64,000 nt of DNA. It comes from Akkermansia muciniphila (GTDB taxonomy: Bacteria > Verrucomicrobiota > Verrucomicrobiia > Methylacidiphilales > CAMAQI01). Both the position numbers and the translations under genes were made by a program. The stretch covers positions 2,088 through 66,087 of the forward strand of contig CAMCYL010000001.1 in the NCBI GenBank assembly GCA_945883905.1, written 5' to 3'. Positions 1 through 64,000 of the stretch are shown here, piece by piece. Each line of letters opens with the position of its first letter. Positions within the stretch are counted from its first letter, which is position 1. The notes under the pieces were generated by a model, which worked only from the letters and a program-made list of their open reading frames with translations, was not told where the DNA came from and searched no databases.

Positions 1-152
1 ATTTAGTCGAGATGGAGATGAAGTTGATTAAACTTCGTGCGCCTTTAGCTGTTTTTCACGGAACCGTGAAAGTCAAAGGTCAGAAGGTCGCTCAAGTCGA
101 TCAATTGATGCTCGCTTTTGGGGATGAGTCTTTGATGATTGAGCATTCTTAG
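1..152 (+). CDS. 3' end of a hotdog-fold dehydratase, FabZ-like (partial, starts outside the window)
   Basis: Frame 3 is open from the window edge to TAG at 150-152. The translation ...VEMEMKLIKLRAPLAVFHGTVKVKGQKVAQVDQLMLAFGDES resembles FabZ C-termini. Confidence 0.45.
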   Translation, partial: LVEMEMKLIKLRAPLAVFHGTVKVKGQKVAQVDQLMLAFGDESLMIEHS

Positions 153-220
153 GGTTTTTGAGTGGATGTATAAACAAAACTTGGATTCACTCTTGAAGCT
201 GCAATAGTGATCGTTGATCC

Positions 221-2662
221 ATGTCCGATCCGTTGCCTAAAATTGATAAACAGAAAGTGTTGAGGGAGGATCCTTCTGTTCAAGAGGTTCTTCGTCATCC
301 GATTTCGTGGGTTCGACGATTACTTGCCGGTTTAGGGATTACAACAACAGTTTTAATTTTTGGACCCATTTTAATTGCGGTAATGTGGCTTCGCTATTGG
401 GGAATGCCCACGCAGGTGAAACAATATGTTCAAAAAGAACTTGAAAAACAAGGGTTACAAGTCGAATTTGAGCGGTTACTTCTTGACCCTTCGGGGGGAT
501 TTTTAGCCGATCGATTGACGGTTTATCGGAGTGGAGAGAAGGAGAATGTTTGGATTCAGGTGGATCGAGTTCGCATTGGGATCGCTTGGCTTTCTTGGTG
601 GAGGGGGGATCCCTTTATTCAAAGTGCTTCGATTCGAAATGCTTCGATTCAGCTTCCGATTAGTCCGCGAGAATCGGTTGCCCTTGAGGAGACTTATGCG
701 GATCTCGTGTTTAAAAAGGGAGTGGTTGAGGTGCTTGAGGCGAGATCTCGGGTGATTAATTTTCAGTTACAGATTAAAGGGGTGATTGAGCTGGCCAAAA
801 CGGTTGCGGGTTCGGAGAGAGGAGTCGTGACGCCTCCGCGTGTGGAGGATTATACCTATCGTGAGAATTTATGGAAATCCTTTCGGCAATATGCTTTGGA
901 GTTTGAATCCGAAAAGCCGATTTTAGTCGCCTTGGAGTTTAAAACGCCTGAGTTGCATCCAGAGCTTTCTGAGGCTTCGCTTTCAATCCGTGCGAAGCAT
1001 TGTCGATGGAGGGGGGTCCAAGTCGAAGAGATGGGGTTACAGGCTCATTTGGAGCAGAGTCGATTAAGATTGGAGGATATTCATATTCAATTAGCTCGTG
1101 GGGAGTGGTTAGCAAAAGGGGATTGGTATTTAGATGAGAAACGATCAATGATTGAGTTTCAATCGAGCTTGGATCTCTCTGTTTTTGCAACCGCATTTCC
1201 CGGAAAAGTAGGGGAGGCATTAGGCAAGCTTTCCTTTGAAGATCCGGCTCATTGTTCAGGACGATTACAGACCACTTTTAGTCCCGATTTTCATTATGAT
1301 CTTCAAGTTGATTTGAATTGGAAAAAGTTTTCGTATGGGAATGTGGCCTTTGATCGATTGAATCTTCCGATTGCCATGGATTCGCGGCGGCTTTTGGTCT
1401 CTGGAATGGAGCTCGTGGGAGCGAAGGGGAATGTTTCCTTAAACTTATTGTATGATCAATCGATCCCTGATTTGAAGGGGCATTTAAAGAGCGATCTCGA
1501 TCCTACTGTTTTGATCGGAGTTTTTGGAGAGGGGCTCGATCGATTTTTATCGAGTTTAGAGTTTCAAGGGAAGGGACCTTTATTAAATCTGAAACTAAAG
1601 GGATCGAGCCTCAAGCCTGCCGATTGGAAACTTTCGGGAAAAGTGGCTTTGGAAAAGGGATCCTATAAAAAAGTTTATTTAGAGACATTATCGAGTGATC
1701 TTTTGTTTGAAAAAGGGCGATTAACGTTATCTGCATTAAAAGTAAAACGTCCGGAGGGAGAGGCCCATGGGGGAGTGGTTTATGATTTAAATCAAAGAAC
1801 GGTTTTTTTAGATCAAGTCGTTTCGACGATTCAAGTTCGCGATATTGCGATTATGTTTGGACCTGTTTTAGATTCGAACTTAAAACCGTATATTTTTAGT
1901 ATTGCGCCTTTAGTTCATGCTCATGGATTGATTGATGAAATGGCGAATCGACCGGAACCGATCCATGACATTAAGTTTCAAATTCAATCGGAGGGGGTTT
2001 TGGATTATCAATTTATGGGAAAGCCGTTAAAATTTAACAAACCGAAGGTGGAGTTAACGATTCAAAAGCGAACCCTTCAGTTGACCTCCAAATCAGCAGA
2101 GCTTTTTGATGGAAAGTTCGGTTTAGTCTTTACGATGGATATGAGTAATCCGGTTCCTGATTTTCAAACTTCGATCACGTTTAGTGAGAACGGCTTTCAA
2201 CCTTTTATGAAGACCTTTTATAATTACGATAATGCGAAAGGAGTCATGTCCGGTCGAGTTGGAATTGCGGGAATTTTGGGAAGGACTGAGACCTTTAAGG
2301 GGGATGGGCAGATTACGATTCGGGATGGCTATATTCTTTCGATTCCGTTTATGGGAGGTCTATCGGATCTTTTGGGGGTCATGATTCCTAATTTCGGCTA
2401 TGCGAAAGCGGATCGTGCGGGAATGAGTTTTTTATTGAATGAGGGGAAGTTGACGACCGAGGACTTGGAGGTTTCGAGCACCGCTTTTACATTGATTGGG
2501 AATGGGGGCTACGATTTTGCAAAGGATGACTTGGATCTTAATACGCGGGTGAATGTGAAAGGGGTTGTGGGACTACTATTGTTTCCGGTGAGCAAACTTT
2601 TTGAGTATCACGGTTCTGGATCGATGAAAGAGCCGAAGTGGAGCCCGAAGATTTTGGAGTAG
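221..2662 (+). CDS. Large membrane-anchored AsmA/TamB-like protein
   Basis: 813-aa ORF with an N-terminal TM helix (ITTTVLIFGPILIAVMWL), a long beta-rich body, and a C-terminus YHGSGSMKEPKWSPK resembling the AsmA-family GT-x-x-PK tail. Confidence 0.5.
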   Translation: MSDPLPKIDKQKVLREDPSVQEVLRHPISWVRRLLAGLGITTTVLIFGPILIAVMWLRYWGMPTQVKQYVQKELEKQGLQVEFERLLLDPSGGFLADRLTVYRSGEKENVWIQVDRVRIGIAWLSWWRGDPFIQSASIRNASIQLPISPRESVALEETYADLVFKKGVVEVLEARSRVINFQLQIKGVIELAKTVAGSERGVVTPPRVEDYTYRENLWKSFRQYALEFESEKPILVALEFKTPELHPELSEASLSIRAKHCRWRGVQVEEMGLQAHLEQSRLRLEDIHIQLARGEWLAKGDWYLDEKRSMIEFQSSLDLSVFATAFPGKVGEALGKLSFEDPAHCSGRLQTTFSPDFHYDLQVDLNWKKFSYGNVAFDRLNLPIAMDSRRLLVSGMELVGAKGNVSLNLLYDQSIPDLKGHLKSDLDPTVLIGVFGEGLDRFLSSLEFQGKGPLLNLKLKGSSLKPADWKLSGKVALEKGSYKKVYLETLSSDLLFEKGRLTLSALKVKRPEGEAHGGVVYDLNQRTVFLDQVVSTIQVRDIAIMFGPVLDSNLKPYIFSIAPLVHAHGLIDEMANRPEPIHDIKFQIQSEGVLDYQFMGKPLKFNKPKVELTIQKRTLQLTSKSAELFDGKFGLVFTMDMSNPVPDFQTSITFSENGFQPFMKTFYNYDNAKGVMSGRVGIAGILGRTETFKGDGQITIRDGYILSIPFMGGLSDLLGVMIPNFGYAKADRAGMSFLLNEGKLTTEDLEVSSTAFTLIGNGGYDFAKDDLDLNTRVNVKGVVGLLLFPVSKLFEYHGSGSMKEPKWSPKILE

Positions 2663-2802
2663 AAATTTAAAAGAGATTGTTTCACGCACTCCCTGCACAA
2701 TAGCGCAACCGCTTCGGGGCATCCGGCATCTGCCATTTTAATCTCTGTTCTAATGAAAAAAAGTGACTCTCTAATGAAGGCAAGAAAGCATGAAAATACA
2801 TC

Positions 2803-3906
2803 TTATTTTTTCTTCGAGTAAAACGGTTTTTGAATAATCTCAATCGGGACCCGGGTTCCGCGTACTTCGAGATCGAGTTTGGTTCCGATGGTTTTGAAAT
2901 CGGAGTCTACATAGCCCATTCCGATGCCGATACCGAGCGTTGGGGATTGACTTCCGCTCGTGACCTCTCCGATTTTCCGATCGCCGGAGTAAATCGGATA
3001 ATGAGCACGAGGCGGGGCCGATTTTCCGATCGGTTTAAAGGCAATTAAGGTCGAGGGAATCCCTTTCTGAGCTTGAGAAATGAGGATTGATTTTCCGGGA
3101 TAGGAACTGGTTTTCGTCAAAGAGACAAATCGACCAAGATCGGCCTCTAAAGGGGTACGATCCGGAGAGAGATCGTTTCCATTCAAGGGATAACAGGATT
3201 CAAGTCGTAACGTATCTCGCGCTCCGAGACCGGTCGGTTTGAGTCCATCGGCTTTTCCGATTTCGAGGAGTGTCGTGAAGAGAGAGGAAACAGTTTCGGC
3301 AGAGATAAAGAGTTCAAATCCATCCTCTCCCGTGTAGCCAGTTCGTGCGATGAGGACTGTGTTCTGATTCCAGACGGTTTCAACGATGCGACTCCGTTTA
3401 GGAATTTCCAGATTTGGGATGAGGAGCTTAAGGATTTTCTCCGAAAGCGGACCTTGAAGGGCGACGGCGCCGTAGTCATCACTGGCGTTATCAAAGGAGA
3501 TTTTGGGTGGGAGATGTTTTTGAATCCAAAGGGCATCCTCTTCGATCATCGAGGCATTCACAACGAGAAAGTAACGATCAGCGGAGATGCGATAGATAAT
3601 TAAATCATCGATCACTCCCCCTTTTTCATTGAGGAGAAAGGTGTATTGTCCTTGTCCATCGACGATTTTTGAGAGGTCATTTGCGAGAATCGAGTTAAGG
3701 GCTTCGGTCGCCTCATTGCCTTGGATCCAGAATTCACCCATATGGGAGATATCAAAGAGCCCTGCGTGTTGGCGAACGGCCTGATGTTCATCGATGATTC
3801 CGCTGTATTGAACCGGCATGTACCAGCCTGCGAAATCGACCATGCGACCGCCAATGGATTCATGAGTTGCGGCAAGGGGAGTTTTTTGAGGAGTTGAGTT
3901 CGACAT
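2803..3906 (-). CDS. gcvT: Glycine cleavage system aminomethyltransferase (T protein)
   Basis: Translation ...GGRMVDFAGWYMPVQYSGIIDEHQAVRQHAGLFDISHMGEF... is classic GcvT. I place the start at ATG 3906 (MSNSTPQK), not the listed 3966, which would overlap galM. Confidence 0.9.
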   Translation of the reverse strand: MSNSTPQKTPLAATHESIGGRMVDFAGWYMPVQYSGIIDEHQAVRQHAGLFDISHMGEFWIQGNEATEALNSILANDLSKIVDGQGQYTFLLNEKGGVIDDLIIYRISADRYFLVVNASMIEEDALWIQKHLPPKISFDNASDDYGAVALQGPLSEKILKLLIPNLEIPKRSRIVETVWNQNTVLIARTGYTGEDGFELFISAETVSSLFTTLLEIGKADGLKPTGLGARDTLRLESCYPLNGNDLSPDRTPLEADLGRFVSLTKTSSYPGKSILISQAQKGIPSTLIAFKPIGKSAPPRAHYPIYSGDRKIGEVTSGSQSPTLGIGIGMGYVDSDFKTIGTKLDLEVRGTRVPIEIIQKPFYSKKK

Positions 3907-3962
3907 GAGCGAAATGATTAACAGGCAATTTGAATGGGGAAAGCAGGAAATAGAAATTATTA

Positions 3963-5009
3963 TCAAAAATGGAAATAATATTGGGTTTTACTTTGGAAGG
4001 TCTCCCCCGGTCTGAGGATTGTCTTCGGAAAATGAGGCTGATTTGGGCTATCGGGGTAGTGTTGGGTCTCGAGACAAAATCCGCTGCGAAATCGATAGGG
4101 ATTCCCGGATTTTCCAATCAGAGAGCCGTCGAGGAAGTTTCCGCTATAAAATTGTACTCCAGGTTCGGAGGATCTAACCTCCATTTGAATGCCTGAAGTG
4201 GGGGCGGTAACTTTTGCGACTTTAAAGAGACCGTTCGACTCTTTTTCTTGCGTTAAAATCAGATTATGATCGTAGCCCTGTGCGAACTGGAGTTGGGGGG
4301 CGGCAGTATCGATCTCTTTGCCGATCGTTTTTGGCTGAAGAAAATCGAAGGGGCTGTTTTGCACAGAAAGAATTTCTCCTGTGGGGATTAAATTGGAGTT
4401 TATAGGCGTAAACTGCTCTGCAAAAAGCTGTAACTGATGATCTAAAATCGAGGGATGACCTTCTCCTTCAAGATTAAAGTAGGTGTGATTCGTCAAATTG
4501 ATCGGCGTGGCACGATCCGTTGTTGCCTGATATTCGATCTCTAGCGTGTTTTTTTCAAGGACTCGATAAATCACCTTCACATGAAGATTTCCGGGATAGT
4601 TCTCCTCTTCCTCTGGACTAAAGTGAGTCAGAGTGAGTGTGGGGACTCCTTCAATTACAGCAGCGGTGGCATCCCAGAGATGTTGATCAAATCCTTTAAT
4701 GCCTCCGTGGAGGTGATTCTTTTTGTTATTCGTCGCAAGCCTGTACCATTTTCCCTCTAGCAGAAACTTTCCTTTTGCGATTCGATTTGCAAAGCGTCCG
4801 ATTATTGCGCCGAAGAAGGCATGAGAAGAGGCCTTCGTATAATCGGTGAGTTGTGAGTAACCGAGCGCCACATCGATGATTTTTCCAGAAGTGCAAGGAA
4901 TTTGAAGCGAAGTGATAATTCCACCGTAGTTTGTGATTTTAACCGTCATTCCAGAACGGTTTTTAAATGTAAATAATTTTGCAAAGCCAAAGGGACTCTC
5001 GGAGATCAT
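3963..5009 (-). CDS. galM: Aldose 1-epimerase (galactose mutarotase)
   Basis: 348 aa with the mutarotase motifs NRIAKGKF, HLHGG..GFD, TNHTYFNL and CLETQHYPDSPN. Confidence 0.85.
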   Translation of the reverse strand: MISESPFGFAKLFTFKNRSGMTVKITNYGGIITSLQIPCTSGKIIDVALGYSQLTDYTKASSHAFFGAIIGRFANRIAKGKFLLEGKWYRLATNNKKNHLHGGIKGFDQHLWDATAAVIEGVPTLTLTHFSPEEEENYPGNLHVKVIYRVLEKNTLEIEYQATTDRATPINLTNHTYFNLEGEGHPSILDHQLQLFAEQFTPINSNLIPTGEILSVQNSPFDFLQPKTIGKEIDTAAPQLQFAQGYDHNLILTQEKESNGLFKVAKVTAPTSGIQMEVRSSEPGVQFYSGNFLDGSLIGKSGNPYRFRSGFCLETQHYPDSPNQPHFPKTILRPGETFQSKTQYYFHF

Positions 5010-5337
5010 CCTTTAGATCTATCTTCAAAAAATGAGCGGACAATATTTATTAGAAAATCGAGATTATCCCCTCGGAAATCGAAAGTGAGTCTGGGCTTTC
5101 TCCCCATCGGGGCGTCGGTCTCAAAATCCAGTGTAGAAAAGGCAGGGGCTGATGGGCTATTGGGCTGTTAGGCTCGGAGTTTGAAAACCGATTAGCGGCA
5201 TCGATGTGGGGTGGATTAACTGTTTTTATTTCGATCCGTCATTTCGAAAGCTTTATTGTTTCGTGATTTCTGAAAAAATAAGTGGCGAGTTTTAAGAATG
5301 CTGATATCGGTAGTTTCAAATTAACCAAGGATATTGA

Positions 5338-5988
5338 ATGACTCATTGGACTCCCGATCAACTCTTGCAATCTCTTCAATGGCGTTATGCGGTAAAACAA
5401 TTTGATGCGACGAAAAAAATCTCTGAATCCGTTTGGAGTGTTCTCGAAGAGGCTTTGGTGTTAACACCCTCCTCCTTCGGATTACAGCCGTGGAAGTTTT
5501 TGGTGGTCACGGATAGTGCGGTACGTCAACAGTTGATGGTGCATTCATGGAATCAACCGCAAGTGGTTGATTGCTCTCATCATGTTGTTTTTGCAATCCA
5601 TAAAAACCTCGGGGAGGCTCAAATTGATCGTTTTTTAAATTCGACCGCAATCACCCGCGGGATTCCGCGTGAAAGCTTGGATGGTTATCGTGGAATGATG
5701 GTCGGAAATCTTGTTCAAGGCCCCCGGAGTGCGATTATTAATGAGTGGGCGACCTTTCAATCTTATATTGCCCTTGGAAATTTCATGACTTCTGCGGCGG
5801 TGATCGGAGTCGATACCTGTCCGATGGAGGGGATTGATGCCGGAAAATATGATGAAATTCTTGGACTCCTCGGTACGGAGTATCAAACGGTTGTTGCTTG
5901 TGCTGCTGGGTATCGAGCCTCGACCGATAAATATGCAAGCTTAGCCAAGGTTCGTTATCCGAAGTCGGAACTCATTCAGCGGATTTAA
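5338..5988 (+). CDS. NAD(P)H nitroreductase family protein
   Basis: 216 aa with the N-terminal RYAVKQFD motif and the overall nitroreductase-fold pattern (SSFGLQPWKF, DTCPMEG). Confidence 0.8.
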   Translation: MTHWTPDQLLQSLQWRYAVKQFDATKKISESVWSVLEEALVLTPSSFGLQPWKFLVVTDSAVRQQLMVHSWNQPQVVDCSHHVVFAIHKNLGEAQIDRFLNSTAITRGIPRESLDGYRGMMVGNLVQGPRSAIINEWATFQSYIALGNFMTSAAVIGVDTCPMEGIDAGKYDEILGLLGTEYQTVVACAAGYRASTDKYASLAKVRYPKSELIQRI

Positions 5989-6032
5989 TTTTCTCGCTCC
6001 AGTGTGCTGTATCAAGTTAGGGTGAGGGGATT

Positions 6033-7079
6033 ATGGCACGGGTTCTTTACGCAGTGATGGGAAATACGCATGGGCATATCATGCGAACTCAGTCTATTGT
6101 CAGCCGACTTCCTCATCATGAGTTCTATTTTGTGGGAGGAGGACGCGTTCCTGCGGCATTTGCTCAAAACTATCCGGTGCTTGAAGTTCCAGTTTTACGA
6201 ACTGTTCATAAGAATCAGACGGTTTCCGTTTGGGGGGTGATTCAGCAGATTTATCAATGTTTGAGATCGATCCCCAAAGTGCGTCGTCAAATCTTAAATC
6301 TTGTTCAGGAATGGAGGCCCGATGTTGTGATTGTTGACCGGGAGTTTTTTACTCCGATTGCTCTTTTGGGACAGAGGATTCCTGTTTTGGGAATCGATCA
6401 CTCCCATGTCATGAAAGCATGCGACTATCCAGTTCCCTCCGATCAGTGGCTCTCATGGAGTTTGGCGATGTTGAATGACTATATGCTTTTTGATTTCACT
6501 CGGAAAAATCTTATCGTCTCTTTTTTTCATCCCCCTCATAAAAGAGGGAATCAGGATGAACTTTTTCCTGCGATCGTTCGTCCGGAGGTTCCGCGAGTTC
6601 AACCTCGAAATGGCGACTACATTTTACTTTATCAAACCAGCAATACCTTTGGAGCGCTCTTAGAGGTGATGAAACAACTTCCCCGTCGAGTCGTTGTTTA
6701 TGGGTTTCGCAATGAGCATGTGGTGGAGGGGAGTATCACTTATAAACCATACGATCCAGAGGCGATTTTAGAGGATCTCGCGGGATGTCATTATGCGGTG
6801 GTGAATGGCGGTCATAATTTGATTTCGGAGGCTCTTTTTTACGGGAAACCGGTTTTCTGTTTTCCGATCAAGATGTTATTTGAGCAATATATCAATGCTT
6901 GGCATGTACGGGCTTTAGGATACGGCGATTTTTCCACAACCCGAGAACCGAAAGCGGCGTTGTTTTTGGACTTTGAATTGAAGGTTGAAGCGGCGAGAGA
7001 GCGGATTTGTGTCGAGTTTCATGAAGGAACCGATTTATTAGTGAAGCGAGTGGATCAGTTCATTCAGACCCGTTCATGA
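6033..7079 (+). CDS. Glycosyltransferase, MJ1255/VC2487-like (GT-B fold)
   Basis: N-terminus MARVLYAVMGNTHGHIMRTQSI and C-terminal GGHNLISEALFYGKP resemble the MurG-like uncharacterised glycosyltransferase family. ATGA overlap with the next gene. Confidence 0.6.
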   Translation: MARVLYAVMGNTHGHIMRTQSIVSRLPHHEFYFVGGGRVPAAFAQNYPVLEVPVLRTVHKNQTVSVWGVIQQIYQCLRSIPKVRRQILNLVQEWRPDVVIVDREFFTPIALLGQRIPVLGIDHSHVMKACDYPVPSDQWLSWSLAMLNDYMLFDFTRKNLIVSFFHPPHKRGNQDELFPAIVRPEVPRVQPRNGDYILLYQTSNTFGALLEVMKQLPRRVVVYGFRNEHVVEGSITYKPYDPEAILEDLAGCHYAVVNGGHNLISEALFYGKPVFCFPIKMLFEQYINAWHVRALGYGDFSTTREPKAALFLDFELKVEAARERICVEFHEGTDLLVKRVDQFIQTRS

Positions 7080-8329
7080 AAATCGCCTATATCACCTACC
7101 AATATCCGACCTTGTCACAGACCTTTATTCAAAGAGAGATCAAGAGCGTTGCCGCATTAGGATTGGAAATTGAGGTTCATGCGATGCGGGGGAGAGCGAT
7201 TCCTTTCGATCATTTCATTCCTCCAGGGGTAGTTATTTATCCTTTTTCACTTCTGCGATTATGGACCCTCATTTACAAAATCCCTCAGGAGCTGTTTCGA
7301 GATCCTGCGCTGATCGTTCGTGGAATTCAATTTCTTCAAGGCAAGCGTTGGCGGGGTTTCGATGATTTTTTAATCAATCTTTTGGGGATCGGATTTGCCT
7401 TTGCGACAGTCGATCGATTTCGTCAGTCGGAGGTTGATCATTATCATGGGGTTTGGGCGACGGGGATGACGACCGCAGCTGCACTTTTAGCGAAGATGAC
7501 GGGTAAGCGATTTAGTATGGGGGCTCATGCTTTTGATCTCTATCGACATGGCGGGGATTCTTTTTTGAAAGAGAAATTGGCTCGTGCGGTGTTTATTCAT
7601 ACCACGACGGAGGCGAATGTTCGTTATCTTCGGCATTTGGTTCCTCAATCCAACGTGATCCTTTCACGGCGGGGTTTAGAGTCCCTTCCGGATCTTTCGC
7701 TGAAGAAATCAAATTCCTGTTTCACGATTTTATCGGTGGCGCGATTGGTTCCTAAAAAAGGACTCGAATATCAAATCAAGATCTGTCAGGAGCTCAAACG
7801 ACAGGGTTTTCCCTTTATTCATCGGATCATCGGAGAGGGGACACTTCGTGACGGGTTACAAAAAGAGATTGAGGCGGCGGGGCTTCAAAAAGAGATTCAA
7901 CTCCTCGGTGCACTTTCTCAAAAAGAGGTTCAAGAGTACTATGCTCAATCCGATCTATTTTGGCATACAGGCCTTGTCGATGCGGAGGGGGATCGAGATG
8001 GACTTCCCAATGTCATTCCAGAGGCCTTTTCTTGGGGGCTTTGTGTTTTGAGTAGTCCGACTCCCGGTGCCGATGAGGCCGTGCTCCATGGGGAGACCGG
8101 TTGGATTTCCGATCCCCGACAAATCGAAAGCACGGCGCGTGCGATTCAGGAGTTGGCGGTGAACCAGGAGTTACGTCAGAAGTTAGGGGAGGAGGGACGT
8201 CGATGGGTCGAAGCGCATTTCATGAGCTCACAAAATGCGATGATTTTAGAGAAGGCCTTTAGGGAATTCTCTTTGTCAGCATCGCTTGAATCTGTCGGGG
8301 ATCACCTCTCATATCCAACACACCAATAA
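7076..8329 (+). CDS. Glycosyltransferase family 4 (GT1-type)
   Basis: 417 aa. The C-terminal domain has the EGDRDGLPNVIPEAFSWGLCVLSS...GETG motif (E-x7-E type). Confidence 0.8.
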   Translation: MKIAYITYQYPTLSQTFIQREIKSVAALGLEIEVHAMRGRAIPFDHFIPPGVVIYPFSLLRLWTLIYKIPQELFRDPALIVRGIQFLQGKRWRGFDDFLINLLGIGFAFATVDRFRQSEVDHYHGVWATGMTTAAALLAKMTGKRFSMGAHAFDLYRHGGDSFLKEKLARAVFIHTTTEANVRYLRHLVPQSNVILSRRGLESLPDLSLKKSNSCFTILSVARLVPKKGLEYQIKICQELKRQGFPFIHRIIGEGTLRDGLQKEIEAAGLQKEIQLLGALSQKEVQEYYAQSDLFWHTGLVDAEGDRDGLPNVIPEAFSWGLCVLSSPTPGADEAVLHGETGWISDPRQIESTARAIQELAVNQELRQKLGEEGRRWVEAHFMSSQNAMILEKAFREFSLSASLESVGDHLSYPTHQ

Positions 8330-8520
8330 CAGAGAATTTATTATCTTTAACCCAGACTCTACAATAGGAATAAAAAATGGAGCGCCGACGGTTTTGACGG
8401 CATAGGCGTCAACTTAAGAGAAAAGAAATTACAGTTTTAACCGCAGGGTAAACGGGGGGTAACGGAGGTTATGACTGTTTTCTGATAAAGCGTTTTATTC
8501 CATTCCGTAAATGGGGAACA

Positions 8521-9342
8521 TTAAAATGGATGCGAAATCCTACTTTTTTTTTGAGGTTTTTTTATTTTCTCATTGAGAATTGTATATTTCATAAAAACCT
8601 CTCTGGCATTTCCCCAAGCGATTTCCCAGCCGAGAGTTCCGTTGCGGAATCCCTGTTTGAGGATGTATCCTCTAAAAAACCGCCATCCGGCATGGAGATA
8701 GGGGCTAAAGGGAGTGGTTATTTTTCCTTTTTGAATCGCTGTTTTCGCCCAGAGATTGGCGTAGTGATGAATTCGCTCTTCTCGATCCTCGCGGTTTTGA
8801 TAGGTATAGTGCCAAAGATAACCATCAATGCGTTGAATCGGACCATTGACTTCGAGTCGTTCATGGACCGCTCCTCCTGAAAAGTGGGCTTTTCCCTTTT
8901 GGAAAAGACGGACGAGGCGGTCGGGGAACCAGTCGCCGTAAAAAATTTTAACCCCTTGATATTCAACGATTCGAGAGAGTTCGTAGCCTGCGGGGTGCTC
9001 TTTTTTGCTTTTGAGGGATTGGAGGTTTTTAAGGAGTTCTGCAGAGAGTTCTTCATCGGCATCAATACTGAGAATCCATGGGTGAGAGGCATTGGAGAGA
9101 GCGAAATTTTTCTGACTTACATAGCCCTCCCAGGGATGAGCGATAAAGCGAGCCTTAAAGGAGGAGGCGATTTGGGAGGTTTGATCAGTGCTTCCACTAT
9201 CGATGATTACGATTTCATCGACGAGAGGTCGAATCGAGTGAAGGCAACGAGCGAGGTTTTTTTCCTCGTTGAGCGTGATGATACAGGCAGAGATTTTCAA
9301 GCTTGGGGGAAGAATTGATCTTCGAGCATCAAGCAGAGGCAA
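8521..9342 (-). CDS. Glycosyltransferase family 2 (LPS-core type, WaaE/KdtX-like)
   Basis: ACIITLNEEKNLARCLHSI..VDEIVIIDSGSTDQT and SIDADE motifs. The true start may be TTG at 9300, forming a TTGA overlap with the gmhA stop, rather than ATG 9342. Confidence 0.8.
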   Translation of the reverse strand: MPLLDARRSILPPSLKISACIITLNEEKNLARCLHSIRPLVDEIVIIDSGSTDQTSQIASSFKARFIAHPWEGYVSQKNFALSNASHPWILSIDADEELSAELLKNLQSLKSKKEHPAGYELSRIVEYQGVKIFYGDWFPDRLVRLFQKGKAHFSGGAVHERLEVNGPIQRIDGYLWHYTYQNREDREERIHHYANLWAKTAIQKGKITTPFSPYLHAGWRFFRGYILKQGFRNGTLGWEIAWGNAREVFMKYTILNEKIKKPQKKSRISHPF

Positions 9343-9914
9343 TGATAGATCGGGAGATGATATTCTTGAATTCGGTAGGTTTCAGTTTCAGGGACGCAGA
9401 GACAAAGGTCGCAAAGAGGTTTAATCGCTCCTCCTGATTTCCCTGTAAAGCCGATTGTTTTAATCCCCTTTACCCGTGCGACTTCAAGTGCGTGGCGTAC
9501 ATTGAGTGCATTGCCGGAGGTACTGAGTGCGATTAAGGTATCGTTTGCTCTGCCGAGTCCCCAAAGGAGTTGGGCGTAGGTGACTTGGGGATCGACATCG
9601 TTTGCAAAAGCGGTCGAAAGTCCTGGAAATCCTGTCAGGGGAATGGCAGGAAGTGATCCTTGTAATTTGGAGGCAAGTTCAGGAGAGAATTTGGATCGAT
9701 CTTCGGGGGAGAGGGGGCGCTTATGATAAAAACCTTTGAGAAGCTCTCCGGACCAATGTTCACAGTCGGCGGCGCTGCCTCCGTTCCCACAGAGATAAAG
9801 AGAGCCCTGTTTTTCGTAGGTTTGAGCAATCATCTCAAATGCTTTTTGAATATCCGGAAGGAGGGATTCTAACGCTGGACAGCGTTCGATGAGAAGAGAG
9901 AGGTGTTTTGACAT
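9297..9914 (-). CDS. gmhA: D-sedoheptulose-7-phosphate isomerase (SIS domain)
   Basis: 205 aa with the GNGGSAADCEHW and LSTSGNALNV motifs typical of GmhA. Confidence 0.85.
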   Translation of the reverse strand: MSKHLSLLIERCPALESLLPDIQKAFEMIAQTYEKQGSLYLCGNGGSAADCEHWSGELLKGFYHKRPLSPEDRSKFSPELASKLQGSLPAIPLTGFPGLSTAFANDVDPQVTYAQLLWGLGRANDTLIALSTSGNALNVRHALEVARVKGIKTIGFTGKSGGAIKPLCDLCLCVPETETYRIQEYHLPIYHCLCLMLEDQFFPQA

Positions 9915-10150
9915 TGTGTTTTTGATGATTGAAGTTGAATCATAAATCGGTCAAAGACCGAAACCAAGAATCTATTTTAAATAAATAACATTTTTTCATT
10001 CACATCACATTGTATTCCGATTTATGAATTTTAAAAATACAATTTCTTTTTTTTGTTTTCGGGCTTAGCCAAAAACAGTTGTCCCTCACGAAAATCACAA
10101 AATGTTGACCGTTTTGCGAAGAATTCAAACAGTGAGGGACTAAAGAGAGA

Positions 10151-10930
10151 TTAGTCTTTGAGCAATAATTCCTTAATCTTTTCGGGGATATTTTTAGCTC
10201 TCATTAAAGTTTCGCCAACCAAGATCGAGTTGATTCCTTGTTCTCGGAGAAACCGTACATCCTCTGCTGTTTTAATCCCACTTTCACTGACCGCCAGAAC
10301 ATCGCTCGGAATCTCCTGTGCGAGCTCCTCCGTGGTATGGAGATTCACCTCAAAGGTTTTGAGATTTCGATTATTAATTCCAATCATATCCGCTCCGAGA
10401 TCAAGAGCACGGTCCATTTCCTCAAGATTGTGAACCTCGACGAGAACATCGAGTTGGCAGGTTTTGGCGATATCGTAAAGACGGGTTAGTTGCTCCTCTT
10501 CGAGAGCCGCGACAATGAGAAGAATCGCATCCGCTCCCGCGAGAACACTTTCGTAGACTTGAAGTTCGTGAATCGTGAAATCTTTTCGAAGGAGGGGAAG
10601 ATCGACCTGATCTCGGATATCTCGAAGAAAGCGTAAGTGACCTTGAAAGTATTTTTCATCGGTGAGAATACTGAGGCAATGGGCCCCGGCTCGTTCGTAT
10701 TCACGGGCTTGACTAATGGGATTAAAATTTCCGGCGATGACACCAGCAGAGGGGGAGGCCTTTTTTACTTCGGCGATGAGCGTGATCTCGCCGCCGAGTT
10801 GAAGGATTTGACGGAAAGGACGGTAGTCGTTTCGCTTGAGGGCCCGCTTACGGAGATCGGCCGCAAAAGGTTCCAGTTTTTTGACCTCTTCCTGTTTTGT
10901 GGCAATGATTTCTAAGAGTTTATTGTTCAT
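10151..10930 (-). CDS. trpC: Indole-3-glycerol-phosphate synthase
   Basis: 259 aa with IAEVKKASPSAG, KDFTIHELQVYES and INNRNLKTFEV motifs. Confidence 0.9.
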   Translation of the reverse strand: MNNKLLEIIATKQEEVKKLEPFAADLRKRALKRNDYRPFRQILQLGGEITLIAEVKKASPSAGVIAGNFNPISQAREYERAGAHCLSILTDEKYFQGHLRFLRDIRDQVDLPLLRKDFTIHELQVYESVLAGADAILLIVAALEEEQLTRLYDIAKTCQLDVLVEVHNLEEMDRALDLGADMIGINNRNLKTFEVNLHTTEELAQEIPSDVLAVSESGIKTAEDVRFLREQGINSILVGETLMRAKNIPEKIKELLLKD

Positions 10931-11090
10931 AACGAATGATTTCCTCAGGGGATGAGAAAGAATTTGGAGGCGGGGGTTGAGTTGTCAAATGAGGATAGCT
11001 TCCTTGAGTAGGAAATCATAATTTTCAGAAAGAGAAAGCAGTTTTGTATTTTTAAATTCATAAATCGGCAGGGAGCGTCGTATTTAGGTT

Positions 11091-12204
11091 TTATTCATTA
11101 TCAGGATCGGCATCGGAGCGTTTTTTTCCACGGAGAAAGGCTTCGATGAAGGCATCGAGGTCGCCGTCCATGACCCCTTGAACGTCGGTGGTTTGTTCGC
11201 CTGTACGTAGATCTTTGACCATTTGGTACGGTTGGAAAACGTAGGAGCGAATTTGACGCCCCCAACCGATCTCCCCTTTTTCTCCGTAGAATTTCTCCAT
11301 TTCGGCACGCTTTTTATCCATCTCCATTTCGTAGAGACGCGATTTGAGGACCTTTAGCGCAGAGGCTTTATTTTTGATCTGAGAGCGTTCGTTTTGACAG
11401 GTGGCGACGAGCCCCGTCGGGATGTGTGTGACGCGAACGGCTGAATCGGTGGTATTGACCCCCTGTCCTCCGTGTCCACCAGCCCGATAGACATCGGTGC
11501 GGAGATCTTTTTCATCGATGACGATATCGATATCATCATCGACCTCAGCGATCACATCGAGGGAGGCGAAGGAGGTCTGACGTTTTCCTTGAGAATTGAA
11601 TGGAGAGATACGAACAAGTCGGTGGACACCTCGCTCCGCCTTGAGATGTCCATAAGCGTATTCTCCTTTAATAAAAAGAGCGGCCATTTTGATTCCGGCC
11701 TCTTCACCCGAGAGAATATCCATGAGTTCGACCGTAAATCCGCGTCGTTCACAGAACCGTTGATACATTCGTAAGAGCATATTTGCCCAATCGCAGGCCT
11801 CCGTTCCACCAGCACCGGAGTGAAGCGTGATGATAGCATTATTATGATCGAACTTTCCGGAGAGGAGGACTCGAAGTTCAAAGGCATTGAGATCTTTCTC
11901 AAAACGATCGTATTCCTGAGAGAATTCCTGAGCGGCTGCTTCCGACCCATCCTCTTTTGTGAGTTCTTCGAGAACGTGGAGATCAGCGATTCGTGTCTCA
12001 AATTCTCCGAAGGGAAGAATTTTTGACTTTAATATCTTAACTTCGAGGATTAGCTTTTGCGCTTTTTGGTTATCATTCCAGAAGTCCTGATTGGACATTC
12101 TTCCTTCAAAATCGATGAGTTCTTTACGGAGTGTATCCAAGTCAAAGAAACCTCTTGAGTTGAGCTAAACGGCTTTCCATGACAGAGAGATCGATATTGA
12201 TCAT
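11091..12204 (-). CDS. prfB: Peptide chain release factor 2, requires a +1 frameshift
   Basis: The main ORF (11091-12140) is RF2 (SPFNSQGKRQTSF, GGHGGQGVNTTDSAVR with GGQ). A short frame-0 ORF, MINIDLSVMESRLAQLKRFL-TGA (12204-12142), joins it through CTT TGA C. Confidence 0.95.
12141..12156 (-). other. Programmed +1 ribosomal frameshift site of prfB
   Basis: The minus strand reads AAGAGGTTTCTTTGAC. This is an SD-like AGAGG, a 3-nt spacer, and then the canonical CTT-TGA-C slippery/stop context. Confidence 0.9.
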
Positions 12205-12302
12205 AGGATTCATGAGATTTTGACTAGCGCAGATATTTCTGAGGACAATGTTTTTTCCGCTTTACAAAAATCGTACGCCGAGCAGCATCACCCTCCTTTC
12301 AT

Positions 12303-13217
12303 TTGAAAACTATGTTGAACTCGAAGCTAGAAAAACCGTTGAAACTTGGACTTCCTAAAGGAAGTCTTGAGGAATCGACTTTTGCATTGTTTGGAAAGGC
12401 CGGTTTTAACTTTAATCGCTCGAACAGTCGTAGTTATAAACCGTATGTGGATGATGTGGATCTAGATCCTCGATTAATTCGTCCGCAAGAGATTTGTCGT
12501 TATATTACGCAAGGTTTTTTAGATTGTGGGATTACAGGGAAAGATTGGATTGCTGAAAATCTTTCTGAATCTCAAGGAGCGGTTCATGTCATTTGCGATT
12601 TAAACTATAGTAAAGCGACCTCAATGCCTGCGCGTTGGGTTTTAGCGGTTCCGGAGGATTCCCCGATTAAGACCGTACAAGATCTTGAAGGAAAAAGAAT
12701 TGCGACAGAGCCCGTTCAACTCGTCAGAGCTTATTTAAAGAAGCATGGAGTGAATGCGGAAGTCGAGTTTTCATGGGGTGCGACAGAGGTCAAAGTCCCT
12801 GAGTTAGTGGATGCGATTGTGGATATCACCGAGACCGGTTCCTCAATCCGAGCGAATAAGCTTCGGATTGTTGATACGATCATGGAAAGTTATCCGCAAT
12901 TTATTGCAAATCTAAAGGTGTGGGAGAGTCCGGCGGCAAGACGCAAATTGGAATCGATCGCACTTTTATTGCAAGCGGCATTGAATGCGCGAAACAAGGT
13001 CGGTATGAAGATGAATCTTCCGAAAGTAAAATTGGAAGAGATTCTCAAACTAGTCCCTGCCTTGCGCAATCCAACGGTCTCTCCGTTGACACAAGAGGGA
13101 TGGATCGCGATCGAGACGATCGTCGACGAATCGGTAGTGCGGGAGATGATTCCGGCCCTCAAAGAGCAAGGGGCAGAAGGAATTATCGAATATCCGCTAA
13201 ATAAAGTTGTCTATTAA
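12303..13217 (+). CDS. hisG: ATP phosphoribosyltransferase, long form
   Basis: [13 protein letters not shown]..., [24 protein letters not shown], plus a C-terminal regulatory domain. The listed start is TTG 12303; the first ATG is 12312. Confidence 0.85.
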
Positions 13218-13250
13218 AATAATTTGGTTTAGAAATCGAAGGACAGAATT

Positions 13251-13355
13251 ATGGGATCACTCAAGAAGCGCAGAAAAGAAAAGATTAACAAGCACAAACG
13301 ACGTAAACGTCGTCGTGAGAACCGTCATAAGAAGCGGTTGCGTTACAAGGCTTAA
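13251..13355 (+). CDS. Small basic protein, bS22-like (AURKAIP1/COX24-type)
   Basis: 34 codons, not in the ORF track: MGSLKKRRKEKINKHKRRKRRRENRHKKRLRYKA. A GAAGGA lies 5 nt upstream of the ATG. It resembles actinobacterial bS22 (MGSVIKKRRKRM..KKKHRKLL...). Confidence 0.6.
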   Translation: MGSLKKRRKEKINKHKRRKRRRENRHKKRLRYKA

Positions 13356-13372
13356 TCGTCTAATATTCATTC

Positions 13373-15520
13373 ATGAATTGGAACACTCGGAACATTTTAT
13401 TCCGGGTCACCTTATCCTCATGTCTTTTACTGGCTCGGGTGGAGGCTTCGGCCTCCTCCGAGTCGGTTTTAAGTCTTCCCTATGCGGAACGGTCTCAGAG
13501 TTATTCCCCTCCGGTTACGATGGAGTTGGGGGACCGCTCCGAGCAGTTGGCTCAGGCACAAGCGCTTTACGCAGAGGCCGTGAGATTAGAAAGTACGAGC
13601 GGTTTTTTAGAGGCCCAATCTCTTTACGAGAGAGTATTACTTCTCGATCCTAGTTTTTCGATGCTTCAATGGCGGATGGCGTTTAGCTACATTCAGAAGG
13701 AGCAACCTGAACAGGCACTCTCCGTTGTTTTAAGGGGGTTAGAGGCGAACCCTCAATCTTCAACGCTCAAGGCCCTTTCTGCGTGGATTTATACGTTGCT
13801 TAAGCAACATCGAGAGGCGATTCGAGTTGCACATCAAGTTTTGAGTCAGAATTTTGAAGAAATTTATGCCTACCGGGCTCTTTATGAATCTCAAAAAACG
13901 CTGGGGCTTGATAAAGAGGCGAAAGAAACCGTGACGAATTCCCTACGGATTCCCTCGAATAAAGTTAAATTTTGGACTGATATTGCTCGTGTTTATACCG
14001 AGTTAATGATGAAAGACCCTCAGCTTAAAAAAGAGGATCTTGTGAAGCCGATCTCTCAATTTTATGAGAAGGCAATCACGCTTGAACCGGAGAATATCGA
14101 GGTCTTTAAGCAATTCGGCGATTTTCTTCAAAGTATGGGGGCTCACGATCGAGCTTTAATGATCTATCAGAAAGGACTTGCGTACCAAACCGATGATATC
14201 GATCTCTTGTTACGAGTGGGTCGAATGGAGCATCGGAACGGAAAAACAAAAGAGGCTTACCGACGGTTTGAATTGGCCTATGAGCAACGACCGGATTTTC
14301 CGATGCTTCGTGAGCTTATGGCAACGGTAGCGCTACAAGCGGGAGATTTTGAAAGGGCAATGACCTTGAATGAGGAGTTGGTCTTTCGTAATCCCAAGGC
14401 GGAATCAGCTCATCGGAATCTCTTAGAGCTCTATACGCAACAAAAGCAAAAGGAGCGGGCGATCTCCTTTTACGAGCGTTTGTTGGAGGTCGGTATTCAC
14501 AATGATTTAATTTTCGATACCTTAGATGATTTCTATCAAAAGGAGGGGCTTTGGGATCGGGGAATCGTCTATTTTGAGAAATGGGTAGAAACGCATCCTC
14601 AGGAGATTCGACCCTTTGCAATTTTAACAAATTACTATGAAAAAACGAAAGTTTTAGATCAAAAAATCGGCTTTTTCCAAGGGCTTATTGAGCGGCATCC
14701 GAAAGAGTTAAACTTATATTCTATTTTAACGCTTCTTTATGAGCGAATGAATCGATCGAAAGAGGCGGAGAAAATTTATGAAAAACTGTTGGTCGATTAT
14801 CCGAATGATTTAAATATTCTTGAGAACTATCTTCTTTTTTATATTCGGGGGAAAAAATTTGGAGAGGCCGAGCTATTAATGAATCGTTTCGAGAAACAGA
14901 TAGCCTCCTCGCTTCATCTACGAATGATCCAGGGGATTGTTTTAAGGCAGTTAAAAAAATACGAAGCGGCGATGCTTGTTTTTGAAAAAATTGAAGTGAA
15001 CTATGAGTCTGAAAAAAAGAGTCCCTTAAATGCCGAATTTTATTTAGAGTTTGGATTAACTCAAGATATGGCAGGTCGGGATGATTTGGCAGAAAAGAGT
15101 TTTTTGAAAGGACTGGATCGAGCCCCTCAAGAGTGTCGACTTCAGAATGCACTCGCTTATTTGTGGGCGGAAAAGGAAGTACGCCTCGATGAGGCTTATA
15201 TTTTGAGTAAAAAGTCGTTGGAAAATCGACCGAAAGAGGGCTCTTATATTGATACCCTTGCGTGGATTTATTATAAGATGGGAAAGCTTTCTGAGGCTCA
15301 AGCCCTTTTAGAAGAGGCACGTTTACTGACGAATGAGGACTCAGAAGTATTAGGACATTTAGCGGAGGTTTATGAAAAACTGGGGCGAAAAGAGGATTCT
15401 TTAGCTCTTTGGCGTTCTGTTTTTGAGAAAAACGCTGAATTTCCGAAGATCAAAGAAAAGCTATTATCATTAGAAGAAGAGTTGAAACAATCAAAAGCTC
15501 ATGTAAAAAGCTCTCCATGA
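13373..15520 (+). CDS. Secreted TPR-repeat protein
   Basis: 715 aa with an N-terminal signal-like segment (LSSCLLLARVEASA), followed by repeated 34-aa A/Y/L-patterned TPR units throughout. Confidence 0.75.
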   Translation: MNWNTRNILFRVTLSSCLLLARVEASASSESVLSLPYAERSQSYSPPVTMELGDRSEQLAQAQALYAEAVRLESTSGFLEAQSLYERVLLLDPSFSMLQWRMAFSYIQKEQPEQALSVVLRGLEANPQSSTLKALSAWIYTLLKQHREAIRVAHQVLSQNFEEIYAYRALYESQKTLGLDKEAKETVTNSLRIPSNKVKFWTDIARVYTELMMKDPQLKKEDLVKPISQFYEKAITLEPENIEVFKQFGDFLQSMGAHDRALMIYQKGLAYQTDDIDLLLRVGRMEHRNGKTKEAYRRFELAYEQRPDFPMLRELMATVALQAGDFERAMTLNEELVFRNPKAESAHRNLLELYTQQKQKERAISFYERLLEVGIHNDLIFDTLDDFYQKEGLWDRGIVYFEKWVETHPQEIRPFAILTNYYEKTKVLDQKIGFFQGLIERHPKELNLYSILTLLYERMNRSKEAEKIYEKLLVDYPNDLNILENYLLFYIRGKKFGEAELLMNRFEKQIASSLHLRMIQGIVLRQLKKYEAAMLVFEKIEVNYESEKKSPLNAEFYLEFGLTQDMAGRDDLAEKSFLKGLDRAPQECRLQNALAYLWAEKEVRLDEAYILSKKSLENRPKEGSYIDTLAWIYYKMGKLSEAQALLEEARLLTNEDSEVLGHLAEVYEKLGRKEDSLALWRSVFEKNAEFPKIKEKLLSLEEELKQSKAHVKSSP

Positions 15521-16419
15521 TTGGTGAAACTAGAAAAATTTTATTATGGATTTTGTCGAGTTTAATTTTATTTGCTCCGATGGGATTCGCTCAAAAAAAG
15601 GCATTAACACGGACTCAAGTAGAGTCGATTGTAAAGGCGAAATCAGTTTATCTCGTGGATACTCTCACGGGACAGGTTATTTTTGAACGAAATAAAAACA
15701 AACCCTATCCTCCTGCCAGTACTGTAAAATTAATGACCGCCCTTTTAGCGTATGAACTGAAGGGGGGGATTGATGGAAAAATGTTAATTGATTCAACGGA
15801 TACACGAGTGGAGCCGAGTCACGTTCCGTTGATTCCCGGAGAGACCGTTGCGATTCGCGATCTTTTTCGGGCATTGTTAGTCGGATCCGACAACGATACG
15901 GCTTTGGCGATTGCACGCTTTGCGGGGGGATCTTATCAACGATTCGTTTTATTGATGAATGATCGTGCGTTACGTTTGGGCTGTGAAAGAACTCGATTTG
16001 TAAATCCGAATGGATTACCGGCCTCGGGACAGTTTACGACGGCGGTCGATTTAATGAAAATATTTGAGGCGACGATGAAAGTCTCTGATCTAAGACGAAT
16101 CTGCCAACTTCCCTCTTTTGTTTTAGAGACGAAGGCCGGACGTCAGATCGTGAAAAATCATAATAAACTATTGGGGGTCTATCCAGGGATGGGGCCGGCG
16201 AAAACCGGTTGGACTTATGCGTCGAGACATACTTATGCGGCGGCGGCGACTCGCGAGGGAAGGGAACTTCATTTGATTATTTTAAATAGTCCAAACAAAT
16301 GGATCGATGCACAGACCCTATTTGATTTTGGATTTGCGAATCTTCCTGTAAATGAGTCCGATAAAGTTTCTCGGATTCCCTCAGTGGTTTCCTCCCCAAC
16401 AGCCTCTGGAAGGATGTAA
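15517..16419 (+). CDS. D-alanyl-D-alanine carboxypeptidase (peptidase S11, low-MW PBP)
   Basis: Signal peptide plus the SxxK (ASTVK), SxN (SDND) and KTG (KTGWT) motifs. ATGA overlap with the TPR gene. Confidence 0.8.
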   Translation: MIGETRKILLWILSSLILFAPMGFAQKKALTRTQVESIVKAKSVYLVDTLTGQVIFERNKNKPYPPASTVKLMTALLAYELKGGIDGKMLIDSTDTRVEPSHVPLIPGETVAIRDLFRALLVGSDNDTALAIARFAGGSYQRFVLLMNDRALRLGCERTRFVNPNGLPASGQFTTAVDLMKIFEATMKVSDLRRICQLPSFVLETKAGRQIVKNHNKLLGVYPGMGPAKTGWTYASRHTYAAAATREGRELHLIILNSPNKWIDAQTLFDFGFANLPVNESDKVSRIPSVVSSPTASGRM

Positions 16420-16421
16420 TT

Positions 16422-17102
16422 ATGAGTGGTAAATTATACGTTGTCGCAACTCCGATTGGAAATTTAGAGGACATTACTTTACGGGCTTTGCGTATTTTGA
16501 AAGAAGTGGATATTATTGCCGCTGAAGACACTCGTCATTCACTGCATCTGTTACAACATTTTGAGATCCATAAAAAGCTCGTGAGTTATCACGAGTTTAA
16601 CGAAGCGAAGCGAACAGCTGAATTTCAGCAAGATTTTGCAGTTGGCAGAACGATTGCACTCATTAGTGATGCGGGTATGCCTGGAATTTCAGATCCGGGA
16701 GAGCGACTTATCCGCTCTTGTGTTACGCAAGGAATTCCAGTGGAGGTGATCCCTGGCGCTTCGGCGGTTTTGCAGGCTTTAGTGGGGGCAGGATTTCCGA
16801 TGGTTCCGTTTCATTTTGGCGGCTTTTTACCGGTGAAAAGTGTTGGACGGAGAAAAGAACTCCTTCGTGCTGCAGAACGGGATTGTACCTCGATTTACTT
16901 TGAATCTCCCCATCGTTTAGTCAGATCCCTTGAGGATGCCGTTGCGGAGATTTCTGATTGTTCTGTTTGTGTTGCACGTGAGTTGACAAAGAAATTTGAG
17001 GAGGTCAAACGGGGATTACCTCAAGAGCTTTTGGAGTACTATCGTTCGCAGGCGGTTCGAGGAGAGATTTGCCTGGTGATTAAATCGCGTAATGCCAAGT
17101 AA
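16422..17102 (+). CDS. rsmI: 16S rRNA (cytidine1402-2'-O)-methyltransferase
   Basis: MSGKLYVVATPIGNLEDITLRALRILKEVDIIAAEDTR is the classic RsmI tetrapyrrole-methylase-fold N-terminus. Confidence 0.85.
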   Translation: MSGKLYVVATPIGNLEDITLRALRILKEVDIIAAEDTRHSLHLLQHFEIHKKLVSYHEFNEAKRTAEFQQDFAVGRTIALISDAGMPGISDPGERLIRSCVTQGIPVEVIPGASAVLQALVGAGFPMVPFHFGGFLPVKSVGRRKELLRAAERDCTSIYFESPHRLVRSLEDAVAEISDCSVCVARELTKKFEEVKRGLPQELLEYYRSQAVRGEICLVIKSRNAK

Positions 17103-17119
17103 TTGAATCGAGGAGTTTT

Positions 17120-18067
17120 ATGTCCTGTACCTATGAAGTGATCGAGAAAGAGGGAAAAGTCATCGATGTCATGACGGATGATACGGCGGGAATGAGGATG
17201 ATGGTGTTGCGTAAGGGGGCGGAACTTTTGAGTTTATCCAAACGAAATTCGAGAGGGGAATGGATCGGTTTTTTACATCGGGATGGGGAGGTTTCAACGC
17301 CAGAGGTTGGTTGGGGAAATCATTCCACGGTGATGGGTTATTATGTGCATCGCATCAAAGAGGAGCGGTCGAGTTACTGTGGACAAGAGATTCGCGGTGG
17401 AACCCATGGGTTTATTCGACATAAAACATTTAGTGCGCCGAAAGCTTCGGAAGAGACAGGAGTTTTAAAGTATTCGATTCCTTATCAGGAAATTGATCCG
17501 AAAGATTATCCTTTTAAACTTTCCATGGATCTTACTTATCGTCTCCATGGAGATAAACTATTTGTGCAGTTCTATTTTTCAAATAACGAGATGCAACGGG
17601 CGGCGCACGTGAGTTTTGGGCTGCATCCAGGATTTGGAGTGAGTTCAATTGAGGGGGCTAAAATCTTATTTCCTGGCGGTTCATTTGTTCGTTATGCCTC
17701 TCCTGGAAATTTTCTTTCGGGGGACAAACAGTTTTTGGAGATTCCGAAGGGAGAATTTCCTTTTTCGAAAGCGGAGCTTCCGAACACTTTTATTCTAGAA
17801 TTTAAAAAAGTGACCACCCCAGTGGTTGTTCTTGAGGATGCCGTAGCGAACAAGCGAGTGGAGGTCGATTTGCAAGGGGTTCCCTATTTTTCACTTTGGA
17901 GTGATGGAAATGAGGTCAATCCATTTATTTGTATTGAACCGCATTGGGGATTGCCGGATCACCATCTACAAAGGCCTTTTGAAAATAAAGAGGGAATTCA
18001 AGTCGTCGGTCCTCGGGGAAATATGAATAAAATATTTTCAATTACCCCTTCATTTTTGAAAGATTAA
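17120..18067 (+). CDS. Aldose-1-epimerase-family (mutarotase-like) protein
   Basis: 315 aa with THGFIRHKTF, FGLHPGF and CIEPHWG motifs matching the mutarotase superfamily active-site pattern. Confidence 0.6.
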   Translation: MSCTYEVIEKEGKVIDVMTDDTAGMRMMVLRKGAELLSLSKRNSRGEWIGFLHRDGEVSTPEVGWGNHSTVMGYYVHRIKEERSSYCGQEIRGGTHGFIRHKTFSAPKASEETGVLKYSIPYQEIDPKDYPFKLSMDLTYRLHGDKLFVQFYFSNNEMQRAAHVSFGLHPGFGVSSIEGAKILFPGGSFVRYASPGNFLSGDKQFLEIPKGEFPFSKAELPNTFILEFKKVTTPVVVLEDAVANKRVEVDLQGVPYFSLWSDGNEVNPFICIEPHWGLPDHHLQRPFENKEGIQVVGPRGNMNKIFSITPSFLKD

Positions 18068-18125
18068 GAATTAATTGATAAAATCGCTCGCCAAAGGAGC
18101 GATTTTTGACAAAAAAGACCCCCTT

Positions 18126-19661
18126 ATGAGTAAGATTGTCATTCTCGATTTCGGTTCACAGTTTACGCAGGTCATTGCCCGACGGATTCGGGAGTTGAAT
18201 GTCTTTTCCGAGATTGTTCATCATCATACCTCTTTAGAGAAAATTAAGGCGATGAAACCGAGTGGGATTATTCTCTCGGGGGGACCTGCAAGTGTTTACT
18301 CAGAAAAGGCCCCTCATCCGGATTTAGGGGTTTTTGAGCTTGGAGTGCCTGTTTTAGGGATCTGTTACGGGATGCAACTCATGGGATTTCATTTAAAGGG
18401 GGGGGTTCAAAAGTGCGATCGTCGTGAGTATGGACGGGGAACCTTGAAGGTTAAAAAAACAAACCCGTTGTTTACAGGACTTCCTCGTACCCTTGAGATA
18501 TGGAATAGTCATGGAGATCGACTCACTCGTTTGCCTAAAGGCTTTGAGGTGATTGCAGTGAGTGAAAACGCCCCTTATGCGGCGATTCAAGATTCGAAAC
18601 GGCAGTTTTTTGGATTACAGTTTCATCCTGAAGTTTCCCATACTCCTCGCGGAAAAGAGATTTTAAAGAATTTTGTGATTGGAGTTTGTAAGGCCAAGCC
18701 AGATTGGACAATGAAATCTTTCATTGATAAAACCTGCGCGGAGATTAAGCAAACGGTAGGGAAGGATCGTGTTATTTTGGGACTCAGTGGAGGCGTTGAT
18801 TCGAGCGTTGCAGCGGCTCTTTTGCATCGTGCGATTGGGAAGCAGTTGACCTGTATTTTTGTTGATAATGGATTGCTTCGTTTAGGAGAACGGGATGCCG
18901 TTCAAGGGTACTTTCAACGCGGTTTAGGCATTAAGTTAGTGACCGAACAGTCGGGGCCCCGTTTTCTTAAAAAGCTCAAAGGAGTCACCGATCCAGAGAA
19001 AAAAAGAAAGATCATTGGTGGAGAATTTATTCGGGTTTTTGAAGAGGCGATGAAGAAAGTGGGGCAAGCGAAGTATCTTGCTCAAGGGACCCTTTACCCG
19101 GATGTGATTGAGAGCGTGGCGATTGGGAACAATCCTGCCTCGGTGATTAAAAGTCATCATAATGTGGGAGGACTCCCCAAGAACATGAAGTTTAAATTGG
19201 TGGAGCCGCTTCGTCAGCTTTTTAAAGATGAAGTTCGCAAAGTGGGGGAGCAACTAGGATTGCCTGAGGAGATCGTTTGGAGGCAACCGTTCCCTGGACC
19301 GGGATTAGCCGTGCGTTGTCTTGGGGCTATTGAACCGGAGAAACTTGAAATTTTACGTAAAGCCGATGCCATTGTCATTGAGGAAATTAAGAAGGCGGGA
19401 TGGTATTATAAAGTTTGGCAATCCTTTGCGGTATTACTTCCAGTGAAGAGTGTGGGAGTGATGGGAGATGAAAGAACTTACGACTACACCATTGCACTTC
19501 GTTGCGTTGAAAGCCAAGATGGAATGACGGCGGATTGGGTTCGACTTCCTCAAGAATTACTCGGCAAGATCTCCTCTCGAATTATCAATGAGGTCCGCGG
19601 AGCGAATCGAGTGGTTTATGATATTAGCTCGAAGCCTCCTGCCACGATTGAGTGGGAATGA
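18126..19661 (+). CDS. guaA: GMP synthase (glutamine-hydrolysing)
   Basis: GATase ([14 protein letters not shown]) plus ATP-PPase (LSGGVDSSV) domains, and a C-terminal ...[10 protein letters not shown]. Start placed at ATG 18126 ([13 protein letters not shown]). Confidence 0.95.
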
Positions 19662-19706
19662 TTCGTTTGCGTTGAAGCGTTATCAAATTTGTCTCGATTT
19701 TTATCG

Positions 19707-19731
19707 GGAATAAATCATCGTTCTGCTGTCT
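19707..19731 (+). promoter_or_regulatory. Candidate ECF-type promoter upstream of the sigma gene
   Basis: GGAATAAA-N-TGTCTC (GGAAT 19707-19711, 16-nt spacer, GTCT 19728-19731). It is nearly identical to the motif at 21007-21030. The -10 element ends 3 nt before the ATG, which implies a leaderless or very short leader. Confidence 0.4.
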
Positions 19732-19734
19732 CAC

Positions 19735-20250
19735 ATGAATAATCAACATCCAGTGGAGTTTGAAAGCGTGGTCGAGACTTATTATTCATCCCTTTTTCGT
19801 TTCGGAATCAGTCTTTCAGGTCGAGAGTCTGACGCCTCTGATTTGACTCAGCAAACCTTTTTGATCTGGGCTCAAAAAGGAGATCAACTTCGGGATTTCT
19901 CAAAGGTAAAAACGTGGCTTTTTACTACTCTCTATCGGGAGTTTTTAAGATCGAGACGACGTGAGAAGAGTCATCCGAGTCAAAGTTTGGAGGAGATGGA
20001 GATTGAGTTGCCTGAGGTGACCGCTTCATCCTTTGAAGAGATGGATGGGGTGAAGGTTGTGGAGATTTTGAACGGTTTAGATCTGGTTTATCGTGAGCCT
20101 TTGACTCTTTTTTATTTAGAGGAGCTCTCTTATAAAGAGATTGCTGAGATTTTGGAAATCCCGATAGGAACCGTGATGTCTCGACTCGCACGGGGAAAGG
20201 GTTTGATGAGAAAGCGGTTGGAGAAAGATTTTAAGGGGGGAGAAGAATGA
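19735..20250 (+). CDS. ECF (group IV) RNA polymerase sigma factor
   Basis: 171 aa. Region 2 (DLTQQTFLIWAQK...WLFTTLYREF) and region 4 (LSYKEIAEILEIPIGTVMSRLARGK) are both present. Confidence 0.85.
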   Translation: MNNQHPVEFESVVETYYSSLFRFGISLSGRESDASDLTQQTFLIWAQKGDQLRDFSKVKTWLFTTLYREFLRSRRREKSHPSQSLEEMEIELPEVTASSFEEMDGVKVVEILNGLDLVYREPLTLFYLEELSYKEIAEILEIPIGTVMSRLARGKGLMRKRLEKDFKGGEE

Positions 20251-20999
20251 ACCGAGAGCAAATCATTGAGGTGCTTTTGTCGGTTCGTTCCCGCGAAGAG
20301 GGAAAAGGAGATCGAGTTGTTGAAGCTGCTTTTGAGCAGATGGATAAAGACCCAACCCTGAGAGCCATTTGGGAGGAGCAACGTCAATGGGATCAACTTT
20401 TTAAAAAATCGATTCATTCGATTGCAGTCCCGACCGATTTAAAGCAAAGAATCTTGGAGCAGAATCACTCTTCAGGGGATCAGATATCATCGATTATCCC
20501 TTTTCCTCGCTATTTATGGATTCCTTTAGCGGCTGCGGCCTTGGTGATTCTTAGTTTTATCTTTTTTAACTTTCAAGTAGAGAGTGAAAGTCGCGATTTT
20601 GCTCGTTTTGAGGAGAGGGCCGTTGATTATACGCAAGGCTTTTTTATGCTCTCAAAGAAAACAGGGCAACAAAGTGAAGTTCGGGAGTGGCTCAGGAGTC
20701 ATGGAGCTCCCCATTCATTTAAGATTCCCTTTCAAATTGAAGGACTCTCCCAATTGGGATGTCGTCAGGTGAAATTTTGTGGAATCTCCTCCTCGATGAT
20801 TTGTTTTGAAATTGAGGGGAAACATCAAGAGGTTCATCTTTTTATTGTGGATAAATCCCATCTCGAAAATTTACCCCCTTACGGCGTTCCGGAGGTTCTT
20901 CAGAAGAAGGGAAATGCAGTAGCGCGGTGGACCGATGACAATCATGGTTATATTTTAACGGGAGCGATTACCTTAGAGGAGATGAAATCTTTATTTTAA
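20247..20999 (+). CDS. Putative single-pass transmembrane anti-sigma factor
   Basis: ATGA-coupled to the sigma gene. It has an about 85-aa cytoplasmic N-terminus, one TM helix (YLWIPLAAAALVILSFIFFNF) and an about 140-aa extracytoplasmic domain with 3 Cys. No HxxxCxxC zinc motif. Confidence 0.55.
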   Translation: MNREQIIEVLLSVRSREEGKGDRVVEAAFEQMDKDPTLRAIWEEQRQWDQLFKKSIHSIAVPTDLKQRILEQNHSSGDQISSIIPFPRYLWIPLAAAALVILSFIFFNFQVESESRDFARFEERAVDYTQGFFMLSKKTGQQSEVREWLRSHGAPHSFKIPFQIEGLSQLGCRQVKFCGISSSMICFEIEGKHQEVHLFIVDKSHLENLPPYGVPEVLQKKGNAVARWTDDNHGYILTGAITLEEMKSLF

Positions 21000-21006
21000 T
21001 TATTTT

Positions 21007-21030
21007 GGAATAAAGCAATGGTTTGTGTCT
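21007..21030 (+). promoter_or_regulatory. Candidate ECF-type promoter upstream of the Cys-repeat peptide gene
   Basis: TGGAATAAAGCAATGGTTTGTGTCTCCC: GGAAT, 15-nt spacer, GTCT. It shares GGAATAAA and TGTCTC with the motif upstream of the sigma gene. Confidence 0.4.
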
Positions 21031-21095
21031 CCCAATTTTAGAACTGTTTGGGAATCCTCACAGTTTATTGAAAAAAATAAAACAAGGAGCAGATA

Positions 21096-21380
21096 ATGAC
21101 TAAAACGACACGTACAATGATTGCGGCTGCCGCCGTTGCAGGAATTTTAACTGGAATCTCGGTGAAAACAGCGAATGCAGGAGTTCTTGCTTCAACTGTT
21201 TTAGCGGATGAAAAAGCGAAATGTTCTGGTAAGGATGGGTGTCCTGCAAAAAAAGAGACTCCCGATAAAGATAAAAAAGAGAAACATGCTTGTAATGGTA
21301 AAGAGGGCTGTTCTGGAAAGAAGGAAAAGGAATCTTGCAGTGGCAAAGAGGGTTGCCCTGGTAAAAAAGATAAGAAATAA
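21096..21380 (+). CDS. Secreted Lys-rich peptide with three C-x5-C repeats, a candidate MNIO substrate (HvfA/bufferin-like)
   Basis: AAGGAG lies 6 nt upstream of the ATG. Sec signal MTKTTRTMIAAAAVAGILTGISVKTANA|G. The mature part carries KCSGKDGCPAKK / ACNGKEGCSGKK / SCSGKEGCPGKK. Confidence 0.7.
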   Translation: MTKTTRTMIAAAAVAGILTGISVKTANAGVLASTVLADEKAKCSGKDGCPAKKETPDKDKKEKHACNGKEGCSGKKEKESCSGKEGCPGKKDKK

Positions 21381-21660
21381 TTCTATCGATTTCTAAAGTT
21401 GCAATAAAGCGAGGGCACGGACTCAAGTGGCGTTCGTGGAGGACCTCATCGAAAATGAATCTCTTAGGAAGGCTGGAATTCAGGAAAAATTGATTTGAAT
21501 ATGGAATGGTATTCAATCCAAAATTCGGATTCTTTTTCCTGTTTTCTTGCTTTCCTAAGAGTTCTTTTTTGAATTCTATCATATCCTTTTAATCAATTTT
21601 TTATTGCAATAGAAAGCTCAGATTTTAATTGGAATCGATGAAGTTGATTTAAGATTCATC

Positions 21661-22530
21661 ATGCCTGCAAATCGTTTTAATAATTTCACTGAATACGAAA
21701 TCGGAATTGGACTTCGTGTTCCGCACTATGATCATATTTTATCGGAGCGACCAACCGTGGATTGGTTTGAGATTATTTCGGAGAATTACATGCAGGAGGG
21801 GGGGCGTCCTTTATCTGTTCTTGATCGCATTTTAGAGCAGTATCAGGTCGTTCAACATGGTGTTTCTCTTTATTTTGGCTCTAAGGATCCGTTGAATCGG
21901 ACTCATTTAAAGAAACTTAAAAAACTTTGTCAGCGCACAAAAACTCCGTGGCTTTCAGATCATTTATGCTGGGGAAGTGTGGATGGAACCTATTCTCACG
22001 ATCTTTTACCTCTTCCGTATACCTTAGAAGCGGCGAAGAATGCAGCGAAAAAAATTCGTGAGGTTCGTGACTTTTTAGAAATCCCTATTGCTGTCGAGAA
22101 TGTGAGTAGTTATGCTGAATTTCATTCTTCTGAAATGAATGAGTGGGAGTTTTTGACCGAGGTCGTCGAGCGGGCTGATTGTGGAATTCTATTGGATGTG
22201 AACAATATTTATGTCTCCTCGCAGAATCATACCTTTGATCCCAGAGATTATATTTTAGGAGTGCCTCATCATCGTGTAGCTCAGATGCATATCGCCGGAC
22301 ATTCTAAGTATGAACGATTTATTATTGATACCCATGATCATCCGGTCATCGACCCCGTTTGGGCTCTTTACGATTTAGCGATTCAAAAAGTGGGGCCGAC
22401 AGCGACGCTCTTAGAATGGGATGCTCGTATTCCCTCTTTTCAAGAGGTTCATGATGAGGCAAAGAAAGCGACTCGATATTGGAAAAGTCGAAAAAAGATT
22501 GCGCAAAAAAAACAGAAAAGAGGATCATGA
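21661..22530 (+). CDS. DUF692 / MNIO-family (MbnB/HvfB/BufB-like) iron-dependent peptide-modifying enzyme
   Basis: The full-length DUF692 pattern is present: IGIGLRVPHY, WFEIISENYM, QHGVSLYFGS, WLSDHLCW, LLPLPYT, AVENVSSY, LLDVNNIYVSSQNH, HIAGH, IDTHDHPV, LLEWD. Confidence 0.85.
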   Translation: MPANRFNNFTEYEIGIGLRVPHYDHILSERPTVDWFEIISENYMQEGGRPLSVLDRILEQYQVVQHGVSLYFGSKDPLNRTHLKKLKKLCQRTKTPWLSDHLCWGSVDGTYSHDLLPLPYTLEAAKNAAKKIREVRDFLEIPIAVENVSSYAEFHSSEMNEWEFLTEVVERADCGILLDVNNIYVSSQNHTFDPRDYILGVPHHRVAQMHIAGHSKYERFIIDTHDHPVIDPVWALYDLAIQKVGPTATLLEWDARIPSFQEVHDEAKKATRYWKSRKKIAQKKQKRGS

Positions 22531-23423
22531 ACTCCCTTGCTCAAATCCAAAAAGACTTTTTAAATTGCGTAAAATCTCCTTTGAATTCAAAAGATCGGAT
22601 TCAACTGAATCCGAAGGGGGTTCAATGGGTAAAGTCGGAGATGAAGCCGAATGATCGATTGAGTGGAGAGGCACGTATAGAGATCTATGCCCGACAATAT
22701 TGGTTTCGAATTTTAGAGTCCCTTTATGACGATTTTCCAGGATTAAGAGCGTTGATGGGGGATCTTGCCTTTGAGCGATTGATCCGAGAATATATCGAAA
22801 AATACCCCTCACGCTCCTATACCTTACGTGATTTTGGGAATCGATTGCCTGCTTATATTCTAAAAGAAAAAAAACGATATAAAACGAATTCAATCCTTTA
22901 TTTTCAAATGGCAACCATGGAGCTTGCTCAACTTCATGTTTTTGATGAAAAAGAGGAAAAGCCTTTGAGTTCAAAGAGTTTAGGGTCGAGACCTTTGAAT
23001 CGTCGTTTTCAGATTGCACCTCATGTTCGTTTGATGATTTTAGATTATCCGCTCGATGAATTGCAGTTAAAGTTAAATCAAGGCGGGGTTCGTGAGCAGT
23101 TGAGTAATGGGGTTTTAGATCGACGATTGAGAACTAAATGTCGATTGATCGTTGGAAAACTTCAAAAAGAAAAGGTTTTCCTAGCGGTGCATCGACATCA
23201 GTATCGGGTTTATTTCAAAAGAATGGAGCCTTGGGCATTTGAATTATTACAGAGTTTAGAATCGGGAAAACCGTTGGGGAAAGCGATCGAGATCGTGTTG
23301 AGTCAGAAGAAATATTTAAAGCAGGGAATTTCTGATCGTGTTGGAGATCAATTTCGAGAGTGGTCTGCCTTGGGGTGGATTCAAATATTAAAATCAAAAA
23401 CGACTTTCTTCAAGTCTCAGTAA
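22527..23423 (+). CDS. DUF2063 protein (HvfC/BufC-like partner of MNIO enzymes)
   Basis: ATGA overlap with the DUF692 stop. The N-terminus IQKDFLNCV...IEIYARQYWFRILESLYDDFPGLRALMGDLAFERLIREYIEKYPSRSYTL matches the DUF2063 pattern. Confidence 0.75.
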   Translation: MNSLAQIQKDFLNCVKSPLNSKDRIQLNPKGVQWVKSEMKPNDRLSGEARIEIYARQYWFRILESLYDDFPGLRALMGDLAFERLIREYIEKYPSRSYTLRDFGNRLPAYILKEKKRYKTNSILYFQMATMELAQLHVFDEKEEKPLSSKSLGSRPLNRRFQIAPHVRLMILDYPLDELQLKLNQGGVREQLSNGVLDRRLRTKCRLIVGKLQKEKVFLAVHRHQYRVYFKRMEPWAFELLQSLESGKPLGKAIEIVLSQKKYLKQGISDRVGDQFREWSALGWIQILKSKTTFFKSQ

Positions 23424-23855
23424 CGCTTTTTTAATTTTGAGTCCACCGGCATATCCAACAAGTTCTCCTTTTTGACCTAGGACGCGGTGACAAGGAACGA
23501 GGATCATCCATGGATTTTGATTACAGGCCCCTCCGACCGCTCTAGAGGCTTTTGGGGATTCGATGGTTTGAGCGATCTCTCCATAACTACGAGTTTCCCC
23601 GTAAGGAATTGATTGAAGAGTTTTCCAGACCTTTTGTTGAAAAACGGTTCCCTCTGAATTTAACGGAAGATCAAATTTTTTAAGATCCCCTTTGAAGTAT
23701 CGATCGAGTTGATGGATTGCTTCACGAAGGAGGGGGGAGGTCGGTGCCTCTGCTTTATTTTCTGAGAGAACAAATTGAACCGAGAGGATCGTTTGCGGTG
23801 TACCGAGGATTTGGATTCTTCCCAGAGGGGAGAGGAAGATTGCCGAAGCGATCAC
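23394..23855 (-). CDS. ogt: Methylated-DNA--protein-cysteine methyltransferase
   Basis: 153 aa with the active-site PCHRV and IPYGETRSYGEIA motifs. Confidence 0.9.
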   Translation of the reverse strand: MIASAIFLSPLGRIQILGTPQTILSVQFVLSENKAEAPTSPLLREAIHQLDRYFKGDLKKFDLPLNSEGTVFQQKVWKTLQSIPYGETRSYGEIAQTIESPKASRAVGGACNQNPWMILVPCHRVLGQKGELVGYAGGLKIKKALLRLEESRF

Positions 23856-25366
23856 TCCGGTTTTCCGGCGCCGAAAACGTAATCGGGAAATTCGTATCGG
23901 GAGGTTTTTGAAAGTCCTTTGATGAAGTCGTTTAAGACTCTGCTTTGATAGCTGTTTGAGAGCCGAGATTCAATCATCGGTTGGATTTTTTTAAATTCCT
24001 CTGGATTTCCCTGTTTTTGTCCCTCGAAAAAGGCAATGACACCGCCGTTTGAATTCGGTTTGAAGGAACTGACTTGTCCCACTTGAAGCTCTTGGGAGAG
24101 AGAGACCCAGAGATTCATATCTGGATCTTTTTGATTTGGCTCGGCTGGTTTAAATTCCGGAATCTCTTGAACGGTGAGTTTAGAGGCGGAGGCCGCTGCT
24201 TTAAAGGGAGTTCCGGATTTAACTGCCTCGTGAAGTTTGATGGAAAGAGCCTCTCCTTGGGTTCGAGTGGATTCTGCGGATTTACGGTCAGAGATCATTT
24301 TTTTAAGAACAGGGGAGACGAGGGGAAGGGGTTTGAGTGTGGCTGGAGTGATATTGAGGAGTTGGATGACATAGAACCCATCTTCAAGTTCAACGGCGGA
24401 ACTGACGGCGTCCTCTTTGGAGAGTCTAAAAGCAGCGCGATTAAAGTGAACACTTGGAGGAAGGGGGGTGGCTGCCCCGGAAAGCGTGAAAAAACCGGTT
24501 TTTCCAGAGGTGGCCCCTTCGGCCGTAGCGATTTTTTGAAATTGTGTCACATCACGGTTTGAGTAGAGCTTCGTACTGAGATTTTGTGCCTTTTCTGCAA
24601 GACGAACTTTAACCTCTGACTTCTCTTTTTCGTTCAATTTGAGTTCTGCAGGAGAGAATCGATACGAGGCAAAAGCAACCTCTCGAAGTTCTTCCGTCAT
24701 TAGGGCAGGATCATTGAGTCGTGCCTCATATTCCTTTTGAATCTCCTCAGGGGTAACGATGATTCCACTTGTATTTAAAGGAAGACGAATGACGGAGAGC
24801 TTTACAGGTCCCATCATGCGGTTAAAGAGATTGAGAGATTCTTGAGCAGAGACCTTAACGGATCCGATGAGAGAAAGTCGAAATTGGTCGACGATGAGTT
24901 GTTCTCGAACAATTTGTTCAAATCGAGTAGAGCTAATTCCTTGGCTTCCTAGAAATCCACGAACGAACTGTTGATAGTATTCGGCTTGGTATTTGCCCTC
25001 TTTTTGAAAGAAAGGGAGTTTTTTAATATAATCGATCACCTCTTGATCGCTCACACGAACTCCTGCTTTTTGAGCTTCAGCAAGGAGCGAAAGATGAATC
25101 CAAGTCATTCGCATGATTTGATTGCGGGTATTTTCGTTATCTGGGGCTTGTCCACCGCTTTCGATCTGATACCAAAGAGACATTCCTTGAAATGCGACCT
25201 TGAAGTCATCAAAGAGATAGTTTTTACCATCGATCTTGCCCGCCTTGTTGTTGGGGCTCATGACATCTAATGCGCTGATATTAAAAAATAAAGCAAAGGA
25301 GAAAAAAAGAAGAGTAAAGAATAGAATCATCATCCATTTGGACTGTTCGCGTAAGAAGGTAAGCAT
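23852..25366 (-). CDS. PpiD/SurA-like periplasmic chaperone (membrane-anchored)
   Basis: N-terminal TM helix (WMMILFFTLLFFSFALFF), a SurA_N-like region and a parvulin-like remnant (DGFYVIQLL). Start placed at ATG 25366. ATGA overlap with ogt. Confidence 0.7.
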   Translation of the reverse strand: MLTFLREQSKWMMILFFTLLFFSFALFFNISALDVMSPNNKAGKIDGKNYLFDDFKVAFQGMSLWYQIESGGQAPDNENTRNQIMRMTWIHLSLLAEAQKAGVRVSDQEVIDYIKKLPFFQKEGKYQAEYYQQFVRGFLGSQGISSTRFEQIVREQLIVDQFRLSLIGSVKVSAQESLNLFNRMMGPVKLSVIRLPLNTSGIIVTPEEIQKEYEARLNDPALMTEELREVAFASYRFSPAELKLNEKEKSEVKVRLAEKAQNLSTKLYSNRDVTQFQKIATAEGATSGKTGFFTLSGAATPLPPSVHFNRAAFRLSKEDAVSSAVELEDGFYVIQLLNITPATLKPLPLVSPVLKKMISDRKSAESTRTQGEALSIKLHEAVKSGTPFKAAASASKLTVQEIPEFKPAEPNQKDPDMNLWVSLSQELQVGQVSSFKPNSNGGVIAFFEGQKQGNPEEFKKIQPMIESRLSNSYQSRVLNDFIKGLSKTSRYEFPDYVFGAGKPE

Positions 25367-25421
25367 AAGGGGTAGATTTCTGCCGTGCCTAGGCAGATCA
25401 GGCAAGCGAAAACTTGGTTAT

Positions 25422-26561
25422 TTATCTTTGGGAGAGAATGACGCGACGGATTCGATCGATGATTTCCGGAAGATCTTCAGAGGCGGTTTTACGTCCCATC
25501 GAAAAACGAACCGTTGCTTGTGCCTTTGAGTCTGGGATTCCCATCGCTTGAAGGACGTGGGAGGTTTGAACGCTGCCAACCATACAGGCAGAGCCACTGG
25601 AAACAGCGAGTCCTGCGAGATCCATTCCCATTAAAAGCTCTTCCCCTTGGTGATGGGTAAAGCTGACATTTAAGGTATTCGAAAGTCTTTTTTCGGGGTC
25701 GCCATTGCGTTGAATTCCAGGAAGATCAGCGATTCCGTTCCAGAGACTTTCGGTCAAGTCGTAGAGTCGTTTTCTCTCTATTTCAGAGTCCTGTTGTGCG
25801 ATTTCGTACGCCTCAACAAATCCGGTGATTGCCGAGACCGTTTCCGTTCCAGGACGTCGTTGATTTTCTTGCGATCCTCCGAGATGAAGGCTTTGAAGGG
25901 AGGTTCCCGCCTTCAGATAGAGCAGTCCGGCGCCCTGAGGTCCATAGAACTTATGGGCGGTTAGACTCATCGCTGTTAGATTCCAATCGGAGGGAATTAA
26001 TGCTTCTTTTCCTGCACTTTGAACGGCATCGGTATGGAATAAAATTTGATGCTGTGAGCAAAGTGCTCCGATCTCTTTCATTGGCGAGAGGACCCCTGTT
26101 TCATTATTCGAGGAAAGGATACTGACAAGAATCGTCTCTTTACGAATCGCCTGGGCGAGCGATTGAATCTCGATCTTTCCGGAGGGAGTCAGAGGAAGTA
26201 CAGTGATTTCAAAGCCTTCATGTGTTTTCAGATAATCGAAAGCATGAAGAACCGCATGATGTTCTCCCGCAGAGGTAATTAAATGTTTTCCTCGATGAGA
26301 ATAGGCTCGAGCAAGTCCAAGAATCGCAAGGTTATTACTTTCCGTCCCTCCCCCTGTAAAAATTATTTCAGAGGGTTTTCCTTTGAGAAGTTTTGCAAGA
26401 CGTTCACGGGCGAAATCAATAGCGGCACGTGTTTTTCGTCCCTCGGCATGAACACTGGAGGGATTCCCCAACGTTCCCGATTGTAGCCACGGGAGCATCT
26501 TCTCCAAGACACGTGGATCGAGCGGGGTCGTGGCGTTATGATCGAGATAGAAACGCTTCAT
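25422..26561 (-). CDS. Cysteine desulfurase (class V aminotransferase, NifS/IscS-like)
   Basis: YLDHNATTP, the PLP-Lys context SLTAHKFYGPQG, and the catalytic SSGSAC motif. Confidence 0.85.
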   Translation of the reverse strand: MKRFYLDHNATTPLDPRVLEKMLPWLQSGTLGNPSSVHAEGRKTRAAIDFARERLAKLLKGKPSEIIFTGGGTESNNLAILGLARAYSHRGKHLITSAGEHHAVLHAFDYLKTHEGFEITVLPLTPSGKIEIQSLAQAIRKETILVSILSSNNETGVLSPMKEIGALCSQHQILFHTDAVQSAGKEALIPSDWNLTAMSLTAHKFYGPQGAGLLYLKAGTSLQSLHLGGSQENQRRPGTETVSAITGFVEAYEIAQQDSEIERKRLYDLTESLWNGIADLPGIQRNGDPEKRLSNTLNVSFTHHQGEELLMGMDLAGLAVSSGSACMVGSVQTSHVLQAMGIPDSKAQATVRFSMGRKTASEDLPEIIDRIRRVILSQR

Positions 26562-27469
26562 TAAATTTGAAAGTCATCCGTATTTTTAGTGCGCGTACGA
26601 ATCTGAACTCCAACCGCTTCAAAGGTGACCACTGAATCCGGGGGAACCGATCGAGTCAACCAGACATTTCCACCGACGACACTGCGTTCGCCGATTACAG
26701 TGTCACCCCCGAGAATGGTGGCGGCAGAATAAATGGTGACCTCATCTTCAATCGTTGGATGTCTTTTACCGGTCGTCGATTGTCCTTGCGAATCACGTGT
26801 TACACGATGAGCGACACTTCTTCCTCCGAGTGTGACCCCTTGATAAACGCGGACGCGATTACCGATGATGGTGGTCTCACCGATGACCACCCCCGTACCA
26901 TGATCGATAAAGAAGTGAGTTCCGATCTGGGCTCCAGGATGAATATCAATTCCGGATCGGGCATGAGCCCATTCCGTCATCATTCGTGGAATTAAAGAGA
27001 CCCCCAGTCTGTAGAGCGTATGGGCCATTCGTTGGACCGCAATCGTTTCAATTCCCGGATAGGCCAAGATGACCTCCTCGGTACTTGTCGCGGCGGGATC
27101 TCCTTGATAGGCGGCCTCGACATCGGTTTGAATGGTCAATCGAGTCGAGGTGAGTGATTTTAAAAATAGCTCAAGCATCTCCTCGGCACTTTTTTCGGCG
27201 GTTGGTCGATAATCGAGACTTTTGCTGATTTCGAGATGGAGACGTTGTTGGATACTAGCGAGTAAGGCGGTCGCATATTCCGGAAGTTCCTCTCGTTTTA
27301 AGATCCGATCGGAGTGGAATCCCGGAAAAAGGAGTGAAAGAAGGTCTTTTGTGATCGATGCAATGGCCCCTTTGGAGGGAAGGTTGATTCCATCAATATG
27401 ATTGATTCCCCCGCATTCAGCATAAGAATCAAGGAGGTCATCGACGAGTTGTGGCAGAAATGAGTCCAT
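26561..27469 (-). CDS. cysE: Serine O-acetyltransferase (EpsC-type, long N-terminus)
   Basis: Hexapeptide-repeat C-terminus (IHPGAQIGTHFFIDHGTGVVIGETTIIG...) with an SAT-type N-terminal helical domain. TAATG overlap with the desulfurase gene. Confidence 0.8.
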   Translation of the reverse strand: MDSFLPQLVDDLLDSYAECGGINHIDGINLPSKGAIASITKDLLSLLFPGFHSDRILKREELPEYATALLASIQQRLHLEISKSLDYRPTAEKSAEEMLELFLKSLTSTRLTIQTDVEAAYQGDPAATSTEEVILAYPGIETIAVQRMAHTLYRLGVSLIPRMMTEWAHARSGIDIHPGAQIGTHFFIDHGTGVVIGETTIIGNRVRVYQGVTLGGRSVAHRVTRDSQGQSTTGKRHPTIEDEVTIYSAATILGGDTVIGERSVVGGNVWLTRSVPPDSVVTFEAVGVQIRTRTKNTDDFQI

Positions 27470-27567
27470 GTAAGTAGATCTTATATTGAAGGGGAACTTT
27501 GGACAATGAAATAGAAACGATCTTTTTCCTTTTAAGTCCGTCCGGAGTTGATTAGATTCGGATTCCT

Positions 27568-27915
27568 ATGTTAAGCCTTTCTTACAAAGATAAGAATCAA
27601 CTCCTTCGCGAGTTGGTGGAGGCGTTGATGTGGGAACTTGATGCAATTCGTTCTGGGCAGTGGGATCAAATTCCAAAATTCACACAAAATAAACAGGCGT
27701 TAACGGATCGCATGGCTGAATTTGATTGGGCTCCCTCCGCCCAAGATCGGGATGAACTGGAGTATCTTTCATTGAAGGGACAGATCATTGATCTTGAGTA
27801 TCAAGTCCGTCAATCGCTTGAGGTGAAAATGGAGACGGTTAAGTTACAGATGACGGATCTTCAGCAACGTCATAATCGTTGGAAAGCGGCGATTACTCCT
27901 TATCTTCAGAAGTAA
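27568..27915 (+). CDS. Hypothetical coiled-coil protein (weakly FlgN-like)
   Basis: 115-aa helical, Q/E/L-rich ORF. No motif I can assign with confidence. Confidence 0.45.
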   Translation: MLSLSYKDKNQLLRELVEALMWELDAIRSGQWDQIPKFTQNKQALTDRMAEFDWAPSAQDRDELEYLSLKGQIIDLEYQVRQSLEVKMETVKLQMTDLQQRHNRWKAAITPYLQK

Positions 27916-27924
27916 GGATCTCTC

Positions 27925-28926
27925 ATGTTTTATCAAAAGGTTATTAAACCCATTTTATTTCGTTGCGATCCTGAAACGATTCATCATGCCGCGATGGCGA
28001 TGCTTCAGAATCGATTTTTTGCCTCCGTTGCGAGCCTCGGTTGTTCTATTCAAGATCCTCGACTAAAACGAACTTTATGGGGAATTGATTTTCCGAATCC
28101 GATTGGATTGGCTGCTGGATTTGATAAAAATGGATTGGCTCTTCCCATTTGGGAGAAGTTTGGATTTGGCCATGCGGAGATTGGGACTGTGACCCTTCAT
28201 GGACAGGAGGGAAATCCGCGACCTCGGATTTTTCGGATTCCGGAGGCGGAGGCAATTATTAATCGAATGGGGTTTCCCAACGAAGGGGCCGATCGGATCG
28301 CTCAACGACTTGAGGGCTACAAAAATAGTGGAATGTGGCCTCGTATTCCGGTTGGAATCAATATTGGAAAATCGAAAGTCACTTCACTGGAGGAGTCTCC
28401 GAACGATTATCTCGGTTCCTTTCAACGTTTAGAACGGTATGCCGATTACGTCGCGATTAATGTGAGTTCACCCAATACTCCCGGTCTTCGATCGCTGCAA
28501 ACGCGGGAATCGCTCTCAAGGATCTTAGACCCGATACAAAATGCGAATTCGCGCCGGGTTCCCATTCTCGTTAAAATCGCTCCTGATTTATCTTGGGAGG
28601 AGATCGAAGTTATTTTGGAGACGATGGAGCAATTTCAATGCGCAGGCATTATTGCCACGAACACCACTTTAGATAAAAGTGCGGTTCCATTAAAAGAGGA
28701 GGGGGGGGTAAGTGGTTCTCCGGTGAGAGAAAAAAGTACCCGTATTATTCGATCCATCTCTCAAAAAACGATCGGTCGATTGCCGATTATTGGAGTCGGT
28801 GGAATTCAGCATTTTGAGGATGTTCAGGAAAAGTTACAAGCGGGAGCCTCCTTAGTTCAGATTTATACCGGATTTATTTATCAAGGTCCTCAAGTGGTTA
28901 GAAGAGTTCTAAATCGACTCGTTTGA
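27925..28926 (+). CDS. pyrD: Dihydroorotate dehydrogenase (quinone), class 2
   Basis: GLAAGFDKN, NRMGFPNEG, INVSSPNTPGLR and IGVGGI motifs. Confidence 0.9.
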   Translation: MFYQKVIKPILFRCDPETIHHAAMAMLQNRFFASVASLGCSIQDPRLKRTLWGIDFPNPIGLAAGFDKNGLALPIWEKFGFGHAEIGTVTLHGQEGNPRPRIFRIPEAEAIINRMGFPNEGADRIAQRLEGYKNSGMWPRIPVGINIGKSKVTSLEESPNDYLGSFQRLERYADYVAINVSSPNTPGLRSLQTRESLSRILDPIQNANSRRVPILVKIAPDLSWEEIEVILETMEQFQCAGIIATNTTLDKSAVPLKEEGGVSGSPVREKSTRIIRSISQKTIGRLPIIGVGGIQHFEDVQEKLQAGASLVQIYTGFIYQGPQVVRRVLNRLV

Positions 28927-29047
28927 GATCTGATCTTTAATCTGGAGATTGATGATTTATGGGTATTTTTTTCTGGCAATATAGGGTTGCATTTATCTTT
29001 AAATAAGTGTACCATTTGTAAAACACCCTAGCAACTTCTAATCTTAT

Positions 29048-29692
29048 ATGAATGATATAAAAAAAACTCGAGTCTTAATCATTGATGATCAAACCATGTT
29101 TCGCGAGCTTTTGGCTCGTTTAATCTCACAAGAGTCAAGGTTTGAAATTGTGGGTAATGCCGGAGATGGACGTGAGGCATTGGAGAATTTTTCGAATCTT
29201 AAGCCTGACCTCGTTGTTTTAGATTTAATGCTTCCAGGGTTAAATGGGATTGATTTACTGCGTCAATTTCTTCGTGAAAGACCGGAGATCCGAATTTTGG
29301 TGATTTCTGGACATCCCTCTGAAGAGACCGTTCGAGGAGTATTGAAAGCGGGAGCTCATGGTTTTATTGAGAAAAATGCTTCGATTGAGCTTTTACGTCA
29401 GTCCGTGAATCAAGTGGCGGATGGGGGAAGTTATTTCGGACCTTCGGTGGCGAATTTATTAAGAAATGCAGTGGCGAATCCGACTGCGGATGAGGGGATG
29501 CTTTCGAATCGTGAGCGTGAGATTTTGCAGTTAGTGGCAGAAGGTCATAGTACCAAGGAGATCGCAGTGATTCTAACGTTGAGTATTAAGACGGTGGATA
29601 ACCATCGGAGTAATATCATGAAAAAGTTGAATATTCATGATATCGCGAGTTTGACACGTTATGCGATCAAAGTCGGATTGATTTCAGTTTAG
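29048..29692 (+). CDS. Two-component response regulator, NarL/FixJ (LuxR HTH) family
   Basis: REC domain (LIIDDQ, DLVVLDLMLPG, K at KAGAHGFIEK) plus a LuxR-type HTH (LSNREREILQLVAEGHSTKEIA). Confidence 0.9.
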   Translation: MNDIKKTRVLIIDDQTMFRELLARLISQESRFEIVGNAGDGREALENFSNLKPDLVVLDLMLPGLNGIDLLRQFLRERPEIRILVISGHPSEETVRGVLKAGAHGFIEKNASIELLRQSVNQVADGGSYFGPSVANLLRNAVANPTADEGMLSNREREILQLVAEGHSTKEIAVILTLSIKTVDNHRSNIMKKLNIHDIASLTRYAIKVGLISV

Positions 29693-29790
29693 TTTCTGAG
29701 ACTCATTGACTTTTATTTTTTTCTTACGCAGGGATTGGAGTTCACTACCGTCCAAAACCACTTTGGATTTGAGAGGGAAAATCGAAGAGG

Positions 29791-30244
29791 GGGATTGAAA
29801 TCCTAAATCAGTTCTCACACAACGCCGCTACGCCGCCACGTCAGAGAGGGAGAAGATCGTGAGCTCATTCCTTTCGGCGTCTCCTTCGTCGGCTGCCGCC
29901 TACAGAGAATCTCTCCCGTTTCTTTGAAAAAAGGATTTTCAAAAAACGATCGAGTTTCTCTGTAGGGGCTCGGTTTCACCTCTCCTCGGAAAGAGCTCAC
30001 GATCCTTTCAGGGAGAAATTCTCAGATTGTTTTTATATAAAAAAAGGGGGGGAGTTCTGACCCCAAGAGCGTAAGCGATAGATCCTTGTTTTTAAAAAGG
30101 GATCGAAAGCTCGTTTTCGAGAACTTTTTAAAAATAGGGAGGAGGCTCGGAGGAGCCGTGGTCAGAACGAGGGGGGGGTAGGGATTTAACGTGGCGTCGT
30201 GGCGTCGTTGCGCGAGACAATGTATTTAAGGTATTTTGTTTTGG
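29791..30244. repeat. Composite palindromic repeat, copy R1 (arms plus IR-bounded core, with a nested 246-bp palindromic insertion)
   Basis: The left arm 29791-29816 is identical to 54248-54273. The right arm 30218-30244 matches 54488-54514 at 22/27. The core 29813-30217 is bounded by 29-bp imperfect inverted repeats (24/29) and matches the reverse complement of the R2 core. Confidence 0.85.
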
Positions 30245-30310
30245 ACACCAATGATTGGAGCTCCTTTTGTGCTCTTGTTCTTTGGCTGAAATCTGGTTTT
30301 CTTTTTAGTT

Positions 30311-31114
30311 ATGAAAAAGAATTCCTTTTCCTCGTTTCTCACATTGAATGCTCTTGCTCGTTGGGGTTGTTTGGGACCTCTGTTTTTAGTCGCTTGTGTA
30401 ACGCTTTCGGAGACGGGTGAACGGGTTTTTTTAATGACTTCACCCAGTCAGGAGGCTCAGATGGGGGCTCAATCTTTTCAAAGTCTTAAACAAAATCAAA
30501 AGATTTCGACCAATAGTGCGGATCAAGCACGTGTGAAAGCGGTTGCGGATCGATTGGTCGCTCATGTGGCGATGGCGAATGTCCAATGGGAGACTGTTGT
30601 TTTTGAAGATGAAACTCCGAATGCATTCGCGCTTCCGGGAGGGAAGATTGGAGTGCATACGGGAATGTTAAAGTTGGTAGAAAATGATGCTCAGCTTGCG
30701 GCGGTGATGGGACATGAAATCGCTCACGTGACGATGCGCCATTCAGGGCAACGTTTTAGTGCCCAGTTTCCGATCATGTTGGGATATGCAGGATTAGGAG
30801 CGGCATTGCAACATGAGGATTGGAAGACCCAGCAGCTTGCGATGACGGCTTATGGAGTGGGTTCACAGGTTTTCGGAGTATTGCCCTTTAGTCGTCAGCA
30901 TGAATATCAAGCGGATGAAATCGGGCTTAAGTATATGGCAAAGGCAGGGTATGATCCTCAACAGGCAATTCAGTTTTGGAAATTAATGGAGAAGAGCGCA
31001 AAAGCAGGGAAGCCTCCTGAATTTTTAAGTACACATCCCTCTGATTCCAATCGAATCGCTCGATTGGAACAGGCACTACCCGCTGCGATGCCGTATTATC
31101 AAGGGATTCGATAG
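30311..31114 (+). CDS. M48-family zinc metalloprotease lipoprotein
   Basis: Lipobox LFLVAC, HEIAHV (HExxH), and a downstream glutamate in EYQADEIG. Confidence 0.8.
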   Translation: MKKNSFSSFLTLNALARWGCLGPLFLVACVTLSETGERVFLMTSPSQEAQMGAQSFQSLKQNQKISTNSADQARVKAVADRLVAHVAMANVQWETVVFEDETPNAFALPGGKIGVHTGMLKLVENDAQLAAVMGHEIAHVTMRHSGQRFSAQFPIMLGYAGLGAALQHEDWKTQQLAMTAYGVGSQVFGVLPFSRQHEYQADEIGLKYMAKAGYDPQQAIQFWKLMEKSAKAGKPPEFLSTHPSDSNRIARLEQALPAAMPYYQGIR

Positions 31115-31127
31115 AGAGGGAACTTAA

Positions 31128-32237
31128 ATGAATTCTGTACCCCGATTCATGTACGCTTCGAGCGAAGAGAATGCAGAGATGCTTTATGCGACGCATTTTT
31201 TTGTTCCGGATCCGTTTTTATGGTGGGAATTTTCAGGAAAGAGTTCTGTTGTTTTAAGTCCCTTAGAAATCGATCGTGGTAAGCGAGAGGCGAAGGTCAA
31301 TCGAGTTTACGCGTTTGAGGCTTTTCTGGAAAAAGGGGTAAAGCCGATGGCGGTTCCTTTAATTTTGGCTGTCTGTAAAAAATTTCGTTTTAAGAGAATT
31401 CAAGTCTCCTCCTTTTTTCCTGCGGGGATCGTGGAAGGGGTTCGAAAAGCGGGAATTCGAGTGGAGGTGTTGGAGGGGGTATTTTTTTCAGAGCGACGAT
31501 TTAAGTCATCGGCAGAAGTTCAGAAGATTCGCCGTGGGGTGGAGTTAGCGACAATTGGTCTTTTGAGAGGAGAGACGGTTTTGAAAGAGGCGACGATTCG
31601 CAAGGATCGAAAGCTTTTTTGGGGAAATCAAATATTAACTTCGGAGCGGCTACGGGGAGAGATTGATGCGGCGATTGTCCGTGCGAATGGCCTCCCAGCG
31701 AATACGATTGTGGCAGGGGGAGATCAGGCTTGTGATCCACATGAGCGAGGGTCGGGTCCCTTATATGCGAACCAGGCGATCATTCTTGATATATTTCCTC
31801 GGGATCCTCAAAGCGGATATTATGGGGATTTGACGAGAACCTTTGTGAGAGGGCGGGCTTCTGAGCCTTTAAGGCATCTTTATCAGACAGTGAAAGAGGG
31901 GAAGGCTTGGGTGATGAAGGAGATGAGACCGGGTCGATCGGGTGCGGAGATGCAGCAAGCGCTTGGGGATCGTTTTAAGAAAGCCGGCTATCCCACACAA
32001 AAGATCAAAGGACGATGGGTCGGATTTTTTCATGGCATTGGTCATGGGTTGGGTTTGGAGGTGCATGAGAGCCCTCGTTTTTCAGAGACCGATTTTAAAC
32101 CTGGAGAGGTGATTACCGTGGAACCGGGCATTTATTATCCGGGGATTGGTGGAGTGCGGTTGGAGGATGTGGTGGTGGTTCATTCAAGGGGGATTCGGAA
32201 TTTAACAAATCTTCCGGAAGTGCTGGAGCTTTTTTAA
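31128..32237 (+). CDS. M24-family Xaa-Pro peptidase / aminopeptidase P-like
   Basis: Pita-bread-fold metal ligands: DIFPRD..YYGDLTRTF, HGIGHGLGLEVHE, TVEPGIY, VRLEDVV. Confidence 0.8.
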   Translation: MNSVPRFMYASSEENAEMLYATHFFVPDPFLWWEFSGKSSVVLSPLEIDRGKREAKVNRVYAFEAFLEKGVKPMAVPLILAVCKKFRFKRIQVSSFFPAGIVEGVRKAGIRVEVLEGVFFSERRFKSSAEVQKIRRGVELATIGLLRGETVLKEATIRKDRKLFWGNQILTSERLRGEIDAAIVRANGLPANTIVAGGDQACDPHERGSGPLYANQAIILDIFPRDPQSGYYGDLTRTFVRGRASEPLRHLYQTVKEGKAWVMKEMRPGRSGAEMQQALGDRFKKAGYPTQKIKGRWVGFFHGIGHGLGLEVHESPRFSETDFKPGEVITVEPGIYYPGIGGVRLEDVVVVHSRGIRNLTNLPEVLELF

Positions 32238-32275
32238 GAATTGATTCCGAGCATTCAAACGTACATTGTCTGGTG

Positions 32276-33241
32276 ATGAGTCAAATGGATCGAGTCCCTA
32301 AGGCGGTTATTCCCTCGGTGACTGTCGGCGATTATTATTCAAAACATGCTGAAGCGCTTCATATGAAGTTGATTGCGGGGGCGAGTGGATTAAAACGAAA
32401 AATCCGAGAGGGCTCTGTGAATCGTCCGGGATTGGGTTTAGTTGGTTTTTTTAAGAATTTTGCTTGGAAACGAGTTCAGGTCATTGGTTGGGCAGAGACG
32501 GCTTACTTGAATTCATTGACACCGAAGGAAAGTCGTAAGAGGGTTCGTGATTTATTTTCTCAAAAGATTCCCGCGATTGTTTTTACTCGAAATATTAAGC
32601 CTCCGGAACATCTATTAGAGGAGGCGGAGAATTTTAATATCCCCGTTTTTAAAAGTTCGATGGCGACCCTTCGATTTCTCAATGCGGCGACGATTTGTAT
32701 GGAGATGGATTTTGCCCCTAGAACATCCGTTTATGGGAGTATGCTTGATATTCAAGGGGTGGGAGTAATTATTCGCGGGGATAGTGGGATTGGGAAAAGT
32801 GAATGCGCACTTTCCCTCCTTGCGCGAGGTCATAGCTTAGTGGCGGATGATATCACCCGGGTTCGGATTTTTGAGGGACGGGAGTTGATCGGGTCGGCCT
32901 CTCCTGTGACGCGTTCCCATATGGAGGTGCGAGGATTGGGGATCATTAATGCGGCTCATTTATTTGGGATTCGGAGTGTGCGGCATGAAAAACGGATCGA
33001 TTTGGTAGTGACTTTAGCAGAGTGGTCGAAGGTTGAGGATGTGGAGCGAGTGGGATTAGATGAAAGTCATTATGAAATCTTGCAAATCAAAATTCCTCAT
33101 GTCATTATCCCTGTAAGGCCGGGGCGAGATCTTGCAACGATCGTTGAGGTTGCTGCAATGGATCAGAAGCTTAAAACAATGGGACAACATTCTGCATCTG
33201 AATTTAACAATCGGTTGATTCAGACGATTTCAAATCAATAA
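32276..33241 (+). CDS. hprK: HPr kinase/phosphorylase
   Basis: Walker A GDSGIGKSECAL and the signature HMEVRGLGIIN. ATG 32276 preferred over the listed GTG 32273. Confidence 0.9.
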   Translation: MSQMDRVPKAVIPSVTVGDYYSKHAEALHMKLIAGASGLKRKIREGSVNRPGLGLVGFFKNFAWKRVQVIGWAETAYLNSLTPKESRKRVRDLFSQKIPAIVFTRNIKPPEHLLEEAENFNIPVFKSSMATLRFLNAATICMEMDFAPRTSVYGSMLDIQGVGVIIRGDSGIGKSECALSLLARGHSLVADDITRVRIFEGRELIGSASPVTRSHMEVRGLGIINAAHLFGIRSVRHEKRIDLVVTLAEWSKVEDVERVGLDESHYEILQIKIPHVIIPVRPGRDLATIVEVAAMDQKLKTMGQHSASEFNNRLIQTISNQ

Positions 33242-33252
33242 CGGAGTATAAC

Positions 33253-33537
33253 ATGTCTGGAAAAGATGGAAAAATAGTTAAAGACGTGGTGGTTGCGAAT
33301 AAATTAGGGATCCATGCCCGTCCAGCAGCGATGTTTGTCCGAGTGGCAAATCGATTTACTTGCGAGTTATGGGTTGAGAAAGATGGGGAAGAGGTCAATG
33401 GAAAAAGCATCATGGGTTTAATGCTTTTAGCGGCTGGGTGTGGTTCTCGCTTGAAGGTAACGGCGATTGGAACGGATGCTTCAGAGGCTCTTAAAGAAAT
33501 AGAAGAATTAATAGCTCGCAAATTTGACGAGGAATAG
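33253..33537 (+). CDS. ptsH: Phosphocarrier protein HPr
   Basis: GIHARPA (His15 site) and GKSIMGLM (Ser46 site). Confidence 0.9.
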   Translation: MSGKDGKIVKDVVVANKLGIHARPAAMFVRVANRFTCELWVEKDGEEVNGKSIMGLMLLAAGCGSRLKVTAIGTDASEALKEIEELIARKFDEE

Positions 33538-33557
33538 TGTAAAAATACCTCCAGAGT

Positions 33558-35327
33558 ATGGAGGGAAATTCTCAATCATTATTAAATGAGGTAAGGCTCG
33601 TTGGAGTCGCGGCATCACCAGGCTGTGTGATTGCGCCTGTTGTTGTTTTTTCTCAGGACAATAAAATCATTCGGCGTCGGAAGATTAAGCCGGATGATAT
33701 CTTTAATGAGATGGGACTTTTAGAGGAGGCGTTAGGAAAAACACGCCAAGAGATTTTAGAGATTAAGGAGCGGTTAGAAAAGGATTTACCAGATCAGGAT
33801 TCTGCTATTTTTGATGCTCATTTATTAGTTTTAGAGGATCCGACCATCATTGAGGCGGTTAAAACGCAGTTAGCGGAGAAGCTGCTAGGGGTTGATTATA
33901 TCTATCAGCAGACGACGAAATCATTTATTAAGCAGCTTCGCCAAATTGAGGATGAGTTTTTAAGTGAACGTGCGGCTGATATTCAAGATGTGAGTCGTCG
34001 TGTATTGAGGCATTTACAAGGACGTTCCGGTTTCTCGCTTCAATTAGATGTTCCTTCAATTATTGTTGCTCATGATTTAACTCCGAGTGATACCGCACAG
34101 TTGGATCGCAAGATGGTTTTGGGCTTTGCGACTGAGGCGGGAAGTCGAACCTCACACACAGCGATTATTGCTCGATCTTTAGATATTCCGGCGGTCGTTA
34201 GTTTAAAGCAGGTTCTGAATCAGATTGAATCTGGCGTTGAGGTTTTATTGGATGGTCATGAAGGGGTTTTAATTCTCAATCCTGCGGAGGCGACAAAGCA
34301 GGTTTTCGGTCAGATTGAAGGCAAGCGGTTAGAGGTGGATCAGCAGTTGACCTCCCTTCGTGAGGTTTCGGCGGTGACCACCGATCAAAAGAAGATTACG
34401 ATTTCGGCGAATGTGGGGTTAGAGGCTGATATTCCGATGATGATTGAGAATGGGGCGGAGGGAGTGGGGCTCTATCGTACGGAGTTTCTTTATATTAATC
34501 GGGAGGGTTTTCCGAGCGAAGAGGAGCAATATCAGAATTATCGAGCGATTGCCCATGCGGCTCTTCCTCATTCAGTCATTATTCGGACCTTAGATTTAGG
34601 GGGAGATAAGTTTATTTCAAATAGCGAGGGATTCATTCCTGAGCAGAATCCTTTTTTAGGATGGAGAGGAATTCGATATTGTTTAACTGAGAAATCGATC
34701 TTTAAAATTCAATTAAGAGCTATTTGTCGGGCGAGTGTGGAGGGAAATATAAAGATTATGTTTCCGATGGTTTCTGATATCGATGAATATCGTCGAGCCC
34801 GCTCACTTCTTGAAGAGGTGAAGCGAGAGCTGCGGTCTGAGGGAGTTGCGATTGCGGATAAGATGGAGGTTGGGGTGATGATTGAAGTTCCCTCCGCGGC
34901 GATAACGGCAGAGTTTTATGCAAGAGAGGCGAATTTTTTAAGTATTGGGACGAATGATTTAATTCAATATACCCTTGCCGTTGATCGGGTTAATGAAAAG
35001 GTCTCTTATCTGTATCAACCGACACATCCCTCGATTTTACGTTTAATTAAGCAAGTCGTTGATGCAGGACATCGTCATAATATTTGGGTTGGAGTCTGCG
35101 GGGAGATGGCTTCCGATATCCTTTTAACTCCTTTGCTCTTGGGATTAGGGGTTGATGAATTGAGTTTAGGTGCGGGTAATATTCCTCGGATTAAAAAGGC
35201 GATTCAAACCTTGAATTTTGAGGAGACCCAAAAGATGGTGACGGAGTGGATGGATTGGTATAAGGCGGAGGATATTATGCATGCCTTAGAAGATTATGCG
35301 AAGGGTCTTTACCCTGATTTATTGTAG
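33558..35327 (+). CDS. ptsI: Phosphoenolpyruvate-protein phosphotransferase (Enzyme I)
   Basis: GSRTSHTAIIARSL (active His), GLYRTEFLY and SIGTNDLIQYTLAVDR motifs. Confidence 0.95.
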   Translation: MEGNSQSLLNEVRLVGVAASPGCVIAPVVVFSQDNKIIRRRKIKPDDIFNEMGLLEEALGKTRQEILEIKERLEKDLPDQDSAIFDAHLLVLEDPTIIEAVKTQLAEKLLGVDYIYQQTTKSFIKQLRQIEDEFLSERAADIQDVSRRVLRHLQGRSGFSLQLDVPSIIVAHDLTPSDTAQLDRKMVLGFATEAGSRTSHTAIIARSLDIPAVVSLKQVLNQIESGVEVLLDGHEGVLILNPAEATKQVFGQIEGKRLEVDQQLTSLREVSAVTTDQKKITISANVGLEADIPMMIENGAEGVGLYRTEFLYINREGFPSEEEQYQNYRAIAHAALPHSVIIRTLDLGGDKFISNSEGFIPEQNPFLGWRGIRYCLTEKSIFKIQLRAICRASVEGNIKIMFPMVSDIDEYRRARSLLEEVKRELRSEGVAIADKMEVGVMIEVPSAAITAEFYAREANFLSIGTNDLIQYTLAVDRVNEKVSYLYQPTHPSILRLIKQVVDAGHRHNIWVGVCGEMASDILLTPLLLGLGVDELSLGAGNIPRIKKAIQTLNFEETQKMVTEWMDWYKAEDIMHALEDYAKGLYPDLL

Positions 35328-35384
35328 GAATTTTTAAGGAATTGACTCCGATCAAAAATTCTCTCTTATGAGGGCTCATTTCTT

Positions 35385-36131
35385 ATGCAAGTACTTGTAT
35401 TAGCTGCTGGTTACGCCACACGACTTTATCCTTTGACCCTCAATCAACCCAAGCCTCTCTTGGAAGTTGCGGGACGGCCCATGTTAGAGCATGTCGTTGA
35501 AAAAATTGGAACGATCGCGGGAATTGAGGAGTGGTTGATTGTGACGAACGAAAAGTTTTCGGGACATTTTGAACGATGGTCTGAAATCTATCAGAAGAAA
35601 TCTCCACAATTTCGATGTCAGGTATTTAATGATGGATCCACGAATGATACCGATAAATTGGGAGCGATTGGGGATATTCACTTTGTTGTTTCGAAAGGGG
35701 TCGTTAAGGATGGGTTGATTGTGATTGCGGGGGATAATTTATTTAGCGATTCTTTGGCCGATTTTGGTCGCTATTGTCAAGAGGTGAAGGGACCTGTTCT
35801 AGGGGTTTACGATATTGGAAGTTTAGAGGAAATTAAAAAATATAGTAGTATTGAGATCGATTCCCAAGGGAGGATTGAATCCTTTGAGGAGAAACCGACT
35901 CAACCTAAAAGCACGCTTTTGGGGATTGCGTTATATTATTATCCTCCTGAAGTCGTGGCACTTTTGAAGACTTATATTCAAGAGGGAAATAATCCGGATC
36001 AGCCGGGACGATTTATTCAATGGCTTTATCCTCGGGTTCCGGTTTATACGTGGAAGGTCCCTGGGCTTTGGTATGATATTGGAAGCAAAGAGACCCTCGA
36101 AGAGGCCGATCGGATTTTTAAGTCCCGCTAG
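35385..36131 (+). CDS. Sugar-phosphate nucleotidyltransferase family protein
   Basis: The N-terminus VLVLAAGYATRLYPLTLNQPKPLL is the G-x-G-T-R-L NTP-transferase signature. Confidence 0.75.
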   Translation: MQVLVLAAGYATRLYPLTLNQPKPLLEVAGRPMLEHVVEKIGTIAGIEEWLIVTNEKFSGHFERWSEIYQKKSPQFRCQVFNDGSTNDTDKLGAIGDIHFVVSKGVVKDGLIVIAGDNLFSDSLADFGRYCQEVKGPVLGVYDIGSLEEIKKYSSIEIDSQGRIESFEEKPTQPKSTLLGIALYYYPPEVVALLKTYIQEGNNPDQPGRFIQWLYPRVPVYTWKVPGLWYDIGSKETLEEADRIFKSR

Positions 36132-36193
36132 TTTTCCTTTTTTGAAAAGTAATTCGTAGTGGATATTTTTATTTATTTTGAGACAATCGATCT

Positions 36194-37042
36194 ATGAGCC
36201 AGACTTGGTTGCGTCATGCGCCAGCGAAGATTAATTTAAATCTCAGAATTTTAGGAAAGCGTCCTGATGGTTTTCATGAATTGGAAACTTTCATGGTTCC
36301 GATTTCATTAGCGGATGAGCTCCGTTTTTTAAAGAGAGAGGAAGGAATTAAGATGACTTGTTCCGATCCGAGTTTGCCTTGTGATTCGACAAATCTTGTG
36401 TGGAGAGCGGCAGAGTTATTTTTACAAACTTATTATGTCAAAGGGGGGGTGGAGATTCATTTAGAAAAACGAGTTCCGCATGGGGCAGGATTGGGGGGAG
36501 GGAGCAGCGATGCTGCCACTGTATTACGAGTTCTCAGAGAGATGTATCAAGTGGAGGTGAGTGATGAGGCTTTAGCCGATTTATCCTCACAAATGGGAAG
36601 TGATATTCCATTTTTTATTTATCAACGACCGGCTTGGTGTCGTGGACGAGGAGAAAGAATTGAACCGATGGAGATTCAAGGGATCTATCAAGGGATTTTG
36701 GTACATCCTGGCTTTGGAGTTCCCACTCCTTGGGCGTATAAGACCTATGCGGCCGCTCCTGCGACTGGAGAAAGAGGGGTTGATTTAGGATTTATCGTTC
36801 TTCAGAATGATTTAGAGCCTGCTGTTTTTTCAAAATATGCGTGGATTCCAACGGTTAAAAAATGGTTTCAAAGTCAAACAGAGGTTTTAGATTCGATGAT
36901 GAGTGGTAGTGGTAGTGCGGTTTTTGCTTTAATCAAACCGGGGGAGAATCGGGAGGCTGTTTTAACCCGCTTTCGTCATGCGTTTGGGAGTGAAATATTT
37001 TCAGTTGTATTTGAATTTAACCCAGAAAAGAGGGAATTATGA
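36194..37042 (+). CDS. ispE: 4-diphosphocytidyl-2-C-methyl-D-erythritol kinase
   Basis: APAKINLNLRILGKRPDGFHEL and the GHMP motif PHGAGLGGGSSDAA. Confidence 0.9.
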   Translation: MSQTWLRHAPAKINLNLRILGKRPDGFHELETFMVPISLADELRFLKREEGIKMTCSDPSLPCDSTNLVWRAAELFLQTYYVKGGVEIHLEKRVPHGAGLGGGSSDAATVLRVLREMYQVEVSDEALADLSSQMGSDIPFFIYQRPAWCRGRGERIEPMEIQGIYQGILVHPGFGVPTPWAYKTYAAAPATGERGVDLGFIVLQNDLEPAVFSKYAWIPTVKKWFQSQTEVLDSMMSGSGSAVFALIKPGENREAVLTRFRHAFGSEIFSVVFEFNPEKREL

Positions 37043-38271
37043 GAGCGAATCCCTTAAGTCCCTTGAGTGTGGAGGAGCTTGTTCCAGGGTGTAATTTAGG
37101 ACATTATCAAATTATTGACAAAATCTCTCAAGGGGGGATGGGAATTGTCTTTAAAGCTCATGAGCCGACCTTAAATCGAGAGGTTGCATTGAAGGTACTG
37201 GCGGCGAAATATGTGCAGGATTCAAACTATGTGAATAGTTTTCAGGAAGAGGCACAATTAGTCGCCTCCCTGCGGCATCCGAATATTATTCCGATTTATT
37301 TTATTGGACAGGTCGGGGAGGTTGTTTTTTATAGCATGGCTTATATTTCAAATCCGAGTTTGGATTCTTGGATTCATCAAGGCCATCGCTTTGATTTAAA
37401 AGAGGTGAAGTGGTTTTTAACGCAGGCCTGTTCAGCCTTGGATTGCGCCACTCAGGCGGGACTTATTCACCTCGATATTAAACCGTCAAATTTTTTGGTC
37501 GATGATGCGGGGACCTTATTTTTGACCGATTTTGGATTAGCAAAACTCATGGGAGGAAGTAAGGGAGTGATTGATGATGAGTTGTATGGGACTCCCAGCT
37601 ATGTCGCTCCCGAAAGAGTTCTCCGCAAACCACTGGATCATCGAACAGATATCTATTCATTGGGATCGACATTATTTCATTTAGTGGTGGGGGAACCTCC
37701 ATTTGATTCGGAGTCATTACAGGCGATTGTCGATGCACATCTTTCGCATCCTTTTCCAGAGGAAAAAGCAGTTGAAAAGGGAGTTCCTCAGCCCCTGATT
37801 GATTTGATGCGAAAGATGATGGAGAAAGATCCTGTTCGACGTTTCCAGTCTTACGGTGAGATTTTAAGTATCGTCAAGGGACTCGATTATTTTCATTACA
37901 AGCCGGCGATCCCTCTTTCTGCGAAAGAAATGGATTATTCAATTCCAGAGTCCTATTCCGATATTCAAAAAATCCCAGGATTGCTTTGGGTGGGAGAAAA
38001 AAAAGGAAAAGAGTGCCATACCTGGTTGAATGCAGATTCAAATCATTCTTGGCAATCGGACCTGACTCCTTTAGCGGAGATGATGAACTCTTTGGGCGAA
38101 ACGTTAAACCTAGGCCAATTAAAGGGATTTGTATTACAAGGGAGTGATTTTCAAGCGATCGGCCATCACAAAGGTAAGAATAGTTTTGTGATGATGGCTC
38201 AAGTGTCAGGGGGAGAGGTCGATGTGATTCAAAAAGAATTTGGTCAAATCTTAGGATCAAGTTCCTCATGA
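37039..38271 (+). CDS. Ser/Thr protein kinase with a C-terminal Roadblock/LC7-like extension
   Basis: Hanks motifs GGMGIVFKA, ALKVL, HLDIKPSNFLV, DFGLAK, GTPSYVAPE. The C-terminal 120 aa are non-kinase. ATGA overlaps on both sides. Confidence 0.9.
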   Translation: MRANPLSPLSVEELVPGCNLGHYQIIDKISQGGMGIVFKAHEPTLNREVALKVLAAKYVQDSNYVNSFQEEAQLVASLRHPNIIPIYFIGQVGEVVFYSMAYISNPSLDSWIHQGHRFDLKEVKWFLTQACSALDCATQAGLIHLDIKPSNFLVDDAGTLFLTDFGLAKLMGGSKGVIDDELYGTPSYVAPERVLRKPLDHRTDIYSLGSTLFHLVVGEPPFDSESLQAIVDAHLSHPFPEEKAVEKGVPQPLIDLMRKMMEKDPVRRFQSYGEILSIVKGLDYFHYKPAIPLSAKEMDYSIPESYSDIQKIPGLLWVGEKKGKECHTWLNADSNHSWQSDLTPLAEMMNSLGETLNLGQLKGFVLQGSDFQAIGHHKGKNSFVMMAQVSGGEVDVIQKEFGQILGSSSS

Positions 38272-38930
38272 TACGTGATCTCAAAATGGATGAGATCGTA
38301 AAAGGGATTGCTTCGGATTCCTTGGTTCGAGTCGCTTTTGTACTTTCAACTCATGGAGTGGTCGAAATATGTCATCCCCAAGAGAATGAGAAGCAGGTCA
38401 ATCAATGGGCCCTTGTTTTAATTCCCTACTTAAGGCTTTTTTCTCATTTAAAAGATTTTCGATTTTCAAGGATTCAATATCGAGAAGGAGATCTATGGAT
38501 CGGTCGAATTTATGGAGATCAGTATCTCGTTCTTCTTGTGATGCCTTCAGTGGATCTTACTGTTTTCTATCAAAATATTATATTTACGATTCAAAACATT
38601 CAGGAATCGACTTTAAATTTAGAGGAAACAAATCTCGAGGAGCCGATAGAAAGTCTTTTATATCAAGCCTCCAATCATATTAAAAACCATAGTCGTTCGG
38701 AAGGCGGCTTTTTTGGAGCCTTTCGGAAAACAGCCTTTATGTATTTTGGGGCTTTGGGGGAGGAGTGGGTGGATCAATCTCTCGAAAACCTTTGGATTAC
38801 GCTTCCGATTCAACAACAAAAATTAATGGAAGAGATGATTGAGGAGACGACAAAGCGGATGGCACATCCGTTAAAGCGAATGGCTTTTAAGAAAGATTCG
38901 ACGGAGTTAATTAAAAAGTTTTTAGAGTAA
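38268..38930 (+). CDS. Hypothetical protein, N-terminal Roadblock/LC7-like pattern
   Basis: 220 aa, ATGA-coupled to the kinase. VRVAFVLSTHGVVEI...DLWIGRIYGDQYLVLLVMPSVDL fits the Roadblock pattern by eye only. Confidence 0.6.
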   Translation: MIRDLKMDEIVKGIASDSLVRVAFVLSTHGVVEICHPQENEKQVNQWALVLIPYLRLFSHLKDFRFSRIQYREGDLWIGRIYGDQYLVLLVMPSVDLTVFYQNIIFTIQNIQESTLNLEETNLEEPIESLLYQASNHIKNHSRSEGGFFGAFRKTAFMYFGALGEEWVDQSLENLWITLPIQQQKLMEEMIEETTKRMAHPLKRMAFKKDSTELIKKFLE

Positions 38931-39027
38931 ATAAATGTTTTTGAGCTTCAGAGTGCAGATCAGTCGACAATGAATTCGTAGATTGTTTTTACTCGCAATT
39001 CAGTAAAATAAAACTATTTTTCAGTTA

Positions 39028-40875
39028 ATGGAAGCGCCCGAAAATAAGCGCCAAAACAACGAAGAGAATTTAACTTCGTCTGAAATTCCGTTGATCGATT
39101 CTTCCTCTGAAGAGGGGGTAAATAAAAAAGATTCAGCCTCTGTTGATGAGATTCCTGTTCTATCCGGTTCATTAGAGCAGGAGAAGTTAGGAGTTGATAC
39201 AACTCCGCAAGAGGAGTCTATTGATATTGATGCCATTTTAAAGCAGGCCTCTGAGGAGACTCCGTCGAAGCAAGAGATTGTTTTAGAGAGTCCACCCTCG
39301 GAAGTAGCCCCTGTGGATAGCGATGATATTACGGCCCTTTTGAGTTCGATTGAGAAAGAGAAGGGGGAACTACCGCCAACAGGATCAAAGGAAGAGCTTG
39401 ATATCGATGCCGTTTTAAAGCAAGCAGAGTCGGAAGCTTCACTTGATTTACCGAAGACGGAACCTCCCCTTGGAGAGGGCATTCTGGTTGAAAAACCAAT
39501 AAATTCGACGGAGGTGCATTCAGAGAAAAGTTCATCTGAATCGCTCCCTGAGAGTCCATCTGAGGTTGCCGTAGAAAAAGAAAGTATCCCGGCTGCCGTT
39601 GTTCCTAAAAAATTATTCTCTACGGAGAACCCCTTAAAAGAATTTGATATTTCAACGGATCCACACGTCATCGAGTTGCGGGCTCGGATGAAGGAAAAGG
39701 TGCAGGAGATATTAAAAACTTTTATTAATTTTAAAACGTTTAGTATTTCATTTATAGTTCAGATGCCGCAAGTGATTTTACGTCGGCGAAAGGTCAAGCA
39801 AGGATTAAGAGTTTTTTCGGAATGGATTGAAAACGAGCGAGCTCTCATTCAAGCGACTGAAGATCTTGTTAAAAAAGAACGGCTTGAAAAGGCCTCGATT
39901 ATTTTTGATCAAGAGATGTTAATTTTACGAAAAAAGGGTGTTTTATGGATTCGTCAAGGATGGCGAAAAAGTTTTTTGATACTGATTTGGATTGTTTCTC
40001 TTATTATGGGGCTTGCATTTGGTCTTCCCTCAGTGGCTCGGATTTACTTTCCTAAAGCCTTACATAAGCCTGTGGTGACAGAGATCGTTTTAAATGAAAA
40101 TATTTCAACTGAAGAAATTAAAAAGGATGTTGGTCCGACGAGCTATTTGTTGCTGAGTTGTGAGCAAAGTCAGATGGGGAAGCTTGGGAAAATAAGGGTT
40201 TATGATCGTGAGGGGAAAGAGGTGGCTATTTTTCCCGCAAATGTGAATAAAATGAAAAAAAAGGTTCTCACTGAAGTGCCTGCTGGAGAACTTGGAGTGA
40301 TTATTGAAACCGGGGAATATCCGATTGTTGGAAAATTGGAGATTTTCCCAAGTCAGAGACGATTTATTGATCTCTCGAAGTGGACTGATATTGGGGCTCG
40401 TGCTTTGGTTCGAATTCAGAGTACTCCTGAGGGAATTCCGATTGTTTGTAATGGAGGGGTGATTGGAAAAGGGTTTGCCTCGGTGTATTTTATTGCCGGA
40501 ATTCATAAAATCTGGGCGGCTTTACCTAATTTTCCAGCTCAGGAACAACATTTGATGGTGGTCGATGATCGTGAATTAGATTTAGTGGTGACTGTAAACA
40601 TGGGGCGATTTGTATTTCAGTGTTCCGATCAAATCAAAAAAATGCATCCGCAACTCAAGATCTATGTGAATGGATCGCTCATTTTGAATTGGGAGTCCTA
40701 TCCTTTATTGTTCGGATATTATACGATCAAAATCACGGATGCGGGTAAAACAGTTATGCAACAGGAGATCAATTTAGCGGCGGCGGATGAGGTGGTTTTT
40801 AGGGTTCAGAGACTCGAAGAGGGGGTGCTCAGTGGAGCGTTGGTCTCGAAGCGTAATTTATTGAAATCAAACTAA
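39028..40875 (+). CDS. Hypothetical membrane protein: acidic repeat N-terminus, one TM helix, beta-rich C-terminus (PEGA-like)
   Basis: 615 aa. Repeated (I/L)DIDA(I/V)LKQA(S/E)(E/S)E motifs, a TM helix FLILIWIVSLIMGLAFGLP, and a C-terminal YTIKITDAGKTVMQQEINLAAADEVVF. Confidence 0.7.
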   Translation: MEAPENKRQNNEENLTSSEIPLIDSSSEEGVNKKDSASVDEIPVLSGSLEQEKLGVDTTPQEESIDIDAILKQASEETPSKQEIVLESPPSEVAPVDSDDITALLSSIEKEKGELPPTGSKEELDIDAVLKQAESEASLDLPKTEPPLGEGILVEKPINSTEVHSEKSSSESLPESPSEVAVEKESIPAAVVPKKLFSTENPLKEFDISTDPHVIELRARMKEKVQEILKTFINFKTFSISFIVQMPQVILRRRKVKQGLRVFSEWIENERALIQATEDLVKKERLEKASIIFDQEMLILRKKGVLWIRQGWRKSFLILIWIVSLIMGLAFGLPSVARIYFPKALHKPVVTEIVLNENISTEEIKKDVGPTSYLLLSCEQSQMGKLGKIRVYDREGKEVAIFPANVNKMKKKVLTEVPAGELGVIIETGEYPIVGKLEIFPSQRRFIDLSKWTDIGARALVRIQSTPEGIPIVCNGGVIGKGFASVYFIAGIHKIWAALPNFPAQEQHLMVVDDRELDLVVTVNMGRFVFQCSDQIKKMHPQLKIYVNGSLILNWESYPLLFGYYTIKITDAGKTVMQQEINLAAADEVVFRVQRLEEGVLSGALVSKRNLLKSN

Positions 40876-40896
40876 TCCTCACGCGAGACCTCTTGG

Positions 40897-42579
40897 TTAT
40901 TCGGTCCATTTACTACGCCATGAGCCGAGGTAGGCAAAAAGGATGCCGATAAAAATATGGACGGAGAGAACCCAGAGGCAGGATTCGGTATTTGTTAGAG
41001 GGGTGATGGTGATCGATTTGACGAGATCATAAAATCGTGTTTCTCGGATCGTATGAAGGATTCCTGACCACCCCCAATAGGTGACGATGAAGGGACGTAA
41101 GATCGTTCCTAGGAGATCCGGCATTGCGAGTACCGCTCCTGAGAGGGGGAGTTGAAATCCGACAAAGTAGACAGAGATGAGGGAGGATTGCTCGGGGGTT
41201 TTACACCAAGCGGAGATGCCAAGGCAGACGAAGGTCATTGCCGCATTAGAAAGACAGAGGAGTAAGAATTGGGACTCTAAAGAGCCTGGAAATTCACAAA
41301 TCGCTTTTACAAAAAGGGTCATCCAAGCGGATTGAGCCATGATCAAAAAGAGGACGAAGCCAATTTTACTTGCAAGATAACTTCCGACGGAAAGTCCTGC
41401 CAACTTCTCTTTCTCTAAGAGGAGACGTTCGGAAACGATCTCGCGAGCGGTATTATTGGCTCCCATGAGTGTGAGGAGAACGACTTGGAAGATAATGAGT
41501 CCAGAGACCAGTCCTCCGACTCGACTGGTCTGTTCAGTAAAAGAGACCGCCTCCTTCAATTGATCGACGACGGAGGAGCCGTTATCCATCGTTAGATTAT
41601 GAATTTGAGGAAGACCGTTCCAGGCAAATATGACGACGATGGCGGGGAAGATAACGATCAGAGAAAACTGAAGAAGGAGTTGGCCTTTCTCACGAAAGAA
41701 AAGTTTCCAACGACGACACCAAAGCACCCAAAATTGAGAGATTGGATTTGGCAGAGAGTAGTCGAGATGATCGGGGGCTGCCGGAGCGATCTCATGGTGA
41801 TCTTCACGATCGGTTCGTGCTTTTTCAAATCGTTCGTGCCAAGCCTCAGGGGTTCTTTCTGCGAGGCGAACGTAGATCTCCTCAACGCTTGCAACTTTAA
41901 AATAAGGAAGGAGCATTTCTGGGGGACCGATATAGGCGAGATGTCCTTTGTAGAGAACGGTGATCGAATCGTAGAGATGGAGATGACGAAGGCTATGAGT
42001 GACACTGAGGACGATCCTTGAATTCTCACGAGAGAGCTCTTGAAGGAGTTGAACGATTTGATCCTCCGATTTAATATCTAATCCACTGGTGACTTCGTCA
42101 CAAAGAAGCAGTGCGGGATTGCTTGTGAGTTCGAGGGCGAGAGCGAGACGACGTTTTTGTCCGCCGGAAAGGACGCTCGTTGGGCGATCGGCGAATTCGA
42201 GAAGTCCAACGGTTTTGAGGAGAAGATCGACTCGTCCGACGAGATCGCGAGATTGGATTCGCTTTCTAAGTTTTAAGGTGCATTCGACATTTTCGCGAAC
42301 GGTGAGGCGGTCAAAAGCGATGCTAAATTGAGGAACATATCCGATTTCACCGGGGTCGAGATCCTTTTCCGTCGCAAGATCACGGGAGTCCCAAAGAACC
42401 TCGCCGGAAGTATGGGAGAGTATTCCTGAGATGATTTTGATTAAAGTGCTTTTACCGCAACCGGAGGGACCGACAATGGCGCCAAAATGACCGCGGGGAT
42501 ATTGAATCGAGAGATTTTTAATAAGAAACTGATCCGATTCATCTTCGAGAGCAAGGTGGACATTTTTAAGTTTAAGCAT
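40897..42579 (-). CDS. ABC transporter, fused ATPase and ABC-2-type permease (ABCG-like)
   Basis: Walker A GPSGCGKST, signature LSGGQKRRLALA, Walker B LLLCDE, followed by about 6 predicted TM segments. Confidence 0.85.
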   Translation of the reverse strand: MLKLKNVHLALEDESDQFLIKNLSIQYPRGHFGAIVGPSGCGKSTLIKIISGILSHTSGEVLWDSRDLATEKDLDPGEIGYVPQFSIAFDRLTVRENVECTLKLRKRIQSRDLVGRVDLLLKTVGLLEFADRPTSVLSGGQKRRLALALELTSNPALLLCDEVTSGLDIKSEDQIVQLLQELSRENSRIVLSVTHSLRHLHLYDSITVLYKGHLAYIGPPEMLLPYFKVASVEEIYVRLAERTPEAWHERFEKARTDREDHHEIAPAAPDHLDYSLPNPISQFWVLWCRRWKLFFREKGQLLLQFSLIVIFPAIVVIFAWNGLPQIHNLTMDNGSSVVDQLKEAVSFTEQTSRVGGLVSGLIIFQVVLLTLMGANNTAREIVSERLLLEKEKLAGLSVGSYLASKIGFVLFLIMAQSAWMTLFVKAICEFPGSLESQFLLLCLSNAAMTFVCLGISAWCKTPEQSSLISVYFVGFQLPLSGAVLAMPDLLGTILRPFIVTYWGWSGILHTIRETRFYDLVKSITITPLTNTESCLWVLSVHIFIGILFAYLGSWRSKWTE

Positions 42580-42697
42580 AGCGAGAGGTCGGAGAATTGA
42601 AGCAGAGTCAGGAGGAAATAAAAGAGAAATACCGGTTTCATTGCACTAACATCCAAGAGATTATGTAAAAAATGTGATTCTATAGGAATGATTGATT

Positions 42698-43975
42698 TTA
42701 AACTTGAGGGAGTTCGTTCCAAGAGGTGGTGTAGTTTGGCGAGCGTTGACTTGATTTTCCGCTCCATGTTTTATTGAGTCCAGAGGAGCCGAGGGTTATT
42801 TTTTCAGCTCCCCAGCGACGATTGATCCGATCCATTGTTTCCATGAGACGCTGTTGTTTCTCTTCTTGAAGCGATTCTTCGAACCAATGGAGTTGTTGAG
42901 TGCTTTTCTCTTGGAGATGGGAGAGTAGGATGCCGGCTTTTTTGTACTTTTGATGAGGCTCATAGAGCTTCTCTAAAAGTTTAAATCCGACTTCAATAAA
43001 GGTCGGGGTGTAGTCATTGGGGGAGGTGAGACGGTGGGAGATGGTGACCATCGGTTTCTCCTTTTTTTGTTTCCAACGATTGGGAGCAAGAAATAGATGA
43101 ATCATGCCCGCGACTGTTTTTTGAGAACGCATTTTTTCGGCAGCGGAAACAAGATGAGTGGAGATCGCTTCTTGGAGTTCTTGTAGTGAACTCACCTCTT
43201 TGCCGAAAGAACGGGAGCAGAGGATACTTTTTTGGAGTTGTGGATTTTCCTCAAATCCGAGTGTTGGAATTCGATGGAGCTCCATCCAAATCCTCTCTCC
43301 GGTGACGTGAAGATTCTCTCGGATCCAGAGTCGTTCTGTTTTCATGAGTTCTGCAACAGTTTGAATGCCGTTATTTTTTAAAAAGAGGGAGAGTTTTCTG
43401 CCGATTCCCCAGATCTCTTCGCAAGAGGTGGTTTGAAGGAGAGATTCTGATTCTGGATTGTTTTCCCATATCCAGACCCCTTCGCTGGAGGGACGTTTTT
43501 TAGCGAATCGATTTGATAATTTGGCTAAAACCTTGGTGGGAGCGACTCCGACACTGACGGGAAGTCCGGTCTCTTGAAGGATTTTTTTTCGCAGTTCTGT
43601 TGCCCAAGTGTGAGGGGAAGGGAGAGAGGGGATCCAAAGAAAGGATTCATCGATGGAGTAGATTTCATTTTTGACGGCAAATCGTTTTAAGGTTTCCATT
43701 AATCGGTGACTCATCTCGTTGTAGAGAGGGAAGTTTGTCGAGCGAATTTGGATTTGATGTTGAGAGATCAGTTCTTTGATTTTAAAAAAGGGAATGCCCA
43801 TTGGAATTCCGAGATCTTTTACCTCTTGGCTGCGGGAGATGACGCAGCCGTCGTTATTTGAGAGAACGATCAAGGGACGAAATCGAAGTTTTGGATCGAA
43901 GACGCGCTCGCAGGAGCAGAAGAAGTTATTTCCATCGACGAGCGCTAAGAGTGGGGAGGGAGAGGAGGGCCTCAT
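42698..43975 (-). CDS. umuC: Y-family translesion DNA polymerase, UmuC-like
   Basis: LVDGNNFFCSCERVFDPKL..PLIVLSNNDGCVISRS is the UmuC signature. Start at ATG 43975 in an ATGA overlap with the umuD stop. Confidence 0.85.
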   Translation of the reverse strand: MRPSSPSPLLALVDGNNFFCSCERVFDPKLRFRPLIVLSNNDGCVISRSQEVKDLGIPMGIPFFKIKELISQHQIQIRSTNFPLYNEMSHRLMETLKRFAVKNEIYSIDESFLWIPSLPSPHTWATELRKKILQETGLPVSVGVAPTKVLAKLSNRFAKKRPSSEGVWIWENNPESESLLQTTSCEEIWGIGRKLSLFLKNNGIQTVAELMKTERLWIRENLHVTGERIWMELHRIPTLGFEENPQLQKSILCSRSFGKEVSSLQELQEAISTHLVSAAEKMRSQKTVAGMIHLFLAPNRWKQKKEKPMVTISHRLTSPNDYTPTFIEVGFKLLEKLYEPHQKYKKAGILLSHLQEKSTQQLHWFEESLQEEKQQRLMETMDRINRRWGAEKITLGSSGLNKTWSGKSSQRSPNYTTSWNELPQV

Positions 43976-44346
43976 AAGGGGTGAATGACATTTGTGACCA
44001 CTCCCCAAATTTGGAAGTCGGACTCTGGAGTGATCTCTAAGAGGGGATACCCGGCGGTGGTTGATTCGAGGAAAAATCGACTCTCTTTTCGTCGCAGCAT
44101 TTTGACGGAGAATTCACCGTTCCAGATTGCGACGATGACCTTTTTATCTTGGGCGGTGAGGGAGCGATCGACGATCAGAAGATCTCCTTCATGAATCCCA
44201 GATCCGAGCATCGAGTTTCCTCGAACTCTCATGAAGAAAGTGGAGGTAGGGTGCTCGATTAAATAACGGTTGAGATCGAGAGTCGGTTCGAGCGATTCAT
44301 CGCCAGGGGGGAGGAGTCCGGTCTGATTTTGAGAGGAAAACTTCAT
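43972..44346 (-). CDS. umuD: S24 self-cleaving peptidase, UmuD-like
   Basis: 124 aa. FFMRVRGNSMLGSGIHEGDLLIVD (Ser nucleophile) and FSVKML (Lys). Confidence 0.85.
   Translation of the reverse strand: MKFSSQNQTGLLPPGDESLEPTLDLNRYLIEHPTSTFFMRVRGNSMLGSGIHEGDLLIVDRSLTAQDKKVIVAIWNGEFSVKMLRRKESRFFLESTTAGYPLLEITPESDFQIWGVVTNVIHPL
44262..44281. repeat. 20-nt exact direct repeat, copy inside the umuD 5' coding region
   Basis: AATAACGGTTGAGATCGAGA is identical to 44554-44573. Similarity extends to about 25/28. Confidence 0.9.
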
Positions 44347-44553
44347 TATCTATTTGTATAATAAAAAATGATAAATGCAAGTGAATCATTTCCCTTGAGG
44401 GTCTTTTTAAGTCTAGTAGAGTAAAAAGTATGGAATGGTTCCGAGATTTGAGGGGAAAAGGGGGAGGGGAAGTGATCTGTTTTATAGGAGAGACGAAATC
44501 CGCGTAGGGAAATAAAATACTGAAAAGTATTTTAGATTTTATTTTTTAATCTC

Positions 44554-44573
44554 AATAACGGTTGAGATCGAGA
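44554..44573. repeat. 20-nt exact direct repeat, copy just 3' of the aminotransferase gene
   Basis: Identical to 44262-44281. It lies 14 nt from the aminotransferase stop. Confidence 0.9.
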
Positions 44574-44586
44574 ATGGGTTTAGTGA

Positions 44587-46011
44587 TTAATTTGTGGTTG
44601 TTGGCTCACTCTCTTTGGGAGCGCCGGTTTTCATTGTTTTGAAGAAATTAGCACCCATTTCCCAGACAGGTCCTGGAAATTTTTTAAGTCCATCAAGGAC
44701 ATCATCGAGAGCGGCGATAAATCGATCGATTTCTTTCGTGCCGCAGATCAAAGGGGGAAGAATTTTTACGATATCACATTTATTGGCGGCGACTTGCGTG
44801 AGAATCCGGTGTTGACTCAACAGGGGAGTGACAATGAGTTGAGGGAAGAGACTTGGGTCCATGGCATGAATCGCTTTCCATCCCATTTTCATCATCATGG
44901 AGGAGGGTTCACCGAATTCAATAGCCCCCATGAGTCCTTTCACTCGGATCTCTTTAATCACTGGATGCTTTTCTTGGAGTTCGAGTAAACGCTTTTCCAG
45001 ATAAGCCCCTTGGATTGCTGCATTTTCAGGGAGTTTTTCATCCTCTAAAATCGTGAGTGCGGCAAGTCCTGCAGCACAGGCGAGGTTATTTCGTCCAAAG
45101 GTCGTGGAATGAACGATACAGCGATCTAAACGGGAGAAGGTCTTCTGGTAAATCGCTCGTCGAGTAATAATGGCTCCTGCGGGGACGTATCCACAACTCA
45201 GGGCTTTAGAGAGAGTGAGAATATCGGGCTCTAAACCCCAGTGCTCAAAGCCAAACCATTTTCCAGTTCGACCCAGACCGGTTTGAACTTCATCACAAAT
45301 AAAAAGAGTGCCATAGCGACGGCAGAGCTCTTGGGCTTTGTTGTAGTAGTCATCCTTAGCGAATTTAACTCCTTTTCCTTGAACCAATTCGAGAATAAAA
45401 GCGGCGACATCCCCTTTTTTTAATTCATGTTCGAGTTGTGAGAGGTCCCCTAAATCAACCTTATCGCATCCCGGTAGAAAAGGGGTAAAGCCTTCATGAA
45501 AAAAGGGATTCCCGGTGACCGAAAGGGCGCCATGGGTGAGTCCGTGGTAGGAGTTATTGAGGGAGAGTAGACGGGGGCGACCGGTGGCGGCTTTGGCAAA
45601 TTTGAGAGCCCCTTCGACGGCTTCAGTTCCACTATTACAGAGGAAAACGGAGTCGAGATGAGGCGCTCCTTGTTTGGCAAGGCGTTTGACGAGGGCTTCT
45701 GAGAGGAGTCCGCTCATGAGTGCCGAATCCATTTGCACCATGTTCGGAAGATTCATATCGAGAACATCTCGAATCGCTTTTTGAGCAACGGGATGATTTC
45801 GACCCATATTAAAAACTCCGAATCCAGAGAGGAAATCGAGATAATCCTTTCCCTCTCGGTCATAGAGATAGCATCCTTCAGCTCGGGCATAGACCTTATC
45901 AAAGCCGATCATACGTTGGACCTTAACGAGGGTCCGATTCATATATTGATCGTGAAGTGTGTAGTTTTCTCCGATTCGAGCAGCGACGATTTCTTTAAGG
46001 TCGAGAGGCAT
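44587..46011 (-). CDS. Class-III PLP-dependent aminotransferase
   Basis: SGTEAVEGALKFA, DEVQTGLGRTGKWF and LSKAL (PLP Lys). The first ATG is 46011; the listed 46050 is a TTG. Confidence 0.85.
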   Translation of the reverse strand: MPLDLKEIVAARIGENYTLHDQYMNRTLVKVQRMIGFDKVYARAEGCYLYDREGKDYLDFLSGFGVFNMGRNHPVAQKAIRDVLDMNLPNMVQMDSALMSGLLSEALVKRLAKQGAPHLDSVFLCNSGTEAVEGALKFAKAATGRPRLLSLNNSYHGLTHGALSVTGNPFFHEGFTPFLPGCDKVDLGDLSQLEHELKKGDVAAFILELVQGKGVKFAKDDYYNKAQELCRRYGTLFICDEVQTGLGRTGKWFGFEHWGLEPDILTLSKALSCGYVPAGAIITRRAIYQKTFSRLDRCIVHSTTFGRNNLACAAGLAALTILEDEKLPENAAIQGAYLEKRLLELQEKHPVIKEIRVKGLMGAIEFGEPSSMMMKMGWKAIHAMDPSLFPQLIVTPLLSQHRILTQVAANKCDIVKILPPLICGTKEIDRFIAALDDVLDGLKKFPGPVWEMGANFFKTMKTGAPKESEPTTTN

Positions 46012-46129
46012 AATGGGAGATAAGAATGCACGGCTTTGAAGGGGATTCAATAGATAAAAGTACCTTTTTCAAGTTTGACGAAGGAGGACGGAGGGATTTA
46101 GTATTTAATTTCCATTAACAAAAGGATCT

Positions 46130-46801
46130 ATGAAAAAAATCACAGTTTTTTTAACTGCAATTAGCTTAATCTCTGCTACGCTCTGGGGCGTGGAAAAATC
46201 AACCTTAAAAAATATTAATGATCAATTTAGTTATGCCCTCGGCTACCAAATTGGAAAAGACTTTAAAACCCGTGGCGTTTCGCTCGATCCTGCTCTCGTC
46301 GCAACTGCGATGAAAGAGGCTCTCGCTGGAAAAGCCAGTGTTTTGACCGATCAAGAAATTCAACAAGTGATGATGACCGTTCAACAGCAAGCGGCTCAAA
46401 AACAAGGAGAGGCCTCTCAAGCGGTTGGTAAAACCTTTTTAGCCGAAAACGCAAAGCAACCGGGAGTGAAGGTCACTTCGACAGGACTTCAATTTTCTGA
46501 GATTAAGAAAGGAAGCGGTAAAAAACCAGCGGCCACCGATACGGTGACGGTTCACTATCGTGGAACTTTAATCAATGGAACAGAATTTGATAGCAGTTAT
46601 AAGAGAAATGAGCCTGCAACTTTCGCTTTAAATCAGGTGATTCCTGGTTGGACCGAAGGACTTCAACTTCTTTCTGAAGGGGGCAAAGCGAAGCTCGTGA
46701 TCCCTGCTGAACTCGGATATGGAACTCGTGGAGCTCCTCCTTCGATTGGACCGAATGAAGTGCTTATTTTTGAAGTAGAGCTGATTTCAATTAAAAAATA
46801 A
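46130..46801 (+). CDS. FKBP-type peptidyl-prolyl isomerase, FkpA/Mip-like, secreted
   Basis: Signal peptide, an N-terminal dimerisation-type helix region, and an FKBP domain (VTVHYRGTLINGTEFDSS...IPGW..G). Confidence 0.85.
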   Translation: MKKITVFLTAISLISATLWGVEKSTLKNINDQFSYALGYQIGKDFKTRGVSLDPALVATAMKEALAGKASVLTDQEIQQVMMTVQQQAAQKQGEASQAVGKTFLAENAKQPGVKVTSTGLQFSEIKKGSGKKPAATDTVTVHYRGTLINGTEFDSSYKRNEPATFALNQVIPGWTEGLQLLSEGGKAKLVIPAELGYGTRGAPPSIGPNEVLIFEVELISIKK

Positions 46802-47449
46802 ATGGCTTACTGGGTCCTTCAATCGACCTTTGAGCCCCGAATGGCTTTGCATCGCATTTCGGTTCTATTGAATCAAAGTGCAGATGAGCTCTGTGTCGAG
46901 TTTGGACTTTCCCATCATCATGATTGGGTTCATGAGGGATGGAATTCTGATCGTTCGACGGATCTTCTTCGGAAAACGAAGGAGATCCGTTTACGAGAGG
47001 AATTAGAGTTGGAGATGCGCGCATTGCGCAAGGGGGAGTCGGCGCTTCGTTTTTTAGGTGAGGAGCGGGTCGTGGCTAAGCAACAGAAGATCAAATCGGA
47101 ATTAGCGACCTTACTGACGCGTCATGATTTAATTCGTTGGTATTATCAGCATCCTCGAATCTGGCTCTTGGCCTATGTGAGAGATGCGGCATTAGATGCC
47201 TCTCGTGCCTCTGAAGCGGAGTGGGTCGAAGTTGAGGAGAACGATGAGAGGCTTTCACCGACCTCCTCATTGCTTTTGAAGAGTGATTCTGAAACAGTAA
47301 AACTTTATTCGACATTATTTCAAAAGCAATGGAGTGAATTAAGTCCTGAATTTATATTAAATCAAATCGATGGGCATCGTTCCTTAAGATTTGAGATGAG
47401 CACAAAAGTTCTTTCCTTTTGTGAATCAATTGCTTTGCCGGAACTCTAA
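46802..47449 (+). CDS. Hypothetical protein
   Basis: 215-aa ORF whose ATG directly abuts the FKBP stop (TAA ATG). No family recognised. Confidence 0.5.
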   Translation: MAYWVLQSTFEPRMALHRISVLLNQSADELCVEFGLSHHHDWVHEGWNSDRSTDLLRKTKEIRLREELELEMRALRKGESALRFLGEERVVAKQQKIKSELATLLTRHDLIRWYYQHPRIWLLAYVRDAALDASRASEAEWVEVEENDERLSPTSSLLLKSDSETVKLYSTLFQKQWSELSPEFILNQIDGHRSLRFEMSTKVLSFCESIALPEL

Positions 47450-47457
47450 ATTTTCTG

Positions 47458-47652
47458 ATGAATCGAATGAAAGCATGGCTCTCTATTTTTGTTGGTGCGA
47501 TTTATATTTTAAATCCCGGTTGGGGACTATTTGAATTAATTCCCGATAATATCCCTCTTTTTGGAAATTTAGATGAAGGGGCGGCTGTTCTACTTTTAGT
47601 CTGGGGAGTGAAAACTTTAAGGAATCATTCTAAAAAAAATGAGAAAGAATGA
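47458..47652 (+). CDS. DUF1232 (YkvA-like) small membrane protein
   Basis: LIPDNIPLFGNLDEGAAVLLLVW matches the DUF1232 IPD-x-IP-x-x-G-x-x-D motif. Confidence 0.6.
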   Translation: MNRMKAWLSIFVGAIYILNPGWGLFELIPDNIPLFGNLDEGAAVLLLVWGVKTLRNHSKKNEKE

Positions 47653-48401
47653 ATGTCGAGACTCCTCTTCTTTCAATTCTATTTGAAAATGATGATTTTT
47701 TAATTGTTGATAAGCCGGCCCCGTTGTTGGTTCATCCGACAAGACCCGATGATGAGAGGACCCTTTTAGGGCTTTTACAGCGCCAGCGACCACTTCCCTT
47801 TTATGCTTTAGTCAATCGACTCGATCGTGAGACGAGTGGGCTGGTTATTGTAGCAAAAAGCTCTGAGTCCGCATCACGATTAGGGAAAATGATGATGCGT
47901 CGGGAGATAGAAAAAATTTATCTAGCGATTGCGCGGGGGCATGTCTGTTGGGATCGACGGAAGATTGTACGTCCGATAGGTCGGATCGGATTAAATGAGA
48001 ATAATTTAATTTATGCAAAACAAGGCATCTTGCCCGCGGGAGAGCCTGCGATCACAGAATGTTGGGTCTTAAAGCGAATGAGGGATACCACTTTACTTCG
48101 TGTTCGATTAGGGACGGGGAAGCTTCATCAGATTCGAGTTCATTTAGAGTCGGAGGAGCATCCCATTCTGGGAGATAAACTTTATGGGGTTGATCCTCAA
48201 CTTTATTTAGGGATGTGTGAAGGAAGTGGTTTTGAATCTTGGATGCCTTGGTTACGGATTCCGAGACATGCGCTTCATGCCGCTGAGCTTCATTTTCAAT
48301 GGGATCATCAACCCATCGATATTGACTCTCCCTTACCTGCGGATTTAGAGGAATTTGTTCAGCTCAACACAAGGGAGAAAAAATCTCATAGAAAGAGATA
48401 A
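47649..48401 (+). CDS. RluA-family pseudouridine synthase
   Basis: VNRLDRETSGLVIVAK (catalytic Asp) and GKLHQIRVHL motifs. Confidence 0.85.
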   Translation: MNVETPLLSILFENDDFLIVDKPAPLLVHPTRPDDERTLLGLLQRQRPLPFYALVNRLDRETSGLVIVAKSSESASRLGKMMMRREIEKIYLAIARGHVCWDRRKIVRPIGRIGLNENNLIYAKQGILPAGEPAITECWVLKRMRDTTLLRVRLGTGKLHQIRVHLESEEHPILGDKLYGVDPQLYLGMCEGSGFESWMPWLRIPRHALHAAELHFQWDHQPIDIDSPLPADLEEFVQLNTREKKSHRKR

Positions 48402-48449
48402 ATTAAATTCCTAGATTGACCGTTTCAGATCCGATGTCACGTTCGGGGG

Positions 48450-49454
48450 ATGACAGATTTAAATAGTGTCCCAATCATTCCATTGCTGGAGAGAGCGATT
48501 CAATTACGGGAGTCGATGTTTGATTCCTCGCACCGGACTGCATTTCGACTTTTTAATGGGTTTATTGAAGGAGAGCCCGAGATCTGTATTGATCTGTATG
48601 CAAAATCGTTTCTCCTTCACAATTATGCAAATCCTCCTGAGAGGGGGAGCGAAAGAGTTAATCAGGTGCTCCTTTATTTAAAAGAACGATTTCCTTGGAT
48701 AAAAGCGGTGGTGGTAAAGGAACGGTATGGAGTCAGTTCCGAAAGAAAATCTGGCTTTTTGATTTTCGGGGAGAAAGCGGATCGAAAAATTTGGGAGAAT
48801 GGGATTTGGTATTCGATTGATCTTTGCATGAATCGAGATGCGAGTTTGTATTTAGATACGCGATTACTGCGGGAATGGATTTCAAAAAATTTAAAAGATA
48901 AAACCGTTCTAAATACCTTTGCTTACACAGGGAGTTTAGGGGTTGCTGCGATGGGAGCAGGGGCAAAACAAGTTTGTCATATCGAGCAAAATCGAAAGTT
49001 TTTAAATTTAGCGAAAGAGTCCTATTCATTAAATGGATTTCCGATTAAAAAATCAGATTTTATGGAGGGAGATTTTTGGGGAAAAGTGAGTCATCTAAAA
49101 AATAAAGGAACTCATTTTGATACGGTAATCTTAGATCCGCCCTTTTTTGCGACAAGTGAGCAAGGGACTGTTGATTTAGTTCAAAATGCGAAACAGGTTA
49201 TCAATAAAGTACGTCCCTTGGTTGAGAATGAGGGATATTTAATTGTGATTAATAACGCTCTTTTTCTCAGCGGAAAAGAGTTCATGAATGAGATCGAATC
49301 CCTTTGTCAGGATGGATATTTAAAGGTTGAATCGATTATTCCGATTTCCTCCGATTATGCTGGATTTTTGGAGACCGTTTCTGCTTCTGTGACTGATCCC
49401 TCCCCTTTTAATCATTCGACAAAGATTATTGTTCTCCGTGTAAAACGAAAGTGA
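48450..49454 (+). CDS. Class I SAM-dependent methyltransferase (RlmI/YwbD-like)
   Basis: VLNTFAYTGSLGVAA (motif I) and VILDPPFF (motif IV). Confidence 0.75.
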   Translation: MTDLNSVPIIPLLERAIQLRESMFDSSHRTAFRLFNGFIEGEPEICIDLYAKSFLLHNYANPPERGSERVNQVLLYLKERFPWIKAVVVKERYGVSSERKSGFLIFGEKADRKIWENGIWYSIDLCMNRDASLYLDTRLLREWISKNLKDKTVLNTFAYTGSLGVAAMGAGAKQVCHIEQNRKFLNLAKESYSLNGFPIKKSDFMEGDFWGKVSHLKNKGTHFDTVILDPPFFATSEQGTVDLVQNAKQVINKVRPLVENEGYLIVINNALFLSGKEFMNEIESLCQDGYLKVESIIPISSDYAGFLETVSASVTDPSPFNHSTKIIVLRVKRK

Positions 49455-49627
49455 TCAGAGGAGTTGTCTTGGTTTTCCCAATGGTTAAAATTGGATTTTC
49501 TCTTCGCCTTAAGTTGACAGCCATGCGAAAGAATTCGGAGATGTGGCAAATTTTGGAGTAAAAGGGTCTATTGCAAAACTTGGGATAAATGATTTTATTT
49601 TGAAGATTTCTCGTTTATTCTTTTCGA

Positions 49628-50548
49628 ATGGAAGGGAATGAGGCGATGATTTTTGCAGAGCGCTTCTTGGAATCGACTCGAATTCGGGGTCGTTCCGATC
49701 TTACTCGGCGTAATTACAGACAGGTTTATCGAGAGTTTTTAGAATGGTCAAAAGCGAGTACTTGGGTTGGACTGAAGAAGCAAGATTTTAAATCTTATCT
49801 CTATTTTTTAACAATGGAGAAAAAAATTGTCTCCTCGAGTATTCGACTTCGTTTTGCGGCTTTAAGGTCGATTTATCAGTATGGAATTAAAAATCGAGTT
49901 TTCGATGAGAATCCCGTGAAAGGGGTGAGCCTCCCTAAATTACCGCGTAAGCTTCCGGTTTTTATGACCGAAGTTCAGATTCAGGAACTTTTGGAGGCTC
50001 CCCAAAAGAAATGGGAGGCACGGGGGACAAAAGCGAAAGTGGGAAGACCTTGGAATCGTTGGCAAATGTTAAGAGATACAGCTTGGCTAGAGGTTCTTTA
50101 TAGTACTGGGATTCGTTTACAGGAACTTTGTCGCCTCAAGAGAAGTGATCTTGATTTTGAATTGGGATCGGTCCGAGTCTTTGGTAAGGGGGCGAAAACA
50201 AGAGTGGCGGTGTTGGGGGGGGCCTGTGTACGGGCGATTCAAGCATATCTTTCGGAACCGATTCCGGCCTCTGAATTTTTGTGGGTGGGAGATCAAGGGA
50301 GGCCACTATCGATGAGATCGATGCAACTGCTTTTAAAGGATTATTTAAAGTGGGCAGGATTACCGGTGACTTTGAGTCCTCATAAAATTCGGCATAGTTT
50401 CGCCACTCATTTATTAAATCATGGAGCTGATTTAAGAAGTGTGCAGGAGATGCTGGGGCACTCCCAGATTACGACAACGCAAATTTATACGGCAGTTTCG
50501 ACGGAGCGAATGAGACAGGTTTACGATCAGGCCCACCCACGAGCTTAA
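49628..50548 (+). CDS. Tyrosine site-specific recombinase, XerC/XerD-like
   Basis: 306 aa. SAM-like N-domain, then TGIRLQEL (Arg), HKIRHSFATHLL, LGH and the catalytic Tyr in TTQIYT. Confidence 0.85.
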   Translation: MEGNEAMIFAERFLESTRIRGRSDLTRRNYRQVYREFLEWSKASTWVGLKKQDFKSYLYFLTMEKKIVSSSIRLRFAALRSIYQYGIKNRVFDENPVKGVSLPKLPRKLPVFMTEVQIQELLEAPQKKWEARGTKAKVGRPWNRWQMLRDTAWLEVLYSTGIRLQELCRLKRSDLDFELGSVRVFGKGAKTRVAVLGGACVRAIQAYLSEPIPASEFLWVGDQGRPLSMRSMQLLLKDYLKWAGLPVTLSPHKIRHSFATHLLNHGADLRSVQEMLGHSQITTTQIYTAVSTERMRQVYDQAHPRA

Positions 50549-51711
50549 AACTGCATTAAATCATCATCATCGTTCATCCGGATCACGCTGGTTTTTCGGG
50601 CATGATCTTCGATGGAGGCACGGGTTCCGAGAAGGGTAAGAACGGAGCGACGGACTTCCAGTTTTGTGGGGACGAGAATTCGAATTGGAATTTGTGAGGA
50701 ATCAAGGTTTTGAAGCAGATAGTGGGCGGCAAGTCTGCCCATGGTTTGTCCGCGGATATCGATGGAGGTGAGGGGGGGCTCAGTGATGAGATTGAGGATC
50801 GTATTGTAAAATCCAGTGACGCCGATTTCTCCAGGAACTTTAATCGATTCCTTTTTGAGTGCCGCGATGAGTTCAAAGGCCTCTCGATCACTTCCACAGA
50901 TAATCGCAGTAGGACGATCGATCTTTTTGGAGATGAGTTCGGCGGTATGGGTTGCAAACTGGGATCGATAAGGTTCTTTGTAAACGAAATCGCGAGTAAA
51001 GGGGAGTCCGGCGTCGAGCATCACCTGCTCATAGGCAGCAAGTCGATCTTGTTGACCGTGATGGGAAAGAATATTGGAGGTAAAGTAAGCGATTTTTTGA
51101 TGTCCTTTACGAAGAACATCACGAACGAGTTCCACCATTCCATTAAAGTTTTCGGAGCAAACGACTCCAAAATCACTTTGGTAAATCGTCGCATTTCCCA
51201 AAATAAGAGCGGGGATCTTTAATCGCTTAATTGTTTTACGAATCGATTCAGGAATCGTTCCTGTGGCGATAATTCCTTTCACTCCGGATTTTGACATTGA
51301 GATAAAATATTTTTCGAGATCAGGATGAGCCTCATGCATATGCATGACTTGAGTGTTCCATCCCAGATTTTCAAAATGAAGGGCGGCACCGATTAAGTAA
51401 TCGATGTGAATTGCATAAGGGGTTTCAAAAAAGTCTTGATGATGAAAAAAGAGGATTCGATCTTTGCTTGCTAGAGAGGGAGTTGCGGATTCAAAGCCTT
51501 CATCAGTCATGCTTAGCTGTTGCTCTTGAACGAGGCGCATGAGAGCTTCGTGAACGAGCGTTCGTGGCATATGCAGGAGTTGACAGATTTTAGGCTCAGT
51601 GAGGGCCGTCGGTCCGAGGAGTCGACTTTGATTGAGAAGTCGAAGAAAGTGATAAATCCGTAAACGGAGTTCATCGGAAGCGGGATAGGAGGCGGGATCG
51701 TTATTTTTCAT
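50545..51711 (-). CDS. Transcriptional regulator: winged-helix N-terminus plus LacI-type sugar-binding domain
   Basis: N-terminal HTH-like LTEPKICQLLHMPRTLVHEALMRLVQE. The C-terminal periplasmic-binding-fold pattern includes PTAIICGSDREAFELI. Confidence 0.7.
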   Translation of the reverse strand: MKNNDPASYPASDELRLRIYHFLRLLNQSRLLGPTALTEPKICQLLHMPRTLVHEALMRLVQEQQLSMTDEGFESATPSLASKDRILFFHHQDFFETPYAIHIDYLIGAALHFENLGWNTQVMHMHEAHPDLEKYFISMSKSGVKGIIATGTIPESIRKTIKRLKIPALILGNATIYQSDFGVVCSENFNGMVELVRDVLRKGHQKIAYFTSNILSHHGQQDRLAAYEQVMLDAGLPFTRDFVYKEPYRSQFATHTAELISKKIDRPTAIICGSDREAFELIAALKKESIKVPGEIGVTGFYNTILNLITEPPLTSIDIRGQTMGRLAAHYLLQNLDSSQIPIRILVPTKLEVRRSVLTLLGTRASIEDHARKTSVIRMNDDDDLMQF

Positions 51712-51755
51712 AAACCCTTAAGGCTTCATCGTGACAAGTTCTGGAAAAAAATCCA

Positions 51756-52343
51756 TCACGGATTCTTCTTTGGTATCATTGATTTTACGACCTCACGGGC
51801 CTTTGGAATGAAATAGTTACAGGCCTCGGCACAAATGAGGGGTATTTCTTGAGCTTTTGTTTCAATGGTATCGGCCGGTTCCCATAGTCTTTTCTTCATG
51901 CATTCAGTCGCACAGACTGATTGAGTTAAAGACTGACGTTGTTCAAGGGTGAGTAAACGAGTGCAGTGGTACATTCCTGTTTGCCTCTCTGCGGTCTCTT
52001 GATAAGGGGTGATCTGAAGTATTTGTTGGGACCAAGCACTCCAATGAGAGATGGCACTCGGGTACAAAATACGAAGTGCTAAAACAAGGTCCTCGAAGGA
52101 GAGAGGGGTGAGGATCCATCCTGAGGGGAGATCGGGTGAGGAGCGAAGGGGTCTAAAATTGCCTGCCGGGGTGGATTTGACGAGCTCCGTCAGATTTTCT
52201 AAGGAGATGGAGCGAAGCGAATTTTGATTCGGATCATCTTGTTGGTGTAAAACAGTAAAACCGGGTTGAATTTTTATCTCACCGATCTTCCATGGCGGAG
52301 GAGTTTGATGAAGCCAAAGATTAAGAAATTCGGTGGGTTTCAT
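51756..52343 (-). CDS. DR2241-like Cys-motif protein
   Basis: 195 aa with C-terminal Cys residues (CTRLL, CATEC, CAEAC). Its start overlaps the upstream CbiX-like gene. Family assignment is from memory only. Confidence 0.45.
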   Translation of the reverse strand: MKPTEFLNLWLHQTPPPWKIGEIKIQPGFTVLHQQDDPNQNSLRSISLENLTELVKSTPAGNFRPLRSSPDLPSGWILTPLSFEDLVLALRILYPSAISHWSAWSQQILQITPYQETAERQTGMYHCTRLLTLEQRQSLTQSVCATECMKKRLWEPADTIETKAQEIPLICAEACNYFIPKAREVVKSMIPKKNP

Positions 52344-53169
52344 TGAATTTTTTGATTTGAGCGAGAATGAGATCAGCGATCAACGGTTCAGTTCCAATGG
52401 CATTGGCGTACCAGAGTCGTCGCCCTTCGACGAGATGAGGGTTTTTTGTTTGCAGAGGGATCCCTTCCTCAGTGAGTCCGAGAAGAACAGGAATATCGAT
52501 AAAGGAGTGGAGTCCGTCAGCGATAAAGAAGGGGACGGCGACCACCTCTTTTTTAGAAGTGAGCGATTTCCAGTCTTTGACAAGGGGGGGTTCCTCCATG
52601 TAAGCAAATTGACATTCGCCGTAGATGTTTCGAGATCGTATCTTTTCGACTTGATGTTCGATAATCTTGGTTGAATTTTCGTTGAGGTTCGTTCCATGTC
52701 CGAAAATAAAAAGACAACTTTCTTGAGGGTCTTGGAGTTTTTCCCCGGAGGAGTCGAGGACCTCCTGAGCTCGATGAAGGAGGACCTCGGTCATGGATTC
52801 ATGGAGTCCAACGGGATCGCAGTAGTAAAAAGTTTGATTCTGGTGCTGGGTAATGGGTCCTTCGAGTTTTAATTCTCGGGGGATGACCTGTTCCGTGAAG
52901 TAACCACTACTGATGAAATTGGGAACAACGTAAACGGTGTTTGCTTCGATTTGATTTAACGATTGATGGAAGTTGGGTTCCTCTTTCCAGAAGCACTCAT
53001 GAACTTCGGAGAAAATGTTCTTTTTTCGAAGGGTCCATGCGTGTTGATAGGTTGGAGTACTGGAGTCGGCATTGACCGTTGATCCATGACCAACAATGAG
53101 GAGGGCCGGTTTTTGGGGGCAGGTCAACGACATGGGGCCGAAGATGGCAGGAGTTGGTAAGAATTCCAT
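52321..53169 (-). CDS. Two-domain CbiX/SirB-type sirohydrochlorin chelatase
   Basis: Duplicated motif LLIVGHGST...VVPNFISSGY and LFIFGHGTN...VVAVPFFIADGLH. Confidence 0.75.
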   Translation of the reverse strand: MEFLPTPAIFGPMSLTCPQKPALLIVGHGSTVNADSSTPTYQHAWTLRKKNIFSEVHECFWKEEPNFHQSLNQIEANTVYVVPNFISSGYFTEQVIPRELKLEGPITQHQNQTFYYCDPVGLHESMTEVLLHRAQEVLDSSGEKLQDPQESCLFIFGHGTNLNENSTKIIEHQVEKIRSRNIYGECQFAYMEEPPLVKDWKSLTSKKEVVAVPFFIADGLHSFIDIPVLLGLTEEGIPLQTKNPHLVEGRRLWYANAIGTEPLIADLILAQIKKFNETHRIS

Positions 53170-53233
53170 CCGATTTTTAATTTCTTTGGAATTTGGTGCT
53201 TTTCACCGCATAAAGGATTGATAGATTTCTTTC

Positions 53234-53704
53234 ATGAGTGATACCTCTTCATTACAACTTCCGGCACGGAGCTGGCTCGCCAAGCTCAAAGATGATGATC
53301 GCAATGTTTTAGCCTCTTACGGGGAGTTTTTCCCCGGACGGCCTGGACAACCGATTATCAATGAAGGGGAGCTCCAAAGTTATCTTTATTTTGTCGTTCG
53401 AGGAAGTTTGACGGTGACTCGTACCACGGATAAGGGGGTTCATGTTGTTGGGGAGATTCCTGCTGGAGAGTCAGTGGGAGAGATGAGTGTTTTTGATCGT
53501 CTTGAGGTTCCTGCGAGCGGTACGGTGACTCCGAATGAATTTACTCAGTTATGGAGGGTCAGCCAGGATTCCCTTAATCGATTTTTAGAGGATAATCCGG
53601 TGGTTGCGAATACGATGTTGATTGGGCTCGTTGGGACTTTATCGAATCGGATTCGGAAATTGAATCCAATGATTTTATCGACTGTTGAGCAACTCGGAGG
53701 GTAA
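53234..53704 (+). CDS. Cyclic-nucleotide-binding domain protein
   Basis: 156 aa. The beta-roll pattern LYFVVRGSL...GESVGEMSVF is typical of cNMP-binding domains. Confidence 0.75.
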   Translation: MSDTSSLQLPARSWLAKLKDDDRNVLASYGEFFPGRPGQPIINEGELQSYLYFVVRGSLTVTRTTDKGVHVVGEIPAGESVGEMSVFDRLEVPASGTVTPNEFTQLWRVSQDSLNRFLEDNPVVANTMLIGLVGTLSNRIRKLNPMILSTVEQLGG

Positions 53705-53742
53705 TTTCAGCTACTTTAAGTAGGTGCTCTCATTAAAAGTAA

Positions 53743-54255
53743 GTGGCTTCTTCTATGAAATATTATGGAGTGGATTTAGCGAAGCGATTTTCGCTCTTTT
53801 CTTTTTTAGTCGTATTATTTTTATATTCATTTGAGCCTTTATTTTCTCAGGGACTTTCTGAAAATCCGACTCTCAGGACGGTCACGGCGAGTGTTGGATT
53901 GGTTAAAATTTCTGCTGAAGTGGCGATTACTTCCAAGGAGTTGGCTCAGGGGTTGATGTTTCGGAGTCGCCTTCCGGATAATGCCGGGATGATTTTCTGT
54001 CTACCACGAGTTGAAAGAGCCTCCTTTTGGATGAAAAATGTTTCGATTCCTCTTTCAGTTGCCTATTTAGATCGAAATGGAATGATTATAGAGATTTTAG
54101 AGATGACTCCCTTTGATGAACGACCGATGTGGAGTCGCAGTGACCAGATTTATTATGCGCTTGAGATGAATCAAGGATGGTTTCAGTTGAATCAAGTAAA
54201 AGTGGGGGACCGTGTTTTGGTAGAGGGAAAGAGCGTAGAGAGATTAAGGGATTGA
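53743..54255 (+). CDS. DUF192 protein (secreted)
   Basis: ELAQGLMFR...GMIF...FWMKNVSIPLSVAYLD...ALEMNQGWF matches DUF192. Start is either GTG 53743 or ATG 53755. The stop TGA lies inside the left arm of repeat R2. Confidence 0.75.
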   Translation: MASSMKYYGVDLAKRFSLFSFLVVLFLYSFEPLFSQGLSENPTLRTVTASVGLVKISAEVAITSKELAQGLMFRSRLPDNAGMIFCLPRVERASFWMKNVSIPLSVAYLDRNGMIIEILEMTPFDERPMWSRSDQIYYALEMNQGWFQLNQVKVGDRVLVEGKSVERLRD

Positions 54256-54514
54256 AATCCTAAATCAGTTCTCGCGCAACGACGCTTCCTCCTACGTCCA
54301 AGCACTTCCACCTACGCAAAGGCTACGGCGGACAAGACGGCGAGACAAGACGCCGCCACGTTAAAACCCTACCCCCCCCCCCCTCGTTCTGACGACGTTT
54401 CTTACGAGCCTCCTCCCTATTTTTAAAAAGCTCTCGAAAACGAGCTTTCGATCCTCTCCCTCTCTGACGTGGCGGCGTTGCGTGAGATAATGTCTTTAAG
54501 ATTTTTTGTTTTAG
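54248..54514. repeat. Composite palindromic repeat, copy R2 (core inverted relative to R1)
   Basis: The arms are co-linear with R1. The core 54270-54487 equals the reverse complement of the R1 core modules, including the IR polymorphisms, with a private insertion of about 63 bp. It lies between convergent genes. Confidence 0.85.
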
Positions 54515-54556
54515 TGGCACTACTGGAACAAAACTCAAAATAGAGCAAGCTATTTG

Positions 54557-55462
54557 CTATTTAACTCCCGATTCGGTAAATGCGGGGTGTTCGTGGAGAG
54601 TTTTGATGAAGCGTTTGACGGCAGGGGAGAGGACCCGGCCATTGCGATAGATAATCCCAAGTGGACGGTGGATTGTAAATCCTTTGAACTCGACCGCAAT
54701 CAGGGTTCCGTTTTTAATCTCTTGTTGAACCGTGGCTCGAGGAACAATGGAGACTCCCGCGTCGATTTCGACAGCACGTTTAACCGTTTCAATATTATCA
54801 AATTCCATCGTGGGAGAGATCGAGACACTCGCCTCTTTGAAGATCTTATCGATCGCTTTACGTGTTGGGATATCCGGCTCGAAACCGATGAACTTGTGGT
54901 GGGAAATGGCATCTAGAGTGACCTCTTTGTGAGAGGCGAGTGGATTTTGAGGGTGGCAAATGAGAACCAACCGATCCTTTAGAAAGGGTTCTATTTTGAG
55001 ATTCTTTTTTTGGACGGGGAAGGCAACAAGACCGATATCTCGAGTTCCATCGAGGACATCATCGTAGACTTGGTTCGAGCGGCGATATTCGACATGAACA
55101 TGAACGTTCGGATATTCCTTAAGAAAGACCTTAAGATAAGGGGGAAGCTCGTGAAGTCCGATGCTATAAACCGTGGCAAGACGGATCGTTCCGGAGACGA
55201 CGTTGCGCATTTCGGAGATCTGGTGTTGAAGCTTATCGTAGGCATAGATGATCTCTTTGCTTGTCGCATAGAGAATCAGCCCTTCACGAGTCAAAGAGAA
55301 CCGTTTACTGCTTCGTTCAATGAGGGGGGTATGGAATTTTTCTTCGAGACTGCGAATTTGTTGGCTGACGGCTGATTGAGTGACAAAATTCAGCTGAGCT
55401 GCCTTACTAAAGCTTTCGGTGTCAACGAGGTCACGAAATACTTTAAAGGATTCAACTTGCAT
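54557..55462 (-). CDS. LysR-family transcriptional regulator
   Basis: The N-terminal HTH FRDLVDTESFSKAAQLNFVTQSAVSQQIRSLEE plus a LysR substrate-binding domain. Confidence 0.9.
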   Translation of the reverse strand: MQVESFKVFRDLVDTESFSKAAQLNFVTQSAVSQQIRSLEEKFHTPLIERSSKRFSLTREGLILYATSKEIIYAYDKLQHQISEMRNVVSGTIRLATVYSIGLHELPPYLKVFLKEYPNVHVHVEYRRSNQVYDDVLDGTRDIGLVAFPVQKKNLKIEPFLKDRLVLICHPQNPLASHKEVTLDAISHHKFIGFEPDIPTRKAIDKIFKEASVSISPTMEFDNIETVKRAVEIDAGVSIVPRATVQQEIKNGTLIAVEFKGFTIHRPLGIIYRNGRVLSPAVKRFIKTLHEHPAFTESGVK

Positions 55463-55516
55463 ATCTTATATAATAAGCAAACCTAATGAATATTCAAGGG
55501 AAATGATTTAATACTT

Positions 55517-56230
55517 ATGACTATTGAGAGCCGATATCAAGAGATTCAAGGGAGAATTCAATGTGCATGTGCAAAAAGTGGGCGAGGCATTGAGGAGGTT
55601 TTATTGATAGGAGTGACGAAGACCCATCCCCCGGAATCGGTGGAGCAGGCGCTTCGGTTAGGGATTTTACATCTGGGTGAAAATAAGGTTCAGGAGGCCT
55701 CTGCAAAAAAGGGAATTGTGGGGGAAAAGGGGGTCTGGCACTTCATTGGACATTTGCAGAGTAATAAGGTGAAAAATGCGGTTCAGATCTTTGATCAGAT
55801 CGATTCCGTGGATAGTTTGGTTTTAGCTCAGGAGATTTCTAAGCGTTGTGAGATGATCGGAAAGAGAATGCCGGTTTTAATGGAGGTAAATGTTTCGGGG
55901 GAGGGGAGTAAATTTGGAGTAAAGCCGGAACAGGCTGCGGTGTTGGCGGAGCAGATCAATGGACTGCCGCATCTAGAGTTGAGGGGGTTCATGACGATGG
56001 CTCCGTTGATGGAGGATCCGATGAAGAGTCGTCCGTATTTCGCACAATTAAGAGATTTACGGGATCGAATTCAACAGGAGACGGGGCTTCATCTTCCTGA
56101 GCTTTCGATGGGGATGAGTCAAGATTTTGAGGGGGCGATTGAGGAGGGGAGTACGATGATTCGATTGGGAACGATTTTATTTGGAACACGCCCAAAGCCG
56201 ACGCGCGAGTTTTTTGAGGACTCGATCTAA
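55517..56230 (+). CDS. yggS: YggS-family pyridoxal-phosphate homeostasis protein
   Basis: LIGVTKTHP (PLP Lys), HFIGHLQSNK and MGMSQDFEGAIEEGSTMIRLGT. Confidence 0.9.
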   Translation: MTIESRYQEIQGRIQCACAKSGRGIEEVLLIGVTKTHPPESVEQALRLGILHLGENKVQEASAKKGIVGEKGVWHFIGHLQSNKVKNAVQIFDQIDSVDSLVLAQEISKRCEMIGKRMPVLMEVNVSGEGSKFGVKPEQAAVLAEQINGLPHLELRGFMTMAPLMEDPMKSRPYFAQLRDLRDRIQQETGLHLPELSMGMSQDFEGAIEEGSTMIRLGTILFGTRPKPTREFFEDSI

Positions 56231-56278
56231 ATTCTTTGTGGATTTTTCTTCCGACTTTCTCCACTCTCTCGAATCCTT

Positions 56279-58981
56279 ATGGCCGTAGAATATAAATTGA
56301 CCCTCCAGCTTCCGAAAACCGATTTTCCAATGAAAGCGGATCTCCCGATTCGTGAGCCGAAACTACTTGAAAAGTGGAAAGCAGAAGATCTTTATCATCA
56401 GATCCTCGAACGACGTAAGAATGGGAAGCCCTTTATTCTTCATGACGGCCCTCCGTTTGCGAATGGGGATGCGCACATGGGTCATGCTTTGAATATGACC
56501 CTCAAGGATATGGTTCTTAAATCAAAGAACATGGCCGGTTATCGGGTTCCTTTTATTCCGGGATGGGACTGTCATGGACTGCCTATTGAGCATAAAGTGA
56601 TGAAGGAGCTTGGGGATTTGGCTAAAGATCCTGTGACGATTCGTCAAAACTGTGAAGCTTACGCTCGTAAGTATATTGAGATTCAGCGAAATCAATTTGA
56701 GCGACTCGGGGTTCTTGGAGAGTGGCAGAAGCCCTATCTAACGATGGATCCGAGTTATGAGGCGGATGTCCTTCGGACGCTGGCGACGATTGTTGAAAAG
56801 GGATGGATCTATCAAGCCCTTCGACCGGTGTATTGGAGTACCGGTTGTCAAACCGCTTTAGCCGAGGCCGAGATTGAATATTCTCCAAAGATGGATCTCT
56901 CGGTTTTCGCAAAATTTTCAGTCTTAGAATCCTCATTATCTAAGCTCGGAGTTTCGAGTTCCGTTTCAATTCTAATTTGGACGACGACTCCGTGGACTTT
57001 ACCGGCGAATCTCGGAGTTGCGGCAGGGGCCGGAATTGCATACGGACTTTATCAACAGAATGGGGAACATTTCTTGGCGGCGACGGCTTTAGCGGCCTCT
57101 CTTCCGGGATTTGCAGCAGGTGAACCGATCCAGGTTTTGAAGGGAATCGATCTTGAAGGGATTGAATATCAACATCCGTTTTTAAATCGTCAGGGAAAAG
57201 TTTATACCGCAGATTTTGTAACGACGGAGACCGGCACTGGATTTGTTCATATTGCTCCGGGGCATGGACGAGATGATTATCAGCTGGGTCAACGAGTCGG
57301 ACTTCAGACCCTTTCACCCGTCGATGATCGTGGTTGTTTGACTGAGGAGTGTGGGGTTGCAGATCTCGTCGGAAAATATGTCTTTAAGGCGAATCCAATG
57401 GTTCGTGATCTGCTGCGTAATGAAGGAAAACTTTGGGCAGAGCAGGAATTTTCTCACGATTATCCCCATTGTTGGCGCTCGAAGACGCCCATTATTTTTA
57501 GATCGGTTTCTCAATGGTTTATTGATGTGAATGGGTTTCGTGCGGAGGCATTGGATGAGATCAAGAACGTCACTTGGGTTCCGACTTGGGGAGAGAATCG
57601 AATTCGGGGGGCGGTCGAATCCCGTCCTGATTGGTGTATCTCTCGTCAACGGACTTGGGGCGTTCCATTGCCGGTTTTTTATGATGACCGTGGAACGGCG
57701 GTATTGACGGCCGGTCAGGTACGTCAAGTCGCGGATATCGTCGAGGAGAAGGGAACTGACTGGTGGTTTAAAACCGAGGCTGAGGAGATTGCAAAGACCT
57801 TGGGTTTACCTGCGGGGCTGCGTAAGGGATTAGATACCATTGATGTTTGGATTGATTCCGGGGCGAGTCATGCTGCCGTGGTGAAGCGTCGTCTGTCCTT
57901 TCCTGCCGATCTTTATCTTGAGGGAAGCGATCAGCATCGAGGATGGTTTCAATCCTCTTTATTGACCTCTGTTGCTGTCTGGGGAACTGCCCCGTATAAA
58001 CAGGTTCTGACCAACGGGTTTGTCGTGGATATGGATGGAAAGAAGTTATCGAAGTCGGATGCCTATAAAAAACCGACCGATCTCTTAAGTTTTGTCAATA
58101 AATTTGGAGCCGATATTTTGCGGCTTTGGGTATCGAGTCAGGACTATCGAGATGATGTTCCTTTTTCTGAGGAGATTTTCACACGAGTGACCGATTCTTA
58201 TCGAACCGTCCGAAATACCGTCCGAATTTTGCTCGGTAATCTCTCGGGATTTAATCCAGAAAAAGGGGTCGATCGTTCGGAGTGGTCGGAGATTGATCTT
58301 TATGTGGAGGCACAGTTACAAGATTTGATCCGGACGGTTCTTGGAGCCTATGAGTCATACGAGTTTCATGCCGTTTATCATGCGGTAATTCGCTTCTGTT
58401 CAGTTGATCTTTCCGCTTTTTATGTCGATGTCTTGAAGGATCGAATGTATTGCGATGCGGTGAGCGGTAAACGCCGCCTTGCGGCGCAGACGGTGATGTA
58501 TCGAGTATTGGAAAGTTTAGTAAGGATCATCGCTCCTATCATGCCTTATACGGCAGAGGAGACGTGGTTAATGATGGGAAAGAAAGAGTCGATTCATTTG
58601 CAGCTTTTTCCGGAAGCGGGAGAGGGAGCCGCTCACTATCGAGATCGTTGGGATCGATTGATCCAAGTACGTTCTTTAGTGAATGAGCATCTTGAGAAGG
58701 CGCGTCAGCAAAAACTGATTGGAAAGAGTTTGGAGGCGCAAGTGACTTTGAGAGGTTCAACGTTTCAGGAGAATGATCGAGAGCTCCTTCAAGAGATCTT
58801 TATCGTTTCTCAGGTGAGATTAGAATCGGCCCCCACCCTCTCTGTGGAGGTTTCTCCCGCTGGAGGATTGAAGTGTGTTCGTTGTTGGAAATTTGGTGAG
58901 GAGAATGGAAAGCATGCGGAGCATCCTGAGCTTTGTCCTCGATGTACAGAGGCGGTTTTGGCGTTAAACCCAGATTCTTAA
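56279..58981 (+). CDS. ileS: Isoleucine--tRNA ligase (type 1, zinc-finger C-terminus)
   Basis: HMGH (GDAHMGHALN), KLSKS, the CP1 editing domain, and a C-terminal CVRCWKF...CPRC. Confidence 0.95.
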   Translation: MAVEYKLTLQLPKTDFPMKADLPIREPKLLEKWKAEDLYHQILERRKNGKPFILHDGPPFANGDAHMGHALNMTLKDMVLKSKNMAGYRVPFIPGWDCHGLPIEHKVMKELGDLAKDPVTIRQNCEAYARKYIEIQRNQFERLGVLGEWQKPYLTMDPSYEADVLRTLATIVEKGWIYQALRPVYWSTGCQTALAEAEIEYSPKMDLSVFAKFSVLESSLSKLGVSSSVSILIWTTTPWTLPANLGVAAGAGIAYGLYQQNGEHFLAATALAASLPGFAAGEPIQVLKGIDLEGIEYQHPFLNRQGKVYTADFVTTETGTGFVHIAPGHGRDDYQLGQRVGLQTLSPVDDRGCLTEECGVADLVGKYVFKANPMVRDLLRNEGKLWAEQEFSHDYPHCWRSKTPIIFRSVSQWFIDVNGFRAEALDEIKNVTWVPTWGENRIRGAVESRPDWCISRQRTWGVPLPVFYDDRGTAVLTAGQVRQVADIVEEKGTDWWFKTEAEEIAKTLGLPAGLRKGLDTIDVWIDSGASHAAVVKRRLSFPADLYLEGSDQHRGWFQSSLLTSVAVWGTAPYKQVLTNGFVVDMDGKKLSKSDAYKKPTDLLSFVNKFGADILRLWVSSQDYRDDVPFSEEIFTRVTDSYRTVRNTVRILLGNLSGFNPEKGVDRSEWSEIDLYVEAQLQDLIRTVLGAYESYEFHAVYHAVIRFCSVDLSAFYVDVLKDRMYCDAVSGKRRLAAQTVMYRVLESLVRIIAPIMPYTAEETWLMMGKKESIHLQLFPEAGEGAAHYRDRWDRLIQVRSLVNEHLEKARQQKLIGKSLEAQVTLRGSTFQENDRELLQEIFIVSQVRLESAPTLSVEVSPAGGLKCVRCWKFGEENGKHAEHPELCPRCTEAVLALNPDS

Positions 58982-59114
58982 TTAGGAATTTAAAAAATGG
59001 AGCGCCGATCCGGCAGCTGCCGGAGCGGCATGGGTGAAGGGGGATGTTTTTTGTCTTTCCTTCCTCATCCTTCAAATCCACCCCTGATTCAGGCCGCTCG
59101 GTCCTCCGTTTACG

Positions 59115-59150
59115 CAAAAAACCCCGTGGCGAACCACGGGGTTTTAAAAA
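59115..59150. terminator. Bidirectional intrinsic terminator between ileS and rplS
   Basis: AAAAAA-CCCCGTGG-CGAA-CCACGGGG-TTTTAAAAA: a perfect 8-bp GC-rich stem, a tetraloop, and A/T tracts on both sides. Confidence 0.75.
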
Positions 59151-59172
59151 TGATAACAAAAGAGAGAGCGGT

Positions 59173-59544
59173 TTAGCTTTTCTTTTTGTTTTTGTCTGAT
59201 TTTTCTGCGTTGACCGATAAAGCCTCTTTGCCCTTACGACCGCGGAGATAATAGAGTTTAGCACGACGAACTTGACCGGCGCGATCCACGACCACTTTTT
59301 CAACGAGGGGGGAATTAATCGGGAAAACACGTTCAACCCCTTCACCGAAACTAATACGACGAACGGTAAAGTTTTCATTGAGTCCACGGCCTTTACGACC
59401 GATGACGACACCTGCATAAATTTGAGTACGTTCTTTTTCACCCTCTTTAACGCGGGTGTGAACTTTCACCGAGTCACCCACTTTAAAGGGGGACACTTTA
59501 CGGAATTGTTCCGCTTCAATCTTTTCTAGTAATTGCACATTCAT
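59173..59544 (-). CDS. rplS: 50S ribosomal protein L19 (Lys-rich C-terminal tail)
   Basis: MNVQLLEKIEAEQ...FKVGDSVKVHTRVKEGEKERTQIYAGVVIGRKGRG..ENFTVRRISFGEGVERVFP. Start placed at ATG 59544. Confidence 0.9.
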   Translation of the reverse strand: MNVQLLEKIEAEQFRKVSPFKVGDSVKVHTRVKEGEKERTQIYAGVVIGRKGRGLNENFTVRRISFGEGVERVFPINSPLVEKVVVDRAGQVRRAKLYYLRGRKGKEALSVNAEKSDKNKKKS

Positions 59545-59862
59545 TGACATAAGATACTCCTTCTTCACTACTTCGCTTCCGCTGTCATCTCGGCACCGGT
59601 TTCATACCCGAAATAGGGTTGTGTTTGATAGCATATGAATTGCAGACGTAAAGGGCTTTTTTTGCTTTGCTCCCCTTCAGGGGATACTTAATCCTATTTT
59701 CATAGGGAATTAAACGAAACTCTCCTCCGATTTAGAGGAGGTCGGAGATTCAGCAAAGATTAACTCATTTTTTCATTAGGAATTTTAAAATCGATTTCTA
59801 ATGCAGAATCTGCCTTAAGCAAAATGGCCCTGTTTTACTGTTTTTTTGAATTGGCAAGATGG

Positions 59863-60993
59863 TTACCATAGTTCCTGAGGACCCTTCGGAACTGGAATCG
59901 AAACTCTTTTACTGACTGCTGGCTCAGATTCTTCGGAAAGGGCCTCTCTAAAATTAAGAGCCATTTCCTCTGGACGATAGCGAGGTTGTAATTCACCGAA
60001 CTCATCGAGAAAGCGACTTCTCCACTCTCGATAGCTGGTGATAATTTCATCAAATTGTGTGCGTGAAGTAAGAAGGACAATTTTTTTATTAAAAAATGAG
60101 GAGGGACCAAATCTTTTCGAATACCAAGGACCGACCTTTCGGAAGAGTCGACAGCCATGCGTCTCTCCAAAAATTTCGACCATCCAATCGAGGTGACGTG
60201 TTAAGATTCGAATTCGTTCCTCAAAGGGGGGTTCAGGGGGACAGACTCCGCACTCCATAAAATCGATAATTTGTTTGAAAATCCAAGGATTGTAAAAGGC
60301 CCCTCGACCAATTCCGATCCCTGTACATCCGGTCTCTCTCCACATCATCGCTGCCGCCTGAGGGGTAGTTACATCTCCATTTCCAATGATCGGGATTGTT
60401 TTAACCGCCTCAACAACTCGACGAATTCCACGAAGATGAACAGAACCTTCAAAGCCCTGTTCTCTCGTTCTGCCATGAACGGTAATCGCCGTGACTCCTA
60501 CCTCTTCGAGCGCAATGGCAAGTTCGGGGGCGGTGATATTTTCTTCATCCCAGCCAAGTCGCATTTTGCAAGTGATCGGAATTTTTACGGCATTGACCAT
60601 TTGTCTGACGAGTGACGCCGTTTGAACACATTGAGTCATCATGGCGGAGCCGCCTCCGATTTTAACCACTTTTCGGACAGGACATCCCATATTGATATCG
60701 ATCGAATCAGCCCCGTGATCGGCGACGATTTTTGAGGCCTCCACCATTTCTGAAGCGACTGAGCCAAAGAGTTGAACGGCAAATGGTTTATCGAGAGGGT
60801 GGGATTCGATAAGCTTGATCGCTTTAGGATTTTTCTCAATGAGAGATCGGGCGTTGACAAGATCTGTTGTACAGAGTCCTACGCCGCCGATTTCGCGAAT
60901 GACCATTCGCATGGGAAGATTTGTATATCCTGCCAATGGGGAGAGCGTGAGGGGACTCGAAAGTGAGAGGGAGCCGAAGGCGAGCGTTTTCAT
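59863..60993 (-). CDS. tRNA-dihydrouridine synthase (DusB-like)
   Basis: LSPLAGYTNLPMR, IDINMGCPVRKV (catalytic Cys) and VHGRTREQ motifs. Confidence 0.85.
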   Translation of the reverse strand: MKTLAFGSLSLSSPLTLSPLAGYTNLPMRMVIREIGGVGLCTTDLVNARSLIEKNPKAIKLIESHPLDKPFAVQLFGSVASEMVEASKIVADHGADSIDINMGCPVRKVVKIGGGSAMMTQCVQTASLVRQMVNAVKIPITCKMRLGWDEENITAPELAIALEEVGVTAITVHGRTREQGFEGSVHLRGIRRVVEAVKTIPIIGNGDVTTPQAAAMMWRETGCTGIGIGRGAFYNPWIFKQIIDFMECGVCPPEPPFEERIRILTRHLDWMVEIFGETHGCRLFRKVGPWYSKRFGPSSFFNKKIVLLTSRTQFDEIITSYREWRSRFLDEFGELQPRYRPEEMALNFREALSEESEPAVSKRVSIPVPKGPQELW

Positions 60994-61020
60994 GAGTGAT
61001 TGAGGGTCGATCCCACAATT

Positions 61021-62535
61021 TTAATGGGGGGTAGAAAACAATTTACGAGCGATTCGAATTTGATTGCGGAGGGCTTTAAGATTTCTAAGAACCTCCGGAC
61101 TAAAGGAGAGACTTCCGATCTCTGCTTTGTCCCCATAAATGAGACCGATAATTTGGTCGTGATCTTTAATCGGCAGTAAAAAAACAGTTCCAGCAGACTC
61201 AATCGATTTGTACCAGAGAGGAAGATGTTGATAAATTTTGGTGTCGGTTAGGTTTTGAAGGAGAACATCATCAGAGCGAATAAGACAAGCAGAAAAGAGA
61301 TCTTTACCCTCTAAGTTAATTTTGAACTCCGATCGAAACTCAAAGGCATTTTGACCCAGTGCTTCATTCACACGAAAAAGAGGGTCATTTTCCGCGCGCA
61401 TCAATAGGACGCAGTTTCGAAGTCGTAAGGCCTCAAAGACCGTTCTCACGATTTTTTGAAAAATGGTCGCGGCGCTGGTTTTATCCGAGGTTAACATTTC
61501 AGTAATTTCTTGGAGCCCAAGGATAAAAGTGTCGGTGGTTGAGGGTGTTTTGTGATGGATGTATTGAAGGCTTGTTGTTCCTGATCCGTTATTCACACAA
61601 GTCATACGATCAATGAAGTCCGTGTGGAAAGGAGGTAAGTGATAGAGGGTTTGAAAGCTTTCAAGCTCTTGTTGAACGTTCTCTAATATTTCCATGATGG
61701 TTTTATAATCGATCTTCAGAACGGTTGAATAACTGGAGGCGAGACTTTTTATTTTTTCACCAACGATTTCAGGATTAATGTTTTTTGATTCTAAAATATC
61801 GCAAAGTGACATGGAAAAAGAGGAGGTGATTAAGGACATTCCGTCCGGATCTTTTAAAAGGGCCGGAATCGTATTTTCATGAAAGAGCTCCATACTTTTA
61901 AGAATCTTCGAGGAAAGATTCAAAGAGGAGGCGATATGATATCCTAATTCGATGGGGGTGAGACCAATTTTTTGGAAATAAAATTGTTCTTTTTCCTGAC
62001 TGGTAAGATCAAGGGGAATCGATCCTATTTCTTCAGAGAGAAAATTGGTAATCAGAAGTCTTCCGTAATATCGTAATGTTGAGCAAATTAAGGTTTCTTC
62101 GGATGATTCGACAGGATGTAATAGCTCGGTTTTTTGGGCAATTAAACCGCTAATTAAAGCAATCGATGAGACATTGCGTATTTCCTCGCTTCTGAGAGGA
62201 TCTTGAAGTGGAGCGAGAAAAAGCAGTGTGACCACGAGGCTCCTAATTTCAGAGAGACCGACTTGATGGATTGCTTCAGTGATTGTCTGAATTCGCTGTC
62301 CTGTATGATTGAAGTGGATCGTATTTGCGGCAATGATAATCTTAGAGGTTAATCCTAGATCTTTGGAGATCGCATCAACAAGCTCTTGAATTTGAGCGGT
62401 TTGATTTTTCGAGGAGAGATCTTGAATAATCTCAAGAATTTGACTTATCGCAGGAACGAACTCCGATGTTTTTAAGAGTTCAAGTATCTGATGGACTGTC
62501 TTTTGTCCTTGAGGAGTAAGTTTGGGGGCACTCAT
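61021..62535 (-). CDS. Signalling protein with an HDOD-like N-terminal half and a GAF-like C-terminus
   Basis: 504 aa. Helical HD-related pattern (IIAANTIHFN, LVVTLLFL, LISGLIAQK). The C-terminal LPIKDHDQIIGLIYGD is typical of a GAF end. By-eye assignment. Confidence 0.55.
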   Translation of the reverse strand: MSAPKLTPQGQKTVHQILELLKTSEFVPAISQILEIIQDLSSKNQTAQIQELVDAISKDLGLTSKIIIAANTIHFNHTGQRIQTITEAIHQVGLSEIRSLVVTLLFLAPLQDPLRSEEIRNVSSIALISGLIAQKTELLHPVESSEETLICSTLRYYGRLLITNFLSEEIGSIPLDLTSQEKEQFYFQKIGLTPIELGYHIASSLNLSSKILKSMELFHENTIPALLKDPDGMSLITSSFSMSLCDILESKNINPEIVGEKIKSLASSYSTVLKIDYKTIMEILENVQQELESFQTLYHLPPFHTDFIDRMTCVNNGSGTTSLQYIHHKTPSTTDTFILGLQEITEMLTSDKTSAATIFQKIVRTVFEALRLRNCVLLMRAENDPLFRVNEALGQNAFEFRSEFKINLEGKDLFSACLIRSDDVLLQNLTDTKIYQHLPLWYKSIESAGTVFLLPIKDHDQIIGLIYGDKAEIGSLSFSPEVLRNLKALRNQIRIARKLFSTPH

Positions 62536-62593
62536 AATGAGGGAATAGTTAGAGCTCTGATTATGTTGTTAAATTCATTTTAAAGCAAATTTG

Positions 62594-63484
62594 TTATTTC
62601 TGATGTGAGAATTGCTGTTCAATCCATTGTTGAGCGACATCATAGGGAGATTTGTGATCGATCTCGACGGCTGCATTCAGAGTACGCATCGTTGATTCTG
62701 AAATCTTTCCTGAGAGCCTTTGAAGAGCAGGTTTTAGAGAGGGATATTTATTTAAGGTCTCGATTCGGACCACAGGAGCGGCTTCATAGCGTGGAGAGAT
62801 CTGGAGGTCATCTTCAAGAGAGCGGTATTTTGTGAGATTAAGTTTCGCATCTGTGGAAAATCCTGAGATGAGATCTACTTTTTTACTTTCGAGTGCAGGA
62901 TAGAGAAGGCCGACATCAAGATTCACGACGGATTGAAATCGAAGCTGATAATATTTTTGAATGAGAGGAAACCCATCCGGTCGATTGGAAAACTCGGCGT
63001 TAAAACCAGCTTTTTGAAGGGAGATGAGGGGAGCGCATTCAGAGAGTTTTGAGGGAAGTGTGGAGTCCTTGCGAACAATAAGGACGTAGCCATTACTAAA
63101 GCCCAATGCAGGGAGCCATTGCGATTGGAATTGAGTTTGATACTGAAAATCGAGGTCCTCTTTCGAAAGTTTATGAGGCGATTTAAGAATGAGTTGTTCG
63201 GCGGTTCCGGAATATTCGATGTAGAGATCAATCTCTCCATGGAGGAGGGCCTCATGAATTAAGGGAGTACTTCCAAACCCCCATTTCTTTTCGATGGGAA
63301 TTTCAGGGGCGACTTTTTGAATCGCTTGGGCAATGATCTCTCCGAGAATAAGCTGTTCAGTAAAGTTTTTACATCCGATTCGGACTTTAGGAGAAGATTG
63401 ACGGCATCCAAGAAAGGGAATTCCTCCCAAAACTAAAAAGCCAATCAAGAGGAGTGCCGCTCTTATATTTAAGATTGTATTCAT
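62594..63484 (-). CDS. Osmoprotectant (glycine betaine/choline) ABC transporter substrate-binding lipoprotein
   Basis: Lipobox FLGC after MNTILNIRAALLLIGFLVLGG, then the OpuBC-type pattern (KNFTEQLILGEI, YIEYSGT). Start placed at ATG 63484. Confidence 0.8.
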   Translation of the reverse strand: MNTILNIRAALLLIGFLVLGGIPFLGCRQSSPKVRIGCKNFTEQLILGEIIAQAIQKVAPEIPIEKKWGFGSTPLIHEALLHGEIDLYIEYSGTAEQLILKSPHKLSKEDLDFQYQTQFQSQWLPALGFSNGYVLIVRKDSTLPSKLSECAPLISLQKAGFNAEFSNRPDGFPLIQKYYQLRFQSVVNLDVGLLYPALESKKVDLISGFSTDAKLNLTKYRSLEDDLQISPRYEAAPVVRIETLNKYPSLKPALQRLSGKISESTMRTLNAAVEIDHKSPYDVAQQWIEQQFSHQK

Positions 63485-63518
63485 TTGTTGATTGAAAATA
63501 AGTGATGCCTCGGAAAGA

Positions 63519-64000
63519 TTAATGTGAAGATTTTCCTTGTTTCCATAGAGTGGCACTTTTCTCTATTTTTGAAAAAATAAGATCGAACACAATTGCTAAA
63601 AATGCAATTGGAATTGCGCCGACCAATAGTAAAGAGGTATCTAAAAGTGCAATTCCTCTGGCGATATAATCTCCGAGGCCCCCTGCACCAATAAAGGTGG
63701 CTAAACTCGCCGTTCCAATTGTCCAAACGAATGAAGTTCGAATTCCCGAAATTATGAATGGTAATGATTGAGGAAATTGAACGCGAAAGAGAATTTGGCG
63801 CTTATTGAGTCCAAAGATTTGTGCGGCTTCGATGAGATACGGCGGGCATTCTTGAAGTGACGTGATTGAATTTCGAAGAATCGGAAGGATCGCATAAAGG
63901 GAGAGGACACAAAGGGCAGGAACGGTTCCAATTCCGAGCCAAGGGATGAGGAAGGCAAAGAGAGCTAAACTCGGAATGGTTTGGAAGAGATTCATGAAGG
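63519..64000 (-). CDS. ABC transporter permease (OpuBB-like), 5' end outside the window
   Basis: The reading frame is open to the window edge. It carries the BPD-transporter EAA-like loop IEAAQIFGLNKRQILFRVQFPQSLP. Confidence 0.8.
   Translation of the reverse strand, partial: FMNLFQTIPSLALFAFLIPWLGIGTVPALCVLSLYAILPILRNSITSLQECPPYLIEAAQIFGLNKRQILFRVQFPQSLPFIISGIRTSFVWTIGTASLATFIGAGGLGDYIARGIALLDTSLLLVGAIPIAFLAIVFDLIFSKIEKSATLWKQGKSSH

Follow-up and report, generated by a model that had tools for sequence, protein, structure and literature searches.

Bufferins are a class of RiPPs, described in 2024-2025, in which two enzymes convert cysteines of a small secreted peptide to metal-binding rings. 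The bufferins of Caulobacter carry 5-thiooxazole modifications and are exported by Sec; copper induces both of its clusters, buf1 and buf2, which are under the control of an ECF sigma factor, and buf2 does without doxX, DoxX being dispensable (PMC11626156). Repression by NrsF requires two periplasmic Cys (PMC3511200). Antoine et al. report sigma genes in Buf1 clusters and not in Buf2 clusters. In the oxazolin system of Haemophilus, the precursor HvfA has 95 aa with a 24-residue signal peptide, three AEGKCGEGKCG repeats and six modified Cys (PMC11252979). The oxazolone/thioamide chemistry that the original prediction for the present locus quoted for HvfA is now assigned as 5-thiooxazole (10.64898/2026.07.17.739211).

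Here we describe five co-directional genes on the + strand (19735-23423) of a 64,000-nt stretch of DNA, which we call the window. All ORFs were verified at these coordinates, and the five-gene arrangement that had been predicted, including both ATGA couplings, was found as claimed. We think it likely that these genes form a RiPP cluster of the bufferin type (bufA-bufB-bufC, no doxX), governed by an ECF sigma/anti-sigma pair encoded in cis. What would be new is an unclassified, repeat-type peptide together with a dedicated stress-sensing sigma/anti-sigma switch that has a promoter ahead of the peptide gene. Among the neighbouring genes inspected, we were not able to find a copper-homeostasis gene adjoining the cluster, which counts against this reading.

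The gene at 21661..22530 (+) encodes a BufB-type MNIO (DUF692) enzyme, with 364 bits for PF05114 and 354.5 bits for NF050167 (MNIO_BufB, the NCBI bufferin-maturase equivalog), above the cut-off of 310. The assignments HvfB, ApyH, ChrH and MbnB were rejected, as the enzyme misses the cut-offs of all four; its sequence matches in the PDB are 3bww, TglH and MbnB. Residues H66, D100, H101, E146, D179, N182, H210, D223, H225 and E252 are invariant. Across 71 homologues there is no variation at any residue that aligns with a metal site of MbnB, TglH or 3bww, and the iron ligands are complete. The stop codon of this gene overlaps, as ATGA, with a BufC-type partner gene (22527..23423, +), whose product has a DUF2063 N-terminal and an RRE-like C-terminal domain. 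The partner scores 62 bits against PF09836 DUF2063 (cut-off 27.2) and has 3463 homologues, part of them named HvfC/BufC chaperone; its AF2 model (pLDDT 87.9) matches TglI (8hi7_A) and NGO1945 (3dee) in Foldseek. The predicted DUF692 and DUF2063 assignments thus pass the curated HMM cut-offs, and for the partner the confident structure model gives further backing.

Upstream of the enzymes we find the bufA-like precursor peptide of 94 aa (21096..21380, +), preceded by an AAGGAG ribosome-binding site. Its N-terminus, read by eye, is Sec-like: Lys3, Arg6 and the hydrophobic run MIAAAAVAGILTGISV are followed by A-N-A and then G, and the predicted signal peptide covers residues 1-28 (21096-21179, +). 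The Lys-rich core of 66 aa (21180-21377, +) holds 18 Lys and 6 Cys and has a pI of 9.06. The Cys (residues 43, 49, 66, 72, 81 and 87) form three separate C-x5-C pairs, where BufA2 has two triplets, and lie in three C-x-G-K-[DE]-G-C units (21222-21242, 21291-21311 and 21336-21356, +). We were not able to find any match to the precursor among the Pfam and NCBIfam profiles, including BufA1, BufA2 (NF050166), HvfA and DUF2282. The profile searches proposed with the original prediction were positive for the DUF692 and DUF2063 models and negative for the BufA1, BufA2 and HvfA peptide models. With enzymes past the BufB and DUF2063 cut-offs, the notion of a bufferin/RiPP system with a divergent substrate is supported; the missing precursor-model match and the paired Cys pattern of the peptide count against a bufferin. 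Direct search found 18 homologues of the precursor, and a family profile brought the family to 366 clusters or more at 50% identity. Its members almost always lie immediately 5' of BufB/BufC. Repeat number among relatives varies from 2 to 4, and the family grades into canonical BufA2 via hybrid forms.

The precursor and MNIO genes are separated by a 280-nt spacer whose RNA folds into a long, stable hairpin with a U-run at its end (21449..21573, +; MFE -87.8 kcal/mol, z = -6.3). It has no match in Rfam, and most of 36 related loci have a similar structured spacer. Probably the hairpin acts as a leaky terminator or stabilises the transcript; since its U-run partly pairs with an upstream A-run, it departs from a textbook terminator.

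The association of peptide and enzymes extends to other genomes. Our GTDB sample comprised 77 ORFs that carry the motif and whose N-terminus resembles a signal peptide: BufB follows immediately 3' in 60, 6 could not be judged and 11 stand alone without BufB. The A-B-C order, with the peptide upstream of BufB/BufC, is fixed and spans many phyla, and the trio is also retained in loci L003, L004/5 and L006. Enzymes 72-76% identical to the window BufB adjoin canonical or hybrid BufA2 cores. As far as gene neighbourhood was at issue in the original prediction, the peptide is indeed kept beside DUF692 and DUF2063 in near and far relatives. The five-gene arrangement is not a matter of chance, since shuffled windows yield the Cys motif 0.00 times and its linkage to BufB/BufC in public genomes is tight.

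The first gene (19735..20250, +) encodes an ECF sigma factor with sigma-2 and sigma-4 regions only (Pfam Sigma70_r2 PF04542 and r4_2 PF08281; 66.4 bits for TIGR02937, cut-off 42.9). Translation may in fact begin at GTG 19768, given that the -10 element directly adjoins ATG 19735; this GTG has a GGAG ribosome-binding site, and in the relative L002 the gene is called from the equivalent GTG. The ATG of the next gene (20247..20999, +) overlaps the sigma stop as ATGA. It encodes a single-pass membrane anti-sigma factor candidate of 250 aa with a single hydrophobic helix at about residues 88-107, for which we suggest a cytoplasmic helical N-terminal domain, a transmembrane helix and a periplasmic alpha/beta domain. 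Its residues C172, C186 and H197, predicted to be periplasmic, are invariant in alignment columns from six close relatives; a sensor role for them is a guess, because the structure model is poor (pLDDT 49). Similarity to DUF3379 is weak (20.9 bits, under the cut-off of 33.2). An identification as NrsF was rejected, the candidate having one transmembrane helix and PF06532 being a six-helix protein. In metagenomes, the sigma factor has 542 or more relatives at 50-61% identity, and in 73 of 80 sampled related loci a protein of the same anti-sigma type follows the sigma gene. Genes of the buf type are close by in only 2 of the 80 metagenome loci, the surrounding genes being unrelated and PVC-type. 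The sigma/anti-sigma group is large, PVC-wide and usually without buf linkage, and could therefore govern a wider or different regulon. Its linkage to buf genes has come about in no fewer than two gene orders, with the pair ahead of bufABC in the window and L111 and behind it in L110, L157 and L159.

Control by the sigma factor is backed by more than adjacency, because both the sigma and the peptide gene carry the same promoter motif. The window has two occurrences of the ECF-type pattern GGAATAA-N15/16-(C/T)TCxxA, compared with 0.01 expected by chance, and the full pattern gave 37 matches in the 1.92 Mb scanned. One copy (GGAATAAA-N13-GTCTCAC; 19707..19734, +) lies ahead of the sigma gene, of which it is the probable autoregulatory promoter; the second (21007..21034, +) lies about 60 nt 5' of the precursor start codon, and the spacing between the boxes differs by 1 base between the copies. 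The element also precedes the sigma genes of L002, L111 and 45 out of 80 related sigma loci. Among 84 precursor ORFs, 22 have a GGAATAA box 84-140 nt 5' of them, followed by a -10-like element; 20 of these ORFs come from GTDB records that bear Verrucomicrobiota lineage names, the other 2 (L004 and L005) from untitled JGI metagenome contigs. In these 22 loci the promoter is present ahead of bufA even at 65-73% GC, where GGAATAA is rare, and in L110, L040, L048 and L019 it is also found 5' of doxX. In L041, the closest relative in GTDB, the peptide gene lacks an upstream sigma pair and yet the promoter is kept. The ECF sigma control that had been predicted is supported by the shared motif, and is qualified by the finding that the pair lies beside buf genes in few lineages only.

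Potentially, the pair could be a general PVC envelope-stress module that merely lies beside bufABC, with the peptide cluster otherwise regulated or constitutive. The many sigma relatives, the anti-sigma partner kept where buf genes are mostly absent, the unrelated PVC-type neighbours and the missing pair in L041 all fit such a module. On the other hand, the autoregulatory promoter form of the sigma group recurs 5' of bufA and doxX, including in high-GC genomes, it persists in L041 despite the missing pair, the linkage comes in two gene orders or more, and Caulobacter buf2 is known to be controlled in trans (PMC11626156); we therefore hold mere adjacency to be quite improbable. It is also unlikely, if slightly less so, that the locus is an oxazolin (HvfA/Buf_EGKCG) system and not a relative of bufferin 2, its peptide being processed as Haemophilus HvfA with six Cys modified. 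The peptide does match HvfA in length and in its three-times-two-Cys layout, and the chemistry of both classes is now considered identical, 5-thiooxazole (10.64898/2026.07.17.739211). The enzyme also reaches 264.6 bits against HvfB, as does the partner 45.4 bits against HvfC, but these values are under the cut-offs of 360 and 142, whereas the BufB cut-off is exceeded; moreover, the EGKCG motif is absent, the Cys are spaced C-x5-C and not C-x4-C, and the nearest enzymes partner BufA2-type cores.

An unmodified peptide, metallothionein-like or polycationic, acting by free thiols or lysines in the periplasm, with another substrate for BufB and BufC, would agree with the Lys- and Cys-rich core, the lack of a precursor HMM match and the stand-alone copies. 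We consider it very improbable, given the position of most such peptides directly 5' of BufB/BufC in fixed order across phyla and the lack of any alternative substrate ORF in the spacer or close by; bona fide bufferins, too, reportedly have stand-alone precursor genes (PMC12452194).

For a sigma-controlled bufferin cluster we propose a mechanism whose chemistry, export route, metal, inducing signal and attenuation are extrapolated from experimental work on the bufferins of Caulobacter and the oxazolin of Haemophilus. In the resting state, the anti-sigma factor with its single membrane pass would hold the sigma factor at the membrane. A periplasmic signal, likeliest copper or another thiol-reactive metal or oxidant, would inactivate it at the domain with the invariant Cys172, Cys186 and His197, and the released sigma factor would drive two GGAATAA-N15/16-TCTCxxA promoters, that of its own gene (positive feedback) and that of the precursor gene. 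The hairpin 3' of the precursor gene would pass part of the transcripts to bufBC, and with partial read-through precursor mRNA should therefore exceed enzyme mRNA. In the cytoplasm, BufC would bind the 94-aa precursor and hand it to the multi-iron oxidase BufB, which would form 5-thiooxazoles by a four-electron oxidation per Cys side chain in the three C-x-G-K-[DE]-G-C units. Sec would then export the modified peptide, the signal peptide would be removed after Ala-Asn-Ala28, and the 66-aa Lys-rich product may buffer excess periplasmic copper.

Compared with known systems, the locus shares with bufferin 1 (DUF2282) and the CxxxxC families (PMC12452194) a Sec-exported precursor 5' of MNIO and DUF2063 partner, and with Buf1 clusters the sigma/anti-sigma genes that are frequent there (PMC12452194); it differs by the lack of a DUF2282 match, by a Cys spacing of x5 and not x4, and by the missing Lactamase_B_2 gene that is common in CxxxxC clusters. 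The SigF-NrsF pair of Caulobacter buf1/buf2 (PMC3511200) is likewise an ECF sigma factor with a co-transcribed membrane anti-sigma factor beside a bufferin cluster, with an autoregulatory promoter and two conserved periplasm-facing Cys (predicted for the window protein). However, NrsF has six helices (PF06532), whereas the window protein has one in 250 aa and weakly resembles DUF3379; the promoter consensus is another one, and the window group is spread across PVC-type metagenome contigs. HvfABC of nontypeable Haemophilus influenzae (Buf_EGKCG; PMC11252979) resembles the locus in its 94-95-aa Sec-signal precursor with three two-Cys repeats, in the processing by an MNIO and a DUF2063/RRE partner and in a repeat-based, probably unstructured design. 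In contrast to AEGKCGEGKCG (C-x4-C), the window repeat is C-S-G-K-D/E-G-C-P-G-K-K (C-x5-C), the window enzymes miss the HvfB and HvfC equivalog cut-offs, and the hvf operon has a DoxX-like gene without a neighbouring sigma/anti-sigma pair.

Bufferin 2 of Caulobacter vibrioides (bufA2-bufB2-bufC2; BUF_6/12Cys or NCBIfam BufA2; PMC11626156, PMC12452194) differs from the window in that the latter's peptide has no BufA2-model match and carries isolated C-x5-C pairs with Lys/Glu linkers, whereas the Cys of BufA2 stand in a folded domain as two C-x5-C-x5-C triplets. The window regulator is also cis-encoded and not SigF/NrsF, with GGAATAA-N15/16-CTCxxA against GTAACC-N16-CGAA for SigF (PMC3511200). 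On the other hand, both have the precursor-MNIO-DUF2063 order without doxX, a Sec-signal precursor (predicted here) with a core of 61-66 residues and six Cys, and ECF sigma control, which we infer for the window; the window enzyme passes the BufB equivalog model. The C-x5-C spacing with Gly/Lys between the Cys recalls CKGKGGC of BufA2, and hybrid precursors connect both types.

The module consists of five co-directional genes on the forward strand (19735-23423 in the ORF listing of the window). The ECF sigma factor (19735-20250) matches PF04542 (region 2), PF08281 (region 4) and TIGR02937 (66.4 bits, cut-off 42.9); only regions 2 and 4 are present, and a match to region 3 was not found in it. 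It is followed by the candidate anti-sigma factor (20247-20999), whose ATG and the stop codon of the sigma gene overlap (ATGA), by the precursor peptide (21096-21380), which has an AAGGAG ribosome-binding site in front, by the MNIO enzyme (21661-22530; PF05114, 364 bits) and by the DUF2063 partner (22527-23423; PF09836), which overlaps the MNIO stop codon, again as ATGA. The precursor gene thus lies immediately upstream of bufB, in the order A-B-C. The original prediction had described these five genes, and the ORF listing and the HMM matches confirm the observation in full; the ECF identity of the sigma factor is borne out by its three model matches, and the ATGA-coupled single-pass membrane protein placed after it is indeed seen, with one predicted helix.

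Housekeeping genes flank the module (guaA, MGMT, a SurA/PpiD-like gene and a cysteine desulfurase gene), and in the relative L002 (handles of this type denote contigs or loci from public genomes and metagenomes) the module is found in another neighbourhood, adjoining pheS. There is no DoxX-like ORF anywhere in the 64-kb window; DoxX follows BufC in L006, in L110 and in roughly half of the loci that could be judged. Since Caulobacter buf2 also lacks DoxX, which is dispensable for modification and function (PMC11626156), its absence was not counted against membership among the bufferins. The GC content of the window falls to 0.41-0.42 over 20-24 kb, the site of the module. All 2-kb bins have a positive GC skew, and the cumulative curve climbs steadily, so that the whole window seems to lie on one replichore. 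A 160-aa ORF antisense to the peptide gene and the spacer behind it (21100-21582, reverse strand) is unsupported and probably spurious. Elsewhere in the window, a release-factor-2-like ORF with a TTG start (11091-12140, reverse strand) seemingly lacks its extreme N-terminus, as expected if prfB has its usual programmed +1 frameshift.

The two enzyme genes encode ordinary BufB and BufC proteins. The MNIO scores 354.5 bits on the equivalog model NF050167 (MNIO_BufB, cut-off 310) and stays below the cut-offs of the equivalog models of HvfB (264.6 vs 360), ApyH, ChrH and MbnB (TIGR04159, 34.5 vs 325). Among solved structures, its sequence matches the DUF692 protein 3bww, TglH (8hci) and MbnB (7dz9). 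Nine residues (H66, H101, E146, D179, N182, H210, D223, H225 and E252) are identical in these alignments and invariant in the 69-71 BufB homologues that we collected; we take them to be the counterparts of the MbnB iron ligands. With this assignment, the iron-binding residue set of MNIO enzymes is complete in the window BufB.

The partner reaches 62 bits on PF09836 (DUF2063, cut-off 27.2) and has 3463 homologues at E <= 1e-10, some of them named "HvfC/BufC family peptide modification chaperone". On the HvfC equivalog model it scores 45.4 and does not reach the cut-off of 142, and a sequence search of the PDB with BufC gave no match. Its structure model (pLDDT 87.9, 49 sequences) has as best Foldseek matches NGO1945 (TM 0.70 on the target) and TglI (E 1.6e-5), which is the partner of the MNIO TglH; the RRE protein TbiB1 is also among the matches, at a non-significant level only. 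The DUF692 and DUF2063 assignments of the original prediction therefore hold, by the cut-offs passed (NF050167, PF05114, PF09836) and, for the partner, by the fold matches to TglI and NGO1945.

The precursor was proposed to be a divergent substrate, and the profile searches agree: it has no match to any Pfam or NCBIfam model. In particular, the BufA2 model NF050166 (cut-off 60 bits) gave no match even at E <= 10, and no Pfam match at E <= 0.1 was found to PF10048 (DUF2282, that is BufA1 with its four conserved Cys). The EGKCG motif is absent from the sequence. Instead, the six Cys (residues 43, 49, 66, 72, 81 and 87) form units of the type C-[SN]-G-K-[DE]-G-C. The precursor is thus outside BufA1 and BufA2 as currently modelled, and is set apart from the EGKCG peptides by its motif and Cys spacing. 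The N-terminus, inspected by eye, has Lys3 and Arg6, a hydrophobic run of 16 residues and Ala-Asn-Ala28 followed by Gly (residues 26-29); it is conserved among the aligned homologues and reads as a putative Sec signal. Full-text literature searches with GKDGC, CKGKDGC, CSGKDGC and GKEGC returned nothing relevant, and a C-x-G-K-[DE]-G-C-type motif was not found in the part of the supplementary data of Antoine et al. (PMC12452194) that we covered.

A search of 5.8 billion protein clusters yielded 18 direct homologues of the precursor. All of them have a signal-peptide-like N-terminus and, except for the Buf2-type homologue P0012, they carry one to four copies of C-S-G-K-D/E-G-C-P/S-G-K-K with Lys/Glu-rich linkers between them. 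The order peptide-MNIO-DUF2063 was seen in the genomic context of all three homologues viewed. With a profile of twelve homologues, 366 clusters were found at E <= 0.001 among 1.84 billion representatives, so at 50% identity the family counts no fewer than 366 clusters. Almost all members have a length of 60-150 aa, and the most frequent Cys spacing, by a wide margin, is C-x5-C.

We also scanned one genome per GTDB species for the back-translated motif C-x-G-K-[DE]-G-C-x-G-K, which occurs in at least 120 stretches. Among the matches listed, 77 motif ORFs have a signal-peptide-like start; a BufB homologue lies directly downstream in 60 of these, six are cut by the sequence end and 11 stand alone without BufB. 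BufC follows BufB in 67 of 77 BufB loci, again among the matches listed. Of the two associations whose conservation the original prediction proposed to check, that of the peptide with BufB/BufC is thus kept, but the sigma/anti-sigma pair is linked to them in only a few lineages. The hosts listed include, within the Verrucomicrobiota, Opitutales, Akkermansiaceae, Luteolibacter and Chthoniobacterales, and outside it Bdellovibrionota, Myxococcota, Planctomycetota, Bacteroidota, Acidobacteriota and Legionella. ORFs from the scan that have no signal peptide, for example the actinobacterial EGCAGKEGC runs of L007, L033, L045 and L114, lack an adjacent BufB and were excluded as false positives. These four loci, from Actinomycetota MAGs, contain long EGCAGKEGCAGKEGC runs without a start codon, signal peptide or nearby BufB; the runs are probably another frame of a repetitive Lys/Ala/Glu-rich gene and not precursors.

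Judging by their motifs and model scores, the precursor peptides form a graded series toward BufA2. At one end is the canonical BufA2 core, CKGxNxCKGKGGC twice, as in the locus L031 (63 bits on NF050166). Next come hybrids, in which one or more CKGKDGC units precede a BufA2 core (L040, L043, L047; of these only L040 was scored, at 38.5 bits), and then pure tandem CKGKDGC runs (L097, with 18.8 bits, and L102). The series ends with spaced units, found in the window, L041 and L111, which have no NF050166 match. Overall, the hybrid and canonical precursors of Opitutales and Acidobacteriota score 36-63 bits and the tandem ones 18-31 bits. BufB proteins with 72-76% identity to that of the window adjoin canonical or hybrid cores (e.g. 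in L084, L080, L110 and L048), which suggests that the enzyme stayed nearly constant and the substrate was altered by gain and loss of repeats. The Verrucomicrobiales precursors end in a conserved KKEG(T/S/E)IL tail (L036, L052, L059, L072, L078, L096, L115 and L122, from Akkermansiaceae, Luteolibacter and Haloferula), with a related EGTFS segment found repeatedly in the linker; these segments could be a sorting or recognition motif.

The 280-nt spacer between the peptide gene and bufB is highly structured (-87.8 kcal/mol, z = -6.3 vs shuffles). It contains a long hairpin at approximately 21449-21573 that ends in a U-run; a simple terminator scan did not flag it, and Rfam has no known RNA in 19400-23900. 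Of 36 related loci, most have a spacer that is likewise structured (z <= -2.5), and a T-run often lies some 40 nt past the stop codon. We read the hairpin as a putative leaky terminator or stabiliser, which would raise the ratio of precursor to enzyme mRNA. In the closest relative, L003, a perfect 17-bp hairpin (AAGGGAGCTTTCCGACT...AGTCGGGAAGTTCCCTT, 1205-1260) directly follows the precursor stop codon, and only the 3' part of the 436-nt spacer (TTCCTAAGAG and the T-run) aligns with the window.

The element GGAATAAA-N12/13-GTCTC has two copies, and no more, in the 64-kb window (shuffles give 0.01): the one at 19707 immediately precedes the sigma gene, the one at 21007 the peptide gene. In the relatives the element takes the form GGAATAA, 15-16 bases and (C/T)TCxxA, and this form is seen in front of the sigma gene of L002 and L111 and of the peptide gene of L002/L003, L041, L110 and L111. 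A relaxed pattern has three matches in the window vs 1.8 expected; taken alone, therefore, only the strict form reaches significance. The relaxed match at 21722 (reverse strand, within the start of bufB) and a match of a looser N13-17 pattern at 13403 (reverse strand, within the start of a forward-strand TPR gene) were treated as chance. Since the -10 box abuts the ATG at 19735, the true sigma start is probably the GTG at 19768; this codon has a GGAG site 9 nt upstream, and the L002 gene call starts at the equivalent codon. The longest-ORF start of the L111 sigma gene falls inside the promoter.

Of 84 precursor ORFs, 22 have a GGAATAA box, with a -10-like element downstream of it, at a distance of 84-140 nt upstream. 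Twenty of these ORFs belong to GTDB records that bear the name of a Verrucomicrobiota lineage and two to JGI metagenome contigs (L004, L005); several of these genomes have 65-73% GC. The full pattern has only 37 matches in the 1.92 Mb scanned, nearly all in such precursor loci, where some matches precede doxX and others, in L004/L005, a divergent operon. L004 has four copies in one locus (3329 and 5901 on the forward, 3747 and 5767 on the reverse strand), at positions identical in L005. They precede the bufA-like gene and the divergent operon, which comprises a 91-aa ORF, DUF3179, a SpoIIE phosphatase, a pyridine nucleotide-disulphide oxidoreductase and a Fer4 protein. This may point to a wider regulon in the organism concerned.

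At least 542 relatives were found when metagenome contigs were searched with an alignment of four orthologues of the sigma factor. Within the top 80 (50-61% identity), an anti-sigma gene of this kind directly follows in 73, GGAA(T/C)A-N15/16-CTCxxA stands just in front of the sigma gene in 45, and bufB/bufC are nearby in only two (L157, L159). The genes around these 80 are of kinds typical of Planctomycetota and Verrucomicrobiota. The pair thus appears to belong to a large autoregulated ECF group, whose putative promoter form is carried by bufA-type genes of Verrucomicrobiota. It is upstream of the buf genes in the window and L111 and downstream in L110, L157 and L159, and the differing order argues for independent linkage of the same pair to buf genes; the linkage arose in a few lineages, with at least two gene orders. 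L110, from a Nibricoccus MAG, reads bufA-bufB-bufC-doxX-sigma-anti-sigma (3534-7479, reverse strand), an arrangement shared in its downstream sigma by L157 and L159; its doxX has its own copy of the element at 5315 (reverse strand).

The membrane protein encoded after sigma is a candidate anti-sigma factor, given this pairing in the best related loci. One membrane helix is predicted at about 88-107, with an N-terminal helical part before it and a C-terminal alpha/beta part after it. The NrsF model (PF06532) has no match in it, and DUF3379 matches weakly (20.9 bits, below the cut-off of 33.2; 23.8 bits for the L110 homologue); a full-text search for DUF3379 gave nothing relevant. A PDB sequence search gave no match, and scanning metagenomes with the anti-sigma alignment revealed no relative; metagenome relatives surfaced only on contigs that had been found via the sigma alignment and were then searched with anti-sigma sequences. 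Besides the window sequence, there are only five close relatives. C172, C186, H197, W228 and D230 in the periplasmic part are invariant in these six sequences, and the proteins of L110 and L111 also have the Cys-Cys-His trio. NrsF requires two periplasmic Cys for repression (PMC3511200), and by analogy we propose that C172, C186 and H197 may sense a metal or an oxidant; as the AlphaFold model from six sequences is poor (pLDDT 48.9), we only infer this role.

Taken by its genes, the locus is a bufferin-type MNIO RiPP cluster, and its mechanism is most likely similar to that of Buf2 and of oxazolin, the modification of which has been reassigned to 5-thiooxazole (10.64898/2026.07.17.739211). Cys residues would be oxidised to 5-thiooxazoles in the cytoplasm, the modified peptide would be exported by Sec, and the product would chelate copper in the periplasm. 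If all six Cys react, as in HvfA, the predicted mass loss is 24 Da; alternatively, a loss of 16 Da together with a disulfide, as in Buf2, is predicted. Three elements appear to be new here: an unmodelled repeat-type precursor family with a graded link to BufA2, a putative ECF promoter in front of bufA throughout the Verrucomicrobiota, and a non-NrsF candidate anti-sigma factor with a conserved Cys2-His signature.

A joint reading of these elements, which we find possible and rather doubtful as a whole, is that the repeat peptides are a distinct class of MNIO products, with an origin in BufA2 and under the control of a PVC-wide ECF sigma factor. The peptides could then be unstructured, Lys-rich strings of independent metal sites of two thiooxazoles each, and the number of repeats (from 2 to more than 10) could set the buffering capacity. 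They could have originated from BufA2 by gain and loss of repeats with the enzyme nearly unchanged, and in Verrucomicrobiota they could be the main output of that sigma factor, with the anti-sigma factor directly sensing copper or thiol stress via its periplasmic Cys2-His site.

No group of MNIO-made RiPPs is larger than the bufferins, which represent a means of coping with copper that has only recently been recognised in bacteria. Current precursor models miss a sizeable repeat-type family spread over many phyla, and NCBI therefore annotates such peptides as hypothetical. The canonical, hybrid, spaced and tandem precursors provide a natural substrate series for working out recognition by BufB/BufC. 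Furthermore, the locus ties bufferin-like genes of Verrucomicrobiota to a widespread ECF sigma/anti-sigma group via a recognisable promoter. This provides a regulon that can be tested, and a candidate for a periplasmic sensor, in a phylum whose regulation is little known.

Among known systems, HvfA, the oxazolin precursor (95 aa, three AEGKCGEGKCG repeats; PMC11252979), has a layout like that of the window peptide but differs in motif and Cys spacing. In contrast to methanobactin, the window partner is a DUF2063 protein and not MbnC, and the precursor has a putative signal peptide and is not of the leader type of MbnA. In Caulobacter, control by SigF and NrsF under copper acts on buf1 in cis and on buf2 in trans (PMC11626156), and sigma/NrsF genes have been reported in Buf1 clusters and not in Buf2 clusters (Antoine et al., PMC12452194). 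The window promoter form differs from the GTAACC-N16-CGAA of SigF, and whereas NrsF is a six-helix protein (PMC3511200), the candidate anti-sigma factor of the window has one predicted helix.

Follow-up and report, generated by a model that had tools for sequence, protein, structure and literature searches.

A so far unclassified candidate precursor of the bufferin/captophorin type with three separated C-x5-C pairs, encoded upstream of a BufB-type MNIO

The window analyzed here, that is, the whole stretch of 64,000 nucleotides, contains a gene set on its forward strand, in which a small open reading frame (ORF) directly precedes the genes for an MNIO (DUF692) enzyme and a DUF2063 partner. This position bears out the proposal of the first-pass annotation that the ORF encodes a substrate-like peptide, and we refer to it as the precursor. 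The features of the locus are as follows.

19707-19732, forward strand: ECF-type promoter-like motif GGAATAAA-N13-GTCTC before the sigma gene, with a putative promoter function
19735-20250, forward strand: ECF-family sigma-70 factor (Pfam Sigma70_r2 and Sigma70_r4_2; NCBIfam TIGR02937)
20247-20999, forward strand: putative single-pass anti-sigma factor of 250 amino acids, its role suggested by its position
21007-21031, forward strand: second ECF-type promoter-like motif, GGAATAAA-N12-GTCTC, 65 nucleotides upstream of the precursor start codon
21084-21089, forward strand: Shine-Dalgarno sequence AAGGAG, 6 nucleotides upstream of the precursor ATG, read from the sequence
21096-21380, forward strand: precursor peptide gene, 94 amino acids plus stop, with a gene call on the same metagenomic contig
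21096-21179, forward strand: predicted Sec-type signal peptide, residues 1 to 28, with cleavage predicted between ANA and G
21222-21254, forward strand: unit 1, CSGKDGCPAKK (Cys43/Cys49), read from the sequence
21291-21323, forward strand: unit 2, CNGKEGCSGKK (Cys66/Cys72), from the sequence and an hhalign alignment
21336-21368, forward strand: unit 3, CSGKEGCPGKK (Cys81/Cys87), read from the sequence
21452-21570, forward strand: long imperfect hairpin with a T-run between the precursor and MNIO genes, arms at 21452-21489 and 21533-21570
21661-22530, forward strand: MNIO (DUF692) enzyme of the BufB type (NCBIfam NF050167, Pfam PF05114)
22527-23423, forward strand: DUF2063 partner of the BufC/HvfC/PME1 type (Pfam PF09836), a 298-amino-acid gene call on L001

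The full translation of the ORF at 21096-21380 (forward strand) is MTKTTRTMIAAAAVAGILTGISVKTANAGVLASTVLADEKAKCSGKDGCPAKKETPDKDKKEKHACNGKEGCSGKKEKESCSGKEGCPGKKDKK. Its ribosome-binding site is strong, and the only sizeable competing ORF is antisense and without a gene call on the same contig. Within the signal peptide, K3 and R6 form the charged n-region and residues 9-23 (IAAAAVAGILTGISV) the h-region, which is the most hydrophobic 15-mer of the precursor. The predicted site A26-N27-A28, followed by G29, fits the -3/-1 rule and agrees with the AxA signal-peptidase site claimed earlier. Cleavage there would leave a mature peptide of 66 amino acids, the length first estimated, with a net charge of +6 and 18 Lys, which corresponds to 27% rather than the roughly 30% originally given.

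The mature part carries three copies of C[SN]GK[DE]GC[PS][AG]KK with Cys at residues 43/49, 66/72, and 81/87, exactly as the first-pass annotation had described. Successive Cys are separated by 5, 16, 5, 8, and 5 residues, and Lys/Glu/Asp linkers of 16 and 8 residues lie between the pairs. The EKHA before unit 2 matches EKHAC, with which the BufA2 core begins; His64, earlier placed directly before the second repeat, lies two residues before Cys66 (H-A-C). No Cys-Lys dyad occurs in the precursor, and two Cys-Pro dyads are present (Cys49 and Cys87). Half of the Cys contexts differ from all contexts that have been tested in studied systems.

Beyond its first nine residues (GVLASTVLA), the mature peptide has Ala, Gly, and Pro as its only nonpolar residues, a composition that suggests a flexible chain. 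AlphaFold2 gave a pLDDT of 47.7 for the precursor versus 47.9 for a BufA2 control run alike, with a control alignment of 2 sequences only, values that do not set the two peptides apart. When the mature peptide was shuffled 200,000 times, three or more C-x5-C spacings arose in 0.3% of cases and one or more C.GK.GC motifs in 0.2%, and across all six reading frames of the 64-kb window the unit motif is confined to the precursor ORF. Most differences among the three units are synonymous; between units 2 and 3, for example, 2 codons are identical, 7 differ synonymously, and 2 differ nonsynonymously. Over the first 53 codons, comparison with the orthologue in L006 gives 24 identical, 22 synonymous, and 7 nonsynonymous codons. 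Since the codon changes are mostly synonymous, the peptide sequence is under purifying selection, and, judged from these sequence comparisons, the precursor is neither a recent DNA duplication nor a chance ORF.

The MNIO downstream scores 354.5 bits against NF050167 (MNIO_BufB, "bufferin maturase"), above the equivalog cut-off of 310, and matches Pfam PF05114 with an E value of 5e-109. It stays below the cut-off of HvfB NF003818 (264.6 versus 360 bits) and reaches 34.5 bits against the MbnB model, which has a cut-off of 325. In an alignment with PDB 3BWW, the motifs HG, DHL, VEN, DVNN, HIAGH, DTH, and LLEWD are each in place, and the catalytic and metal-ligand motifs are intact. Across Acidobacteriota, Verrucomicrobiota, and Planctomycetota, 60-odd genomes encode, behind a classic BufA2 peptide, an MNIO that is 72 to 79% identical to the window enzyme. 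The start codon of the DUF2063 partner overlaps the MNIO stop codon (ATGA); its protein scores 61.7 bits against PF09836 (gathering score, 27.2) and lies below the NCBIfam HvfC cut-off (45 versus 142 bits), and its RRE-like C-terminal domain is represented by a weak match only (NGO1945_C, E = 0.008).

Ala follows the catalytic Asp in the window MNIO (EWDA), and Phe follows it in the H. somnus enzyme 3BWW (ERDF), a Phe that we equate with FonB-Phe250 of PMC13097082; in MNIOs of the Cys-Lys type, Asp typically follows (PMC13097082). We considered this residue as a marker of enzyme-substrate specificity and rejected it, as Ala and Asp are not split by peptide type. Ala is found in the window enzyme, in L006, and in 12 enzymes behind classic BufA2 peptides, and the enzyme of L002, a locus with a CSGKDGC-type peptide, has EWDD; therefore, we see no enzyme-substrate covariation at this position. 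In a midpoint-rooted neighbor-joining tree of six sequences without an outgroup, the enzymes associated with this peptide type form a basal grade outside the BufA2/hexad clade.

Upstream of the precursor, the sigma factor scores 66.4 bits against TIGR02937 (cut-off, 42.9), and the start of the putative anti-sigma gene overlaps the sigma stop codon (ATGA). The anti-sigma protein has one hydrophobic segment (residues 89 to 107), and its only matches, both weak, involve DUF3379 (E = 2.4e-4, under the gathering score) and an anti-sigma-E model; the Pfam search did not identify it as NrsF-like. A 250-amino-acid orthologue adjoins the sigma gene in both L005 and L006. The pattern GGAATAAA-N10-15-GTCTC has two matches in the 64 kb, one before the sigma gene and one before the precursor gene, where 0.01 would be expected by chance. 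The motif before the sigma gene occupies the same position in the orthologous locus L005, and the precursor genes in L002-L006 are preceded by a relaxed form, GGAATAAA-N10-16-KTCT. The longest sigma ORF opens with an ATG 3 nucleotides past the end of the -10-like element, the sigma gene call in L005 begins at an in-frame GTG 11 codons downstream, and the true sigma start probably lies downstream of that ATG. Neither a DoxX gene nor a metal-resistance gene was found near the precursor operon.

The region between the precursor and MNIO genes folds more stably than expected, with z values of -4.9 and -7.2 in two computations. No second copy of the hairpin sequence exists in the window, and the sequence is not conserved in L006; a search of 19500-23600 gave no Rfam match. 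Each of five further loci inspected also has a strong hairpin 3' of its precursor gene, with an unrelated sequence. The element at 21452-21570 is a probable attenuating terminator or mRNA-stabilizing stem.

We identified 20 precursor homologues with the same architecture, and the repeats, whose conservation at orthologous loci had been singled out earlier as a point on which the proposal could fail, are conserved there. In 17 of 17 signal-bearing relatives whose surroundings were read, the precursor gene lies directly upstream of an MNIO gene. The A-B-C gene order is kept in 6/6 homologues located by exact protein and in 11/11 signal-bearing relatives from a metagenome pattern scan. The remaining 4 of the 15 pattern-scan loci (L099, L100, L101, and L103) were rejected as unrelated, with low-complexity CSGKEG runs, no signal peptide, and no MNIO. 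Weak matches of the precursor to MAP_0585, collagen, and SclB were likewise set aside as composition artifacts.

Both Cys of each pair are invariant across the family and the Cys-Pro dyads are conserved. No position of the unit varies as much as the one after the second Cys (P, K, S, G, N, or E), and the residue after the first is mostly Ser or Lys. Unit number varies from two to four or more, with P0004, P0003, and P0002 as natural examples of two, three, and four units, and relatives with the same signal peptide carry 4, 6, or 8 Cys; P0002 and P0005 are near-identical save for one additional unit. We also observe hybrids in which one or two C-x5-C pairs are fused to a full BufA2 domain (L080, L029, L051, P0117, and P0128). 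A profile built from 17 members retrieves at least 428 clusters at 50% identity from public metagenomes, a set that also takes in BufA2 members and contiguous-hexad forms. The closest named homologue of the precursor comes from a Verrucomicrobiota MAG, and organism-named relatives (one peptide homologue plus related MNIO loci) are mainly Verrucomicrobiota.

At E ≤ 1 the precursor matches neither BufA2 NF050166, nor the HvfA models NF050137 and NF050188, nor any Pfam model, BufA1 DUF2282 included, in line with the earlier view that it is not a canonical member of these groups. As controls, both HvfA models respond to the published HvfA repeat, and against NF050166, with its cut-off of 60 bits, an acidobacterial BufA2-like peptide scored 36.5 bits and the hybrid L080 scored 43.9 bits. 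Profile-profile comparison by hhalign, on the other hand, aligned the precursor with BufA2 Cys cores at a probability of 93% (E = 3e-7), versus 5% for a reversed core and 0.3% for a shuffled core, and the family profile in turn retrieves BufA2 peptides at about 1e-7.

The founding member of BufA2 is Caulobacter vibrioides CCNA_03001 (BUF_6/12Cys; NF050166; "Cys-Lys" captophorins). With this group the precursor shares a Sec signal with an AAxAGLxAG h-region (more fully, the motif AAAVAG(I/L)(L/F)(T/A)G is common to the precursor and BufA2-type peptides), the C-x-G-K-x-x hexad, the C-x5-C spacing, six Cys, the EKHAC entry motif (here before unit 2), a BufB-type MNIO, and an A-B-C gene order without DoxX. 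The C-x5-C spacing, which the first-pass annotation took for a variant, is that of BufA2 itself. The differences lie in arrangement and context. BufA2 has a single compact domain laid out as C-x5-C-x5-C-x6-C-x5-C-x5-C, whereas the precursor has three separate pairs, and the BufA2 Cys count is fixed at 6 or 12, whereas unit number varies among the relatives of the precursor. Lys follows 82% of Cys in BufA2-like peptides but none in the precursor, which has Cys-Pro instead. In addition, the precursor cluster includes an ECF sigma/anti-sigma pair; such genes were reported in clusters of the Buf1 type, though not in those of the Buf2 type (PMC12452194). At the level of the peptide sequence, the precursor is thus a remote, modular relative of BufA2.

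Other peptide groups share parts of this organization. HvfA/oxazolin, fontiphorin, and gonophorin (Buf_EGKCG; "Lys-Cys" captophorins with repeated EGKCG 5-mers) are Sec exported, repeat built, rich in Lys, Glu, and Gly, and encoded with an MNIO and a DUF2063 partner (PMC11252979 and PMC13097082). HvfA has three Cys pairs, as does the precursor, and the Cys pair that is the functional unit in HvfA-type peptides has its counterpart in the paired Cys seen here. However, the HvfA spacing is C-x4-C (KCGExKCG) rather than C-x5-C, no EGKCG, KCG, or GKCG motif occurs in the precursor, and Pro follows Cys in the precursor but is not accepted by FonBC. BufA1 is alike in operon logic, enzyme class, ECF sigma/anti-sigma control, and a periplasmic copper-binding product (PMC11626156), but it has four Cys and is predicted to be a folded small protein, and the single-pass anti-sigma factor at the precursor locus is unlike its NrsF counterpart. 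Methanobactin (MbnA/MbnB/MbnC) also relies on an MNIO-family enzyme that turns Cys into a copper-binding heterocycle with a sulfur ligand, yet it differs in its oxazolone/thioamide chemistry, its leader peptide in place of a Sec signal, and its role in copper acquisition.

The "CxxxxC" and unclassified precursors of PMC12452194 (Table S2) are likewise small, Cys-containing ORFs with Sec signals directly before bufferin-cluster MNIOs, the former with C-x4-C in contrast to C-x5-C, and hundreds of such ORFs with 1 to 18 Cys are still unclassified (Antoine et al. 2025, PMC12452194). The strings CSGKDGC, GKDGC, and CSGKEGC were not found in the text of the PMC12452194 supplement, one file of which was covered in part. 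Neither these nor related strings turned up in the searchable literature or in the searchable portion of the PMC13097082 supplement, and a search for Cx5C together with MNIO returned unrelated papers only. An Antarctic-soil DUF692 paper was considered as a prior description and discarded, its peptide being a proteobacterial six-Cys (BufA2) form.

Taken with its surroundings, the ORF at 21096-21380 is probably gene "A" in a RiPP operon of the bufferin/captophorin type, with precursor, MNIO, and DUF2063 partner in this order. Because the peptide lies directly before an MNIO and partner of the Cys-modifying type, it is most likely a so far unclassified variant of the known copper-buffering bufferin/captophorin peptides and not a new system. 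Counting against this reading are the failure of the peptide to match any curated precursor model, the Cys contexts that depart from those tested, a sigma/anti-sigma pair of the kind reported for Buf1 rather than Buf2 with an anti-sigma unlike NrsF, the absence of DoxX and metal-resistance genes nearby, and the HvfC score of the partner below the cut-off. In characterized bufferins, BufB/BufC convert Cys to 5-thiooxazole and the products bind periplasmic copper, with an ECF sigma factor in control of the Caulobacter bufferins (PMC11626156). For the regulation, the modification and the Cys involved, the metal, and the stoichiometry of the precursor, we infer the following course. The ECF sigma factor, freed from its membrane anti-sigma under envelope or metal stress, would transcribe the precursor from the GGAATAAA...GTCTC promoter, and the strong hairpin 3' of the gene would yield precursor in excess over the enzymes. 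A cytoplasmic MNIO-DUF2063 complex would oxidize the C-x-G-K-x-G-C cysteines to 5-thiooxazoles (-4 Da each), after which Sec would export the peptide and signal peptidase would cut after ANA. The Lys-rich product would then act as a periplasmic string of independent two-thiooxazole copper sites. In HvfA, each pair of modified Cys binds about one Cu(I) (PMC11252979), and the minimal FonBC substrate has two Cys repeats (PMC13097082); for the precursor we would expect about one Cu per pair and about three per peptide, with capacity set by unit number. That metal stoichiometry, raised earlier as a point of difference, may scale with unit number is offered as a prediction.

How many of the Cys would be modified bears directly on this scheme. 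Outer, flanking Cys in Buf1 and Buf2 stay unmodified and form a disulfide (PMC11626156), so modification of all six precursor Cys is not guaranteed. It is possible, though on balance somewhat unlikely, that within the same system only the first Cys of each pair becomes a thiooxazole and the second stays a thiol or enters a disulfide, which would give mixed thiooxazole/thiolate sites with a metal stoichiometry or preference unlike that of HvfA-type pairs. The variability after the second Cys, set beside the Ser or Lys that mostly follows the first, is consistent with such a division, as is the finding that FonBC tolerated no Pro anywhere in its repeat and preferred a small residue after Cys (PMC13097082). 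Against it stand the invariance of both Cys in every pair and the fact that the two halves of a unit are the same C-x-G-K-x-x hexad. Moreover, the four central Cys of BufA2, with the same C-x5-C spacing, are all modified (PMC11626156), as are all repeat Cys in HvfA and FonA.

The chemistry itself has a clearer default. Since the MNIO passes the BufB cut-off and is 72 to 79% identical to BufA2-associated enzymes, conversion of Cys to 5-thiooxazole is the expected reaction, and nothing supports the earlier suggestion that the modification could differ. That the MNIO installs another group, or that the product handles a noncopper metal or a stress, we regard as improbable: every characterized MNIO-PME1 system yields 5-thiooxazole (PMC13097082), and the EWDA motif, which departs from the Asp typical of Cys-Lys MNIOs, recurs in 12 BufA2-associated enzymes, with EWDD in L002. 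Some room is left by the diversity of MNIO superfamily reactions, by bufferin clusters tied to mercury or other metals (PMC12452194), and by an anti-sigma sensor of an uncharacterized type. Less probable still is an unmodified, metallothionein-like or redox-buffering periplasmic peptide next to the MNIO gene by accident, or an ORF that is not expressed. Unmodified HvfA does bind 2 to 3 Cu(I) (PMC11252979), and an appreciable fraction of the precursor genes for Buf1 and Buf2 are not adjacent to an MNIO gene (PMC12452194), but adjacency in 17/17 signal-bearing relatives argues against coincidence; the strong ribosome-binding site, the 22 synonymous versus 7 nonsynonymous changes, and a sole sizeable competitor that is antisense and uncalled argue for an expressed and maintained peptide.

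Within the preferred reading of a bufferin/captophorin-type operon, we tentatively suggest, at lower confidence and as an unlikely rather than a likely outcome, a fourth, unnamed architecture of thiooxazole metallophore precursors, in which separated C-x-G-K-x-G-C pairs sit on a flexible Lys-rich chain, capacity is tuned by gain and loss of units, and the MNIO accepts Cys-Ser and Cys-Pro. If true, the enzyme would take Cys-Ser and Cys-Pro contexts that studied enzymes reject. Two routes to 5-thiooxazole have been proposed, one of which, the azetidinone route, depends on the amide N-H of the residue that follows Cys (PMC13097082); a modified Cys-Pro would exclude that route for these enzymes because of this requirement. 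The conserved Cys-Pro dyads are thus natural probes between the two proposed routes.

Current models (Pfam 2025 and NCBIfam 20.0) leave the precursor and its relatives as "hypothetical protein," and with a simple model built on the C-x-G-K-x-G-C pair, a considerable number of precursors would gain a name. Served by closely related enzymes throughout, the peptides of this family grade from the compact BufA2 domain into hybrids, then contiguous hexad arrays, and finally separated pairs. The series illustrates how a repeat peptide and a folded metallophore protein can change into one another. Finally, the self-contained module of ECF sigma factor, putative anti-sigma factor, and precursor, with its recognizable promoter-like motif, would offer a handle on the inducing stress outside Pseudomonadota.

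The substrate-like peptide proposed in the first-pass annotation is real and its general reading right: the locus clearly belongs to the known bufferin/captophorin class. Its genes are codirectional, in the order sigma factor, anti-sigma position, peptide, MNIO enzyme and DUF2063 protein, and are followed by a convergent ogt gene.

19735-20250 (+): ECF sigma factor
20247-20999 (+): 250-aa single-pass membrane protein in the anti-sigma position, with an ATGA overlap with the sigma gene
21096-21380 (+): 94-aa peptide with the units CSGKDGCPAKK (Cys 43/49), CNGKEGCSGKK (Cys 66/72) and CSGKEGCPGKK (Cys 81/87)
Between the peptide and MNIO genes: 280-nt spacer
21661-22530 (+): MNIO/DUF692 enzyme
22527-23423 (+): DUF2063 protein, with an ATGA overlap with the MNIO gene

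The peptide gene carries a ribosome-binding AAGGAG 6 nt 5' of its ATG. Its units and cysteine positions are as first described, as is an N terminus laid out as a predicted Sec signal (K3/R6, hydrophobic residues 9-23, A-N-A|G). The 66-aa mature part has a net charge of +6 and is 27% Lys, slightly under the roughly 30% first estimated, and the His thought to stand directly before the second repeat is His64, two residues ahead of Cys66. In composition-preserving shuffles of the mature peptide, at least three C-x5-C arise in 0.3% and one C.GK.GC in 0.2%. Because the pattern is this rare, and its motif was not found elsewhere in a six-frame translation of the whole window, the three units are not a product of chance. 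Codon differences among them are mainly synonymous, including TCT versus AGT for Ser, and the first 53 codons differ from the orthologue in locus L006 by 22 synonymous and 7 nonsynonymous changes; selection acts on the peptide sequence.

The segment GVLA(S/N)xV(L/M)A(D/E)EK (21180-21215, residues 29-40) starts right at the predicted cleavage site. It is near-invariant within the closest subfamily (precursors P0001-P0006), other subfamilies having an unrelated segment there, and could be a recognition element for the DUF2063 partner. A 160-aa antisense ORF (21100-21582, -) spans the entire peptide gene and the hairpin described below; since it lacks family match context and is missing from the gene calls of the identical contig L001, it is probably spurious.

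The MNIO scores 354.5 bits on the NCBIfam "MNIO family bufferin maturase" equivalog (cut-off, 310), falls under the cut-offs of the HvfB, ApyH, ChrH, and MbnB models, and contains all motifs aligning with the solved Haemophilus somnus enzyme 3BWW. No DoxX gene is found at the locus. The catalytic Asp is followed by Ala in this enzyme; the residue at that position was rejected as a marker of peptide type, which it does not track.

The motif GGAATAAA-N12/13-GTCTC, which we take to be similar to ECF promoters, has just two copies in the 64 kb (chance expectation, 0.01), ahead of the sigma gene and ahead of the peptide gene. Both copies are kept in the orthologous locus L005, and L002-L004, which are more distant, have a relaxed form 5' of the peptide gene. 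The -10-like GTCTC ends 3 nt short of the ATG of the longest sigma ORF in the window (19707-19770) and in L005 (4615-4680), where the sigma gene call begins at an in-frame GTG 11 codons further downstream; on these grounds the 171-aa ORF probably overstates the length of the sigma factor, or else the mRNA is leaderless. In addition, a direct repeat of TTGGAATAAAGCAATGG (21005-21021), the stretch that holds the -35-like element, lies just 3' of the peptide gene as TTGCAATAAAGCGAGGG (21399-21415; 82% match); it may be a coincidence or a degenerate second promoter serving the enzyme genes.

Within the peptide-MNIO spacer, a long hairpin is followed by a T-run, and folding is well above shuffles (z = -4.9 and -7.2). 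In each of five further loci examined, a strong hairpin of unrelated sequence lies 3' of the peptide gene, and an Rfam search of 19500-23600 gave no match. The hairpin is consistent with an attenuator that would let precursor outnumber enzymes.

The repeats are conserved in relatives. Twenty homologues came from a word-indexed search, each with a similar signal peptide and at least one C-x-G-K-D/E-G-C pair, mostly two to four; the sole source-named one is a "hypothetical protein" of a Verrucomicrobiota MAG. Exact-sequence look-ups of six homologues showed an MNIO and a DUF2063 gene after each. A metagenome pattern scan contributed 11 signal-bearing peptides, each likewise followed by an MNIO gene; a DUF2063 gene is also present in 6/6 of these loci that are long enough to show it. 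A profile of 17 members against 1.84 billion representatives yielded 428 clusters at E <= 1e-3, with mostly one to three isolated pairs per peptide and the unit consensus (E/D)-K-x-(S/A/G)-C-(S/K)-G-K-(D/N)-G-C-x-G-K-(D/K)-x, which amounts to two C-x-G-K-x-x hexads. Unit number varies even between near-identical sequences, P0002 having four units and P0005 three.

Some relatives (P0014; P0121; L096, 337-858; L098, 3339-3716; L102, 916-1368) have twin-arginine-like n-regions (SRREML, NRREF, SRRDF, NRRQF) that are not Sec-type, and the MNIOs of these three loci are more distant (about 48-51% identity). Tat export would be unusual in a class described as Sec-dependent. In one subgroup (P0015, P0017, P0018, P0020, P0021, P0033, P0034, P0045, and P0124) the C terminus is a conserved hydrophobic EG(T/E/Q)I(L/I), with internal copies between units in P0015 and P0017.

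At E <= 1 the peptide matched no Pfam model or NCBIfam precursor model, in a library whose BufA2 and HvfA models both respond to positive controls. The proposal of a noncanonical substrate-like peptide therefore holds. Since both the GKCG motif and the C-x4-C spacing of HvfA are absent, the peptide is not HvfA-like; it is an uncatalogued BufA2-related variant. A genome scan with the MNIO gave 80 loci (72-79% identity) from Acidobacteriota, Verrucomicrobiota, and Planctomycetota, most with a classic BufA2 core (...EKHACKGQNSCKGKGGCKSSDNGCKGKNSCKGKGGC...) directly 5' of the enzyme gene; this core has the same C-x5-C hexad as the peptide. Aligned by hhalign on Cys cores only, peptide and BufA2 reach 93% probability (E 3e-7; reversed control 5%, shuffled 0.3%), pairing EKHAC-NGKEGC with EKHAC-KGQNSC, and the signal h-region AAxAG(L/I)xxG is common to both. 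Apparent intermediates between the two architectures also exist, namely contiguous (CKGKDG)n arrays in Opitutales loci and, in L080, L029, L051, P0117, and P0128, a full BufA2 domain to which one or two CSGKDGC-type pairs are fused. Unlike in BufA2, the peptide's pairs are separated and variable in number. In BufA2-like peptides 82% of Cys precede Lys, whereas the peptide has no Cys-Lys dyads; Cys-Pro dyads occur in the peptide and 28/152 family members versus 0/17 BufA2-like peptides. AlphaFold2 models are equally poor for the peptide (pLDDT 47.7) and for a BufA2 control with a two-sequence alignment (47.9), and carry no information on order or disorder.

Contiguous hexad arrays follow signal peptides 5' of the MNIO gene (about 3400-3900) in L014, L020, L024, L042, L061, L065, and L083, from Opitutales and others, and at 3339-3716 in L098, with arrays running to as many as 9 Cys in L065 and 13 in L098. 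They too escape the BufA2 HMM (E 0.54 for L014), and their MNIOs form one clade in a neighbor-joining tree without outgroup. Hybrid precursors (L080, 3635-3940; L029, 903-1262; L051; P0117; P0128; L090-L093; L102) carry one or two CSGKDGC- or CKGKDGC-type pairs N-terminal to a complete six-Cys BufA2 domain, or C-terminal in L091; two BufA2 domains follow the pair in L102. These look like evolutionary intermediates of the pair and BufA2 architectures.

BufB/BufC convert Cys to 5-thiooxazole, and bufferins are Sec-exported, bind copper in the periplasm, and belong to an ECF (SigF) regulon in Caulobacter (PMC11626156). HvfA has three pairs of modified Cys, each of which binds about one Cu(I) (PMC11252979); the modification was later reassigned to 5-thiooxazole and the class named captophorins, and the minimal FonBC substrate is two Cys repeats (PMC13097082). 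By analogy, and beyond the presence and conservation of the genes, we infer that the ECF factor would drive expression, pair cysteines would become thiooxazoles in the cytoplasm, and the modified peptide would be exported by Sec to form a flexible chain in the periplasm, with about three copper sites. The proposal is least certain as to which Cys are converted: partial modification is a serious possibility, because Buf1 and Buf2 keep their outer Cys as a disulfide and FonBC rejects a Cys followed by Pro or a large residue.

The motif strings do not occur in the searchable literature or in the accessible supplement text of PMC12452194 and PMC13097082. Antoine et al. (PMC12452194) already note hundreds of unclassified Sec-signal Cys peptides preceding such MNIOs, so this BufA2-related variant is novel in architecture rather than category, with pairs that are modular and tunable in number, Cys-Pro contexts, and a different type of ECF module.

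Follow-up and report, generated by a model that had tools for sequence, protein, structure and literature searches.

The 64,000-nucleotide stretch of DNA analysed here (the window) carries two copies of a composite repeat, R1 and R2, whose outer arms run in the same direction while the segment between them is reversed in one copy relative to the other. The locus thus raises the question of what kind of element can keep its ends fixed and turn its centre around. The original prediction offered two explanations: an invertible segment captured in opposite states at two loci, or a mobile element bounded by terminal inverted repeats (TIRs) that inserts in either orientation at one precise position of a second, REP-like repeat. 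The window is part of an 80.4-kb MEGAHIT metagenome contig (k141_1136053, ENA ERZ27280311), and was compared with related contigs from the same and other samples.

The arms were indeed found to be co-linear. Within the 64-kb window the left arm GGGATTGAAATCCTAAATCAGT (22 nt) is matched exactly twice, on the + strand in both cases (29791 and 54248), as against 0 matches in 100 shuffles even with three mismatches permitted. The identity of the two left arms extends over the predicted run of 26 nt (36/39 overall). Direct reading of the right arms gave the same count as before, 22 of 27 positions matched, and their local alignment reached a score of 33, exceeding the shuffle maximum of 27 (0/1000 shuffles reach the score). 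The segment that is reverse-complemented between R1 and R2 is the stretch between TCTC and GAGA, and the sequences outside it are co-linear. The internal inverted repeat TCTCRCRCAACGNCGC has four occurrences in the window, against a chance expectation of 0.33, and these form two inverted pairs (29813+/30202- and 54270+/54472-). In R1 this pair is 29 nt long and matched at 24/29 positions (83%), in agreement with the earlier description of the repeats bounding the core, and is without a long exact run.

The inversion of the core was equally clear. R1 30100-30200 is the reverse complement of R2 54350-54454 (~89-92% identity, E = 1e-26 within the window), placing the shared module on opposite strands in the two copies as had been claimed. 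Over 44 nt (89%), the left end of the R1 core matches the R2 right end in reverse complement, and the exact reverse-complement match proposed for the R1 right and R2 left ends was recovered over 16 nt (Table 1). When R2 54270-54487 was flipped in silico, the score of its collinear alignment to the R1 core rose from 58 to 204 (141/151 positions identical), and the flipped R2 could be aligned over its whole length to R1 and to a third copy.

The extent of the element can be read from related species. The genes next to R1, both on the + strand, encode a LuxR-type response regulator and an M48 peptidase, and the region between them measures 618 nt in the window versus ~104 nt in contigs L012 and L013 and 53 nt in L100, which represent other species and not strains (M48 ~90% identical in L012 and L013, ~85% in L100). 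At the orthologous site, both of these species lack R1 together with its arms. With 29743-30262 removed, the window aligns across the junction with L012 at a score of 46 (shuffle mean 14, maximum 27), and L012 and L013 hold one single TTGGAG at the corresponding point. The two sides of R1 carry a 9-bp target duplication whose copies differ at one position. The element inserts, with its arms, as a single unit and duplicates 9 bp of target. The insertion takes in the arms described previously and ~50 nt further left; the earlier coordinates, 29791-30244, are too small, and R1 spans 29743-30253. A point against this reading is that the right terminal repeat of R1 matches its left one at only 12/16 positions.

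The termini recur in further copies. Contig L099 (9.2 kb, from the window's own sample) ends inside the left part of one copy, R3, and starts inside the right part of another, R4. The terminal repeat reads CACTACCGTCCAAAA(C/T) on the left side of both R1 and R3, and its reverse complement, CACTAGCGTCCAAAAC, stands at the right of R4 (15/16). R3 begins with CACTACCGTCCAAAAT like R1, and R4 closes with GTTTTGGACGCTAGTG, the reverse complement at 15/16; the left 15-mer of R1 is identical at L099 8501-8515 (R3 left end) and reverse-complemented at L099 292-306 (R4 right end), the 16-mers of R1 left and R4 right matching at 15/16. The right arm is a shortened, reverse-complemented left arm that lacks ~40 nt, which is why the two arms look unrelated. 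The arms are the ends of one element rather than an independent, REP-like repeat. The second of the original explanations therefore stands with regard to a TIR-bounded, MITE-like mobile element, but not with regard to the second repeat: 511 bp including the arms are absent from the relatives' site, the insertion has its 9-bp duplication, the outermost ends form the terminal repeat, and the limited sequence reached contains no arm-only copy. The features of both copies are collected in Table 1.

Table 1. Coordinates of R1, R2 and their component features in the window.
Feature	Position	Strand	Evidence
R1 left target-site duplication copy, ATTGGAGTT	29734-29742	.	8/9 versus 30254-30262, ATTGGAGCT
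R1, complete 511-bp non-coding mosaic element, core 'forward'	29743-30253	+	absent at relatives' site
R1 left terminal inverted repeat, CACTACCGTCCAAAAC	29743-29758	+	15-mer identical at R3 left end
R1 long left arm (La), containing the earlier arm 29791-29812	29743-29812	+	83.5% over 79 nt to R3 left arm
R1 internal inverted repeat, left arm (cL), extended to GATC	29813-29858	+	24/29 complementary to 30189-30217; equals reverse complement of R2 54439-54482
Nested module N, 246 nt, palindromes, GATC direct repeats at both sides	29859-30104	+	~90% over 233 nt to R3
Core module m: hairpin GATCGAAAGCTCGTTTTCGAGA, then G8 tract 30171-30178	30105-30188	+	~89-92% to reverse complement of R2 54350-54454
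R1 internal inverted repeat, right arm (cR)	30189-30217	+	outer 16 nt, 30202-30217, exact reverse complement of 54270-54285
R1 short right arm (Ra), right terminal inverted repeat 30238-30253 at end	30218-30253	+	aligns with R4 right arm (L099 271-306) and R2 54488-54512
R1 right target-site duplication copy, ATTGGAGCT	30254-30262	.	8/9 versus ATTGGAGTT
R2, older copy, 54270-54487 inverted, ~305 bp	54216-54520	+	outer ends degenerate, approximate
R2 left internal repeat: cR type 54270-54285, then 64-nt module 54286-54349, then CGCCGCCACGT	54270-54361	+	84 nt 95% to R3
R2 core module m, reversed, C12 tract 54372-54383	54362-54449	-	reverse-complement match to R1 m
R2 right internal repeat, cL type, reverse complement	54450-54487	-	match to R1 left core end
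R2 right arm (Ra), recognisable up to 54512	54488-54520	+	alignment to R1 Ra

No credible ORF was found in R1. The ORFs of R1 and R2 are only short and of low complexity, and a protein search with six-frame pseudo-proteins from R1, R2 and R3 gave no homologue at E <= 0.001. Folded as single-stranded DNA, R1 forms one nested hairpin that spans it from end to end and begins at the terminal repeat (-98.7 kcal/mol, z = -7.7), and another inverted repeat (29850-29871/29988-30009) lies within or at N. The search against Rfam that had been proposed for this locus returned no known structured RNA at gathering thresholds in the whole window, the hairpin matches in R1 being below threshold (mir-255, 32.5 with a gathering score of 50; CRISPR-DR25, 19.4 with a gathering score of 36), and a tRNA search of the window found none. 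A CRISPR remnant, as suggested by ATTGAAAT, was rejected, there being no array and no repeat periodicity. A terminator pattern scan found no site in the arms and none in R2, and in R1 one site within N, with two outside the element. The T-rich right arm, which follows the large hairpin, could nevertheless terminate transcription.

Four to five copies were reached in ~90 kb of sequence (the window and related contigs), L099 containing the two partial long copies R3 and R4 in the R1 orientation and one degenerate copy, R5. The R3-left and R4-right flanks are unrelated to each other, so these are probably the ends of two different copies. Among the ~five copies, the forward orientation is seen in R1, R3 and R4 and the reverse one in R2 alone. 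When R1, R3 with R4, and the flipped R2 are aligned, they share one order of parts: left arm, cL, N if present, m, cR and right arm. N (246 nt) is found in R1 and R3, ~90% identical, and is absent from R2; the match joins R1 29831-30063 (cL and most of N) to L099 8742-8969 at ~90% over 233 nt, and a 113-nt piece of N stands alone at L099 1727-1839 (93-97%). Module m is 88% identical to L099 120-299 on the same strand, and its G tract varies among copies from G7 to G12. A 64-nt module sits inside the internal repeat on the left side of both R2 and R3; the 84 nt compared at the left of R2 are 95% identical to the R3 left repeat (L099 8669-8752), and form an 84-nt inverted repeat in contig L011. 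A 95-nt block is specific to R3, and R3/R4 have ~275 extra nt; the long R3/R4 form, of ~0.93 kb, is at the upper edge of the MITE size range. R5 (L099 ~1586-2030) has a left-arm-like start followed by the core interior AGAGGCAGATCG (an N piece), without an internal repeat. The insertions previously described as private to each core, and taken as a mark of age, are family modules present in other copies and not copy-specific decay.

The 8.5-kb extension of the window contig holds no further copy, the 26-nt arm pattern had no match in JGI metagenomes, and viral contigs, plasmids and phages showed no similarity to the element. The 20-nt arm gave one match in public species genomes, to a Flexilinea CRISPR repeat plus spacer, and this was rejected as chance. 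No similar sequence was found in the public collections scanned, and the family appears to be previously undescribed.

The names attached to homologues of the M48 peptidase place the organism among uncultured Verrucomicrobiota. Its genome is compact, and of the intergenic gaps in the window the two that bear the element rank first (618 nt) and third (301 nt) in size. R2 lies between convergent DUF192 and LysR genes. Its left-arm similarity extends back to ~54216 (3/1000 shuffles score as well), the point where the DUF192 domain ends (residue 158, nt 54216), and the stop codon of the ORF (TGA, 54253-54255) is inside the R2 arm; the final 13 codons of the DUF192 gene appear to derive from that arm. 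The DUF192 relatives in JGI metagenome data are all at <=48% identity, too distant for an empty-site comparison at R2, and no target-site duplication is recognisable there. Since the termini and the duplication of R2 are unrecognisable, we infer by homology that R2, too, is an insertion.

Contig L011, from an independent sample, is identical to the window up to 54461, reproducing the R2 left arm, core and orientation, and the orientation of R2 is thus the same in the assemblies of two samples. Contig L018, from the sister sample ERZ27280316, matches L099 at 100% over 1875 nt that include the R3 left arm and repeat and end at GGATC. It then continues without N into the core of R2, followed by the R2 left arm and the flank with DUF192, all matching the window at 100%, and so forms a head-to-head hybrid. 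In the L018/L011 hybrid the switch between parent loci falls within a 12-nt shared block, and as a 12-nt overlap cannot give a junction in a graph of k>=21, the contigs represent either an N-less R3 allele with an assembler path through the identical core or a real R2/R3 recombinant. In either account of L018, modules of the family have recently been gained or lost, or copies have exchanged sequence. Logan/MEGAHIT contigs of other runs break at 29743/30225-30226 and 54491/54500, in or at the edge of the element, as expected of multi-copy sequence. These breaks were also considered as a sign of an empty R1 allele, which was rejected, since only the left break (29743) agrees with it and the right one (30225) does not.

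R1 and R2 are probably copies of a new, non-autonomous, MITE-like mosaic family, in which the centre of R2 was inverted once between the internal repeats, and do not represent a programmed switch. A full copy is one long nested quasi-palindrome. Its outermost layer is formed by the ~16-bp terminal inverted repeats CACTACCGTCCAAAAC ... GTTTTGGACGCTAGTG; the next consists of the asymmetric arms, ~70 nt on the left and ~36 nt on the right, of which the arms first described are the inner parts. Within these follows the second inverted repeat pair, TCTCRCGCAACGNCGC...CGCCACGT, with a length of 29 nt in R1 and of at least 84 nt with the 64-nt module, and the hairpin modules m and N occupy the centre. 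Mobilisation would take place in trans, by a transposase presumably encoded elsewhere in the genome; Pfam scans of all ~60 window ORFs found no transposase, no invertase and no RAYT/Y1 transposase.

In the R2 lineage, the segment between the internal repeats would have turned once, most likely when the repeats recombined within one molecule or when replication switched template from one to the other, and this would reverse all that lies between them and leave the asymmetric termini in place. Slippage-type gain and loss of N, the 64-nt block and the 95-nt block may later have produced the seemingly private differences. Possible substrates for the recombination are the 29-nt repeats of R1 (83%) and the 84-nt repeats with 95% identity between R2-type and R3-type ends. 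RecA-type exchange would be inefficient between the R1 repeats, given their lack of a long exact run, and the model assumes a longer ancestral internal repeat with the 64-nt module on both sides. Against a single inversion speaks the fact that the two positions separating the left and right R1 repeats both travel with the core in R2; taken alone, this would mean that the exchange took place right at the repeat's edge, as for a cut-and-paste unit, but in R4 these positions are not tied to one side.

A cut-and-paste unit is the basis of an alternative that we consider unlikely, namely nested site-specific insertion, where the TCTC...GAGA core would be a separate TIR element that entered an older, small outer element at exactly CAGT^YAATG, in either orientation. 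The flipped segment does end exactly at the outer edge of the internal repeats, with the repeat variants travelling along, and nesting does occur in the family, N being located between GATC direct repeats and present or absent in R3 depending on the sample. However, the boundaries of the core lack a duplication, and neither the 64-kb window nor L099/L101 yielded arms without a core or a core without arms; two independent events at one nucleotide position would also be required. In addition, R5 joins left-arm-like sequence directly to the core interior without the internal repeat, indicating that the interior is not limited to a TIR-bounded unit.

It is also rather doubtful that R2 arose by mosaic reassortment, that is, by recombination or gene conversion between oppositely oriented copies, perhaps in two steps. 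L011 and L018 join the R2 left arm and reversed core to an inverted R3 left arm, with each side 100% identical to its parent, and Correia elements are known to sit at such chromosomal rearrangement points, as hybrid copies (PMC2649163). Reassortment nevertheless demands more events than one intramolecular inversion, L011 could equally be an assembler path through the long identical core of the N-less R3 allele, and the window contig has R2 with normal arms in normal flanks.

The favoured single inversion retains part of the first of the original explanations, as inversion between the internal repeats is the simplest account of the flip. Ongoing switching is unlikely: the two states are at two loci, R2 is the same in two assemblies, and there is neither an invertase in the 64 kb nor a promoter above chance in R1 or R2. 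A programmed inverton, with the internal repeats serving as the sites of a site-specific invertase and the core reversible at each locus, is accordingly improbable. It would explain why an inverted-repeat-bounded segment is found in both orientations between fixed flanks and why structure differs between samples, and a tyrosine recombinase gene (49628-50548), the sole recombinase in the 64 kb, is situated 3.7 kb from R2. The product of this gene, however, scores highest as XerC/XerD (269 and 250 bits), the tyrosine invertase model giving only 70 bits. R2 is placed between convergent genes, and a sigma-70-type promoter scan gave nothing above shuffles, with no site in R1 and one marginal 9/12 site at the R2 right edge. 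The repeats themselves vary in length and content with large indels, unlike conserved recombinase sites, and the Logan contigs break in or at the edge of the arms, like a multi-copy sequence, rather than at the inner repeat ends, as would be the case for an inversion bubble. Similarly improbable is a 'portable inverton', in which the internal core would be actively invertible inside a mobile element and the sample differences would reflect ongoing recombinase activity; if it were true, transposition would seed switchable hairpin, terminator or sRNA modules downstream of genes. An assembly artefact, by which the metagenome assembler would have set the orientation of one core arbitrarily, can be excluded in practice despite the origin of the window in a MEGAHIT metagenome contig and the fragmentation of other assemblies at R1 and R2, because the internal repeat arms have no exact run near k = 21 and orientation was thus set by reads, because the flipped and unflipped cores differ by ~8-10% plus indels and are thus distinct loci, and because the R2 left arm, core and orientation recur base for base in a second sample.

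The data document a repeat family in a poorly studied, uncultured lineage of the Verrucomicrobiota. They also make visible how a nested-palindrome MITE may diversify, through interior inversion, gain and loss of nested modules, and hybrids at possible rearrangement junctions. In practical terms, the element breaks short-read assemblies, and it can extend or replace the 3' ends of genes. Active flipping, if true, would tie transposable repeats to phase-variable DNA inversion. Invertons, for comparison, switch at a single locus, require a dedicated invertase and usually carry a gene-facing promoter. The element shares with fimS and the Bacteroides capsule promoters a segment bracketed by inverted repeats and found in both orientations relative to fixed flanks, but here the two states are at paralogous loci, and a dedicated invertase and promoter cargo were not found.

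Palindromic repeat mosaics offer a second comparison. The BIMEs of E. coli and the NIMEs of Neisseria are likewise mosaics of palindromic units that occur in either orientation after gene 3' ends, but they are without target duplications, whereas here the whole array is one insertion with a duplication. The units of REP, BIME and NIME sequences are a REP or dRS3 of 20-40 nt with GTAG or CGTC tags, REP being a G+C-rich stem-loop often arranged in head-to-head dimers (PMC3733652). Assignment to REP/BIME was rejected, as the unit is hundreds of bp long, has no short tagged unit, and contains the arms only as its ends.

Correia elements (CREE) are ~100-155 bp long, have 26-bp TIRs and a TA duplication, and are specific to Neisseria. 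Similar to the family described here, they are non-coding, TIR-bounded, transposon-like intergenic repeats with subtypes defined by internal indels and end variants. In contrast, the present elements are ~0.3-0.9 kb long, with ~16-bp terminal repeats, a 9-bp duplication, a Verrucomicrobiota host and no sequence similarity to CREE, and have asymmetric arms and a second internal repeat pair such that only the interior flips. Membership in the Correia family was rejected on the termini, the 9-bp duplication and the Verrucomicrobiota host, and the likeness is one of behaviour only: in the review PMC10969869, citing Elbeyioglu et al. 2017, Correia elements of Neisseria are reported to invert in situ, a precedent for the inversion proposed for R2.

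The closest parallel is found in the MITEs. R1 is short, has no credible ORF, and possesses terminal inverted repeats, a target duplication and an empty orthologous site, and by these testable defining features the element qualifies, on its sequence, as a bacterial MITE-like element. Like RUP, ERIC/IRU, Nezha and the Coxiella QMITEs, it is short, without an ORF, TIR-bounded, associated with a target duplication, intergenic and strongly structured, and it is present in four to five copies in the ~90 kb reached and absent from the orthologous sites of relatives. It differs from these MITEs in the unusual depth of its nesting (N and the 64-nt and 95-nt blocks) and in terminal repeats that are short for the length of the element. 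As it stands, the element is an ordinary, well-structured selfish repeat.

The DUF192 gene ends within R2, the copy of the element with the inverted core. The Pfam match to DUF192 stops at residue 158, corresponding to nt 54216, and the rest of the protein is read, together with a TGA stop, from DNA that can be aligned to the left arm of the element. As both tail and stop lie inside left-arm sequence, the native 3' end of the gene appears, judging from the alignment, to have been replaced by the R2 insertion.

R2 is also connected to R3, the left part of a copy on L099 (a 9.2-kb contig from the window's own sample), by a contig of the sister sample (L011/L018; ERZ27280316 k141_598364). This contig carries a head-to-head hybrid in which the left arm of R3, in inverted orientation, is fused to the left arm and reversed core of R2, connecting the DUF192 gene with a 175-aa gene. 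The hybrid is 100% identical to the parent locus on each side and switches inside a 12-nt block. It reflects an inversion of the chromosome between copies or else a path through an R3 allele that lacks N, the 246-nt nested module.

Assembly breaks were also seen at R1 (L002, L005 and L006). On the left, the Logan contig stops at 29743, one base into the element, and on the right the neighbouring contig begins at 30225, 28-29 nt inside it. An empty-site allele co-existing with R1 would be compatible with the left break but not with the right one. The copies differ in the length of the homopolymer tract in the central hairpin module m (see table).

Features and their coordinates
Feature	Sequence	Position	Detail
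Module m tract, R1	window	30171-30178	G8
Module m tract, R2	window	54372-54383	C12; C12 in L011 too
Module m tract, R4	L099	224-230	G7
DUF192 tail and stop	window	54216-54255	
R2/R3 hybrid	L011	3451-3970	
XerC/XerD-like gene	window	49628-50548	
MbnB/TglH/ChrH-type and DUF2063 genes	window	21661-23423	
UmuD-like/UmuC-like pair	window	42698-44346	
Second palindromic family	window	8350-8395	
Second palindromic family	window	58968-59100	
Second palindromic family	L099	1839-1986	
M48-M24 insert	L012	4655-5094	
R5, right side	L099	1975-2000	
Region of arm 20-mer match	L003	1350-1750	
End repetition	L099	1-99; 9127-9225	

The only species-genome match of the arm 20-mer, in a Flexilinea MAG (JBFLFU010000013.1), comprises a CRISPR repeat 3' end (…GTGGATTGAAAT) plus its spacer and is due to chance rather than being a relative. 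A second palindromic repeat family occupies two window sites, just 3' of a glycosyltransferase gene end and of the IleRS gene end, which share AACCCAGAYTCT..TAGGAAT..AAAAAATGGAGCGCCGA; one site contains a Logan contig break point (59013). Its L099 copy, matching the IleRS-L19 site at 38/38 over ATGGAGCGCCGATCCGGCAGCTGCCGGAGCGGCATGG, adjoins the degenerate copy R5. The M48 and M24 peptidase genes, 13 nt apart in the window, are separated by ~440 nt in a related species (L012), and this insert shares ATTTCTAWTGCAAGAAAT..TTAAAT with the right side of R5.

The sole recombinase in the window, a XerC/XerD-like tyrosine recombinase scoring below the NCBIfam equivalog cut-offs, is encoded 3.7 kb from R2. 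The MbnB/TglH/ChrH-type RiPP-modification enzyme adjoining a DUF2063 protein, and the UmuD-like (Peptidase_S24) and UmuC-like (IMS) pair, bear no relation to the repeat finding.

Both ends of the 9225-nt L099 consist of one identical 99-nt stretch, oriented alike. This MEGAHIT-style loop points to two direct long copies (R4, R3) around ~8.2 kb. Chorismate synthase, the 175-aa gene and an RND efflux operon (OEP, CzcB-like, ACR_tran) are encoded in this segment, which together with the flanking R4 and R3 has a layout resembling that of a composite transposon.
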